Source of the DNA: Octopus sinensis
Lineage: Eukaryota
DNA length: 64,000 bases
Reading direction: 5' to 3'
Assembly: GCF_006345805.1 (NCBI RefSeq)
Contig: NC_043017.1
Location: forward strand, 19,282,001-19,346,000
In this document: piece by piece, positions 1 through 64,000 of the stretch
How positions within the stretch are numbered: the first letter of the stretch is position 1
Layout of the letters: each line of letters opens with the position of its first letter
The notes under the pieces: model-generated
Database searches by the model: none
What the model saw: the letters and a program-made list of their open reading frames with translations, nothing else
Told to the model about the DNA's origin: nothing
Translations under genes and position numbers: made by a program

Positions 1-261
1 AAGCATGACATTGTAATTGTGGCTGAAGGTGGACCGCTACAGAAGGACCCTGATCCTGAACAGACCAAGCTGAATGCCATCCCTGTCTTTCAACCTGTGC
101 TCAAGAGATCGATCAATGGGGGTCGAGGAGAAATGGAATACATTGACAAACTGGACCACCGCCAGGTGCTGTTGCTCTGTCTCCGTTACCAGCAGCACTT
201 GAAGCAGTTGTCAGAAGCTGTTGCTTTTGATCAGAATGCTCTCTGTATCCGAGTTAAAGAG
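1..261 (+). CDS. BORCS5: BORCS5 (LOH12CR1/myrlysin) penultimate coding exon; 5' end at or before the window start
   Basis: Frame 1 is open from base 1: KHDIVIVAEGG...DPEQTKLNAIPVFQPVLK...KLDHRQVLLLCLRYQQHLKQLSEAVAFDQNALCIRVKE. This matches BORCS5 motifs as I recall them (DDIVVVAQG, IPTFQPLLK, LCLRYQDHL, EAVAFDQNAL). Ends at phase-0 donor GAG|GTAAGT at 261/262. Confidence 0.93.
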
Positions 262-407
262 GTAAGTTTGGAGAGAGAGAGAGAGGGGAGTCGCAAAAAG
301 AAATGGGAGGAGAGAGAGAGACTTTATAATTTGTTAGACTATAAGTGAAATCTGTGTGTGTGTGTGTGTGTGTAGTGGAGTAAGTTGTATATCTATAGTA
401 TATATGT

Positions 408-631
408 GGCAAGCTGGCAGAATCGTTAGCACGCCGGGCGAAATGCGTAGCCGTATTTCGTCTGCCGTTACGTTCTGAGTTCAAATTCCGCCGAGGTCGA
501 CTTTGCCTTTCATCCTTTCGGGGTCGATAAAGTACCAGTTATGCACTGGGGTCGATGTAATCGACTTAATCCCTTTGTCTGTCTTTGTTTGTCTCCTCTC
601 TGCTTAGCCCCTTGTGGGCAATAAAGAAATA
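408..631 (+). mobile_element. tRNA-derived SINE family A (in the BORCS5 intron)
   Basis: AGCTGGCAGAATCGTTAGC head, B-box GAGTTCAAATTCC, body GGGGTCGATAAA..GTACCAG. Confidence 0.85.
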
Positions 632-840
632 TATAGTATGTATGTCTGATGTTTGTTTTACATATGTATGTATGTGGTAATGGTGTGTTTCCTATGGATG
701 AATGTGTGTGCTGTATGTTCCTTTTCTGTTGTGTATTTCAACAGTAATATAAGCAAAGTGTTCAAGAAAATATCCGATGTTTGTTAGTGGAGACAGTGAC
801 AGCACATGTTGTTGGATTTTGTCATCTAGATTTTCTTTAA

Positions 841-1540
<700 letters not shown>

Positions 1541-1627
1541 TTAACTGTATCCTTGTTTGCTTTGTTACAGAATGGCAAATATTTGAACCAGACTTTCTGG
1601 TTCCTGCTTACCAACTTAAAAACATAA

Positions 1628-2131
1628 CTCTTTTGGTACCAACCCATCTGAGACTGCCTCAGGTTCTGTGATACAGATATATTTTAAAGCAGTGGTTCCC
1701 AAACTTTTTCAGGCTGCTGCCCCCTTGACATCCAGGCCCCATTCCTAGCACCCCCACCCCAACTAACCATCACAAACATAGAACCCCTTTGTGAAACAAA
1801 TTCGAAGCAACTGAATTTCACAAAATAACATTTCACCTGATGAACCCATTAATTTGTTTTTACATGAATCACTACCTCATTATACCCCCACCTTTCTTCA
1901 ACACTCCCTTGGAACTTTCCACCGCCCCACCACATCACCCCCAAGGGGTCCATAATGCCTACTTGGGGAACCACTGTTTTAAAGTGATTTAAATTAAAAC
2001 CTTCAATCGAAATTTCATGTTAGTTTTTGTTGTAAATACCAGTTTAATAACAAGAAAGTTATTTTCATAGATTCTTCACTATTTTCAAAATTAATTGAAA
2101 CTGTATTTCAACAGAAATATGCTGACCAAAA
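1628..2131. mobile_element. piggyBac-like MITE family A, interrupted by a hAT MITE
   Basis: Internal homology to 841-1540 (GAGACTGCC..GGTTC, AAAATTCCATGTT, TTCAACAGAAATAT); termini decayed. Confidence 0.6.
1690..1976. mobile_element. hAT (Charlie-like) MITE nested in a piggyBac-like MITE
   Basis: TIRs CAGTGGTTCCCAA / TTGGGGAACCACTG and perfect 8-bp TSD TTTTAAAG. Confidence 0.88.
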
Positions 2132-3302
2132 CTTTTGGTTACCATATTTTACAAGCAATTCATGATTTTTAAAATTATCTCCCTTTTTCTTAGTAAGTTG
2201 CTATCGATTCGTACTAAGTTTGTTTTCATTCACCAACTAAGAGGGGAAACTTCTATGGATTCAAAAAAAAATGTTTTGTTTGTGCATATCATGTTTCTGG
2301 ATACGTCCACCTTATCCTTATTGTGAGGTAATTCTAATTGCGGTTGCCTTGTCTTTAGTGTGGAGTTATACTGTCTCTGAGATCTCAGACTTTAAAAAAA
2401 AAGAAAGAAAAAAAAGTATTCCAATATCTTTTCTTTAAAGAACCTCTATTCTGAGTTCAGATTCTGCCAGGGTCAAGTGTGCTTTTCATCTTTTCAGAGA
2501 TGATAAAATAATTTACCTGTTGAGCACCGGTGGTCAATGTAATCGACTTAGCAGGCTCCTTGCAAAACATCAGACTCTGTTCCTCTAATAGAAAGAAAGC
2601 AGACTCGTTAGCACAGCGGGCAAAATAATTAGTAGCATTTCTTCTGGCTCCTAACATTCTAAATTCAAATCCTGTCAAGGTTACCTCTTCTTTCATCCCT
2701 TTGGGCTTGATATAATAAAGTACCATTTATGTACTAGGGTTGATGGTATCAACTGACCCACAGTCTCTCTTAATATTGCTAGCTCTGTGCCAAAGTTTGA
2801 AACTATTATTATTATTATTATTATTATTCTGCTGAGATTGACTTTGCCTTTCATCTTTTCGGGGTCGATAAATTCAAAGCAACTGAATTTCACAAAATAA
2901 AACTTCACCTAATGAACCCATTAATTTGTTGTTTTTACATGAATCACTACCTCATTATACCCCCACCTTTCTTCAACACTCCCTTGGAACTTTCCACCCC
3001 CCATCACCCCCAAGGGGTCCATACCGCCTACTTGGGGAACCACTGTTTTAAAGTGATTTAAATTAAAACCTTCAATCGAAATTTCATGTTAGTTTTTGTT
3101 GTAAATTTGAGTTCTGAGTTTGATGTTATCAACTAGTCTCCTCTTACAAAATTGCAAGTCTTGTGCCTTTAGAAGAAACGATTATTATTATTATTATTAG
3201 GGCGGCGAGCTGGCAGAATTGCTAGCATGCCGGGCAAAATGCATAGCCATATTTCGTTCTGAAAGGAGTACTGTTATTTTTTTTTTTCTCTTATCATTGC
3301 AG

Positions 3303-3527
3303 ATTGATTACATGATGCATGTGTTATTGAACTCTCTCACGGACAGACAGAGGAAGTATGCCAAGTATACGGAACAGTTTCAGCGCGTCAGTGAAACACT
3401 GTCCATTTTGAATCGCATCAAAGGCTCTATAGACAATATAATTCCAAAGATGGAGCGTCTGAACCAGATGCTGCCGGAAACTGAACAGCTTGAACCATTC
3501 ACTATGAAATCCTTACCATCAAATTAA
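3303..3527 (+). CDS. BORCS5: BORCS5 terminal coding exon
   Basis: Polypyrimidine tract and CAG acceptor at 3300-3302, phase 0. IDYMMHVLLNSLTDRQRKYAKYTEQFQRV...MERLNQMLPETEQLEPFTMKSLPSN* matches the BORCS5 C-terminus (RQKRYAKYAEQ...RLNSMLPEGERLEPF). TAA at 3525-3527. Confidence 0.93.
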   Translation: MDYMMHVLLNSLTDRQRKYAKYTEQFQRVSETLSILNRIKGSIDNIIPKMERLNQMLPETEQLEPFTMKSLPSN

Positions 3528-3805
3528 TCCAATCTAATCCAATGTTTTTTCAAACTCTGTATTTATTTTGTTGCTAACTCTAGTTTATTGGTGCCATTTC
3601 TGTTGTGCTGTTTTGTAACACAGCTTATAAAATCTAAACAAATATGAGCTAAGAGTAATAATTATGTTGTTCAACTACATGCTACTGGCAGGGAGCTGAA
3701 CAACATAGGCAAATACAGGTATATCAGATACCATACAACATAAAATCTTGATTTATTAAAATTATCTCCACCCCTAGAGGATGTATCATAAAATTGCCAA
3801 ATTGC

Positions 3806-3843
<38 letters not shown>

Positions 3844-5440
3844 CCATGCTAGCATGGAAGGCGGATGTTAAGCGAAGATGATGTGTGTCTACATATATAT
3901 TTATATATGTGTATATATTTATATATATATTTATATATATGTATATGAGGGTTCTCCAATTTCTTACTGATCAACTACACAGATGATTTGTTTATAGTGA
4001 TCAAATGTTTGTGTACACTCCCTCTATCAAATCGGCATTACCTGTACAGGTGCAACGGGTGCCACATGTCTGATGAGGAAATGATTCCAGAGCAACATGA
4101 AATGAAGTGCTTTGCTCAAGAACACAACACAACGCGCCATCTGGGAATCGAACCCACAATCTCGCAATTGTGAGTGCAACACCTTAACCAATGAGCCATG
4201 CGGCTTCACACACACACACACACACACACACACCACACACACATATATATATATATTCTTTATTTGTTAGTTAAAAAGGCTAACATTGGTTTCACACGAA
4301 GAATTCTCAGCAGTTATCAAGCCTGCCTAATGGGATGTTTGTACTAATGTCCCTTGTGGCAGGCTTGATAATTGCTGAAAATTCTCAGCATGAAATTAAT
4401 AGTAGCCTTGTTAAGTTAGAATTGAGCACTCATTCACACTGTTCAATATTAGAATATATACATACACACACTTTATATATAAAGAGTAAAGACCCCCTTC
4501 AGTTATGAATGACCATGGGATTACACCTATAAAGTTGCCCTCCAAGGCACAAGTCTGGGCAAGGTTCTTTATGAAAGACCATCAGTTGTCCATGTATACC
4601 AGCCTCCCTTCACTGTGCCACTAGTGTCATCCAAGGGAAAAGTAAAGGCTGATACAGCTTGGCACCTGTGATGTTGCAACTCATTTCTACAGCTGAGTGA
4701 ATTGGAGGAACGTGAAATAAAGTGTCTTGCTCAAGAACACAACACACAGCCCGGTCTGGGATTCGAACTCACTACGTCAAGACTTTGAACCCGACACTCT
4801 AACCACTGAGACATACAGATATAAATATAGATACACACACACACATAGTACAGGTATAGAGGTATATCAAATACCATATAGCATAAAATCTTGAGAGTTG
4901 TGAAAATTATCTCTGCTTCCAGAAGATGTATCATAATTAGCAATTAGCAACAAGGACTAACTTCACTTGAGGAGGGGTGATAATTTCCAGAATCAAGAAT
5001 TTCCCCTAAACTGACATGCCATTAAGGAATGGGTTAGGTTTATTGTCTGAATGGAGATAAGCAGACAGCCATGGACACCTGTTCCTTCTTGTTTGCATGA
5101 GATGGACACAGTGTCAGCCTACCTTTCCCATGGCTTGTTATTGCAAATTCAAAACTGAACTGGAGAAGCCTCATTGTATTTATAATCAAATCACTTTATT
5201 CTATTATTTCCCCCGGACCAGAGAATGCTTTTGGTAATAGACTGGTGTCCTCTCATCTGCTTAATACCATGTATACTAGAAAATCAGAAAAAACAGAAAT
5301 GTAGACAGCTCTTTAAAAGCCTTCACCTTCACACTTCACTTTTCATCAAATATTTTTGATTTATTTACCTTTTTGTCAGAATTTTTTAAAAAGAATATTG
5401 ACTTCAGAGGGTCATTGCATGGCTAAGATGTTGGATTTGG

Positions 5441-5663
5441 TTAACTGGCAGAATTACTAGCATGCTGGGCAAAATGCTTAGCAATATTTTGTGTGTCTTA
5501 TTTGTTCTGAGTTCAAATTCTGCTGAGGTTGACTTTGCCCTTCATCCTTTTGGGATTGATAAATTAAGTATCAGTGAAACACTGGGTGTCGATGTATTTG
5601 ACCTGTCCCTTCCCACCAAATTTCAGACCTTGTGCTTTAGTAGAAAGGATTATTATTATTATT
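5441..5663 (+). mobile_element. SINE family A
   Basis: Same head and body with an (ATT)n tail. Confidence 0.8.
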
Positions 5664-7417
5664 GACCATGATTTGGGTTCAAATTTCTTTTAACAACAGC
5701 TATTTGCATAAAAAAATCAAATGCAGTTTCCATAGTGATTATTACAGGGTTATAGAGTAACGACAGGGATACAACATGTTAAAGGTTTCAATCACTTGGG
5801 TAGCATGGAAAATGGACGTTAAACGATGATGATGTTGTGCCTGAGTCAAGCAACCCCCTATGTTTAATCCCTCAATTTGTTGGGGCATTCATGTTGTTCT
5901 AATGAGGGCCAATATCTGACATACATTAGCACGCCGGGCAAAATGCTTAGTGGTATTTTGTCTGTCTGTATGTTCTGAGTTCAAATTCCGCCAAGGTCAG
6001 CTTTACCTTTCATCCTTTCAGGGTCGATAAATTAAGTACCAGTTGTGTACTGGGGTCAGTCTAAAATTTCAGGCCTTGTGCCTAGAGTAGAAAAGAATAC
6101 CTGACATACAGTGTGATATATTAACCTCATCTAAGTACAGTTTACCTGTTGGTGATTTATGTGGAACCTCTCAACCAGGTATGATTTACCTGTTGCTGTT
6201 TTGATCATGGTCACAGAGACAGTACCAATGATGGAATTCCTCACCTTACATGTTGCTGCTTTCTTAAGGAATTCCTGTATTAGAGATGCAATGTGCTAAA
6301 CCAATCATCTGGGTGTGGGTTACCTGTTGGCGTTTTGGTCAGCAAGAAACCTATTCTGCTGTGGCCCTTTTCTCTCATACTTTACCTCTTTATACTCTTC
6401 ATCCTCCTAGCATAAAGTTTAAGCCCCTTTTCCTTGGGTTTTGTTGTCTTGCAAACTGTATTGCAACCTCATTTGTGCTGGTGGCACATAAAAAGACCGA
6501 GGACCCTCTGTAAAGTGGTTGGTGGTAGGGAGGGCATTCAACCATAGAAACCATGACAAAAGAAGCACTGGAGCATGAAGCAGTCCTTTGGACCCTTTGG
6601 ATCTTCTCAAACCATCCAACTCAACCCAGCATGGAACACGGATGTTAAATGATGATGTCTCGGTCATAGTTAGATCCCCACACCACTGATGGAACTCCTC
6701 ATCCAGGTGTGGTTTACCTGTCGGCACTTTGGTCATAGATACAAAGCAGCACTAGAGATCCAACACAATAATTAGAAAAGCTAAGCTAACAGCTTAAAAT
6801 ACAATTTTAAAAATGAATTGGTGATTTCTGCAAATGTTCTCATTTAGAAATAATTAATACATGTATTTCTTTCCCCCCTTTTTTTGATCATTTGTAGAGA
6901 AACAACCAAACAAGTTGAGTACTTTTGTTTTTTTTTTTTGTATTTTTTTCCATGTTCATCCTCTGATTCCTTTAATTCTTTAACTGCAGCCTTAGATTTA
7001 TTCCAAATAGCTGCTTAACAAGGATTACTCTTGTCTTTTGTTTATTTAGTGGTAAGACACATATCAGAATATATGTTGATTACTGCCTTTATTAACATTT
7101 GGGGGCTGGGTTCAGCCCCTACCTATTGTCTGTGATGTTCCTCGCAAAGATTCTGTTTCACTGAAATAAAATCATCACCATTTTATATTTCTTTAACATT
7201 AACAATACTAACTGGACCTTTTTTGTTTTTTAAAAACTCTTTTGATACTAACCCTGCCTGAGAATGGCCCCTGGTTCTACAATACAATCTTAATTTTTTT
7301 TAAGTGATCTAAGTTAAAACTGTTCATCAAAATTCCATGTTAATCTATGTTCCAAACACCTTAAGAAGGACAAAAGTTATTTTACTAAATTTTATTAAAT
7401 TCTTCATTATTTTCCAA

Positions 7418-7902
7418 GGCCTGGTTCAAACATTTACCATTCTGTAAAAGGTACGGAAGGATCCACTTTACAGCAACTATTTAACCCTTTTGTTACCATA
7501 TTTCTGTTGAATTACTCAGCCTGCCATCATCATCATGGAAAACGGACGTTAACCCTTTCGTTACTAACCCGGCCAAAACCGGCTTTGGCTCTGTAGTACA
7601 AATGTCTTGTTTTCATAAGTTTTGCATCAAAATATACCACCAAACCTTAGTTGCAATTTATATTCCTAACATTAGCTTAATGGTAACTAAGTTATTTTAC
7701 TAAATTCTTTGTTATATTTAAAATAATTGAAAGAAACATAGAGCATCTCAAAATAAATACGGTAACGAAAGGGTTAAATGATGATGGTGAGGATGACAGG
7801 CTGAATAATTCAACAGAAATATGGTAACAAAAGGGTTAAATAGTTGCTGTAAAGTGGATCTTTCTGTACCTTTTACAGAATGGTAAATGTTTGAACCAGA
7901 CC
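7418..7902. repeat. Inverted repeat, 114-bp arms (7418-7531 / 7789-7902)
   Basis: 6 mismatches by eye; the spacer holds the MITE at 7553-7773. Confidence 0.9.
7553..7773. mobile_element. piggyBac-like MITE family B
   Basis: TTAA-CCCTTTCGTTAC...GTAACGAAAGGG-TTAA, inserted in the TTAA of a LINE-tail remnant. Confidence 0.88.
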
Positions 7903-7940
7903 TTCTGGTTCTTTGTCCACCAACTTAAAAGTTTTTTTAA

Positions 7941-8327
7941 CCCTTTTGATACAAACCTGTCTGAGACTGCCCATGATTCTATGAGAGGAAAACTTCTTGT
8001 TTAACCCTTTCGATACCAATCCGGCTCTGGCTCTGCACTACAAATGTCTTATTTTCAAAAGTTCTGAATTAAAATCTTCCACCAAACCTTAATCATAATT
8101 TATGTTCCTAACACTAGCTTAATGATAATTAAGTTATTTTACTAAATTCTTTGTTAAATTTAAAATTAATTGAAAGAAACACTGAGCATCTCAAAACAAA
8201 TATGGTAATGAAAGGGTTAAAATTAAAACCTTCGGCCAAAATTTCATGTTAATATATATTAAAAACACCAGCAAAATTAATTGAAACGCAAGCAGTGTAT
8301 TTCAATAGAAATATCGTAACAAAAGGG
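7941..8327. mobile_element. piggyBac-like MITE family A containing a family B MITE (8005-8216)
   Basis: Outer TTAA-CCCTTTTGATAC...GTAACAAAAGGG. Inner TTAA-CCCTTTCGATAC...GTAATGAAAGGG-TTAA. Confidence 0.8.
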
Positions 8328-8471
8328 ATCAGCTTTTTTGCTTTCCATTTTTCATAGAATTTAAGCTTACATAAAGCAAATAAAATTTCACAAACATAAA
8401 AAAAAAGAGAATTATCTTGATGGATGTAAAAACTTGAGTTGTTCAGAAATTTGCTTTGCAGCCAATGTGTT

Positions 8472-8547
8472 TCTTGGTTTGATCCTTGATTTGATTCTTG
8501 GTTTGATCCTTGATTTGATCCCTGATTTGATTCTTGGTTTGATCCTT
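8472..8547. repeat. 12-bp minisatellite, about 6.3 units
   Basis: TCTTGGTTTGAT / CCTTGATTTGAT alternation. Confidence 0.9.
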
Positions 8548-9196
8548 TCGTATGGCATTTTGGACAAAGTGTCTTTCTACTGTAGTCTCGGCTCAAGCAA
8601 AAGTTTGTGAATGAGATCAATCAGACGTCATCAACATCATTTTAGTCTTTTGCTCCGTTGGACTGTGGCCATACATGAGCACCATCTCAAAGGTTTCAGT
8701 ATTTATTTTAAAGCCTGGTACTTACTCTGTTCATCTATTTTGCTGAATTTCTTTGTTACGGGGATAAAAACAAACCAACAGGAGTTGTCGGGTGGTGATT
8801 GAACACACACACACCAGGCTTCCACATAGCCTCTGTCTACCAAATTCACACATACAGCCTTGGTTGGCCCAAGGCTATAGTAGAAGACATTTACCAAGAT
8901 GCTGTGCAGTGGGACTGAACCTGAAACCATGTGGTTGGGAAGCAAGTTTCTTAACCACACAACCATTGCCTATGTATTTTCCATGCTGTCATGGGTTGGA
9001 CAGGTCTTGCAGTCTCATTACTCGTCACAGTTGTTCTTCTTCACACACAGCAACAAAGAAAAACCTACCAATCGTGCTGCTGTATATGTTTTTTTATTTA
9101 TTCATTTTGTTATTTGTTTTGCTTTTTCCTTTTTTTAAATCAGGATGTCTTTCCTACCACCATCCACTTCATAGAACAGTTCAAATGGATTTTATA

Positions 9197-9421
9197 AATG
9201 TCCTTCTCCAGGGATTTTCTTCGCATAATATGACCAAAATATGTCAATCTATGCTCGGTGATCCTAGCTTCTAGCGACATTTTCGGCCTGATCTGCTTAA
9301 GAACTTCTCCATTGGTGAGCCTCGCTGTCCATGGAATCCGTAAAAGTCTTCTCCAACACCAAAGCTCGAATGCATTAATTCTCTTCTGGTCAGCTTTCTT
9401 TAGTGTCCCGGTCTCGCATCC
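9197..9421 (-). mobile_element. RTE (BovB-like) LINE fragment, same family as 43661-44031
   Basis: KRINAFELWCWRRLLRIPWTARLTNGEVLKQIRPKMSLEARITEHRLTYFGHIMRRKSLEKDI. Confidence 0.9.
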
Positions 9422-9618
9422 ACACACACACACACACGTACAAATTATGGGGATTTAGTTCACAGGTGATCTAAACGATTAGGTACTCTAGGTAAGTACT
9501 GTAATGGATTACCAGGGCTCCAAGGTTATAGCTGTGAGTAGTTATGGAGCCATTGCAGATTTCCAATGCAGCGGATGTATAATTGTTAAAGAGGACAACA
9601 ATGTTTGTTGTCCTACAC

Positions 9619-9797
9619 CAGTGCTTTTCAAACTTTTTGCTGGAGCGGAACCCCAAGGAAACATTCCACTGGCTCAAGGAACCCCTGTGCAATAATTTAA
9701 CTGTCTTATGCACACATATCTGCACAGGAGACTTAAAAATTACTGCTGATTTTAGCAGTTTTGTAACTTCTTGCGGAACCCTGGTTGAAAACCACTG
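9619..9797. mobile_element. hAT MITE
   Basis: TIRs CAGTGCTTTTCAA / TTGAAAACCACTG and perfect 8-bp TSD TCCTACAC. Confidence 0.88.
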
Positions 9798-10394
9798 TCC
9801 TACACACACACTTGAGTGAGTGCTGCAAAGTTCCTGGCTTAGGGTAAAAGAAAACACAGGGGGATCAGTTAATTATGATTTTATTTGTCGTGTTTCACAC
9901 ACTTATTGTAGCAGTCTTTCAGTTTTTCTAAGCCCTGTAAAAGAACTGAGAAGGTTGGGCCTCCAACCAGGCCTTTTGTGATACCCAGGAACCTTCCAGC
10001 ACCCCTTGTGTGTATATATATATGTAGTGAAGACATGTGCTTTAGGAGTTAGAGTATTTGGCTCACAGCCACACATTGTGTCCTTGAGCAAGGCACTTGA
10101 TTTCATGTTGCTCAGGTCACACAGCTGGCAAAAATGAATTGTTCCTGTAATTCAGTCACCGAATCTCCCTCAACTAGGGGTATCTACATCTGTGGAGTAC
10201 TCAGCCACTTGCACATTAATTTCACAAGCAGGCTGTTCCATTGATTGGATCATCTGGAACCGACGTCATCATGACCATATCAGTGCTGGTCATATATAGC
10301 ACCCATTATACTCTTGGAGTGGTTGGCATTAGGAAGGGCATCCAGCTGCAGAAACCATGCCAAATCAGTCTGGAATCTACTGCACCAGCACAGA

Positions 10395-10700
10395 TGCTTT
10401 TCATGTGGCACCATCATGAGTGCTTTTCATGTGGCACCATCATGAATGCTTTTCATGTGGCACCATCATGAGTGCTTTTCATGTGGCACCATCATGAGTG
10501 CTTTTCCTGTGGTACCATCATGAGTGCTTTTCATGTGGCACCATCATGAGTGCTTTTCATGTGGCACCATCATGAGTGCTTTTCATGTGGCACCATCATG
10601 AGTGCTTTTCCTGTGGTACCATCATGAGTGCTTTTCATGTGGCACCATCATGAGTGTTTTTCCTGTGGTACCATCATGAGTGCTTTTCATGTGGCACCAG
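10395..10700. repeat. 26-bp minisatellite, 11 full units plus a partial
   Basis: TGCTTTTCATGTGGCACCATCATGAG with the variant TGCTTTTCCTGTGGTACCATCATGAG. Confidence 0.95.
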
Positions 10701-12655
10701 CATAAGTGCTTTATATACACACACATGTGTGACTTGGACCCTGATGGATTCTTCAGTCTATGGGGGCATGGCATGTAGAAAAGCGCACCCAACATACCCC
10801 ATCAGCATTACTACTCTGTCCCCACCCTCCCTCTCTTTCAACTAATCCCTGACAATACCCTTCCTCTTGTCTTCTCCATTATTCCCACCCAAACACTATT
10901 CCCTTTGTTATTCTCTCTGCTATTACCTCCTTACAACAATAAATCAGTTCCTTTCGCCATGGGGATCTCTTTCACCTTGCAGACTACAAGACTTTCAAGG
11001 TAAACGAGAGCACTACTGGTCCCCCCCCCCAAAAAAAAGCACCCCGTACACTCTGCTGTAAGTGATTGGTAAATCACATCAATTTGTGATACCTGCCTGA
11101 AAGGGTTACCTGTTGACCAGGTAAGCTCACTGGTGCTGATCCATCAGCATTTTATACTGTGAAGTGGTTGGTGATAGGAAGGGCATCCAGCTGTAGAAAC
11201 CATGGCAGAGAAGAGAGATGAGAGCAAGACCAGTGTTAGAATGGGTATCCAGTTGTAGAAACAATTGGAAACCTGGAGCAAAACAATTGGAAACCTGAGA
11301 GCAAAACCTGGTTCCTCTGACTTGTACCATCTAACGATGATTTAGAAAAATTTAGTTGGATCTCATTAGGCACCAGGAAGCCATCAACTTGCAATCTGTA
11401 CAGTAAATTAATTAAATTTTTATCATTTCACTGTTAAAAACTTATACAATCCATTTATTTGTGTAAAATTTATGAATTATCATCCATGAGTTTAGTCATG
11501 CTACCTCACTCACCATTTAGGCGGGTGTGAGGCATAACAACTACTTAAAAGGAGCACTACCAAAAAAAAAAAATGGTTAAAACACACTGATCTAACCCAT
11601 GCCAGCATGGTAAGCAGATGTAAGGTGGTGATGATGATAATGAACAGCGTAATGGATGGATGGCCAGCTCAGTAGAGCATTTGGATAAATCACCTTATGG
11701 TATTTGGTTATGGTCCTTCACGTTCTGAGTTCAAATTCCACGCAAGTTGACTTTGCCTTTCCTCTTTGTGAGGTCAGTAAAAGAAAGCACCAAATGAAGT
11801 ACAGGGAAGTCAGTGCAATAACAGATCAAAACTTCTGAAGATGCTGCCCCAGCATGGCCACAGCCAAAGGAATGAAAGCAGTGAAAGAGAAAGAAATTTT
11901 ATGCTGATGTCACATAAAAAGCACCCAGCACATTCTGTAAAGTGGTTGGAATTAGGAAGTGCATCCACCCATAGAAACCAAGGCAAAACTGACGACGGAA
12001 TCTGATGCACCTCCTGTGAAACCGTCCAACCCATGTCAGCATGGAAAATGAACCTTAAGTGATGAGGAGGATGATCGTTAACCGAAAATGCTGGTATTGC
12101 ATAAATGATGGTGTGAGAGTTGTGTAGGTAAATATTAGATTTTTGTTCAGTTCTATTTCAAACAACATCTCAATGCACTAAAATGATAATTCTTTCTGGT
12201 TATTAATCCCATCTTAAAGAGAGAAAACTGGTTTGTAATTACAGGAACAGGCTTGGTTGTGTAGTTATGAAGCTCACTTCACAGTAATATGTTTCCAGGT
12301 TCAAATCTGCTACATACCATCTTGGCTAGGTGTCTTCCACGATGGTCTTGCGAGTAGAATTGGTAGACAAGCTTCTGCATTGTTTCAGGAGAGGCATTTA
12401 ATTTCAAAAAAGTACAAAACTTTACTCTCCGAAGTAAGAACGGATTTCAATGCAATTGTTGTAGCACACCGGCCCCTTTGTGGAGGTCCCATGGAAATCC
12501 GCCAAAGGGAAGGTGTTTAGGACCCTTGTCACATACAACAAATATCTTAATAATTATTGCAACAAGTATAGTTGTTATAGTCATCAAAGACATATATTGA
12601 TTACTTAACACAGAAATATTGTAATTTTTGATTATTATTTAAACTTAAAATAGAC

Positions 12656-12870
12656 AGCACGCTGGCAGAGTCGTTAGCAAGCTGGACAAAATGCTTAGCA
12701 GTATTTCACCTGTTGCTACTTTCTGAGTTCAAATTTTGCCAAGGTTGACTTTGCCTTTCATCCTTCTGGGGTCGATAAATTAAGTGCTAATGAAACACTG
12801 GGGTCGATGTAATTGACTCATCCCCACTCCCCCCAAGCTACCCTTGTGGCAAAAAATTGAAATAATTATT
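12656..12870 (+). mobile_element. SINE family A
   Basis: Same head and body; further decayed copies follow at 12950-13095 and 13119-13345. Confidence 0.78.
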
Positions 12871-13371
12871 AAAACTTAAAATATGGTAATTATTGTAATC
12901 AAATACATAATATAACAAATGTTATAATTTATGTAGCACGAATCATAACATTCTGAGTTCTAATTTTGCCAAAGCCAACTTTGTCTTTCGATCCACAGGG
13001 GTTGATAAAATTGATAAATGTATCAAGTACTGCTGGGATGAATGTAATTGCCTAACCCCACTCATCAAAAATTGCTGGCCTTGTGCCAAAATTAAAAAGA
13101 ATTCTTATTAAGATTGTGAGCTAGCAGAAACGCTTGAGCATGTCAGACAAATGCTGTGTGATATTTGTTCTGGCTCTTTACTTTCTGAGTTCAAATCCAA
13201 CCAAAGGCAGCTTTATCTTTCATCCTTTCAGGATTGATAAAGTACCAGCTGGTATGGTGGGGGGGGGGGGGTCAACAGTATTGACTAACTCCACCCTTCC
13301 ATCAAAATTGCTGATCTTGTGCCTATATCACAAACCGTTTGTTACAGTATTCAAATGCGCAAGGTACAGGC

Positions 13372-14058
13372 ATGACTGTAGTTAAGAAACAGGTTTCCCA
13401 ACCACACAAATTTTGGGTTCAGTCCCACTGCAGGGCACCTTAGATAAGTGTCTTCTACAGTAGTCTCAGGCCAACTAAAGCCTTGTGAGTGGATTTGGTA
13501 GATGGAAACTGAAAGAATTTGGAAGCACTCCGTCGGTTACGACAATGAGGGTTCCGGTTGATCCAAATCAACGGAACAGCCTGCTCGTGAAATTAACGTG
13601 TAAGTGGCTGAGCACTCCACAGACACGTGTACCCTTAATGTAGTTCTCGGGGATATTCAGCTTGACACAGAGAGTGACAAGGCCGGCCCTTTGAAATACA
13701 GGTACAACAGAAACAGGAAGTAAGAGTGAGAGAAAGTTGTGGTGAAAGAGTACAGCAGGGATCACCACCATCCCCTGCCGGAGCCTCGTGGAGCTTTAGG
13801 TGTTTTCGCTCAATAAACACTCACAACACCCGGTCTGGGAATCGAAACCGCGAGTCTGCTGCCCTAACCACTGGGCCATTGCACCTCCACTGAAAGAAGC
13901 CTATCATATATATATATATTTGTGTTTGTCCCCCACCACTGCTTGACAACTGGTGGTGTTTTTAAGTAACAGGCTTAAAGAAACAAGTACTTGGGTGATT
14001 CATTCAAGGCAGTGCCCCAGTGTGGCCACAGTCTAATTATGGAAACAGGTAAAAGACA
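13372..14058 (+). mobile_element. SINE family B interrupted by a family C SINE
   Basis: Family B body resumes at 13890 after TSD CTGAAAGAA. Confidence 0.8.
13518..13889 (-). mobile_element. tRNA-derived SINE family C (young)
   Basis: Head GGAGGTGCAATGGCCCAGTGGTTAGGGCAGC..GGTTTCGATTCCC; 9-bp TSD CTGAAAGAA. Confidence 0.88.
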
Positions 14059-14198
14059 GAAGATATCAAAACATATTTATATAGTTATTGCTCTTGTCTC
14101 TCTTACACCTGCCTCCCTTGTAGCTTGAGGGTTTGTTCTGGCACCCCATCACTACCACCTTTTATCTTCTTACCAGTTATTCTTATATAAAGCAGGGT

Positions 14199-14570
14199 GG
14201 AGGCGCAATGGCCCAGTGGTTAGGGCAGCGGACTCGCGGTTTCGATTCCCAGACCGGGCATTATGAGTGTTTATTGAGCGAAAACACCTAAAGCTTCACA
14301 AGGCTCCTGTAGGGGGTGGTGGTGAACCCTGCTGTACTCTTTCACCGCAACTTTCTCTCACTCTTACTTCCTGTTTCTGTTGTACCTGTATTTCAAAGGG
14401 CCAGCCTTGTCACTCTCTGTGTCACGCTGAATCTCCTCAAGAACTACGTTAAGGGTACACGTGTCTGTGGAATGCTCAGCCACTTGCACGTTAATTCCAC
14501 GAGCAAGCTGTTCCGTTGATCGTATCAGCTAGGACCCTCATTGTCATAACCGACGGAGTGCTCCTAAAAA
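14199..14570 (+). mobile_element. SINE family C (young)
   Basis: Same head; 14-bp TSD ATATAAAGCAGGGT. Confidence 0.9.
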
Positions 14571-14892
14571 ATATAAAGCAGGGTACCTTCCCTGTCTATC
14601 ATACATTTGTTTTTCTACACCTGGCATAAAACCGCCTCCCCTTCTAGAATACTTCCTCCGCTTGGTCGAATAGGCTTTTTTTTTCCTGTCTAGTAAGGTT
14701 ACTCGGTGACCTCACTGGTGCTGGTGACATGAAAAACGCCCACTACACTCTGTAAAGTGGTTGGCATTAGGAAGGGTATCCAGTCATAGAAACCATACCA
14801 AAGCTGACTTCGGAGCTTGATACAGCCCTACAGCTTGCCAGCTCCTATCAAACCATCCAGTCCATGTGGATGTTAATAATCATTTGTACCAA

Positions 14893-15087
14893 AGGCACAA
14901 GGCTGGAAATTTGGCGGGAGGGGGGACTATATCGGACCCAGTGTTTCACTGGTACTTAATTTATCAACCCTGAAAGGATGAAAGGCAAGGTAGACCTCGG
15001 CAGAATTTGAACTCAGAACATAGTGACAGGCGAAATACCCTAAGCATTTCATCAAGTGCACTAACAATTCTGCTAGCTTGCCATCTT
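14893..15087 (-). mobile_element. SINE family A
   Basis: Reverse complement of the family A consensus seen at 408-631. Confidence 0.8.
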
Positions 15088-15146
15088 AACGTGGACGTTA
15101 ATAATGATGACAATGATCCTTTGGTAGTGGTGTCAATAGAATAAGT

Positions 15147-15533
15147 GAGGAAGCACTCCGTCGGTTACGACGATGAGGGTTCCGGTTGATCCAAATCAAC
15201 GGAACAGCCTGCTCGTGAAATTAACGTGTAAGTGGCTGAGCACTCCACAGACACGTGTACCCTCAACATAGTTCTCGGGGGATATTCAGCGTGACACAGA
15301 GAGTGACAAGGCCGGCCCTTTGAAATACAGGTACAACAGAAACAGGAAGTAAGAGTGAGAGAAAGTTGTGGTGAAAGAGTACAGCAGGGATCACCACCAT
15401 CCCCTGCCGGAGCCTCGTGGAGCTTTAGGTGTTTTCGCTCAATAAACACTCACAACACCCGGTCTGGGAATCAAAACCGCGATCCTATGACCGCGAGTCC
15501 GCTGCCCTAACCACTGGGCCATTGCACCTCCAC
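15147..15533 (-). mobile_element. SINE family C (young)
   Basis: Same head; 13-bp TSD CAATAGAATAAGT. Confidence 0.9.
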
Positions 15534-15867
15534 CAATAGAATAAGTACGATGCCAGTCACATTCTAGGAGGATGTTGATGACCTTACATCTGTTAAAAGT
15601 CATTTTATGTGTCAAATTCATGTTTCTACATCACTTCAGTATGCAGCTGACAATGACAGCAGTAATGTATGAGTTGAAGTCTATTGATTCCAAATGCACC
15701 ATCATTAATAACGGTTTGTTGGTAACTTTGCTATGAGGAAAAAATCTTGGTGTTTGGACACAAAACCAGTACACGGAAAAATCAAAAAACCATTTTCACT
15801 AGATATTTTCATAGCAACCAAAATCTGATTTTAGCTTTACATATGTTAGTATTTTGCATGTATGTGT

Positions 15868-15894
15868 ATGTGTATATATATATATATTTATATA

Positions 15895-15927
<33 letters not shown>

Positions 15928-15933
15928 TTATTT

Positions 15934-16010
<77 letters not shown>

Positions 16011-16206
16011 TTATATATATATATATATATATTATTTATTATATATATATATATATATTTATTTATTTATATATATATATAATATATATTATATATTTAT
16101 TTATATATATATATATATATATTATATATTTATATATATATTTATATATATATTTATATTATATATAATATATATTTATATATATATATATATATTTATA
16201 TATATA
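15868..16206. repeat. Interrupted (TA)n tract
   Basis: About 340 bp of pure A/T with TATTTA interruptions. Confidence 0.95.
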
Positions 16207-17022
16207 AAATCAAATGATGTGTACATGTCTGTGTATGTTTGCTTTAATGTCTTAGCATCTCCCCATCCCCTACCACTGCATGTCATTCTGAATATAACTC
16301 GGTAAACAAATGCTTTCATTTTCCTTTATGATTTCTGAGTGGTCAACGTTTGACAAACACTTAATCAATGGTGAAAATGAAGATGCAAAACAGGAAAATC
16401 AATAAGTCACCTTGTAATTAAACCAAGTTACCTGACCGTTAAAGTAAAAGACTTTCTTTTGATGGATGTGTATATTTTAGCAGTTATTTCGTAAAAAGAA
16501 AACAATGGTAATGGCTTCAGGTTCAGCTAGACAGCAGGTCACCTTGCCCGAGAGTCAAGTGTTTTGTACTATAGTTCCTGGACTGACCAAAGCCTTGTGA
16601 GTTGATTTGGTTGATGGAAACTGAAAGAAGCCCATCGTGTGTGTACTTGTGTGTCTGTGTGTGCTTGTATGTGAGGCATGTGGCTTAGTGGTTAGGGTGC
16701 TGGACTTGTGATTGTAAGATCATAGTTTGTGACCCCCTTGCTTGGCAACTGGTGTTAGTTTGTTTATGTCCCCATAACCTAGCAGTTCAGCCAAAATGGA
16801 CTGACAGTTGTAAAGACACTCTCAAGAGAGCTGAACAGCAGAACGTCTCAGCCCTCCATCATTAGAAGGGAATTTCTTTCCATGGACAGTGGTATTGGCA
16901 CAGGATTTTTGAAGGTCAGTCCTCTCCACCAGGGTGACCAGTCTTAATACTTCTGCTGTGGAATACAGGTCTTCTTAAGTACAGCAAGGTACCAGGCATC
17001 TTGGTCCTTGGTCAAAATAATG

Positions 17023-17116
17023 TGCCCCAGGTGAGGGTTGAACTCACAGCCTTCAGATTCCTCTTTATAATTACTTGATTTTGAGACTGACATGCTGCCG
17101 ATTGTGCTTCTGAATG
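17023..17116 (-). pseudogene. Decayed intron-containing tRNA gene, elongator tRNA-Met scaffold, anticodon now CAA
   Basis: Minus strand reads CATTCAG-AA-GCAC-AATCGGCA-GCAT-G-TCAGT-CTCAAA-[21 nt]-A-TCTGA-AGGCT-GTGAG-TTCAACC-CTCAC-CTGGGGC-A, i.e. 73+21 nt. T arm is perfect, anticodon stem is Met-type TCAGT/TCTGA, and TTTT lies 5 nt downstream. D stem and acceptor stem are damaged, partly by CpG-type changes. Confidence 0.75.
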
Positions 17117-18489
17117 TATATGATGGGTTTAGTTTCAGTATCCATCTACCAAATCCACTCACAAGGCTTTGGTTGGCTTGAGACTGTGGTAGAAAACCCT
17201 TGCCCAAGGTACCGTGCAGTGGAACTGAAGTGAAAAGCATGTGGTTGGGAAACAGGCTTCTTACCACACAGCCACACCTGTGCCTTGTCGTTGACATCAC
17301 TTGATGTTGTTGGTAATGATTTAGCCAGGCCGTTTACTCTTCTTAACCATTTTCGATTTCTTTGATATTCTTCTCTGCTTAAAAGACTAATTCTTTGGTG
17401 TTTACTTTAAAGAGATGTTTCCTAGAAACTGCCATCTTGGTAATTCTGTTGTGTAATATTCTCAGCTGCTTCTTATAAAACATCTTATCTCTTGGAAACT
17501 CAATATTTTTGAAAAGTTTTATTTTTGAACAAAACAAAGAATTTAGTAAAATGTTATTTCTTGGAACTTAGAAATTTTGAGGAAAATATATTTTGGCCAA
17601 AAGTTTTACCGAAACTTTTTGAGAGTTTTTTTGAAAATAATTTTTTTTATTAGAAAATCAAAATGCCAATGAAATGTATTTTGTACCTATTTGTGGCAGT
17701 GTGGAAAGAGGTTAAGAAATTTGCATCCAGGCCTCCTGGTTCTGGGTTCTGTACCATAGATGTAAATATAGATACTTTTTTTTCAAAGACATATTCACTG
17801 TTCACTTCTTGAGCATATTCTGTGTACTGTTCATGTAGATTTGGTCCCTTTTTCTGAAGAGTTGTTGTGCCCCTGAGCGCTGTATACAATAAATTCATTA
17901 TTCATCAATCCAAGTGAAATTGTAGTTGTGGCCATTGCCAGTCATGTGAAAAGCACCTGTGAAATTGTAATCATGGCTGTTGCTGGTAGCGCGATCTTCA
18001 AATGTTGAGCCTCACAGAGGCAATGACAAGTGACCGAGACCTTTGGTGATTTACTGTGCTTGAGAAGACACGGCAAGCCAAGTGAAACCATAGTCATGGT
18101 TGTCGCCAATGTCCTATAAATGGCACCTGAGAAATCATTGCTGGTGTTGTGCAAAGGACACCCATGCCGGTGGCACATAAAAAGTACCCACTGCACTATT
18201 GGAGTGATTGGCATTAGGAAGGGCATCCAGCAGTAAAAACCATGCCATGTCAGACTGGACCTGGTGCAGCTTACCAGTTTTCAGTCCAACTGTCCAACCC
18301 TTGCCAGCATGGAAAGAAGACGTTAAACGATGACGATAATATCTCACAGTATTGACCAGACCATCTGGTGCTGTTATACACCACTGGTTGCAATGCACTT
18401 CCAATTCTTTTCCATCTTGACCTAAATTGTCTTCCCATTGTTGTGGAGGCCTTCTAAGTGGCCTTTCCCAATCTCATGGATAGCACTCG

Positions 18490-18880
18490 TCAACTGCTAA
18501 AACAATATCTATCTGTCTCAAAATCGAAATCGATCAACATCAATGGAAATTGTAGCTGTGATACCAGTGCCGGTGGCACATAAGAGAACCATCCAAACGT
18601 GGCCGTTGCCAGCGCCGCCCCGACTGGCCTCCGTGCCGGTGGCACGTGAAAAGCACCATCCAATTGTAGCCGTTGCCAGCCTCGTCTGGCACCTGTGCAG
18701 GTGGCACGTAAAAAGCACCCACTACACTCACAGTGGTTGGCGTTAGGAAGGGGATCCAGCTGTAGAAACACTGCCAGATCAGACTGGGCCTGGCACAGCC
18801 TACTGGCTTCCCAGACCCCAGTTGAACCGTCCAACCCATGCTAGCATGGAAAACGGACATTAAACGATGATGATGATGAT
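18490..18880 (+). mobile_element. RTE-clade LINE 3' UTR copy
   Basis: GTGCCGGTGGCAC modules, then GGCGTTAGGAAGGG..CCAGCTGTAGAAAC..GGACATTAAACGATGATGAT tail. Confidence 0.8.
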
Positions 18881-18904
18881 ATATATATATGTGTATATAT
18901 ATGT

Positions 18905-19127
18905 CTTCGAAACATATGTCGAAAGTAAAAGAATTTGAATAACGTGTGTTCAACTCCATTTATTTACTTATACTATACAAATTACTGCACATTAGCCCGG
19001 AGTTTCTACCTTTGAATAGGTCGCTACATCCTTGTTACTTGCGTAAATTTTGCTACCCTGGTAACCGTTTATTGAATTTTCCATGTTAACAGTAAACAAA
19101 GGATAATTCATTCATCCATTTACATTT
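18905..19127 (+). mobile_element. Family F6 element, 5'-truncated inside a hammerhead motif
   Basis: Starts TTC-GAAAC-ATAT-GTC (palindrome ACATATGT, GUC site, 18909-18920) directly after a TA-rich tract. The ~200-nt tail ends in (TA)n. Confidence 0.42.
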
Positions 19128-19138
19128 ATATATATATA

Positions 19139-19524
19139 CTAGCAGTATCGCCCGGCGTTGCTCAGGTTTGTAAGGGAAATAACTATAAAGCATTTTTAGA
19201 GAGTTATAGCCAAAAAATAGAAAAAAAAATGGAAAAAAATGATGGTAAATTTTTTTTTGAGATTTAAAAAAAGTGGAGTTGCGTCCCCTAGACAGTTTGT
19301 GGTTCGTATTTCTGATTCTCGACCCCATGTCGAATTTATCGATTTTTTTCAGAACTGGGGGAACTTTTCAAAATTTTCGCTGCGTTAGTTTTGAATTATG
19401 ACATTGGGCTATGTGTGTGTCAAGTTTCATCAGAATCGGTTGAAAGCCGTGGTCAGGGTGAGGGTACAAGCAAACAGACACACAGAAACACGCACAGACA
19501 AACTGCCGTTTATATAGAGAGAGA
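19139..19524 (-). mobile_element. Non-autonomous Helitron
   Basis: Minus strand begins TC(TCTCTCTATATAAAC...) and ends CCTGAGCAACGCCGGG-CGATACTG-CTAG. Inserted between A and T in a TA tract, no TSD. Confidence 0.8.
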
Positions 19525-20634
19525 TATATAAAGCCAACGCATTTTCTATATCTCAATACAAGGTTATTAGATCAGAGTGAATTGTTACAATCTTATCTAC
19601 AATAATTCATTCTAGATAAGAGTTGGCCTTAATGTTTGTTTATCTTTTGTTATTTATTTCCTATAAACAAATATAGCTCTGAAGTCATCATTTATTACGA
19701 TAAGAGACATGAGAACTTTTTGGTAAAATCGTCAGAAGCAGCAGCTGACTGAACCAAAAGAATGAAATGTCTTGTATTGTTTGGCTTTAAATATTCTTCA
19801 CTGGAATTATATAATCAAAGGCTTTCAGTGTTGGATTTGATCAGTTGTTCTCAACTGGGTTCCATATGACCTCTTAGGGCTCATATAACCTTTGGGGGTC
19901 CTTACAAGATTTTTGTCCACAACAGTATTTTATGGATCCATGAAACACTTTTGCTTTAGATGATTCTGTTGCAAGAAACAGGTTTTTTTCTCTGAGGTTT
20001 TAGATAGGAACCAAGCTTTCACTATGGGAAGCACTAAACTAATCCATCTCAGAGTGTTTGATGCTGTTTTGTCCAATGATCACCCCTGACCTAACCAAAT
20101 AGACTCCCTGTAAATTAGTGAATTTAATTATGTTGTTTAGGCCAGGCTCAGCTCCTATTCAAACAGACCCCCTGTAAATTATTGGGTTTAATGCTGTTAT
20201 TTAGGCCCAGCTCAGCCTCTGATCTCACTCCTCTTTTATGAGGGGATGGTCAATGCTGGCACTTAATTCTAGGTTAGTGACAAAGCAAAACTCTGATGGT
20301 TTAATCACTTGTTCACACATACACACAACACACATATGCTTACTGACACACAATCACACACACACACACACTCATGCTCAACTCTCACACACGCTCACTC
20401 TCATACACACTCATTTTCTTTCTCTCTCTGACACATTCATACATACACACAAACACACACAACAAATATAAACTCAACTGCTTGTAGAAACATATGCTGA
20501 GCTGCCTTCTTGCTTTCGCTCCTGTGCAACTGTCACTTTGTCAGTTATGATGGTGAGGGTTCCGGTCGATTCGATCAATGAAACAATCTGTTCATGAACT
20601 TAGCGTGCAAGGGGCTGAGTAATCCACAGACATC

Positions 20635-20890
20635 ATCATCATCATCGTTTAGCGTCCACTTTCCATGCTGGCATGGGTTGGACGATGCAACTGGGGTCTA
20701 GGAAGCCAGAAGGCTGCACCAGGCCCAGTCTGATCTGGCAATGTTTCTATGGCTGGATGCCCTTCTTAACGCCAACCACTCCATGAGTGTAGTGGGTGCT
20801 TTTTACGTGCCACCAGCACAGGTGCCAGACGAGGCTGTCAAATGGCCACGATTGGATGGTGCTTTTTACGTGCCACCGGCACGGAGGCCA
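20635..20890 (-). mobile_element. RTE-clade LINE 3' UTR copy
   Basis: Reverse complement of the same UTR, starting with a (CAT)n tail. Confidence 0.8.
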
Positions 20891-21169
20891 GGCGAGACCC
20901 TTAATGTTGTCCTCAGGCTGATACAGTGTGACACAGAGTGTGACGAGGCCGACCTCTTTGAATTACAGGTACAACTCATTTTTGCTAGCTGAGTGGACTG
21001 GAGTAATATGAAATAAAGTGTCTTGCCCAAGAAACACAATGTGCCACCAGGAATTGAACTCATGACCTTAGAACCACGAGTCAAATAGTTTAATCACCAA
21101 TCTACACACCATCACAAATTGACACAGGCACCCTCATGGCTGTTTTGTCCTTGGCTCCAGAGGAATATA

Positions 21170-21375
21170 TATTTCTTTACTACCCACAAGGAGCTAAACA
21201 TAGAGGGGACAAACAAGGACAGACAAACAATATCGACCCCAGTGCGTAACTAGTACTTAATTTATTGACCCCGAAAGAATGAAAGGCAAAGTCGACCTCG
21301 GCGGAATTTGAACTCAGAACATAATGGCAGACGAAATACGGCTACGCATTTCACCTGGCGTGCTAACGTTTCTAC
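21170..21375 (-). mobile_element. SINE family A with 13-bp TSD
   Basis: TSD CCAGAGGAATATA on both sides. Confidence 0.87.
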
Positions 21376-21559
21376 CAGAGGAATATAGGAGATATCACCA
21401 TTAGAGAGAGAGACAAGGAAAGTACCAGTAATTGGCTGGTGTTTATTTACAGCTCAGCAGAATGGAGAAATATGAAATGAAGTGCCTTCCACAAGGATGC
21501 AGCATGTTGTCTGGAGCAGAAATCGAACCTATGATGTTATGATTGATAGCCCAACACCC

Positions 21560-22490
21560 TAACCACAAGGCCATGTGACCCTTCCAACAAAACATAAACA
21601 TATGCTCACATGAACACACATCAGAATACACACGTTCACATGCAACACACACACACACACACACACACATAAAAATACACAAATATCCATACACGCATAC
21701 TAGCACAGACACATTCACACACGCATGCATACAAACATAAACACACATACAAACATACGCTTAAACACAAACTCACACAAACATACATGCATGTATGCAC
21801 ACATGCAAATGCACACCAACACACATTCAAACGTGCACATGTGTGCACACACACAGACATACACACACGTACAAACACATTCAAACATGTGCACATGCAT
21901 GCACACACACACACACACACACATATAGACACATACAAACACATTCAAACACATGCACACTCACACATACACATATTCAAACACACGTGCATGCACACAC
22001 ATACACATTCAAACACACATGTGCATGCACACACACACACATACACATTCAAACACACACACATGTGCATGCACACACATACACATTCAAACACACACAC
22101 ATGTGCATGCACACACACACACATACACATTCAAACACACGTGCATGCACACACACACACATACACATTCAAACACACACACATGTGCATGCACACACAT
22201 ACACATTCAAACACACACACATGTGCATGCACACACACACACATACACATTCAAACACACGTGCATGCACACACACACATACACATTCAAACACACACAC
22301 ATGTGCATGCACACACACACACATACACATTCAAACACACGTGCATGCACACACACACACATACACATTCAAACACACGTGCACATACATTCAAACACAC
22401 ATGTGCATGCACACACACACATACACATTCAAACACACGTGCATGCACACACACACATACACATTCAAACACACACACACACACACACAC
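21560..22490. repeat. (CA)-based compound minisatellite
   Basis: About 13 units of 22-44 bp, AAACAC..ATGTGCATGCACAC..ATACACATTC, at 21975-22465 within a longer CA-rich tract. Confidence 0.93.
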
Positions 22491-22583
22491 ATTGAGGTCT
22501 TGTTTCTTACAACCAATATGTCACTTCTGCTTTTCCTCGTTATCCTTGCCTCGTTTATTTCCATTAGCTCAGTCTAAGTATTT

Positions 22584-22866
22584 GTCATCATCATCATCAT
22601 CATAGTTGTCATTGTCATCAATATCATCATTTCCACCTTCACCATCACCACCATGCTCTTCATTCCCACCACCACTGCCACTGCTGTTACTACTACCACC
22701 ACCACCACCACCACCAGAACCTTTGTTCTCACTGCCACCACCACCACAACGGTTGCTGCTACAACCACCACTGTGCATCCACTCCCACCACCACCACCAC
22801 TACTACCTTTGCTACTGTTACACTGTTGCTACCACCACCACCATGTCACTACTATCATCATCATCA
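22584..22866. repeat. (CAT/CAC/CTA)n trinucleotide low-complexity tract
   Basis: Direct reading. Confidence 0.88.
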
Positions 22867-23023
22867 TGTACATTAAAAAGTTATACCCAACCATATCAGT
22901 GGTTCTCAACTATATTTTACCCCTGGACCCCTTTGATTTCTATTTTATGTGGGGAGAGGGAGAAGGAACCCTCGTAGCCATTGAATGTCTAAAATCTCCT
23001 GTTTTAACAATTAAATGTTATTA

Positions 23024-23232
23024 GCTGGCAGAAACGTTAGCAGCAGGGAAAAATGCTTAACGGTATTTTGCCTGCCGTTATGTTCTGAGTTCAAATTCCG
23101 CCGAGGTCGACTTTGCCTTTCATCTTTTTGGAGGTCAATTAAATAACTACCAATTATGCACTGGGGTCAGTGTAATTGACTTAATCCCTCTGTCCTTGTC
23201 TATGTTTAGCCCCCTGTGGAAAATAAACAAAT
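23024..23232 (+). mobile_element. SINE family A
   Basis: Head AGCTGGCAGAAACGTTAGC and B-box GAGTTCAAATTCC. Confidence 0.8.
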
Positions 23233-23830
23233 ATTTTGTATATTGCAGAGGAATAACTAGTTTATTGCAAATTAAATTTTCACAGCAAAATCTTATATAG
23301 ATCCCTAAGAGCCACATTTAGGTCTGCCACATATGACCCACTTAGGGTCATAAGGACCTCAATTGAGAACTGCTGATCTATAATTTGGAATTATTTCCTC
23401 TAGATATACAATGTCACAAATTTTGTTGAAGAAAGGGACAGTTTACTATATCAACCCCACAATAATCAACCTTTATCTTTTTCTTTTTGTGGGGTCAATG
23501 AAATAAAGGGCCAGTCAGATATTGAGAGACATTTTAATATTCCTGTTAAGTGTTCTGGAAGTGAAGAAATTTTAAGGACAGACGTGGCTGTGTGTTTTAA
23601 GAAGTTTGCTTTCCAACTACATGGCTTTGGGTTCAATCTCCCTATGTGGTACTTTGGCAGATGTCTTTCACTATAGCCCTGGAATTTTAATAGAAGGTTA
23701 ACCCCTTTCACTGTGGATATGAGATATATCCACTCAAAATGTTGTTAGTCTAATTGCAGAAAGGCAACTGTATGTACCATTCCATCTTTTGTTTGAGAAT
23801 GTCATGCTTGAAATTATTTAATTTTTGTCG

Positions 23831-25177
23831 AGATATGTCAAGTTTATTGAGGCAGTGTTGTTCACAGAAAATACCAATTCTATTTTTGGTAGATATCAAA
23901 CATCATTACACGTTGTAAAGTGTTTGGCATTAGAAAAGGGCATATTTCCGTAGAAACCAAAGCCAAACAGACTATGGAACCAGATGTGGCCCTGGCCTTG
24001 CTATCCAACCCGTGTCAGCATGGAAAACAAATATTAAGTGATAACGCAGATGATTACCGGAATAACCAAGAAATTTAATTTTGCAATTAAAGGGTTGACA
24101 AAAAGAATAAGATTAACCATTTTTGGCTGTGTGGTAAGTAGCTTGCTTACCAACCACATGGTTCCGGGTTCAGTCCCATTGCGTGGCATCTTGGGCAAGG
24201 GTCTTCTACTATAGCCTCGGGCCAACCAAAGCCTTGTGAGTGGATTTGGTAGACGGAAACTGAAAGAAGCCATCGTATATATGTATATATGTGTGTGTAT
24301 GTTTGTGTGTCTGTGTTTGTCCCCCTAGCATTGCTTGACAACCAATGCTGGTGTGTTTACGTCTCCATCACTTAGCGGTTCAGCAAAAGAGAGCGATAGA
24401 ATAAGTACTGGGCTTACAAAGAATAAGTCCCGGGGTCGATTTGTTCGACTAAAGGGCGGTGCTCCAGCATGGCCGCAGTCAAATGACTGAAACAAGTAAA
24501 AGAGAAAGAGAAAGATATGTCAAGTTCATTGAGGCAGTGTTGTTCACAGAAAATACCAATTCTATTTTTGGTAGATATCAAACATCATTACACTCTGTAA
24601 AGTGTTTGGCATTAGGAAGGGCATATTTCTGTAGAAACCAAAGCCAAACAGACTATGGAACCAGATGTGGCCCTGGCCTTGCTATCCAACCCGTGTCAGC
24701 ATGGAAAACAAATATTAAGTGATAACGCAGATGATTACCGGAATAACCAAGAAATTTAATTTTGCAATTAAAGGGTTGACAAAAAGAATAAGATTAACCA
24801 TTTTTGGCTGTGTGGTAAGTAGCTTGCTTACCAACCACATGGTTCCGGGTTCAGTCCCATTGCGTGGCATCTTGGGCAAGTGTCTTCTACTATAGCCTCA
24901 GGCCGACCAAAGCCTTGTGAGTGGATTTGGCAGACGGAAACTGAAAGAAGCCCGTCGTATATATGTGTGCGTATGTTTGTGTGTCTGTGTTTGTCTCCCT
25001 AGCATTGCTTGACAACCGATGCTGGTGTGTTTACGTCTCCGTTACTTAGAGGTTCAACAAAAGAGCGATAGAATAAGTACTGGGCTTACAAAGAATAAGT
25101 CCTGGGGTCGATTTGTTTGACTAAAAGGCGGTGCTCCAGCATGGCCGCAGTCAAATGACTGAAACAAGTAAAAGAGT
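23831..25177 (+). repeat. Tandem duplication of a ~682-bp unit (flank plus SINE family B)
   Basis: 23831-24512 versus 24513-25177; SINEs at 24125-24512 and 24806-25177. Confidence 0.9.
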
Positions 25178-25359
25178 AATATAATGAACTTATTGTTTCC
25201 AGTGATCAGGTGCCCAAACAGGTGTACTTCTGTAGAAATACACGACCATTGTTTGAATAATTTTTTAAAAAATGAAGAATTTAATAAAATAACTTCCTCG
25301 TTATTAATCCAGTGTTTGGAACACCATTTTTGCATGAAATTTTGATGGAAGGTTTTAAT

Positions 25360-25776
25360 AAAGGCGGCGAGCTGGCAGAAACGTTAGCACGCCGGGCGAA
25401 ATGCTTAGAGGTATTTCGTCTGCTGTTACGTTGTGAGTTCAAATTCCGCCAAGGTCGACTTTGCCTTTCATCCTTTCGGGGTCGATAAATTAAGTACCAG
25501 TTACGCACTGGGGTCGATGTAATCGACTTAATACGTATGTCTGTCCTTGTTTGTCCTCTCTGTGTTTAGCCCCTTGTGGGTAATAAAGAAATAGGTATTT
25601 CGTCTGCCGTTACGTTCTGAGTTCAAATTCCGCCGAGGTCGACTTTGCCTTTCATCCTTTCGGGGTCGATAAATTAAGTACCAGTTACGCACTGGGGTCG
25701 ATGTAATCGACTTAACACCTATGTCTGTCCTTGTTTGTCCTCTCTGTGTTTAGCCCCTTGTGGGTAATTAAGAAAT
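25360..25776 (+). mobile_element. Young SINE family A with internal tandem duplication
   Basis: Full copy followed by a repeat of its 3' ~185 bp; the whole is flanked by 14-bp TSD TGGAAGGTTTTAAT. Confidence 0.9.
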
Positions 25777-26224
25777 TGGAAGGTTTTAATTTAGATCTCT
25801 TTAAGGATGTACAAATTTCATTACATTATCTCTCGATTTAAGATTGATTCTGCCCTTCGTCCAGGATTGGGTTCGCTAAAGTATTAGACAAATACTGAGG
25901 TCATTTTTCAATATTCCTGTTAAGCATTCTGGATGAGAGAAGAATTTAAATAGATTCAATGAATGTTGTAGAATTAATAATGACTTTCCACCAAGAGTTT
26001 CCTCCCTTCTCTTGTCTCTCTCTCTCTCTCTCTCTGTCAGCCTCATCCATCATTTTCTGGTCTGTCCATTTCCTTTCTGAACCTACCTCCTACATACATG
26101 TCACCACTACCACCACCACCACCACCACCACCATCACCAATGCCCTCCCCCCCCATACTCTCTGCTACCGTCAACAGTTAATAGTTTAGTTCTTGCTCTA
26201 ATCTTTATAGAAAGTATAGGATAT

Positions 26225-27100
26225 GCATTCATCAGCATCATCATTACCACCAACACCATCATCATCATCATCATTAGTATCATCATTATCATCATCACTA
26301 CTAACATTATCATCATCATCATCATCACTTTCACCACCACCATGATAAATGTCATCATCACCAATACTGTTACAAGTACTATCATCATCATTGTTGTCAT
26401 CATCATCATCACCATCACTACCAGCACTATTCCAATCATTTGTATTGTTACTATCATCACCACTATCATCATCATCATCGTCATATTTATTACCATTCCA
26501 TAACCATCCTGCACCATTCTCATAATCATCATTATAACTATCACCATCATTATCAACTTTCTCTCCTCTACCTCTTTTTCTTCTGTTTTTTTTCTTTTGC
26601 TGTCTTTGACATCCTCATCCCCTCCCTGCTTCTTCATATCCACATCATTATCATCATCACATCATAAACACCACCATCGTCACCATCATCATTTTCATCA
26701 TCACCACCACCATCATTATCATCATCACCACCATCACCACCACCACCATCATTTTCATCATCATCATCACTACCATCATTTTCATCATCATCACCACCAC
26801 CACCATCATTTTCATCATCATCACCACCACCATCATTTTCATCATCATCATCACCACCACCACCACCATTTTCATCATCATCATCACCACCACACCATCA
26901 TTTTCATCATTATCACCACCACCACCATCATTTTCATCATCATCACCACCACCATCATTTTCATCATCATCACCACCACCACCATCATTTACATCATCAC
27001 CACCACCACCATCATTTTCATCATCATCATCGTCATCACCACCACCACCATTTTCATCATCATCATCACCACCACCATCATTTTCATCATCATCATCGTT
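26225..27100. repeat. (CAT/CAC)n tract with a CACCACCATCATTTTCATCAT sub-array
   Basis: The sub-array recurs many times between about 26670 and 27095. Confidence 0.93.
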
Positions 27101-27704
27101 ATCCCTGTTGTTATCACAAAAGCCATCGTGGATGCCTCTGTGTCCCTACTATTGATAATGTCCAGCGCCAGAGGGGAGAGGGATGGTCGAGGTCACATAG
27201 GGGTTTACAGGGAAACGCTTCTCTGTGTACATTGCACTGAACTTCACAGCATCTCACATTATCTACCACTCTCTCTCTCTCCCTGTCTCTCTCTCTCTCT
27301 CTCCTTCTTCTTCACATTCTCTTCCTCCACCCCTCTCTCTCTCCCGCACTCAGCCCATCTCTCGGAACACTTGTCGGACTATTGGTTTCCTCTTCTGTGT
27401 AGTGTGACAGCTGAACTGAGAAACTTGAAGCTAAGAGACACAGACAGGACTGCGATAGGCTTGCCTTGTCTATTTACTTACTGAAACAGCATCAACGAAA
27501 AGAGAGACTTCTAAGACACAATATAACGTATCTATATTCCGCTGAGAACAAGAATTGGAGGAAAATAAGACAGGCAAGTATTGATGAATATATGATTTAT
27601 TTGATTACTCACACACACACACATATAGATAAAAAAATCATATATGTATTGATGAATATATATATATATATATTATATATATATGATTTTATATATTATA
27701 TATA

Positions 27705-27739
<35 letters not shown>

Positions 27740-27879
27740 CCACACATAATATGGTATGTATATTCTTGAATATTTATAAATTGATGAAAATAGATACATG
27801 TAAATATGACTTTAATTATATATAAAAAAAATATACATATATATGAATGTAATTCATGTATGTATATGTGTGTGTATGT

Positions 27880-28256
27880 CTCTGTCTATCTATCTATCTA
27901 TGTATATCTATCTATATTTATCTATAATATATATATATATATATATATAATATATATATATATATATCTATCTATCTATATATCAATCTATATCTATCTA
28001 TATATATATATATATATCAATCTATATCTATCTATATATATATCAATCTATATCTGTCTATCTATCTATCTCTATCTATATCTGTCTATATATCTATCTA
28101 TCTATCTCTATCTCTATCTATCTATCTATCTATCTATATATATATTTATCTCTCTATCTATATCTGTCTATCTATCTATCTATCTATCTCTATCTGTCTA
28201 TCTATATCTATCTATCTATATCTATATCTGTCTATCTATCTATATCTGTCTATCTA

Positions 28257-28301
<45 letters not shown>

Positions 28302-28538
28302 CTATCTGTCTATATCTATCTATCTTTCTATATCTATCTTTCTATATCTATCTATCTATATCTATCTATCTATCTCTGTCTATCTATCTATATCTATTTA
28401 TCTATATCTATCTATCTATCTATATATCTATCTGTCTATCTATCTTTATCTATATCTATCTATCTATCTATATATCTATCTGTCTATCTATCTATATCTA
28501 TTTATCTATCTATCTATCTATCTATATCTATCTTTCTA

Positions 28539-28583
<45 letters not shown>

Positions 28584-28680
28584 CTATCTATCTATATCTA
28601 TCTATCTATCTATATATCTATCTGTCTATCTATCTATATCTATTTATCTATCTATCTATCTATCTATATCTATCTTTCTA

Positions 28681-28721
<41 letters not shown>

Positions 28722-28806
28722 CTATCTATCTATATCTATCTATCTATCTATATATCTATCTGTCTATCTATCTATATCTATTTATCTATCTATCTATCTA
28801 TCTATT
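27880..28806. repeat. ~0.93-kb degenerate (TATC)n / GATA satellite
   Basis: Direct reading. Confidence 0.95.
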
Positions 28807-29421
28807 TCATCATCCTCATTTAATTTACATTGCCCAAGCTGTCATACACAAACACACATAGCGCAGAAGTGGTTGTGTGATAAGTAGCTTGATAATAACC
28901 ACATGTCTCCAAAGTTCAGTCTCACTATGTGGCATTTGGGGCAAGTGTCTTCTACTATAGCCTCGAGCCGACAAAAGCCTTGTGAGTGGTTTTGGTAGAC
29001 AGAAACTGAAAGAAGCCCATCGTATATATATGTGTGTATATATATATATATATGTGTATATATATATATATGTGTATATATATATGTGTATATATATATA
29101 TATATATAAATATAAAGTGAGTTAACTTTTTTTGAAATTTTATTTTAACTTTAAAACTTTCAACTTTTTAAGCTAAGAAGATGCTGTCTTACTTATTAAA
29201 AGGTTGATGGTTCCCATCCATCTCACCAGCCTTGCACTGCATTCACTCTCAATAGTTCAACTTATATAGACAACAAACATTGTATACAATCGCAGCGTGG
29301 AAGGTGTTTATGAGCCATTTGAGAAACACACAAGGACCGTTAGATTCACTTCAACATTTAAATTCAATTTGTCAAAATATTTTCGTCGCTTTGGGACTGC
29401 AACCTGTTCACTGACAGCACA

Positions 29422-30003
29422 GTGCCGGTGGCACGTAAAACGCACCATCTGAGCGTGGCCGTTCGCCAGCCTTGTCTGGCACCTGTGTCGGTGGCACGTA
29501 AAAAGCACCCACTACACTCATGGAGTGGTTGGCGTTAGGAAGGGCATCCAGCTGTAGAAACACTGCCAGATCTGACTGGGCCTGGTGCAGCCTTCGGGCT
29601 TCCCAGACCCCAGTTGAACCGTCCAACTCATGCTAGCATGGAAAGCAGACGTTAAATGATGATGATGATATATATCATCATCATCACTATCATCATCGTT
29701 TAACATCCGTTTTCCGCACTAGCACGGGTTGGACGGTTCGACCGGGGTCTGGGAAGCCAGGGGCAGCTCCAGTCTGATCTGGCAGTGTTTCTACGGCTGG
29801 ATGCCCTTCCTAACACCAACCACTCCGCGAGTGTAGTGGGTGCTTTTTACGTGCCACCTGCACAGGTGCCAGGGGGTGGGGTCTGGCATCGGCCACGATC
29901 GGTTGGTGCTTTTAATGTGCCACCGGCACGGAAGCCAGCCAAGGCGGTGCTGGCATCGGCCACGTTCGGATGGTGCTTTTTATGTGCCACCAGCACAGAA
30001 GCC
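29422..30003. mobile_element. Two RTE-clade 3' UTR copies tail-to-tail (29422-29668 +, 29675-30003 -)
   Basis: (GAT)n tail of one meets the (CAT)n tail of the other at about 29655-29700. Confidence 0.85.
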
Positions 30004-30019
30004 AGTATATATATATATC

Positions 30020-30060
<41 letters not shown>

Positions 30061-30529
30061 CTGTGTTTGTCTCCCCAACATCGCTTGACAACCGATGGTG
30101 GTGTGTTTATGTCCCTATAACTTAGCGGTTCGGCAAAAGAGAACGATAAAATAAGTACTAGGCTTACAAAGAATAAGTCCTGGGGTCGATTTGTTTGACT
30201 AAAGACAGTGCTCCCGCATGGCCGCAGTCATATGCCTAAAATGAGTAAAAGAATACATATATATATTTTTTCATCACACACAACATGGACCAAATTTCTT
30301 AAGAAAAAATATATATTCAAATAAGTAAAACATAATATCATGAATAGCAAGCGAAACTGGTCGATATATTAAAAATTATATTAAAACTATCTAAGTGTGC
30401 GTATTTTCCTTTTCTAATTTCTTATATACATTACAACTCACCATGTGGGGATAATCGAAATTCCTCTTTTCTGTTACTTCTACTATATATAATATATATA
30501 TATATATATAATATATATATATAATATAT

Positions 30530-30567
<38 letters not shown>

Positions 30568-31053
30568 TAAATAGATATAAATGTATATGTGTATATGAAT
30601 TGAAGGCTATGTATTCACACACACACACACACACATATCCACTGTTTTTTTATGCTATTAGTTATCTCTTTCTTCCCACTGGAACCATTTCCTATTAGCA
30701 TCCAGTCCTTATTCTCATCATCATCATCCTTTCCCAGTCATGTGCTTCAGTTATCTCCACCATCCCACATTTTAGGTCTACCGTATTTCATCCTTAACAC
30801 CTCTCATACCTGCTTACATTCTCAATGCCCTCCGTTGTCCACTACTGATACTCTGTTTCCACTATTGTCACCCCACTTACTCTAGCCACTCTTATGTCCC
30901 AGAGACCAGATACCAACACCCATATGTCCATCTCTGTCACTATATACCTCTCTCCTCTCCATTCTTTCACCCTACACATCATCTTGCTACTTTTTGATCT
31001 ATCTACAGGTTGCCCCTTGTTACTCCCCACCCCCACCTTCTATCTATCTATCT

Positions 31054-31789
31054 AGCTGCAGGATTGCATCCGGCACCAATGTATTCTTAGGCATAGTTTC
31101 TACAGCTGGCAGCCATTCTTACCACCAACTAATTCATGTGCCTACTGAGTGGTTTCTTCCTACCATCAGCCCAAACAAGTGTTCTGAAGCTAAAGTATGA
31201 TAGAGGAAGAAGTGCAGATGTCTGGACACAGAAGAGATACATGGCTTTCCTGCATTATATAACGATGTTTACTACTTGTAGTTGAGAGGACGTTCACACG
31301 GAAGTGTATGTATGTGTGGGTGGGGTTGGAGTTGAGGCGTTCCAACCAATCAGTTCACCATATTCCTGACAATCCACATCTGACTGCCAGCTCTAACGTT
31401 CAAAGTGTGTATGCATGTGACCTAGGACCACATGTGAACATGTATTCACACTGAAACTCCAAACACAAACTACACCTCAACAACAAATGATAACTATGGC
31501 TGTGGCATCAACCCCAACCCCACCCACACATACATACACTTCCGTGTGAATGTCCTCTCAACTACAAGTAGTAAACATCGTTATATAAGGCAGGAAAGCC
31601 ATGTATCTCTTCTGTGTCCAAACATCTGCACTTCTTCCTCTATCATACTTTAGCTTCTCAACACTAGGTTGGGCTGATGGTAGGAAGAAACCACTCAGTA
31701 GGCACATGAAGTAGTTGGTGGTAGGAATGGCTTCCAGCTGTAGAAACCATGCCTAAGAATACATTGGTGCCTGATGCAATCCTGCAGCT
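31054..31789. repeat. Inverted repeat, 282-bp arms (31054-31335 / 31508-31789)
   Basis: 13 mismatches by eye, no indels, 172-bp spacer. Confidence 0.92.
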
Positions 31790-32175
31790 TGTCAGATCCT
31801 ATTAAACGATCCAGTCTATGCCAGTGTAATAAATGGACATTGAGTGATAATGATCCTTTTGAACTTGCTATCCACTGGAACTATATATATATATATATAA
31901 ATGAGTTTCTAGCTACCAAATCCACTCACAAGGCTTTGGTCGGCCCAAGGCTATAGTAGAAGACAATTACCCAAGGTGCCATGCAGTGGAACTGAACCTG
32001 GGTCCATGTGGTTGATAACCAAGCTACTTACCACACAACACACACACACACACATGTACATACACCCATGCACTTGCATATTATACACACATATTGACAT
32101 AGACACCCACCCATAGACATATGTATATACATACACATATACAAGTAGATGTAAGTGTATACATACATAAGGACA

Positions 32176-32575
32176 CATCATCATCATCATTTAGCGTCCG
32201 CTTTCCATGCTAGCATGGGTTGGACGGTTCAACTGGGGTCTGGGAAGCCAGAAGGCTGCACCAGGCTCCAGTCTGATCTGGCAATGTTTCTATGGCTGGA
32301 TGCCCTTCCTAACGCCAACCACTCCGTGAGTGTAGTGGGTGCTTTTTACGTGCCACCGGCACAGGTGCCAGACGGGGCTGGCAAACGGCCACGGATGGAT
32401 GGTGCCTTTTACGTGCCACTGGCACGGGGGCCAGGCGGGGCTGGCAACGGCCACGGTCAGGTGGTACTTTTTACGTGTCACCAGCACGGGGGCTGGCAAA
32501 GGCCACGATCGGATGGTGGTTTTTATGTGCCACCGGCATGGGGGCCAGGCGAGGCTGGCAACGACCACGGTCAAG
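32176..32575 (-). mobile_element. RTE-clade LINE 3' UTR copy
   Basis: Same UTR with about four GTGCCACCGGCAC-type modules. Confidence 0.8.
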
Positions 32576-32579
32576 TATA

Positions 32580-32611
<32 letters not shown>

Positions 32612-32647
32612 CATCATCATCATCATCGTTTTATATATATATATATA

Positions 32648-32949
32648 CCATGGACAAGAAGCATTTCTACCACTTTTACACATCACTTTCCTTGGATAAT
32701 GGAACTGCAAATATAACATCCTAGATATTTTTTTATTTCTATTTTTATTCTTTTATTTCTCTTCATACTTGTTATTTCTCTCCTTTTCCAGAATAACTCC
32801 TTATATTGAACTCTAATATTTCCCTCTATTTAACCATCTCATATCCCCTCTGATGAAGGGATATCCCAGAAACAACTGTAAGACTAACTTTCTCTTTATA
32901 AATGTCCTATAAACTCCACACAGCCTTGGCTTTTGTCATCTCATTTTAA
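32648..32949 (+). mobile_element. Family F4 element with minimal hammerhead motif at 32847-32884
   Basis: CT-CTGATGA-A-GGG(ATAT)CCC-A-GAAAC-AACT-GTA-AG: core intact, helix I only 2 bp. Lies between (TA)n and (CA)n. Confidence 0.6.
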
Positions 32950-32974
32950 CACACACACACACTCTTTCTCTCTC

Positions 32975-33216
32975 TCTCTTTTACTTTCCTTTACTCTTTT
33001 ACTTGTTTCAGTCATTTGACTGTGGCCATGCTGGAGCACCACCTTTAGTCGAGCAAATCGACCCCAGGACTTATTCTTTGTAAGCCTAGTACTTATTCTA
33101 TCGGTCTCTTTTGCTGAACTGCTAAGTTACGGGGATGTAAACACACCAGCATCGGTTGTCAAGTGATGTTGGGGGGACAAACACAGACACAAACGTATAC
33201 ATACACACATACATAT

Positions 33217-33284
<68 letters not shown>

Positions 33285-33436
33285 GGCTTCTTTCAGTTTC
33301 CATCTACCAAATCCACTCACAAGGCTTTGGTCAGCTCAAGGCCATAGTAGGAGACACTTGCCCAAGGTGCCATGCAGTGTGCCTGAACCCGGAACCATGT
33401 GGTTGGTAAGCCAGCTATTTACCACACAGTCACTCC
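32975..33436 (-). mobile_element. SINE family B
   Basis: Full-length reverse copy with internal (TA)n. Confidence 0.85.
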
Positions 33437-33932
33437 TACGTACATCTTTTTACTCATATATAATCATAGTCATATAGAATGTATGTGTGACCAAGTGATT
33501 AGGGTGTTTGGCTCATAATTGCAAGGTTGTGATTTCAATACTCAGCAATGCTTTGTGTCCTTGAGCAAGACTCTTTATTTCACATCGCACCAGTCCACTC
33601 AGCTGGCAAAAAGTGAGTTGTACCTGTATTCCAAAGGGGCCAGCCTTGTCATGTCATGTTGTATCTCCCTGAGAACTACATTACGGGCATGCATGTCTGC
33701 AGAACGCTCAACCGCTTCCATGTTAATTCCATGAGCAGGCTGTTCCGTTGATCTGATGGACCAACTGGAACCTTCTGCCAGTTATATATACACATAAATA
33801 GATAAATGATAATATAAAATAAAATAAGGAAATAATAGCACGACAAAAATTTCCTCCAAATAATAGAAAATAGGAATGATAAAAATAAAGCATTACTAAT
33901 AATGAGAGTGAATTTCATGAAAGTAATACATA

Positions 33933-34455
33933 CCGTAAATCCTCGAGTATAATCCGCATTTTTCCCCCCAAAATTTAAAGGTCAAAATCCTTCGTGCGTT
34001 TTACACACGAGGTCAAAAACGAAAATTATTTTCTAAGCAATGTTCAAGTCTCTATTTGCTGTCCAGCAATGTTTATTTAGACGCATTTTGTGATTTCGGG
34101 TGCGAAAATACCTTAAGCTAAGCCTGAAAGCAATGAAGTCATAAAAGGATCATCCATAACTTGCAGTAAGCAATATTTATTAAACGTTATTGCTATTATT
34201 ACTGTTATTTCTTTATTTTCTGCAAACAAAATGCACAAAAAAGCTACGCATTTGCATTATGTTATATATACAATAATAATAAAGTATGTTACTGTATACA
34301 TTTTTACAAACCAAGGATGTTATATAGACCTCCTTGACTCATGTTAGAGAAGGGGTGCGTATTACACACAAGGTTTAGGTTTTTCAGAAGTACAGCCCCC
34401 CTAAGAATCCCCTGCATATTATACTCAAGGGCGGACTATACTCAAGGATTTACGG
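33933..34455. mobile_element. Tc1/mariner-pogo-type MITE
   Basis: TIRs CCGTAAATCCTCGAGTATAATCCGC / GCGGACTATACTCAAGGATTTACGG with TA duplication on both sides. Confidence 0.85.
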
Positions 34456-34466
34456 TAATCGTTTCT

Positions 34467-35367
34467 ATTACAGGCACAAGGCCTGAAATTTGAGGGGAGG
34501 GGACTAGTCGATTAAATCAACCCCAGTATGCAACTGGTACTTAATGTATTGACCATAAAAGGATGGAAGGTGAAGTTGACCTTGGCAGAATTTGAACTCA
34601 GAATGTAGTGACAGGCGAAATACCACTAAGCATTTTGTCCAGTGTACTAACGATTCTGCCTGATTGCCGCCTTGTGAAAGTAATATATAATAGCGATATT
34701 TAATGATATAAAAATTATAGCAATAACATTAATGATTACATAATGATAAAATAACAATCCTTTCTAATATAGGCACAAGGCCAGCAATTTTGGGAGTTGG
34801 GGGTAAGTTGATTACATCAACCCCAGTATTCAACTTGTACTTAATTTATTGACCCCGAAAGGTATGAAAGGCGAAGTCAACCTTGGTGGAATTTGAACTA
34901 GTGCCATCTTAATAGTAATAATAATGGTTTCAAATTTGTCCACAAATGTAGCAATTTGGGAGGAAAAGATGAATCGATTACATTGACCCCAGTGTTTAAC
35001 TGGTACTTATTTTATCGACCCCGAAAGGATGAAAGGCAAAGTTGACCTCAGCAGAATGGGCAAAATATTGCTAAGTATTTCATCCAGCATGCTAACGATT
35101 CTGCAAGTTTGCCGCTTTAAAACTAATAATTATATTAATTAATGATAATTAATAATAATTAATAATAATAATAATCCTTTCTGCAATAGACACAAAGCCT
35201 GAAATTTTGGGGGAGGGGCTAGTTGATTACATCAACCCCAGTGTTTCACTGGTACTTAATTTATCGACCCTAAAAGGATGAAAGGCAAAGTCAACTTGGG
35301 CGGAATTTGAACTCAGAATATAGCGATGGGCAAAATACCTCTAAGCATTTTGCCTAGCATGCTAACA
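34467..35367 (-). mobile_element. Cluster of four same-orientation SINE family A copies
   Basis: Copies at about 34467-34672, 34757-34900, 34925-35117 and 35173-35367, separated by AAT-rich spacers. Confidence 0.82.
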
Positions 35368-35769
35368 ACAACAACAACAACAATAATAATAAATAATGCT
35401 AATAAATTTAAGAAAAAAAGACTTCTGAAATAATACAAATGTGAGATTTAAATTTTAATTAAGATTTTTAAAATAATTTATGTGAATTTTGTTAAGTTAA
35501 AAGTTAGTGAGAAATTTTAAATAATATATTAAATTTCTATCATAGGATTAATTACGTTGAAATGTTAATCTAATTTATCTGTTCTTAATCTAATGAATTG
35601 AATGCGATGCAGACAAGAAAAAAAAAAAAGAATTACATTTGAATTTATGTTGGTTGTATTGGGGTTAATTAAAAGTGAAAATTATGAATTAATGGATATT
35701 AAAGTTTCTTTTAAGATTTAGTGACTGACAGGGAGAGAGAGAGAGACGATGTGTGTGTGTATGTATATG

Positions 35770-35807
<38 letters not shown>

Positions 35808-35953
35808 GTATATGTGTATATATGTATATGTGTATATATGTATATATGTGTATATATGTATGTATATATATATGTATATATGTGTATGTGTGTATATGTG
35901 TATATATGTATGTGTATATATATGTGTATATATATGTGTATATATGTGTATAT

Positions 35954-35985
<32 letters not shown>

Positions 35986-36705
35986 CAAATGTCCACAGAG
36001 AAAGAGAGAAGAAGCACTCACATGCACACACTCAGAGGTATAGCACTGTGGTTAAGAAGCTTGCTTTGCAACAAAATAACTTCAGGTTCAATCCTGCTGC
36101 ATGGCAGTTTGGCTAAGTGTCGAGTGCTTCATAAAATGCACCCAATTCACTCTGCAAAGTGTTTAGCATTAGTAAGGGCATCCAGCTGTAAAAACCATAC
36201 CAAAGCAGACCGTGGAGCTTGGTGCAGTCCGCAGCTTTACCTGCACCTGTAAAACCATCCGACACATCCCAGCGTGGAAGATGGATGTTAAATGAGGATG
36301 ATGATGATGCTCATGACAATGGTAATACATAGTTTGTTCATGAAATGAGAATTTAGAAACTTCCAGAGACATAAAATAACTGATTTTTAACAGTGGGATA
36401 CGAAGTAGATGAAGTTATAAATAATAACATTTAAATATTGGATTAAAAAAGCCCTTGAATGGAAAATGTTAGTTTTTGTTTTGTTTTAAAGGCCAATGTT
36501 TAGATGCTATTATCTATAGCTTTATCTACTTTGCGTTCCACCATTAAAAACTATACACCCATTATATGCAACAGAATCAGTATTAGTTTAAAATTGCCAT
36601 TTATGTATCACACTCAATGTAAATGCATCTCTATTTGTAACCACAACACATCCATTGGACAAATACTGCTGTAAAGTTTGCCTGTCCTAATGTGTATACA
36701 TTAGG

Positions 36706-37062
36706 TGCAGGTGTGGCTTCCCAATTATATGGTTCTGGGTTCAGTTCCACTGTGTGACTCCTTGGGCAAGTGTCTTCTATAGCCTCAGGCTGACCAAAGC
36801 CTTGTGAGTGGATTTGGTAGACGCAAACTGAAATAAGCCCATCGTATATATATATATAGATGTGTGTGTGTTTGTGTCTATATTTGTCCCCTCACCATCA
36901 CTTAACAATGTTGGTGTATTTACATCCCTGTAACTTAGTGGTTTGACAAAAAAGACTGATAAAATATGTATTAGACTTAGAAAGAATAGGTCCAGAGGTA
37001 GATTTCTTTGATTAAAAGGTGGTGCTCCAGCATGGCCTCAGTGAAATGACTGAATAAAAGAA
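36706..37062 (+). mobile_element. SINE family B
   Basis: Head GGTGCAGGTGTGGC, partly deleted; body and tail present. Confidence 0.8.
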
Positions 37063-37078
37063 TACAAGAGCTGATATG

Positions 37079-37132
<54 letters not shown>

Positions 37133-37135
<3 letters not shown>

Positions 37136-37359
37136 ATGTCATGATAGATCGTTAGCTCCTACACACACGCATTTTTTCTCTCCTTGTTTCTCTCTCCTTG
37201 TTTCTCTCTTTGTTTTCGTCTGTGTTCTTTCTGTCGAAGAGCATAGACTCGAACGTAAAGACTTTTTCTATTTCTATTCCTGAGCGCCATACTAATACAC
37301 TTGTTTGTTTGTACTCCACCTGCCTTCGTCTTTTGTTTATTTTCGTAAACTTTCCCTGT
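37133..37359 (+). mobile_element. Family F1 element, copy 1; damaged hammerhead motif at 37226-37261
   Basis: TCTTT-CTGTCGA-A-GAGC(ATAG)ACTC-GAAC-GTA-AAGA, with one core A deleted. Between a long (TA)n tract and a short one, ending about 90 bp upstream of the GPCR ATG. Confidence 0.72.
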
Positions 37360-37447
37360 ATATATATATGGAAAACGGACGCTAAATGATGATGATGATA
37401 TGTATGTGTGTGAGTATGTATTTATGTATATATATTTGTTTATACAG

Positions 37448-37784
37448 ATGAAAATGACGACTCTATCCAACTGGACACAACCGTTATCCACAATGGTTTC
37501 TCTGCTGGCACCAAATGAAACGTCTGGTGAAAATGAGGAATCAGATCTACAAAACGAAAGCTGGGAATTCTACATTTATTATTATGGAATGTTCTGTTTG
37601 GTGGCCGTCGTTAATTTAACTGGCAATTCACTGGTAATTAGTACAATAATAAGACACCGTCAATTACAATATTGTTGTAACTGGTTTCTCCTCAGTTTGG
37701 GCTTCTCTGACCTTCTACAGGGTTTTGTCTACCCCATATATAATTTGTCACACATCGAGATATCTGCTATCAGCGAACCTCTTG
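37448..37784 (+). CDS. Class A (rhodopsin-like) GPCR, exon encoding N-terminus, TM1, TM2 and ECL1; subfamily unassigned
   Basis: MKMTTLSNWT...NET...NES (three N-glycosylation sequons), TM1 with GNSLVI, ICL1 RHRQLQ, TM2 NWFLLSLGFSDLLQGFVYP. Preceded by acceptor-like TATACAG immediately before ATG. Ends at phase-1 donor CTTG|GTAAGT (37784/37785). No TM3-TM7 exon found in the window. Confidence 0.88.
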
Positions 37785-38047
37785 GTAAGTATCATTCCAG
37801 TTGTTGTTGTTGTTGTTGTTGCTATTTATTACCATTTATAATTGTTGTTGATGTTGTTATTATTACTAGTGGGGACCCGTGAGCATTTCACGGAATCAAT
37901 GGTACACCTATTGGGTTGTTTCTGAAATCTTTATTCAAAAAGCCTGAAAGCATAGCCTGTGTTGTGTCTGCATGAAAAGATAGTCATTCATCTGCTTCTT
38001 ATTGAAAAGTGAAAGAAATTGGAATATGATGATTATTAATGCACTTC

Positions 38048-38082
<35 letters not shown>

Positions 38083-38085
38083 AAT

Positions 38086-38340
38086 ACAAATAAGAAATGG
38101 AGGAACAGATTCATTTCAATTATCGACTTACAGATATTACCAATTCATATTATTTATTAACTACATAAATAGGAACATCCAAGTCCAACAAAACAAAACA
38201 ATATACATCAATATGTAAGATAATAATACCATAAGAATAATACACATGAAATGGATCTTACAGCTGTTTCAGCCTGTAGATAAAGGTATCTCATTCTGCC
38301 TATATTAGTCAGATGTATTGAGGTAATATGCAGTTAACAC
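38086..38340 (-). mobile_element. Family F5 element remnant with the 3' half of a hammerhead motif
   Basis: Minus strand GAAAC-AGCT-GTA-AGATCC at about 38254-38270, then a ~170-nt tail ending in (TA)n at 38049-38085. 5' core not recognisable. Confidence 0.4.
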
Positions 38341-38399
38341 TTTATATACCCTATGTATAATTTTATAGACTTAATACACACCACTCATAAGATAAATAT

Positions 38400-38762
38400 T
38401 CAAAACAGACACAGCCTTCTGGTCTTAGATTTAGTAGATGATAAAGAGATAAATGAATTAGAAATGATTTACAATCCTTTACAAGCTATGATCCCAATGG
38501 GATTCATGCGATTCTTGGAAGTGTAGTCTATTCTTAGCTACAATAGTAGCAAAATGAATTTCTTCCATCTTCTTGCTCTGTTAAAGTATTTGAGAAAAAT
38601 TATATTAATGTGTCCAACTGGTTAAAATTCTGTTTATTTATTTGATCAGCTGAAGATGGCACTGCATTTAAATTGATGCAACGATTGCTTTGTTCAATTA
38701 ATGAAACCGCTTGAAACGTTCATACTGCATCACTTCTTGATATCCTGTTGCTTATTTTGATT
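38400..38762 (+). mobile_element. Family F2 element (probable PLE 3' end); hammerhead-like motif at 38644-38731
   Basis: Clear inverted homologue of 54400-54765. GATCAG-CTGAAGA-long hairpin-GAAAC-GTTC-ATA-CTGCATC. The upstream frame LLVLDLVDDKEINELEMIYNPLQAMIPMG loosely resembles a GIY-YIG C-terminus. Confidence 0.6.
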
Positions 38763-39012
38763 ATATATATGTATATATATATATACATACCTGTGTGTCT
38801 TTGTGTCTGTATGTCCTCCCACCTCTTGACAACCGATGCTGGTGTATTTACATCCTTGTAACTTAGTGGTTTGGCATAAAAGACTGACAGAATAAGTACC
38901 GGGCTTTAAAAAAATAAGTAATTCATTCAAGGTGGTGCCCCGTATGTCCACTGTCTTATGACTGAAGCAAGTAAAATGTATATACATATATATATTATAT
39001 AATATATATATA

Positions 39013-39045
<33 letters not shown>

Positions 39046-40387
39046 TTGCACACATACATATACATATACACATGTAACAAGCTCTGCTAATTTAACTTTA
39101 TGAACATTGCAAAATATTTTTTTAATGCTTAACAGATTTCAACATTGTAAAAAATTCTTTTAAATGCAATAAAAAAAACATGAAAACCAGACCATGTTTT
39201 AACTGATATTCAACTGATATATTATTCTATACACATTACACAAATTTGGAAAAAAAATAGATATATACAATGATATATTATATATATATATATTATATAT
39301 ATATATATAATATATATATATATATTATATATATATTATTATATATAATATACACATATATATACATACACACACATAGACAAATTCATATATCTATATA
39401 CATACACAGATACATACCCCTTTCTCTCTCTTTCTCTCTCTCTCTCACACACACACACAAATTCATATTTGTATAAAATGGCCCTTCAGTCTCCCTCTAT
39501 CCAACCCACTCGCAAGGCTTCAGCCTGCCTAGGGGCTAAGATATAAAATACTTGTTGGCCGATACAACATCCAGTTGGACTGAACCTGAAACCACATTGT
39601 TCAGAAGCTAACTTCTTAACCAGACAGCCATGTCTGAACTGCTTCTATTTGTAAATATTGGCAAACTCTTTGCAAGTGGAGAGAGAAAGAGACAATCAAT
39701 TAATCAAGAACAAACGAAGAAGGTCCATATTTTCAAGAGATCAATAAGTGTATGTTGTAACATCACATTACATAATAATAATAATAATAATAATGATAAT
39801 AATGATAATAATGATGATGATGATAATGATAGCATGCAACAACAAAACCAAACATTAGTTTAACAGATTATGTTCGCGTAACAACACAAGCTAAATATTG
39901 TCTTGACCAGGAAAATGAATTCTTCGTTACTGATAACCAATTAAACCGGTAATTAATACGGCGAGCGTGATGTGATTTATCCAAACACTTCATTTAATGT
40001 TACCGCTAATGCAACAGATTGGGTTACTTGACAAGACGCTTCGAAAGCTGTGGCATCTTATCTTGGAAGTCATTGGGCGGCCAGAAGTGTGGATTTAGAT
40101 TTCGCAGAATAGATCTATGTTCCGTTTTAAAGTGGTCTGGTTGTTGTTGTTATTGTTGTTGGATCATTTCTTGTCAGATAAAGTATTTCATCTGTCACTG
40201 TAAGGTGAAGGATATGGCTAGGAGGCTAAGAAGTTTGCTTTGTAACTCTGTAGTTTCGGGTTCAGTCCCAGGCCGACCAAATCTTTGAGAGTAGATTTGC
40301 TAAACAGATACATACATACATATATATATATATCTTTGAGAGTAGATTTGCTAAACACATACATACATACACACACACATATATATA

Positions 40388-41168
40388 TCATCATCATCAT
40401 CATCATCATCATTTAACGTCCGCTTTCCATGCTAGCATGGGTTGGACGGTTCAACTGGGGTCTGGGGAGCCCGAAAGCTGCACCAGTCCAGTCAGATCTG
40501 GCAGTGTTTCTACAGCTGGATGCCCTTCCTAACGCCAACCACTCCGAGAGTGTAGTGGGTGATTTTATGTTCCACCGACACAGGTGCCAGACGAGGCTGG
40601 CAAACGGCCACGCTCGGATGGTGTTTTTTATGTGCCACCGACACAGGTGCCAGACGAGGCTGGCAGACGGCCATGCTCGGATGGTGTTTTTATGTGCCAC
40701 CGACACAGGTGCCAGATGAGGCTGGCAAACAGCCACGATCGGATGGTGTTTGTTATGTGCCCACAGCACGGAGGCCAGTCGATGCGGTACTGGCTACGGC
40801 CACGTTCGGATGGTTTTCTTGTGTGCCACGTGCCACCGGCACTGGTACCACAAAGATACAAATTCCATTGATGTTCATCTATTTTGATTTGTTTTGATTT
40901 TCACTTGCCTCAACAGGTCTTCACAAGTGTCACAAGAAGGAAGGTAAGCACAGGTGGACTGACTACGTCCCAGGTAAGGGCCACGGGTTATGGCCTGACT
41001 AGTCTTGCCGGGTCTTCGGATGGTGTTTTTATGTGCCACCGACATAGGTGCCAGATGAGGCTGGCGAACGGCCACGATCGGATGGTGTTTGTTACGTGTC
41101 CACAGCATGGAGGCCAGTCGATGCGGTACTGGCTACGGCCACGTTCGGATGGTTTTCTTGTGTGCCAC
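40388..41168 (-). mobile_element. Long RTE-clade LINE 3' UTR copy with tandem ~61-bp modules
   Basis: Three tandem modules at 40568-40750, further UTR sequence to about 41015, then a repeat of the module block at 41018-41168. Confidence 0.82.
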
Positions 41169-41938
41169 ATATATATATATATATGCATCACTACTTGTAT
41201 ATCAGCCCATCTTGGATTTTTCTTACAGCCACTCTTTACTCCGAGGTTCTAGTCCTGTTTGAAGGATTCAGAGTTTTGAGCACCACAACATGTTTCTATA
41301 CTGAGTATATTGTTTACATATGACTGGTGTGTGTGTATAAATAGGGTGTGTGGATATTTGTGTCTCGTAATCCTGACATTATATGATAGTTACAAATGGC
41401 AGCATCATGCAATCAGTGTCACTCGTTTTCCATCTTCCATCGAAAACATCTCTGGCCATCGGGAAACATTCTGTTGTTGGGAGAGAGAAGTGAGTGTCAG
41501 TGACAGGAAGAGCACCTAGCTGCAGAAAATCTTCCTCAAGAAATCCTGTCCAACACATGCAAGCATGGAAAAACATCTGTCAAATCAATGGTGATGATGG
41601 AACAAGTATAGCTGTGTGGTTAAGCAGTTTGCTTTGCAACCATGTAGCTTCAGTTTCAATCCTATTATGTGGCACCTTGAGTAGGTGTCTTATATGATAG
41701 CCACAGATCAACTAATGTCTAAGGAATTGAATTTGATAACTGGAAACTGTATGGAAGCCTGTAAAAAATCAAAAAGATTTGAAAAATCTTGTAACTAAAA
41801 GCCAAACTTTAGCAGATGTTTAGGAAAGAAATATAGAAACATATATAAAAAAAAATATATTGATTTGTGAAACAACAAAGCAATAAGCCATAATAAGAAT
41901 CTTCTAAACCAGATACAAAAACAATGTGTGTGTATGTG

Positions 41939-41972
<34 letters not shown>

Positions 41973-42051
41973 ATATATATAATATTAGGGATATTATTCC
42001 AAACTTACAGGGAAAAATTCAATTTAGAAATACTAAATCAAATTTCACAAA

Positions 42052-42107
<56 letters not shown>

Positions 42108-42263
42108 TATATATATTTTCACACACACACACACACATATATCATCATCATCATTTAATATCTGTTTACCATGCTGGCATGGGTTGGACAGTTTGAGAGG
42201 AGCTGGGGAGCTGCCTGGGCTCCATGTCTGTTTTGGCATGGTCTCTACAGCTGGATGCTCTTA

Positions 42264-42331
<68 letters not shown>

Positions 42332-43660
42332 CTATATATCTCTGTCTGTCTATACAAGTTGATGCTTTGAGTTCCATCTATGCTGTTTTTACTACCAGAC
42401 ACACACATATACACGCGTGCATATCTGTGTATGTGTGTGCGCATGTGTGTATGTTCAAAGAATATTTTAAATCGACATGCATCTAATAAAATGCTTTATG
42501 CATCTCATTAATTAATTCAAACTAGAATAAATGACTGGAATAAATGACAAAATAAACATTTTCTTTTTTTTTTTATAGAGTAAATATTGAAAATACTTCT
42601 TTGAATTCTGTCTTGTGTCATTTCCATAATCCAGTCCTCCCTCCCTCTCTCCCTCCTCCTCCTCTTTCTTTCTTTCTTTCTTTCAATATCAAAGTGGTTT
42701 AAATATCAAAGGCTATGGATATCAAATATCAAAACCAGGTGTGGATTCTTCCATGTTTATCTCAGGGTATTCCTTAGCAGGAGATTTGGCAGATTAGAGT
42801 TAAAAAAGGGTGAAAATAATAATCCATTATCTTTGAGTCAATATTATTGTTTTCTTTATGTCTTTTCCTTTTGTTTTTGTTTGTTGTTTTGAAATGCTTT
42901 TATTGTTTTCTTTTCATTTTTTCTTGGGGGGGGGGCATGGGATTTTATTTATTTTTTAATTTTTTTTTTGGTTTTGGTCTTTGTGGAGTATTGTGTAATA
43001 TGAAATCAATGTAGATCAATAACTATTCAATTATCAGGCAGTGAAAGGTGGGTGGAGTGGGGGGATGGGTTAGAGAATGAGATTTCATGTTTATCCTCAT
43101 CATCAACATCATCATCATTGTCAACAGTGATATCACTACCATCATCATCGTTATCATCATTGTCCTTGCTTTCATCATCTCTAACATTATCATCATCATC
43201 ATTGTCACCATCTCCACCATCGTCATCATTCTCATCAATGATGTATATTTAAAATCTTACGATAAAGCTCAAGTCTTCTCCCTTATAGACCCCTATGATT
43301 AAGGAGATGATGATGATCATCATCGTTTAACGTCTGTTTTCCATGCTAGCATGGGTTGGATGGTTCAACTGGGGCTTTGCTCTTGGATCCTCCCCCCATC
43401 CATGTAGTACCTTTGGTCAGGGTTTTTAACCAAAGCTTTGAGTTGGCCCAGGGCTTCCGAAATTGTTTGTTTGTTTAATGCCCGTTTTTGCTTTCCTTCT
43501 TTTCTTTTCCATGCTAGCATAGGCTTGGCTGGGGAGTGGTTTGAAGTTGGATTTTATGGCCTGATGCTTGCAAGGTACTTGGTGACTGTTGGTAATGGTG
43601 TCACATAAAAAGCACTGGTGGTGGTACCATATAATAATCACTGGTGCTCTGGTGTCACAT

Positions 43661-44031
43661 AATTAATGCATTCGAGCTTTGGTGTTGGAGAAGACTTTTA
43701 TGGATTCCATGGACAGCGTGGCTCACCAATGGAGAAGTTCTTAAGCAGATCAGGCCGAAAATGTCGCTAGAAGCTAGGATCACCAAGCATAGATTGACAT
43801 ATTTTGGTCATATTATGCAAAGAAAATCCCTGGAGAAGGACATCATGCTCGGAATGGTCAGTGGCAAGAGAGGAAGTGGCCGACCAAGAACCCGCTGGCT
43901 TGACAACATCAAGGGTGATACCGGAATGGACATAGCCAATCTGAAAGAAGCGGCCCAGGATAGAACTGACTGGAGGACACTGATCCAAAGAGTAATCGAG
44001 AGTCGACTTCAACTGAGCGGATAGATAGATA
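43661..44031 (+). mobile_element. RTE (BovB-like) LINE, 5'-truncated 3' end with (GATA)n tail
   Basis: INAFELWCWRRLL.IPWTA..TN.EVL...RLTYFGHIM...GRPRTRWLDNIK. Tail GATAGATAGATA and 11-bp TSD GGTGTCACATA. Confidence 0.92.
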
Positions 44032-44419
44032 GGTGTCACATAAAAAGCACTGGTGCTGGTGCCATGTTAAAATCACTGGTGGTGGTGCCACATAAAAGAT
44101 ACTTGTGCTGGTACCATGGAAAAAGCACTCAATACACTCTGTAAAGTAGTTGACATTAGGAAGGGCATCCAGTTGTAGAAACCAGGCCACAACAGACAAT
44201 AGAACCTGGTATGGCTCCCAGCCTTGCCAGCTGTCAAATCATCCAACCCATGCCAGCGTGGAAAATTTTAACTGATGATGATGCTGATGCTCTTTCTGTC
44301 ACCAAACCCTCACCTGTTTTCCAGTTAGGATGTATCATAATTCCAGAGGTTTTTATAACACCAGATATTAACAAGGAATGTCAATATCATCCCCACTTTA
44401 ATCAGATGGTGACATCAAC

Positions 44420-44722
44420 ATTCACACACACACACACACATGCACACACACATGCAAACACACATGCTCACACACATGCTCACACACTCATGCAAGCAAG
44501 TGCATATGAACATGCACCCAAACACTTGCATGCACACATTCACTGGCACAAACTCACATGCAGATACACAAACATACTGACACAAATGCACACACAATCA
44601 CACACACACACACACACACCACACACACACACACAAATGTATACACACACAGATACAAGTGCATGCACAGATACACACACAAATGTATATGCACTCAGAC
44701 ACAAGTTCACCCACAAACACAG

Positions 44723-44757
<35 letters not shown>

Positions 44758-44850
44758 CAAATGTTTGAACACACAGACACAAGTGCACATGCACATACAC
44801 ATACACACACACATTCACACACATTCACACACTCACACAAACACACATGA
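44420..44850. repeat. (CA)-rich low-complexity tract
   Basis: Direct reading. Confidence 0.88.
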
Positions 44851-46168
44851 TTGGTTTCCATCAGCCAAACTCACTGACAAAGCATTGGTCAGGCCGGGAC
44901 TATAGCAGAAGGCACTTAGCCAAGGTACCAGAAATAAAGTGAAAGTAAAGTTACCTCCTTGGGTCATTTCAGTTCATAACGACCAGTTTCCCAGTTTCCA
45001 TGGCATATATATTCCCTACCTGGACGGGCTGTAGGTCCGTCGCTGGATGTCTCTTTTTTGCCAGCTGAGTGGACTGGAGCAACGTGAAATGAAGTGTTTT
45101 GCTCAAGAACACAATATGTCACCTAGTCCAGGAATTGAAACCACAATCTTATCATCATTAGTCCAACACCCTAACCACTAAGCCACACAAGGAGAGTGAT
45201 CCTAAAACTACATGATGAAGAATCATACTTCTTTAACCTGCAGCCATGTTTGTGCCTGTCATCTCCATCATCATCATCATCGTTGTCATCATCATTATTT
45301 AACGTCTGTCTTCCATGCTGGCATGGGTGGGATGGCTTGAAAGGAACCAGCTAATAGACTGTACCAAGCTCTCTTGTCTGCTTTGGAATGGTTTTTATGA
45401 CTTGATGCCCTTCCTGAGGTCAACCACTTTACAGAGAATACTGGGTGCTTTGTTTATGGCACCAGCATTTGTGAGGTTACCAAGTGACTTGCAGGACAAG
45501 ACCCCAACTCATCTTGGGGCTGGGAGTAATGGTTAGTAATACTGAGGCACAGAAAAAGGTGTTTTGCTTTAGAAGTGAGACATGGCCACCTCAGATTGAG
45601 AGAGAAACAGAGAGAAAGATGGTGAAGATGTGATGGGGAGGGGATTGGGAAAAGGCTGTACACTCAAGTTTCAAGGTGGTGTATGAAAGAGGGACAGAGA
45701 GACAGTCTGTGAGAGAGAGACTGTCTGAGTGTGAGAGAGATAGGGAGAAAGACAGAGTGGGAAAAGAGAGACTGTAGCAGAGAGACTGCGGCAGAGAAAC
45801 TGTGATAGAGTGAGAAAAGAGAGACTGTGAGAGAGAGAGAGAGACAGAGAGACTGTAAAAGTGAGAGAGAGAGAGTGAGAGACAGACTCTGTGTATGTAT
45901 TTTTTTTTGTTGTTTCTGTGTTTTATTTTTATAGAGAAATTGTTTACATTAATGTTTGGTTTGGTTGTCGAATATTTTCTTAATCTTGAATATTCATCAA
46001 TCATCAGTTTAATTAAAGACTAGACAAACACACATAAGTATATGTGTGTGTGTGTGTGTCTCTGTATCAACTGAAGATGTTTTGAGACAGGCCAAACAAA
46101 TTGGTTTTTCAGAATCTAGAATTTTGAAAAAAATCTGCAACCAATCAATTGGATAAGACACACAAAAA

Positions 46169-46220
<52 letters not shown>

Positions 46221-46661
46221 TGACATATATATATATATATATATACAGTGACATATATATATATATATATAGGTGCAGGCATGTCTGTGTGGTAAGAAGC
46301 TTGCTTCCCAATCACATGGTTCTGGGTTCAGTTCCACTGTGTAGCACCTTGCACATGTATTTTCTACTATAGCCTTGTGGGTGGATTTGGTCGAAGGAAA
46401 CTGAAAGAAGCCCATCATACATTTATGTGTGTGTCTGTCTGTGTGTGTGTTCCACCACTGCTTGACAACCAATGTTGGTTTGTTTATGTCCCCATAACAT
46501 AGCAATGTATGTATATATATTTTCTTCACTCATTTATTACTGTTCTTATTTCATCATCTTAACTCATGTCCATCTGTGACCTCTTCAGCGACACTTTTCA
46601 TTTTCATGTGTGTTCTTGCTCCACTTACTCCATTGGAGTATCTTTATAATTATACCATATG

Positions 46662-46699
<38 letters not shown>

Positions 46700-46778
46700 A
46701 AGAAAAGGAATGGTGCAGTAATTAACAATGAGAAGTTGATCATTGGTATTAAAAAGTCATAGGTTAATTGTAGTTCAG

Positions 46779-46868
46779 AACCATTTACAGCTGTTTCTGT
46801 TTATCAAATCGAGGTAAATTTGCATTTATCGCGTTCGATTTAACAAACATTGTCAGAATGATTTAGAG
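46779..46868 (-). ncRNA. Minimal type-I hammerhead motif, family F3 (G8->A, probably inactive)
   Basis: AATCATT-CTGACAA-TGTTTGTTAAATCGA(22-nt loop)TCGATTTGATAAACA-GAAAC-AGCT-GTA-AATGGTT: 7-bp helix I, 15-bp helix II with two G-U pairs, palindromic CAGCTG loop III. Confidence 0.72.
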
Positions 46869-46939
46869 GAATATAAATAGGAGAAAAGGGAAAATAAAGG
46901 AAAAGGAAAAAAGCAAAAAGAAAAGGAAACTCTGCTTGG

Positions 46940-47080
46940 TTATTTATTATAGTAGAATAAGGCTTTCCATTGTAAACGGTCGGTGATATCTGTTAATTTT
47001 GCAATCACTTCTTTTAGATATACATCTTTAGGTGGAATTGGTATATCCTTTAATGATGCTTCTATTGTTATTTGCTCCAT
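46940..47080 (-). CDS. 46-aa mini-ORF resembling the N-terminus of PLE reverse-transcriptase polyproteins (not in the ORF track)
   Basis: MEQITIEASLKDIPIPPKDVYLKEVIAKLTDITDRLQWKALFYYNK*, ATG to TAA uninterrupted. Resembles the S-x-K-N-I-P-I-P...Y-L-x-x-L-I-x-K...R-M-R-W-K-A-x-F N-terminal motif I recall from invertebrate PLE ORFs. Confidence 0.6.
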   Translation of the reverse strand: MEQITIEASLKDIPIPPKDVYLKEVIAKLTDITDRLQWKALFYYNK

Positions 47081-47161
47081 TTTATCAATAGATGCTTGAG
47101 TTAGGTCTGGCTAATGCAGCTTAGCAAGAAACATGTATGTTAAGCAAATTATGAGTTAGAG

Positions 47162-47195
<34 letters not shown>

Positions 47196-49046
47196 GCACA
47201 CATACACATGTAGACATAGTTATAAAGAAACAATTCTATAGAAATACTTACATAGTTACACAGGCATAGTTTTACTTAGGTGTCTCTATAACTATTTATA
47301 TATAACGATATCTATGTAGCTACATAGAACTGTCTTGCCCCTCTTGAGAGAGCTGTGGTCATACTGGGGCACCTTTGTTAGCTTTGCTATACTTTCACTT
47401 CTTAAAACCTCCTCTGATAATGGGCTTTTGATGAATGAGGGAGTCTGATGCTGTTGCCTTTATCTGTGTTTCCTGCCACAAGATGGATTCATCTAGAACT
47501 TCTGTTTTGAAGACACCTACATCCACTCCATATAGGTCTCACAAGCATTTTGGGATGATATTAAAGCCTGTGTCCCTTTCAAAGACTGTGGACCTGGTTA
47601 TGGATTTAATATTGGGATATGACCTGTCTTTGTGCATTTACAGAAAGTTGGATAAATGTTAACCGTTCTAAAAACTAAAGTCCCAATATATGTATATCTT
47701 TACCACTATCATCTCTCTTTCTTTCTCCCTCTCCCAAACTGGGGTAGCTATGTATCTCCTCTGCAGTAAGACACCTGCTTCTATTTCACTGTCATGGCTT
47801 AACTTCTCATCACTTGGCACAAAGCCACATCCCTCAACATCACTCCCCTTCTCATTGGAAGGGGGTCTTTGTCTTGCAAGGTGCTTGGTGACCTCACTGG
47901 TGCTGGTACCAAGTAAAAAGCATGCAGCCCACATGCTGTAAAGTGGTTGGCATTAGGAGGAGCACCCAGCCATTAAACCAAGAAGCATGCCAAAACAGAT
48001 CTCACTAGTGCTGGTTCCACTTTAAAAAAAAGCACCCATTCCACTCTGTAAAGTGGTTGGCAATATGAAGGGCACCCATCTGTAAAAACCATGCCAAATC
48101 AAACAGTGGAACAGTCCTCTGGCTTACCAGTTCCTGTCAAACTGTCCAAGCCATGCCAGAATGGAAGACAGACCTTAAATGATGATGATGATGATGATAT
48201 ATATTTTTAAAATTCTGCCAGAAATCATCTCAGTTTACAACAGGGAGGTCCACGGAGAAAACAAGTTTCGCATTACAGAATTCCATGTTCTGGCAGGATT
48301 ATCAAGAAAAACGATGCTTTCATAGAGTGGGTGATGCGTGTAGTTTACATACATGTAATTACATTGACATAGGATATCAAATAATCTGGATTAATAACTT
48401 GAATTTTAGATCAAAACATCAAGATCTTGTAACTAGAAGTCAAAATTTAGCAGACGTTTATGACAAAAATATGGAAATATATATATAAAAGAAATATTGA
48501 TTCATGGAAACAAAATGCAATAAGCCATGGGAAAGTAATTGTGTTGAAATAAATAACAAAGTATTGAAGTTGGAGATGACAAGTTATATCTGCTGGAGAT
48601 CAACTTATATTTGATTGATCGGCAGCAGTATGGTAATATATATCAACTATCATATCTTTTCCATGATGCTTGTATGAGTTTATTGGGAGAGACCTTCTAC
48701 AGCCTGATGCTCTTCCTGTCACCAACCCTTAACCATTTTCAAGTTGGGTGAGTCATGAATAAAAACAAAAAATTGTGATCAAACAACTGTACAAAGTGTA
48801 TGTGTTTCATTGGTAGAGGCAGTAATGTTTCCAATAATTTGGTGACCTCACTGGTGCTGGTGCCATGTAAAAAGCATCCAGCCCACACTCTGTAAAGTGG
48901 TTGGCATTAGGAGGAGCACCCAGCCATTAAACCAAGAAGCATGCCAAGCCCCTTTGAAACTGAAACCTTTAGAGAGCATTTACTGGATTACTGAAACATG
49001 TCGGCAGCCACTTCAGTTCTCCTGGACACTCTTGCTTTCATCTCAA

Positions 49047-49308
49047 GATTAGGGTTCTGCTTGTGAAATTAACATGCAAGTGACTGAGTATTCCACAGAC
49101 ATGTGTACCTTTAACTTAGTTCTCAGGGAGATTCAGCATGACACAGAATGTGTCAAGGTTAACCCCTTTGAATTACAGGTACCACTCCTTTTTGCCAGAT
49201 GAGTGAACTGGAGCAACATGAAATGTCTTGCTCAAGGTCATAACCCGCCACCAGGGATCGAACTCACGAACTTATGATTGTGAACCGAATACCCTAACCC
49301 CTTAACCA
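49047..49308 (-). mobile_element. Older SINE related to family C
   Basis: tRNA head (GGATCGAACTC on +) and the shared CAAAGGG..CCTTGTC..CTGAGAAC domain. Similar older copies at about 33494-33778 (+) and 58662-58915 (+). Confidence 0.7.
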
Positions 49309-49792
49309 TGTGCCTTCCTCCAACTCTGTACCTGCCCCTACACCAACCACATTCTCTTCTCTTTCATTTTTCATGCTGTCATGTGACTTCTCCGTTTCAA
49401 CCATCCTGCACAATTTCTTCTTCAATTCACACTCTCTCCCTTCTTTCAGATGAGAATGTAACCTTATCTACCATTTTGGTAAATAGTTTTTCACCCCTTA
49501 CCACACCTTCCTTGATCTTTTGTCTGCTTTCTCTCCCTCACTCCACTCTCATTACTCTCACTCCACTCTCATTACACTCACTCACACTGCATTCACTCAC
49601 TCATTTACTTTCTACTTTCACTACTCACTCACTCTCCATTCTTACTTGCACTCACACTTCATGCAGTGCATTACTACTCCACTCACTGCCAAATCCACTT
49701 TCCAACATCACTGACTGCTTCGTTTGCCCCTCAAAACCCTTCGTCTGCAGCATCAAATTCAAACTCTCTGGCTTATTGTATGTAGACACAGA

Positions 49793-50245
49793 TATGGCTG
49801 TGTGGTAAGAAGATTGCTTCCCAACTGCATGGTTCCAAGTTCAGTCCTCTAGTATGGCACCTTGGGCAAGTGTCTTTTGGTGGAGAGTGAGAGTGGAGGG
49901 TGAGTGTGGTGGAGAGTGAGAGTGGAGGGTGAGTGTGTATGACAGTGGAGGGTGAGTGTGTGTAGGAGTGATGAGTGAGTGTGTATGTAGGAGTGAAGGC
50001 TGACCAAAGCATTGTGAGTGGATTTGGTAGACAGAAACTGAAAGAAGCCTATCGTATATTTATGTGTGTGTTTGTCCCCGACCACTGCTTGATGAGTGGT
50101 GTTGCTGTATTTACATCCCTATAACTTAGCAGTTTGGCAAAGGAAACCGATAGAATAAGTAACAAGCTAAATAAGTTCTGGGTCGATTTCTTCGAGGCAG
50201 TGCCCCAGCATGGCCACAGTCTAATGACTGAAAGAGGTAAGAGAT
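49793..50245 (+). mobile_element. SINE family B carrying a 121-bp foreign inverted insert
   Basis: Family B sequence interrupted at 49879-49999 by the reverse complement of about 51425-51523. Confidence 0.8.
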
Positions 50246-50369
50246 TAAAGAGAGAAGAAACCAATCAGAAGTGAACTGAGACCTTTAGAGAGCATTTACT
50301 GGATTACTGAAACCTGTCGGCAGCCACTTCAGTTCTCCTGGACACTCTTGCTTTCATCTCAACTTTTGC

Positions 50370-50555
50370 GGGGGGGGGGCTAACCCCCCCCCCCCCCCCG
50401 GACAGACCACTCACTTCCTGGCTCTCTATCATAAACAACAGTTGATTATTTTTTTTCGCTTTGGAACAGTTGCTCTCTATGGTGTCAACAGTTGACTTAG
50501 TTTCCTTTTGCCCCACCCCTCCACTCTGCTCACTGTTAAACAACTAGACATCCTT

Positions 50556-50589
<34 letters not shown>
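50370..50589. repeat. G10-CTAA-C16 palindrome and C33 homopolymer
   Basis: G run 50370-50379, C run 50384-50399, C run 50557-50589. Confidence 0.85.
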
Positions 50590-50591
<2 letters not shown>

Positions 50592-50799
50592 CGTACATGA
50601 TATCTTGTTGACACCTAAAAAAGAGTTGTTTATATTGTCTTAGCTTGTTAGGTTGCCGTCCTCTCGCATCGACATCCGCAGGCATCCTGCTATGCCTGTG
50701 TGTTTCCTATCTTCCCCATCTCAATATGTCAATAGAAGACCAGATCTCACTTCCATCCTTTTATGCTATATTGTGTCAATAATGCTCATATCGCAACAA

Positions 50800-51630
50800 C
50801 CCAACCACCTCCTTCACACTTACTCAAACAGTTTCTCTTTCTCACTCTCGACTCTTATTACACTCACACCCGGCCTTACTTACATCCACTCTCCACTCTG
50901 ACTATATCCGTTCACACTGTATCGACTCATTCATTTACTCTCTACTTTCACTTTCCCTTCTTACTTGCACTCACACTTCATTCTCACTCTTAGATACACT
51001 CACTTCGCTCCAACTCACACTCAATCTCTTTTCTAACTCTTCATTCATACATTCACACCCAACTTTTACTCACACACCTTCACTCCTACATACACACTCA
51101 CTCATCACTCCTACACATACTCACCCTCCACTGTCACACACACTCACCCTTCTCCACTCTCACCACACTCACTCACCTTACATGCACTCACTTTCCACTC
51201 TTACCACATGCACTCACGCTTCAGTCTTACCACACTCACTCACTTTTAAACTCACACACCTTCACTCCTACATACACACTCACTCATCACTCCTACACAC
51301 ACTCACCCTCCACTCTTACTCTCCACTCTCCACCACTCTCACCTTACATGCACTCACTCTCCACTCTTACCACATGCACTCACACTTCACTCTTACCACA
51401 CTCACTCACTTTTACACTCACACACCTTCACTCCTACATACACACTCACTCATCACTCCTACACACACTCACCCTCCACTGTCATGCACACTCACCCTCC
51501 ACTCTCACTCTTCACCACACTCACTCACCTTACATGCACTCACTTTCCACTCTTACCACACTCACTCACATGCACTCACACTTCACTCTTACCACACTCA
51601 CTCACTCTTACACTCACACACAGCTGCTCT
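50800..51630. repeat. CACT-rich degenerate minisatellite with ~165-bp higher-order units
   Basis: The block CTCACACACCTTCACTCCTACATACACACTCACTCATCACTCC recurs at about 51070, 51250 and 51418. Confidence 0.85.
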
Positions 51631-52149
51631 ACCTCACTTATTCCTCTCACATCCAATTTACTGACATCAGCCACTGTTTACCCCCCCCCCCTCCTCCTCC
51701 CCCACTCTCCTAGAAAACACTTACTTTCACCCACTTCCGTTCAGCCATTATTCATTAGGCAACCTCTGCAAACACACACACACACACACATTCTTTTGTC
51801 TATGGTATACTCGTGTTTGTATCAATAATTGGTGTCATATTCAGCCGTGTGATTAATAGCAAAACAGTGCAGTCTCACTTAACCATTTTGTGACTCTGCT
51901 TATGGAAGATTTGACAGTTTTTAGAATTCTGGATGCAAAATTTATTGATGCCTGGTATATCTAGGAAACACAGAAATCACACATATATTCAATGCTGGTT
52001 GAGGGGCGGGGGAGGGAGGCAGCTGGAGTGCAGGGTTCTTAGATTTATGCAAAAAGGAACCAGTATCACATATTTTGAGTCAGCAATGCAGCCGTAACCT
52101 GCTAGAAAAAGAAGCCAAGCCATTCTTGTATTACAACCTATGAACATGA

Positions 52150-52490
52150 ACATCGAAATAAATATCAATGGAAATAGTAGTTGTGATACCTGTGCCGGTG
52201 GCACATAAAAAGCACCATCCGAACGTGGCCGTTGCCAGCGCCGCCTTGGCTGGCTTCCGTGCCGGTGGCACGTTAAAAGCTCCAACCGATCGTGGCCGAT
52301 GCCGGACCCCCCCTGGCACCCTGTGCAGGTGGCACGTAAAAAGCACCCACTACACTCGCGGAGTGGTTGGCTGTAGAAACTCTGCCAGATCAGACTGGAG
52401 CCTGGTGCAGTCCCTGGCTTCCCAGACCCCGGTCGAACCGTCCAACCCGTGCTAGCGCGGAAAACGGATGTTAAACGATGATGATGATGA
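52150..52490 (+). mobile_element. RTE-clade LINE 3' UTR copy
   Basis: Same UTR with a small internal deletion; (GAT)n tail. Confidence 0.8.
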
Positions 52491-52640
52491 TATTAAAGAC
52501 TAAAGGCTCATTGGCTGATGGACACTTTCACCCGTTTTGATACCAGATTTCGGTTAAAATACCGTGTCTTTGTTTCAATTATCTGTCACTCTGATAGTTT
52601 GGTCAATCAGTGTTCCAGTCAATTCAACCAATGGAACAGC

Positions 52641-52858
52641 CTCTTTTACTCTCTTACTCTTTTACTTGTTTCAGTCATTTGACTGCGACCATGCTGGACA
52701 CCGCCTTTAGTTGAGCAAATCGACCCCAGGACATATTCTTTGTAAGCCTAGTACTTATTCTATTGGTCTCTTTTGCCGAACCGCTAAGTTATGGGGACGT
52801 AAACACACAAGCATCGGTTGTCAAGCAATGCTAGGGGGACAAACACAGACACACAAAC

Positions 52859-52899
<41 letters not shown>

Positions 52900-53015
52900 A
52901 CGGGCTTCTTTCAGTTTCCGTCTACCAAATCCACTCACTTTTGTCAGCCCGAGGCTATAGTAGAAAACACTTGCCTAGGGTGCCACGCAGTAGGATTGAA
53001 CCTGGAACCATGTGG
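52641..53015 (-). mobile_element. SINE family B
   Basis: Reverse copy with internal (TA)n. Confidence 0.82.
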
Positions 53016-54052
53016 TGTGCATTTCTCTTTTACCCGTTACATATTTCAATCCTTAAGCTGCAGCCATGCTGGAGCGTTACCTTGAAGAATATATAGTTGA
53101 ATGAAACAACCTCAGTTCCTATTTTCTTTTGTAAGTTTGGCATTGACTCTATTAGTCTCACTTGCCAAACTGCTAAGTTACAGGGGAAGTAACCACACCA
53201 ACACTGGTTGTCAAGTGGTGGTGGTCAGAGACAAACACAGATACAAAAACACACACACACATCAGCATCAACATCATTTAACGTCTATTGTCCATGCTGG
53301 TATGGGTTGGACATGTGTGTGTGTGTGTGTGTGTGTATGGCAGGCTTCTTTCAGTTTCTGTTAACCAAATCCTCTCAAGGCTTTGATCAACCTGAGGCTA
53401 CTATAGAAGACGCTTGCTCCTATGATGATGATGATGATTTAAGAAGTAAAAGAAGTTCTAATTATTAAAAAATGTGTAACCAAAGTAAAAACAAAAAAAC
53501 ACAAAAACAACAAACAAAAACAAACAAACAAAAATACATAATTTTAATGGGAAATAGGAAGAAGTCTGTTGTTACGTCAGTTTCAAAGATAAATGTGTCT
53601 GTTTATTGTGTGGCAGTATTATTGAAGTGTCGAAAAAAAAAAAGTAATGTTGAATGTGATTTCGTCTGATCGTACGTCTTTTAATAACAGCCACCCACTT
53701 AAATCTGAAATAAGGAGGTGGTAAATAAATTAGCTCAAATCAAGTCTATTGATCCCATAATAAAGTTTTATGCATCATCATCATCATAACATCTACTTTT
53801 CAATGCTTACATGGGTGAGACAGATTTTCTTGATGAGTTTCTGTAGATGGATGCCCTTCCTGTTACCAACCCTTACCTGTTTCCAAGAAAGGTAATCTTT
53901 CTCTATGGCCAGGTATGCATTGTAGGTCGGTGTTTGTTGAGGCTGTCTGTGAATGATTTAATGACACCTTGTAAACATTTAATTATGGTTTTATTTATGC
54001 CACACAAGTTGGTTATGGATTACAAAAATCTCCACAAAGACCTGTATATATA

Positions 54053-54243
54053 TAGATCATTAGCTCCTACACACATTTTTTTCTCTCCTTGTTTCTCTCC
54101 TTGTTTTTTTCTGTGTATCTTTCTGTCGAAGAGTGTAGGCTCGAAATGTAAAAGACTTTTTCTATTCCTGAGCACTATACTAATACATTTGTTTGTTTGT
54201 ACTCCACCTGTCTTTTTCTTTTGTTTATTTTCGTAAACTTTCC

Positions 54244-54246
<3 letters not shown>
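54053..54246 (+). mobile_element. Family F1 element, copy 2; hammerhead motif at 54118-54155
   Basis: TCTTT-CTGTCGA-A-GAGT(GTAG)GCTC-GAAAT-GTA-AAAGA. Flanked by TA repeats on both sides. Confidence 0.75.
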
Positions 54247-54306
<60 letters not shown>

Positions 54307-54310
54307 TATA

Positions 54311-54765
54311 TACTTGAGATTTAGTTGAATTAGGTACTTAAGTTGAAGCATCATGTACAGTCTGGTATTATCTGCACACCTCAAAGTAAGGTGAATAAAA
54401 TCAAAATAAGCAACAGGATATCAAGTAGTGATGCAGTACAACCGTTTCAAGCGGCTCCATTTAATTGAACAATGCAATCATTGCATCAATTTAAATGCAG
54501 TGCCATCTTCAGCTGATCAAATAAATAAATAGAATTTTAACCAGTTGGACACATTAATATAATTTTTCTCAAATATTTTAACAGAGCAAGAAGATGGAAG
54601 AAATTTATGTTGTCGCTATTGTAGCTAAGAATAGACTACACTTCCAAGAATCGCATGAATCCCATTGGGGTCATAGCTTGTAAAGGATTATGGTTCATTT
54701 CCAATTTATTTGTCTTTTTATCAACTAGCAAATCTAAGACCAGAGGACTGTATGTGTTTAGAATG
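54311..54765 (-). mobile_element. Family F2 element, second copy; hammerhead-like motif at 54430-54518
   Basis: Minus strand GATCAG-CTGAAGA-TGGC...long hairpin...GCTT-GAAAC-GGTT-GTA-CTGCATC, core intact. Lies tail-to-tail with F1 copy 2 across (TA)n(CA)n. Confidence 0.62.
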
Positions 54766-55424
54766 AAGGGCAAAAGTGAGTTGACAGCTCATGGCTAGGT
54801 ATAGTCATAAATATTGTCATATGTATCCTTTTTCTTCAGAGAGAGAGAAGAAAACATTAGGAGTAGTAAATTTGATACAGATTAACTGTCTACAAAACAA
54901 GGTTTGGTAGGGGAAGACTCTAAATCATGATATTAATTAGCAGTTAAAGGGGCAAGACGCTAATAAAACCTAGGATGTTAATACTGAGGAATTTTATCTT
55001 GGGGTACTATGGGTGATTGTTTATAAACAATATTGTTATGTTGTATAAAAATAAAATTAATGTTAAGTCTGACCACACTGATACAAAAGCCATGCCTCCT
55101 TTACTTCCCCCTCTCTCAAACTTTTTCTTCTTACTTTTCCCTTCCATTGCAAACCACCCCCAAAAAAGAAAAACCAAGAATACAATCCCAAAACACTTAT
55201 TCTACTTTCTTTTCTCTATCTCCCAATCTCTCCTCCTCTCTTACCCCTGCACCTTCCTTTCTAATTTGTCCCCCCTCTCTCTCTCCCTTTCTAAAACATC
55301 ATCAGTTTCAATTTTATATAAAAAAGCAAAGCAAACTTACAGTAAAACCACTTTTTTAATAAATCCAATAACAGAAGAAAATGCTAAAAATGTTAATAAA
55401 AAAAATATATATAATCATCTATAG

Positions 55425-56800
55425 TCTTCCAGGCAATGACAGGGGAATTCAAGACAATCTGCCCCTGGGAGCTCCTCTATGCTAATGACCTTGCTGAATC
55501 ACTATCTGAACTAGAGAAGAAACTCCAGGTATAGAAGCAAGGTCTAGAATCAAAGGGTCTTAAAGCTAAACAAGCAAAAAACCAAAGTCTTAGTAAGTAG
55601 GAAGGAAGACAAATCACAAATCCCTTCAGGTAGATGGCTCTGCTCCATCTCTGGAAAGGTTGTAGATAGAAACTCCATAAGATGCACTCCATAAAAGGTG
55701 CAGCAATATCAGGGGAAGGTTAATAGGGAAACTAGCTTTTGTATGTGGAAGATGCACAGGTACAATAAACACTAAAAATGGGCTGAGAACAAACTCCATC
55801 AGCTGCCTGGGGTGCCAGCTAGAGGTTGTAGATAGCTTCTGTTATCTAAATGACCAAGTTAGTAGTGGAGGTGGATGCTCTGAGAGCATAGCTGTGAGAA
55901 TAAGATTAGGATGGGCAAAGTTCAGAGAGCTCCAACACCTGCTGGCAACGAAGGGCCTCTCTCTCAGAGTGGAAAGCAGACTGTTTGATGTCTGTGTGTG
56001 AACAGCTATGTTGCATGACAGGGAAACATGAGTTGTAACAGCTGAGGACATGTGTAGACTTGAATAAAATGAAATCAGTATGCTTTGCTGGATGTGCAAT
56101 GTCAGTGTGCATGTTCGACAGAGTATAAACATCTTGAGAGAAAAGTTAGGCATAAGAGAATCAGTTGTGGTGTGCAAGAAAGACGACTGCACTGGTATGA
56201 TTATGTGATGCATATGGACTAGGACAGCTATGTAAAGAAGTACTGATCTCTAACTGTGGAGGGAACCCTGTAGTAGAGGTAGATCCAGAAAGACATGGGA
56301 CGAGGTGGTGAAGCATGATCTTCAAACTTAGAGCTTCACAGAGGCAATGACTAGTGACTGAGTCACTTGGGGATGTGCTGTGCTTGAGAGGACCTGTCAA
56401 GCCAAATGCACCTGTGCTGGTGGCACGTAAAGAACACCTTTTGAGCATTGGGCCTCACAGAGGCAAAGTGGCTGAGTTCCTTTTGAGTGTTGGGCCTCAT
56501 GAAAGCAATGACCAAGATCTTTAGCATTATGTTGTGCTTGAGAAGAAGACCCATCAAGCCAAGTAAAGTCACAGTCGTGGCAGATACCAGTGTCACACAA
56601 ATGGCACCTGTGCTGGTGGTACGTAAAAGCAACCATTACACTCTCAGAGTGGTTGGCATTAGGAAGGGCATTCAGCTGTAGAAAACCATGCCAAATCAGA
56701 CTGGAGTCTGTTGCAGCCTTCCAGCATGCCAGCCCCAGTCAAACCGTCCAACCCATGCCAACATGGACACCAGACGTTAAATGATATTGATGAAGATGAT
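55425..56800 (+). mobile_element. Second RTE-clade LINE, decayed RT/C-terminal region plus its 3' UTR
   Basis: Broken frames give PWELLYANDL (YADD-like), KTKVLVS..GRW.CS, EVVDSFCYL, RIRLGWAKFREL and RGRSRKTWDEVV. These continue into the GGCATTAGGAAGGGCAT...GACGTTAAATGAT 3' UTR that recurs alone throughout the window. Confidence 0.85.
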
Positions 56801-56827
56801 CCACCATTCTGACTACCTTGTTATTCT

Positions 56828-56883
<56 letters not shown>

Positions 56884-56885
<2 letters not shown>

Positions 56886-57091
56886 CCATGTTGATTCGCT
56901 AGCTTCTGCACGCATTTTTTTTCTCTCCTTGTTTCTTTCCGTGTTTCTTTTCTGTGTATCTTTCTGTTGAAGAGCATAGGCTCGAAACGTAAAAGACTTG
57001 TTTTATTTATATTCCTGAGCGCCATACTAATACAATTGTTTGTTTGTATTCCACCTGCCTTCGTCTTTTGTTTATTTTCATAAAGCTTCCC

Positions 57092-57093
<2 letters not shown>
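56884..57093 (+). mobile_element. Family F1 hammerhead-bearing element (probable PLE 3' end or non-autonomous derivative), copy 3
   Basis: About 210 bp, homologous to 37133-37359 and 54053-54246, embedded between two long (TA)n tracts. Confidence 0.75.
56959..56996 (+). ncRNA. Minimal type-I hammerhead ribozyme motif, family F1, best copy (core variant A6->U)
   Basis: TCTTT-CTGTTGA-A-GAGC(ATAG)GCTC-GAAAC-GTA-AAAGA: 5-bp helix I, 4-bp helix II, palindromic ACGT replacing helix III, predicted cleavage after GUA at 56991. Confidence 0.7.
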
Positions 57094-57162
<69 letters not shown>

Positions 57163-57699
57163 GTGTGTTGGTAGCCAGCTGGAAAAGATGTTTTCCTGGG
57201 GTTAAACAGTAATAATATTGTCCTGTATAGGACTGCCACATTCTGTTGGCAAATAAACTTTACTGTTTGAATTTACTATTTATGTGTGTGTGTGTGGTAG
57301 AGGTTGGGGTGAGAATTGTTAAGATAAATTCTGAAACAGAAGAACTATTGGTGATTTTGATGAATCTAAATAAACTACTGTTCTTGAAATGATAAATTTC
57401 ATTCTAAATTCAAACTTTGTCCAAATTCCAATTCAAAACACACTCAACATTTGTCTTGTAATTGGTTTACTTCCAAAAGTATTAAATGTCTTCTAAGTAT
57501 CAAAGTCTGGAATTGATAAAAACGCTGTAGATATCTTGCTAGAAATTCCATCACCATATTGATACACTATGTAAAATACCTGGAGAGCTTAAAAGGAAAT
57601 TGCAACTTGATACGTATCGAAGGAACTATGCCTATAATTCTCATGAGATTCTAATTGTTTCTTGAAGTAATTGGAAATTGTAGAAGTGTACTTTTGTCT

Positions 57700-58660
57700 G
57701 TCTAATTGCTTTGTCTGTTTAATGAGTGTTATCTTAGACAATGACATGACGAAGTAAGAAGAGATGTGATACAGTGTGAATGACCAGAGAGAGAGAGAGA
57801 GAGAGAGATGAGAACTGGATGGGTGACTGGGGCTTGGAAGAGGAAAAGTAGAGAGTTGATAGTTCAGAGCAGCAGAGGCTATTGTTGTTGTTAGTGGTTG
57901 TCAGAGACAGGTCTGTTGAGGATTAGATCGTTTCTAATTACTTCAATAGACGTCATTTGGATTCAGTCTTGGATTTGGATGTTAATGATTGTAACAGCAG
58001 CACTGTCTCATAGATATGAGTAACACTCCAGTATGTGAGTGATACTCCAGTAGGAGTAGTCTTCAGTGGGAGTGATACTCCAGTGTGAGTGGTACTTCAG
58101 TGTGAGTTGTACTCTAGTGTGAATATTATTTCTGTGTGAGTGGTACTTGAATGTGAGTGATGCTCCAATGTGAATGGTTTCTAGGGTTTGTTGAAGTGTA
58201 GCAGGAGATCCAGTCAGAAGTGTTTCCGGACTTTAGATCATTTTACTGTAGTTTTGGGTATCTTACGTAGGAGGGATCTCCATGAAGGATCATTGAGGAT
58301 TCCGAGGTCTTTCCAGAGGGTTTTATTGTAGGGTGTTCCTGATTATTAGAGAGTGTGAACCACAAGACTTGCTTCCTTGTTAAAAGAAACTCGGATGTTC
58401 TGTCTGCCATGGGAAGATGTTCTTGGATTTAGAGTATGTCCTGGCATAAGGTGTTTAAATTGTATTTGAATGACTGCTGTGTGCATAAGGTTAAGGAGGA
58501 GTAAAGGGTCAAAGGAATGACAACAAATAGGCCATCGATATATGGAAGGAAGAGAGTAGGGGTCAGTAGTGAACCTTGGGGTACACCAGGTGTAATACAA
58601 ATATGAGTTAGAGAGGTCTTCATTAGCACAAACTGCAATGTTTACTGAGGTGCAAAGATG
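57700..58660 (-). mobile_element. Old CR1/Jockey-type LINE remnant
   Basis: GVPQGSLLTPTLFLPYID RT motif on the minus strand at about 58540-58600; the rest is frame-disrupted and boundaries are approximate. Confidence 0.6.
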
Positions 58661-59052
58661 CATGGCTAAATGGTTAGGGTATTCAGCTCATGATTGTAAG
58701 GTTGTGAGTTCAATACCTGGTGGTGCATTGTGTCCTTCAGTAAGACACTTTACTTCACATTGCTCCAGTTAACTGAGCCAGCATAAATGAGTTGTGCCTG
58801 GATTTCAAAGGGCCAGCCTTGTCGCATTCAGTGTCATAGTGAATTTTCCTGAGAGTTATGTTAAAGGTATGCCTGTCTGTGGGGTGCTCAGCCATTTGCA
58901 CATTAATTTCATGAGCACAAGAATTCCATACACACAAGAATTATTGAAATAGAGTCATAAATAGTAATTAAGATTTAATTAAAAATCTTGTATTTTTTTT
59001 TCCTTGTTTTGCATCCTGCATGAAAAGACTTGCTATTTATACCTGACTTTAA

Positions 59053-59258
59053 CCCTTTTGTTACCAACCCAGCCAAAACCGCCTCTGGCTCTATAGTACA
59101 AATGTCATGTTTCCATAAGTATTGAATTAAATTCTTCCACCAAACCTTAGTCACAATTTATGTTCCCAACTAGCTTTACTTTACTAAATTCTTTGTTATA
59201 TTTAAAATTAATTGATTGAAACACAGAGCATCTCAAAATAAGTACGGTAACGAAAGGG
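59053..59258. mobile_element. piggyBac-like MITE family B
   Basis: TTAA-CCCTTTTGTTAC...GTAACGAAAGGG-TTAA; homologous to 7553-7773. Confidence 0.88.
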
Positions 59259-59811
59259 TTAAAGGCTTAATTGGATGAACTGGAACCCTCATTGACATAA
59301 CTAACATAGTACCAGTTAAAAGTGTTTATTGAGTAAGAGATGGTGAATATATAGAGTCAGTAGAGCAACAAATAGAATGCTTTGTGGTATTTATTCTGAT
59401 GCTTGGTGCTCTGAGTTCAAATTCCACCCAAGTCAACTTTGTGCCTTCATCCTTTCAAAGTTGATAAAACAAAATGCCACCATGGGGTGGGAGGGGGAAT
59501 GGTGAAACTGTGAGAACATTGGATCGGGTGCCTTGTGGTATTTATTCTGGCTCTTTGCATTTTGAATTCTAACCCTTCTGTAGTCGACTTAGATTAACAG
59601 GCTTAATTCATTTCCTGGTTTAGCACCTATACCTGGGGTTTGGGAAACCAAAGACATGGCTATGTGATAAGAAGTTTGCTTGCCAACCATATGGTTCCAG
59701 GCTCAGTCCCACTGCATGGCACCTTGGGCAAGTGTTTTCTAATATTAGCCTTGGATCAACTAAAAAGCCTTGTGGGTAGATGGAAACAGAAATATTTTTT
59801 TTTCTACTCTA

Positions 59812-60012
59812 TGCACAAGCCCTGAAAATTTTGGGGTGGGGGCTAGTCAATTAGATTGACCCCAGTTCATAACTGGTTCTTGATTTATTGACCCCAAAAG
59901 GATGAAAGGCAAAGTCGACCTTGGTGGAATTTGAACTCAGAACATAAAGACAGAGGAAATACTGCTAAGCATTTCACCCGGCGTGCTAACAATTCTGCTA
60001 GCTCATCGCCTT
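59812..60012 (-). mobile_element. SINE family A
   Basis: Reverse complement of family A. Confidence 0.8.
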
Positions 60013-61171
60013 AATTATGTATGTATGTATGTGAGTGTGTGTGTATGTATGTATGTACGTACGTACAAGAGAGACCAATAGAATAATTGTACTATGTACT
60101 TTCATGTGTGTGTGTCACAACCTCTTGACAACTGGTGTTGGTGTATTTATGTTGTGGAAGACAGGAACGCTTGGAGAGAACGAGTCGGTTTTGGTCTGGG
60201 TAAGCTGCCTGAAGTGATGAATGAGTAGAACTGTCTTCAGAGAGCAATTCCCTGTGTGGAAGTTCTTGTTCCCAATGGAACTGCAATGCTACATAAAACA
60301 ATACTTTAGTTGTTGCCATATAACAAATCCCCATTCTTTAAAAGAATACAAAATATCACCAGAATAACTTTAGCTTCTCTAAAACTAATCAGAGTTGGAC
60401 ATTTTATTGCATCAATCCAGTCACAGAAGCCTAGTAATAAATCATGCACACTGCTTTCTCTCTTGGCTAAAAAAATGGGTATACTTGTTTGAGCATTTAG
60501 CATTCAGATTACTCTGTCAAATGTAATGCTTATTTATTCACAATGTTTTGAATTAATCAAGCATTATCTTGTAGCTTTGAGTTTTCGCTGATGTGATTGT
60601 CTACTTTTAGAATAATATAGTAAGGGTTGAGGGGTGAGTATAATAAATGATGAACAAGTTTAGGGAAGGTTGGGAAGAGTAGGTGACAACTGTAGAGATC
60701 AGGCTGGGTTGAAGGGTCGATGCAGTGAGTGGTGGACTGAGGGTTTGGGGTGGCCTGTTATACATATGAGTTGGAAGTAGGCAGGGGAGAGTAGGAGATG
60801 ACTGACCATGCAGACGAAAAAAGTGAAGAGTATCAGAATAGTAATGATACGGTAGACAGAGGAAAGATGGGAGAGAGAGTGAGTGAGAGGCTGAATCTGG
60901 CCAATTTAACTCTTTCAGACCTGGGCCCCTGTGTCTACCTTTTACCCTCCCACTGGGCTCCTGAGCAGAAAATTAAATAGTTGCATATAGAGCTCAAGAA
61001 TAACAATTGTGGGCAAACTAATTGGCAGAATGAGTTCATCATCTTTTTCTATGTGTATCGCTCATTACTGCTTTCCAGGGAATCCAGCAGAAGATGATTT
61101 GTAACCTATTCCTGCTAGGAATACAGCATGACCAGGGCTAGATTAAGACCCATCAAGGCTCTAAGTACTTA

Positions 61172-61390
61172 CCCTTTAGTATTTAAACCTGCCATATCCG
61201 GCCAAAATAGCTAGTCTGTTTTATGTTCAAAGCAACCAGATCCAGGCCCTCACACCTACCCTACAATGTTATTCTACATTAAGTAATTACACCATCAAGA
61301 TCTTTAAGATATGAGATAATGCATGATTAATTCAAATCAATGTGAATCAATAAGCATTATGTTTGATAGAATAATCTGAACACTAAAGGG
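61172..61390. mobile_element. piggyBac-like MITE family C
   Basis: TTA-CCCTTTAGTATT...AACACTAAAGGG-TTAA. Reverse-orientation fragments of the same family at about 60520-60615 and 61790-61850. Confidence 0.72.
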
Positions 61391-61859
61391 TTAAAAGGTT
61401 TTGGTGCCCCTATAAATGATTATGTAGTTCAAAATAGAAACAATCACAAACCATAAAATAAATTTTTATTTTCCAAAATGAAACAAAAACAGTGAGAAGG
61501 AAAATAATGTATATTTTTGTATACTTCCACTTTATTTATATTTGAAAAGTTTCCTCTTCCTTTTTTGAATTGCAAAGTCTTTGATAGACCCTCAAAATTA
61601 ATCTTAGGTAACACATCTGCATCTATACTTAGCAGAGATAAAGGCATCCCGAATATTATTTTAGCAAGTTTAAAGTGATTTCTTTTGTGCCATAAACCAT
61701 TTACCATTTCTGTGGTGCCCCCCCTTCCTTTGATGCCCTAAGCATATGCTTATTTTGCTTAATGGTTAATCCAGTGCTGAGCATGACAGAGTTAAACATA
61801 AAACAGGCAGAATATTTTGGCTGGATATGGCTGTTTTAAAAGCTAATGAGTTAGAGTTT

Positions 61860-62085
61860 ATTTCTCTTTACTCTTTTTACTCTTTTACTTGTTTCAGTCA
61901 TTTGACTGCGGCCATGCCGGAGCACCACCTTTAGTCGAGCAAATCGACCCCAGGACTTATTCTTTGTAAGCCTAGTACTTATTCTATCGGTCTCTTTTGC
62001 CGAACCGCTAAGTTACGGGGACATAAACACACCAGCATCAGTTGTCAAGTGATGTTGGGGGGGGGGGACAAACACAGTGACACAA

Positions 62086-62126
<41 letters not shown>

Positions 62127-62298
62127 CATATATACGACGGGCTTCTTTCAGTTTCCGTCTACCGAATCCACTCACAAGGCTTTGGTCGGCCCGAGGCTAT
62201 AGTAGAAGACATTTGCCCAAGGTGCCACACAGTGGGACTGAACCCGGAACCATGTGGTTGGTAAGCAAGCTACTTACCACACAGCCACTCTTGCGCCT
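61860..62298 (-). mobile_element. SINE family B flanked by 116-bp direct repeats
   Basis: Full-length reverse copy; 61744-61859 matches 62299-62414 with 2 mismatches. Confidence 0.9.
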
Positions 62299-64000
62299 AT
62301 ATGCTTATTTTGCTTAATGGTTAATCCAGTGCTGAACATGACAGAGTTAAACATAACACAGGCAGAATATTTTGGCTGGATATGGCTGTTTTAAAAGCTA
62401 ATGAGTTAGAGTTTTTTTCTATGCATCATTGTTTTTTTTCTTCTTTTTTTTTCTGAGAGGGCAATTCCTAGTGGGGAAATACTCGTACTTGATGGTACTT
62501 CAATAATAAATGAATCAATTATTTGGTTGTTGCTGTAGAACACATCTTCGTTCTTGAAAACAATTCAAAATATCATCGCTAGAATTACTTTAGTTTTCTC
62601 TACAACAAATCAAAGTTGTACGTTTTTATTACCTCATGCAACCAAGGTTGTGTTTGTTCAGTGACAAGTGGCCCTGGTCGTAAGAGACAGATGTGAAACT
62701 TCATCTTTAAACACAGGAAGAAACATTTCAAGTGGAGACAATCATTTGCTGCCTCACTTCAATAACTTATCATCTGTTTATATAGAAACTGCCACTCTGC
62801 ACACAAATAACCTGTATATTAAGGGCTTAAATCACAGTTCAAATGGCCTTGTGGAGGTGTTTTCTATATTTCTTTATTATTTGTTCATTGTTTTCATTTC
62901 AAGTGACTTATAGCTTTCTCTTTCTTTTTTTTATTTTTTTCTTTATTTTTCTTTTTTTTTTCTTTCTTTTTTTCACCTTCTGCTAGGCTTCTCTTAAATT
63001 ATTTTTCATTTTATTATTAGCATTATAGTGTTTTCCTCAACCCCCCTCACTCTCTCTACCACTATCTCTGACTCTGTCTGTCTCTCTGTCTCTCCACCCA
63101 TCCCCTAAAACAGTAATGATCTATTATGTGGCTGAAAATATCTGTTAAACGATATTTTGATGAAGAGCTTATCATCGTTTGCTGTTAATTTTCCTGCAAC
63201 TATTTATCATATAAGAACAGCTCATGTCTTTCCCAGCTGAACCAACACATTTATGCATACTGATATGTTCCATCATTATCGTTGTTGCTGTTGTTATTGT
63301 TGTTGTTTAGCCCTGGGTCAGTCATTATTGAGCATACCTGTAATCAAAGCTGTCATCATTTTGACTCTGTTTTCAGGTTGTCTACCCAGGACCACATTGT
63401 CTAATGTGTAATTTGTTATGTATTGTCATTGTTTAGCCCGGACCCTAATTCTATGTTCACCTGCGACCAAAGTCATTCCAATCGTGCCCATCCTGCCTTT
63501 TCAAGGCTATACTGGACCATGCCATCCAATGTGCCCATTTCTTTTCAAAAACGATAGGATTTAGGGGAAAAAATGAGAATGTCCCCTCAGAAAACTAAAA
63601 TTAAAAAAGGTTGTTTTCAATCTTTAAAATAAAACCAAAAACTTTTAATCCAGCAATCTTTTATCATTTACTTGTTTCATTCATGAGACTGTGGCCATGC
63701 TGGGGCTCCACCTCGAAAAATTTCTCGTCTAATAAATCAACCCCAGTACTTATTTTTTTAAAGCCTGGGACTTATTCCACCAGCCCGCTTTTGCTGAACC
63801 ACTAAGTTACAGAGATATGAGCATACCAGCACCATCCTGCTCCATACACATCCCCCGTTCTGTCCCCACACCCTTCTGCTCACCTTGAACCCATCATCAC
63901 CACTATTTTTTTTACCTCTTTTCACTTCTGCCCCAGTTACTTCCATTCTCTCTCTTCTGTAATCTGTGTCACCATGTAGCTCTTCCACAGCAATAACCCT

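What the first reader, a model, noticed from the sequence alone, without database searches (positions are those of the whole stretch)
56959..56996. Family-wide non-canonical hammerhead core (A6->U) with loopless ACGU helix III
Seen: all three F1 copies read CTGTYGA instead of CTGANGA, while helix I (TCTTT/AAAGA), helix II (GAGY-RTAG-GCTC), GAAA and the GUA site are kept in the two better copies. Because U6 is shared, it is ancestral to the family rather than copy decay. A15.1-C-G-U16.1 has no loop, so helix III can only form by pairing two motifs through the ACGU palindrome. Established: A6 is one of the near-invariant core positions. Inferred: either an active natural core variant that standard descriptors miss, or a family that amplified with a dead ribozyme. 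Both outcomes are informative.
Basis: partly seen in the sequence, partly recalled or inferred. Interest (0 to 1): 0.78.

Follow-up and report, generated by a model that had tools for sequence, protein, structure and literature searches.

The report
Minimal hammerhead relic in octopus repeat
A 200-base repeat in an octopus genome, always inserted into (TA)n microsatellites, carries a stripped-down hammerhead ribozyme motif of a kind already described in Penelope-like retrotransposons, but with an essential A replaced by U in every copy seen, so it is probably a crippled ribozyme that spread anyway.

Summary
At 56959-56996 the + strand reads TCTTT-CTGTTGA-A-GAGC-ATAG-GCTC-GAAA-CG-T-A-AAAGA. The motif lies in a ~200-nt repeat, F1. 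F1 has three copies in the window and a fourth on another Octopus vulgaris chromosome. All four have U at core position 6.

It is not chance: a matching descriptor hit once in 40 Mb of simulated sequence.

The loopless ACGU helix III is not new. Together with the extra nucleotide after A9, G10.1-C11.1 and a 5-bp helix I, it defines the published "min-HHR" of Penelope-like elements (PLEs), which acts weakly and only as a dimer.

All eight F1 flanks are (AT)n, the insertion target reported for Naiad PLEs and proposed for Neptune PLEs. No PLE gene was found nearby, so that link is inferred.

Nothing suggests catalysis:
- Rfam models miss the motif.
- No covariation, and no unusual folding stability.
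- The motif is no better conserved than the rest of F1.
- Differences between copies fall mostly at CpG sites.

Published PLE work shows that insertion does not need hammerhead cleavage. The most likely reading is a new octopus member of a known class that amplified with a crippled core. Four copies are too few to settle the family consensus.

The parts
56884..57092 (+). F1 repeat, copy c56 (~209 nt), the copy holding the reported motif
   Evidence: blastn, MAFFT and nhmmer; covariance-model hit of 99.8 bits
56959..56996 (+). min-HHR-like motif: helix I TCTTT/AAAGA; core CTGTTGA (U6 at 56967); unpaired A at 56971; helix II GAGC-ATAG-GCTC; GAAA; palindrome A-CG-U; A17 at 56991 (predicted cleavage after 56991)
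   Evidence: sequence, pattern search, descriptor scan
56830..56883 (.). (AT)27 microsatellite abutting the 5' end of c56 (inferred half of the target)
57094..57146 (.). (AT)n microsatellite abutting the 3' end of c56 (inferred other half of the target)
54052..54247 (+). F1 repeat, copy c54. Motif 54118-54155: TCTTT-CTGTCGA-A-GAGT-GTAG-GCTC-GAAA-TG-T-A-AAAGA, with U.G wobbles at 10.4-11.4 and 15.2-16.2. Flanked by (TA)5 at 54045-54054 and (AT)24 at 54247-54294
37134..37358 (+). F1 repeat, copy c37. Degenerate motif 37226-37262: CTGTCGA core, GAA instead of GAAA, C x A mismatch in helix II. Flanked by (AT)27 at 37080-37133 and (TA)5 at 37359-37369. About 65 nt upstream of the start codon of a GPCR first exon

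Best explanation
F1 is a ~200-nt non-autonomous (or minimal solo) retroelement of an Octopus genome.

It integrates into (TA)n microsatellites. In sense orientation, about 100 nt from its 3' end, it carries a minimal hammerhead (min-HHR) of the kind found in the pseudo-LTRs of Penelope-like elements (PLEs). That type has a short open helix I, a 4-bp helix II closed by G10.1-C11.1, one unpaired nucleotide between A9 and G10.1, GAAA, and no helix III beyond the palindromic A15.1-C-G-U16.1. A helix III could therefore form only between two motifs.

The source copy already carried U instead of the near-invariant A6. That change, the lack of a partner motif in cis, and the weak 4-bp intermolecular helix III together make the ribozyme very probably inactive or barely active. 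The family spread regardless, because PLE-type reverse transcription and insertion do not depend on hammerhead cleavage. After insertion the copies decayed neutrally.

Shown: the motif and its architecture; U6 in 4 of 4 copies; (AT)n at all 8 flanks; absence of covariation and of excess conservation.
Inferred: descent from a true hammerhead; mobilisation by a PLE; lack of catalysis.
For: 1. [quoted passage not shown] F1 has the extra A and G10.1-C11.1 in 4 of 4 copies. The CG step at 15.2-16.2 is present in 3 of 4 copies (c54 has UG), and it forms the full ACGU palindrome in the 2 copies that also keep GAAA.
2. A chance origin is unlikely: 1 descriptor hit in 40 Mb of simulated sequence, and 0 with the hallmarks required.
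3. All 8 flanks of the 4 independent insertions are (AT)n. Such runs cover 2.5% of the window. Flank lengths are asymmetric at random (10/48, 54/11, 54/53 nt for the three window copies), as expected for insertion into an existing microsatellite rather than an element-borne tail. (TA)n is the reported preferred target of Naiad PLEs, and a similar bias was hypothesised for Neptune PLEs. Octopus spp. carry old Naiad remnants (PMC8557442).
4. The predicted cut site lies 96-102 nt from the 3' end in all four copies. In the one PLE studied biochemically, the distance from the HHR cut site to the reverse-transcription start is 85-92 nt (PMC11167929).
5. That paper also shows that HHR-dead mutants insert normally. 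[quoted passage not shown]
6. No sign of selection on the motif in the copies: 0 compensatory pairs. The motif has 12 of 38 variable columns, against 27 of 131 in the rest of F1. Most of the substitutions lie at CpG sites: TCGA to TTGA, GCGT to GCAT or GTGT, ACGT to ATGT.
7. An internal T8 run and the absence of any tRNA-like part argue against a pol III SINE.
Against: - No PLE reading frame (RT or GIY-YIG) was found next to any copy or anywhere in the window.
- No pseudo-LTR, tandem or inverted arrangement is seen, and the 5' ends are nearly constant rather than randomly truncated. The PLE link rests on the target preference and the motif type alone.
- Only 4 copies were obtained, from 248 kb of sequence, so an A6 subfamily or an A6 genome-wide consensus cannot be excluded.
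- Published min-HHRs of Schistosoma have a longer helix II (7-8 bp) than F1 (4 bp).
- The significance estimate uses a descriptor written after the fact and a simple Markov null.
- Inactivity is predicted from mutational literature, not measured.
Confidence: 0.55

Rival explanations
1. Chance look-alike. F1 is an unrelated short repeat, and this stretch is simply an imperfect 12-13-bp hairpin. It resembles a hammerhead only because a short, low-information descriptor was applied with one mismatch and one insertion allowed.
For: - The minimum-free-energy fold of the motif alone is an extended hairpin. U4.G16.2, G5-C15.2 and U6-A15.1 pair between helices I and II. It scores -9.2 kcal/mol, against -6.8 for the hammerhead secondary structure.
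- In context, folding is no better than shuffled sequence (z = -0.70), and the MFE is not the hammerhead fold.
- No Rfam hammerhead model matches, even at E <= 10 on about 200 nt.
- With helix I relaxed to 4 bp, an unrelated single-locus near-miss appears in 124 kb (L002 10624-10666).
- The authors of the min-HHR paper note that relaxed descriptors give overwhelming numbers of hits.
Against: - 1 hit in 40 Mb of simulated sequence at the stringency actually met, and none with the extra-nucleotide and G10.1-C11.1 hallmarks.
- Three independent hallmarks of true min-HHRs are present.
- The element also shows the (TA)n targeting reported for Naiad PLEs, whose relatives carry such motifs.
Confidence: 0.2
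2. Hammerhead-derived but kept for a non-catalytic role. The stem-loops, possibly with the U6-stabilised alternative helix, would serve as a recognition or folding element for the mobilising reverse transcriptase or endonuclease, or for transcript stability. The source copy would keep the shape while catalysis is dispensable.
For: [quoted passage not shown]
- In the Anolis PLE, the RNA region needed for insertion lies next to the HHR, and cleavage is not needed.
- U6 adds a base pair to an alternative helix that is compatible with all four copies.
Against: - No covariation or excess conservation supports any structure.
- In the Anolis element the required RNA lies downstream of the HHR, not in it.
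- Copies of a transposable element record the source copy, not selection, so this cannot be tested on four copies.
Confidence: 0.15
3. Active natural core variant. An A6U hammerhead cleaves after GUA (56991) when two motifs pair through the ACGU palindrome, perhaps with host factors. The family would then be a working ribozyme that standard descriptors miss.
For: - U6 is fixed in 4 of 4 copies while the neighbouring N7 varies freely (U, C, C, A). In the three better copies every other core position is intact, as are G10.1-C11.1, the GUA site and the extra nucleotide.
- Rare natural core variants, including A6C, retain low activity (PMC3088659).
- Canonical min-HHRs cleave only as dimers.
Against: - A6 substitutions strongly reduce cleavage. 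The natural A6C has kobs < 0.1 per min and is described as disrupting one or two hydrogen bonds.
- Even canonical min-HHRs cleave poorly in vitro.
- F1 copies are solitary, not tandem. The dimer would therefore rest on a 4-bp intermolecular helix, about -1 kcal/mol by my nearest-neighbour estimate.
- U6 favours a competing fold.
- There is no covariation.
Confidence: 0.07

Closest known systems
min-HHR of metazoan Penelope-like elements (Cervera & de la Pena 2014, PMC4209133)
   Same: - Type I layout with a short open helix I (5 bp here).
- No helix III or loop 3, and a palindromic 15.2-16.2.
- One unpaired nucleotide between A9 and G10.1, plus G10.1-C11.1.
- Expected to work only as a dimer.
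- Mostly found as dispersed single motifs.
   Different: - U instead of A at core position 6 in every copy seen.
- Helix II is 4 bp, against 7-8 bp in the Schistosoma families.
- No PLE reading frame or pseudo-LTR arrangement was found next to the copies examined.
Naiad (and possibly Neptune) Penelope-like elements (Craig et al. 2021, PMC8557442)
   Same: - Strong insertion bias for (TA)n microsatellites, which hides target-site duplications.
- Naiads lack canonical hammerheads, though some keep core-like strings.
- Old Naiad remnants are reported in Octopus spp.
   Different: - F1 is about 200 nt with no coding capacity.
- No sequence link to a Naiad or Neptune consensus could be tested.
- For Neptune, the paper cites the target bias only as a hypothesis.
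Non-LTR retrozymes and Sm-alpha-type SINE-like repeats with type I hammerheads (Cervera & de la Pena 2020, PMC7229834)
   Same: - Short (170-400 nt), AT-rich, non-coding repeats carrying a type I hammerhead.
- Thought to be mobilised by PLEs.
- The vertebrate forms need dimers to cleave.
   Different: - Retrozymes are tandem arrays with canonical cores, a real (short) helix III and circular RNA products.
- The four F1 copies are solitary, lack helix III and have U6.
Natural hammerheads with core substitutions (Perreault et al. 2011, PMC3088659), e.g. A6C in phage Bcep176
   Same: A natural departure at the same near-invariant core position.
   Different: That case is a single locus with three normal helices and measured (low) activity. 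Here the change is to U, in a multi-copy family, with no activity data.

Membership tests
Hammerhead ribozyme (canonical, as in the Rfam hammerhead families) | Core C3-U4-G5-A6-N7-G8-A9 | tested here: not met
   CTGTTGA, CTGTCGA (twice) and CTGTAGA: U at position 6 in 4 of 4 copies, plus an extra A after A9
Hammerhead ribozyme (canonical, as in the Rfam hammerhead families) | G12-A13-A14, A15.1-U16.1 and H17 cleavage site | tested here: met
   GAAA...U-A is present in c56, c54 and the L003 copy. c37 has lost one A
Hammerhead ribozyme (canonical, as in the Rfam hammerhead families) | Three helices around the core within one molecule | tested here: not met
   Helix I (5 bp) and helix II (4 bp) are present. 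A-C-G-U has no loop, so no intramolecular helix III can form
Hammerhead ribozyme (canonical, as in the Rfam hammerhead families) | Match to a curated covariance model | tested here: not met
   No hammerhead hit at gathering score on the window, nor at E <= 10 on the c56, c54 or L003 copies
Hammerhead ribozyme (canonical, as in the Rfam hammerhead families) | Self-cleavage at H17 | not testable with these tools
   Needs transcription and cleavage assays, or mapping of RNA ends
min-HHR of Penelope-like elements | No helix III or loop 3; positions 15.2-16.2 palindromic | tested here: met
   CG at 15.2-16.2 in c56, c37 and the L003 copy, forming the full ACGU palindrome in c56 and L003. c54 has AUGU, a CpG-to-TpG change
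min-HHR of Penelope-like elements | One unpaired nucleotide between 9 and 10.1, and a G10.1-C11.1 pair | tested here: met
   A, then G...C closing helix II, in 4 of 4 copies
min-HHR of Penelope-like elements | Canonical catalytic boxes CUGANGA and GAAA | tested here: not met
   GAAA is kept in 3 of 4 copies. CUGANGA fails at position 6 in 4 of 4
min-HHR of Penelope-like elements | Located in the pseudo-LTR of an element encoding RT and GIY-YIG endonuclease (in at least some copies) | tested here: inconclusive
   No RT(YxDD) or GIY-YIG remnant of PLE type in the window, and none beside the L003 copy. Published min-HHRs are mostly solitary too. Only 4 copies were seen
min-HHR of Penelope-like elements | Consensus families with covariation in the helices | tested here: inconclusive
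   0 compensatory changes; only one G-C to G.U change and mismatches. Four closely related copies give no power
Non-LTR retrozyme | Head-to-tail tandem repeats of 170-400 nt, each with a type I hammerhead | tested here: not met
   All four copies are solitary. The nearest pair (c54 and c56) is 2.8 kb apart and separated by LINE and SINE debris
Non-LTR retrozyme | Linear and circular RNA products | not testable with these tools
   No transcriptome data were available
(TA)n-targeting PLE insertion (Naiad; hypothesised for Neptune) | Insertion into (TA)n microsatellites | tested here: met
   8 of 8 flanks are (AT)n runs of 10-100 nt, against 2.5% of the window in such runs
tRNA-derived SINE | tRNA-like head with A and B boxes; no internal pol III terminator | tested here: not met
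   ARAGORN finds nothing in 36.9-57.3 kb. F1 has a T7-T8 run near its 5' end. The B-box-like GGCTCGAAAC has no matching T-arm stem

The most novel reading that the evidence does not exclude
The U6 core is functional. Under this reading, a whole octopus repeat family uses an A6U hammerhead that cleaves after GUA when two motifs pair through the ACGU palindrome, or with a host chaperone. It would be the first natural multi-copy hammerhead lineage with a substituted position 6, and current descriptors and Rfam models would be systematically blind to such ribozymes.
Probability: 0.06. Interest if true: 0.65.

Novelty: new member of a known kind. Interest (0 to 1): 0.3.

Why it matters
If the reading is right, F1 is a natural experiment on what the hammerhead does for Penelope-type retroelements. 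A family would have reached a rough density of one copy per 60-180 kb of octopus genome with a core change expected to cripple cleavage. That density comes from only 248 kb sampled. Such a result would support, from genome data, the in vitro finding that insertion does not need ribozyme cleavage.

It also shows that descriptor-based and Rfam-based ribozyme surveys miss both min-HHRs and their core variants. Counts of 'hammerhead-bearing' repeats in invertebrates are therefore lower bounds.

For ribozyme biochemistry, the family offers a ready-made A6U versus U6A pair in a natural scaffold.

The practical value is modest. The class, its dimer logic and its (TA)n-targeting carriers are already published.

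Tried and rejected
Attempts to get more F1 copies:
- An exact-pattern scan of viral contigs found nothing.
- Scans of metagenome contigs and of prokaryote genome contigs each gave one unrelated chance hit.
- A protein-database search with the open minus-strand frame of F1 found no candidate.
- A search with the GPCR first exon, meant to reach orthologous loci, found nothing.
- A look-up of a window ORF was not on record.

What did work: a SINE-derived ORF hit nine 'hypothetical predicted proteins' of Octopus vulgaris. Their loci (184 kb) yielded one more F1 copy. Loci fetched in parallel calls were not written to the script machine, so they were searched with a purpose-built covariance model instead.

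Explanations rejected:
- tRNA-derived SINE: no tRNA-like part, and an internal T-run.
- MITE or Helitron: by eye, no terminal inverted repeats and no TC...CTRR ends.
- c54 and c56, 2.8 kb apart, as the two pseudo-LTRs of one PLE: the interval holds LINE C-terminal fragments and a SINE, not a PLE frame, and each copy has its own (AT)n flanks.
- An alternative register that would restore CUGANGA: none works on either strand without breaking helix II or GAAA (by eye).

A Pfam scan of the whole six-frame translation was dropped as too costly. A motif grep was used instead.

Full report
**What is in the sequence**

The window is animal DNA. It is rich in (AT)n and (GT)n microsatellites and in interspersed repeats. 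A translated SINE-type repeat from the window matches only 'hypothetical predicted proteins' of Octopus vulgaris. The window therefore comes from an Octopus species.

At 56959-56996 the + strand reads TCTTT CTGTTGA A GAGC ATAG GCTC GAAA CG T A AAAGA. In hammerhead numbering this gives:
- a 5-bp open helix I (TCTTT/AAAGA);
- C3 U4 G5 U6 U7 G8 A9;
- one unpaired A;
- a 4-bp helix II that starts with G10.1-C11.1 and is closed by a 4-nt loop;
- G12 A13 A14 A15.1, then C15.2 G16.2 U16.1 A17.

With that A, the core departs from consensus twice.

**The family**

The motif sits in a ~200-nt repeat, F1. F1 has three + strand copies in the window: 56884-57092, 54052-54247 and 37134-37358. They are 86-89% identical. 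The sequences outside them are unrelated, so they are separate insertions.

To obtain copies from elsewhere I fetched nine O. vulgaris loci, 184 kb in all. I searched them with nhmmer and with a covariance model of the motif region. One further copy turned up, on OX597840.1 (L003 16111-15924, minus strand). Nothing else scored above 22 bits in 248 kb. As a rough guide, that is one copy per 60-180 kb.

All four copies have T at position 6, while position 7 is T, C, C or A. The 5' half of F1 holds one to three copies of a ~15-nt unit, TCTCTCCTTGTTTC.

**Is it more than chance?**

I wrote a min-HHR descriptor at the stringency the motif actually meets: helix I >= 5 bp, helix II >= 4 bp, at most one core mismatch, zero or one extra nucleotide, and no loop 3. 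It hit once in 40 Mb of first-order Markov sequence scanned on both strands. It did not hit at all when the extra nucleotide and G10.1-C11.1 were also required. A looser version gave about 0.01 hits per 64 kb.

In the real window only the F1 copies match. With helix I relaxed to 4 bp, one unrelated near-miss appears in L002. That shows how fast specificity falls as the descriptor is relaxed. Because the descriptor was written after seeing the motif, the numbers are optimistic. Even so, a chance origin for a motif inside a 200-nt repeat consensus looks unlikely.

**What kind of hammerhead it resembles**

Cervera and de la Pena (PMC4209133) defined a minimal hammerhead (min-HHR) without helix III or loop 3 and found it in large numbers in metazoan genomes. 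It lies in the pseudo-LTRs of Penelope-like elements (PLEs), but mostly occurs as dispersed single motifs.

Those authors list features that their own descriptor did not impose but that recur in real examples:
- a conserved G10.1-C11.1 pair;
- palindromic 15.2-16.2;
- a short helix I of 4-5 bp.

F1 has all of them. The same paper reports no cleavage by monomers and only weak cleavage by dimers, trimers or constructs with an extended helix III. The only real departure in F1 is A6 to U.

Natural variation at position 6 has one published precedent. An A6C hammerhead in phage Bcep176 has kobs below 0.1 per min, and the substitution is described as disrupting one or two hydrogen bonds (PMC3088659).

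**What carries it**

Every one of the eight flanks of the four copies is an (AT)n run of 10 to about 100 nt. Such runs make up 2.5% of the window. In the three window copies the two flanks of a copy are unequal in no consistent direction (10/48, 54/11, 54/53 nt). That fits insertion into an existing microsatellite rather than an element-borne tail.

A strong bias for (TA)n is reported for Naiad PLEs, and a similar bias was hypothesised for Neptune PLEs. Naiads lack canonical hammerheads, though some keep core-like strings. In cephalopods, including Octopus spp., they survive as old remnants (PMC8557442).

In all four F1 copies the predicted cut site lies 96-102 nt from the 3' end. In the Anolis Poseidon element, the hammerhead cut site lies 85-92 nt upstream of the site where reverse transcription starts, which defines the 3' end of insertions (PMC11167929). 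I treat this similarity as suggestive only.

Other points on the carrier:
- F1 has an internal T7-T8 run and no tRNA-like part, so it is not a pol III SINE.
- It has no terminal inverted repeats.
- I found no PLE reverse transcriptase or GIY-YIG remnant in the window. The only RT remnant, at about 58.6 kb on the minus strand, has a LINE-type GVPQGS motif.

The PLE link is therefore an inference from the target preference and the motif type. It has not been demonstrated.

**Does it work?**

Nothing in the sequence argues for catalysis.
- Rfam's hammerhead models do not match at gathering score, nor at E <= 10 on each of three copies.
- The four copies show no compensatory change in either helix.
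- The motif is not better conserved than the rest of F1: 12 of 38 variable columns against 27 of 131.
- Most of the substitutions in it are transitions at CpG sites: TCGA to TTGA, GCGT to GCAT or GTGT, ACGT to ATGT. That is the signature of neutral decay.
- The CpG-restored ancestral motif is TCTTT CTGTCGA A GAGC GTAG GCTC GAAA CG T A AAAGA.
- Folded alone, the motif prefers an extended hairpin in which U4.G16.2, G5-C15.2 and the new U6-A15.1 pair stack between helices I and II. That fold scores -9.2 kcal/mol, against -6.8 for the hammerhead secondary structure.
- In its natural context the fold is different again, and no more stable than shuffled sequence (z = -0.70).
- The copies are solitary, so a dimer would depend on a 4-bp intermolecular ACGU/ACGU helix. 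My nearest-neighbour estimate for that helix is about -1 kcal/mol.

On the other side, copies of a transposable element record the state of their source. They do not record selection on themselves. Lack of conservation among copies therefore says little about the source copy. U6 fixed beside a freely varying N7 is what both a 'founder mutation' and a 'functional variant' would predict.

**Why a dead ribozyme could still spread**

In the only PLE reconstituted in vitro, C3G and G8C mutations abolish hammerhead cleavage but do not affect insertion. No RNA ends were found at the cut site in RNA-seq data (PMC11167929). Naiads that lack canonical hammerheads outnumber hammerhead-bearing PLEs by orders of magnitude in some genomes (PMC8557442). 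A family that amplified with a crippled core is therefore what current knowledge would lead one to expect.

**Verdict**

Its most striking feature, the missing helix III, belongs to a known class. The carrier behaves like a (TA)n-targeting PLE derivative.

The new elements are the host (an octopus repeat not described in the papers I could search) and U6 shared by all four copies seen.
- Most likely (0.55): a min-HHR relic with a founder A6U change, in a non-autonomous PLE-type element, catalytically dead or nearly so.
- Chance look-alike hairpin: 0.2.
- Hammerhead-derived structure kept for a non-catalytic role: 0.15.
- Truly active A6U variant: 0.07.

The decisive steps are a genome-wide census of position 6 by subfamily, a search for F1 at the ends of PLE reading frames, and cleavage assays with a U6A revertant. 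None of these could be run here.

Noticed in passing
window 1-345 and 3201-3524 (+): Two exons of a BORCS5/LOH12CR1-family gene. Pfam LOH1CR12 matches profile positions 2-60 and 64-129, with E = 2e-13 and 2e-17.
   Followed up: partly
window ~37424-37765 (+), within ORF 37400-37882: First exon of a rhodopsin-family GPCR (Pfam 7tm_1 N-terminal part, E = 1e-6, just under the curated cut-off). Its start codon lies about 65 nt downstream of F1 copy c37. A protein search with it found no homologue in the large database.
   Followed up: partly
window 56884-56958, 54052-54117, 37134-37225; L003 16111-16053: The 5' half of F1 holds a variable number (1, 2, 2 or 3) of a ~15-nt unit, TCTCTCCTTGTTTC. Copy length therefore varies upstream of the motif.
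   Followed up: partly
window 54118 and 56959 (F1 motifs c54 and c56): Two F1 motifs lie 2.84 kb apart in the same orientation, a spacing reminiscent of PLE pseudo-LTR pairs. The interval holds LINE C-terminal fragments (55681-56205, +) and a SINE with a GAT-repeat tail (about 56250-56805), not a PLE reading frame.
   Followed up: yes
window 10330-10771: A tandem array of a 26-nt unit, with at least 12 copies in register, up to 95% identical in the middle of the array.
   Followed up: no
window 21650-22700, 26130-27500, 27800-28860: Long cryptic simple-sequence blocks: CA/CAT-rich, 9-nt-periodic CAT/CAC, and TCTA-like. They show strong negative GC skew (down to -0.55) and create spurious ORFs of up to 351 codons.
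   Followed up: no
window, e.g. 472-554, 5504-5586, 25430-25512, 25614-25696; 1003-1467, 24096-24454, 36700-37060: Several abundant SINE-like families, one with an internal (AT)n/(GT)n microsatellite. ORFs that run through such repeats match O. vulgaris 'hypothetical predicted proteins' at up to 86% identity. Those annotated proteins are therefore probably repeat-derived artefacts.
   Followed up: partly
window 58432-58641 (-), 9143-9454 (-), 43638-44021 (+): Decayed non-LTR (LINE) fragments: an RT motif GVPQGS at about 58.59 kb, and two copies of a conserved C-terminal region (FELWCWRRLLRIPW...). Pfam gave no hit at E <= 0.01 for the RT fragment or for the 43638-44021 copy, which were the pieces tested.
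   Followed up: partly
L002 10624-10666 (+): A single-locus near-miss hammerhead with three helices, in which A9 is replaced by U (ACTA CTGAAGT GATC...GATC GAAA TTACATGAT C TGGT). It is found only when helix I is relaxed to 4 bp, and was taken as an example of a chance match.
   Followed up: no
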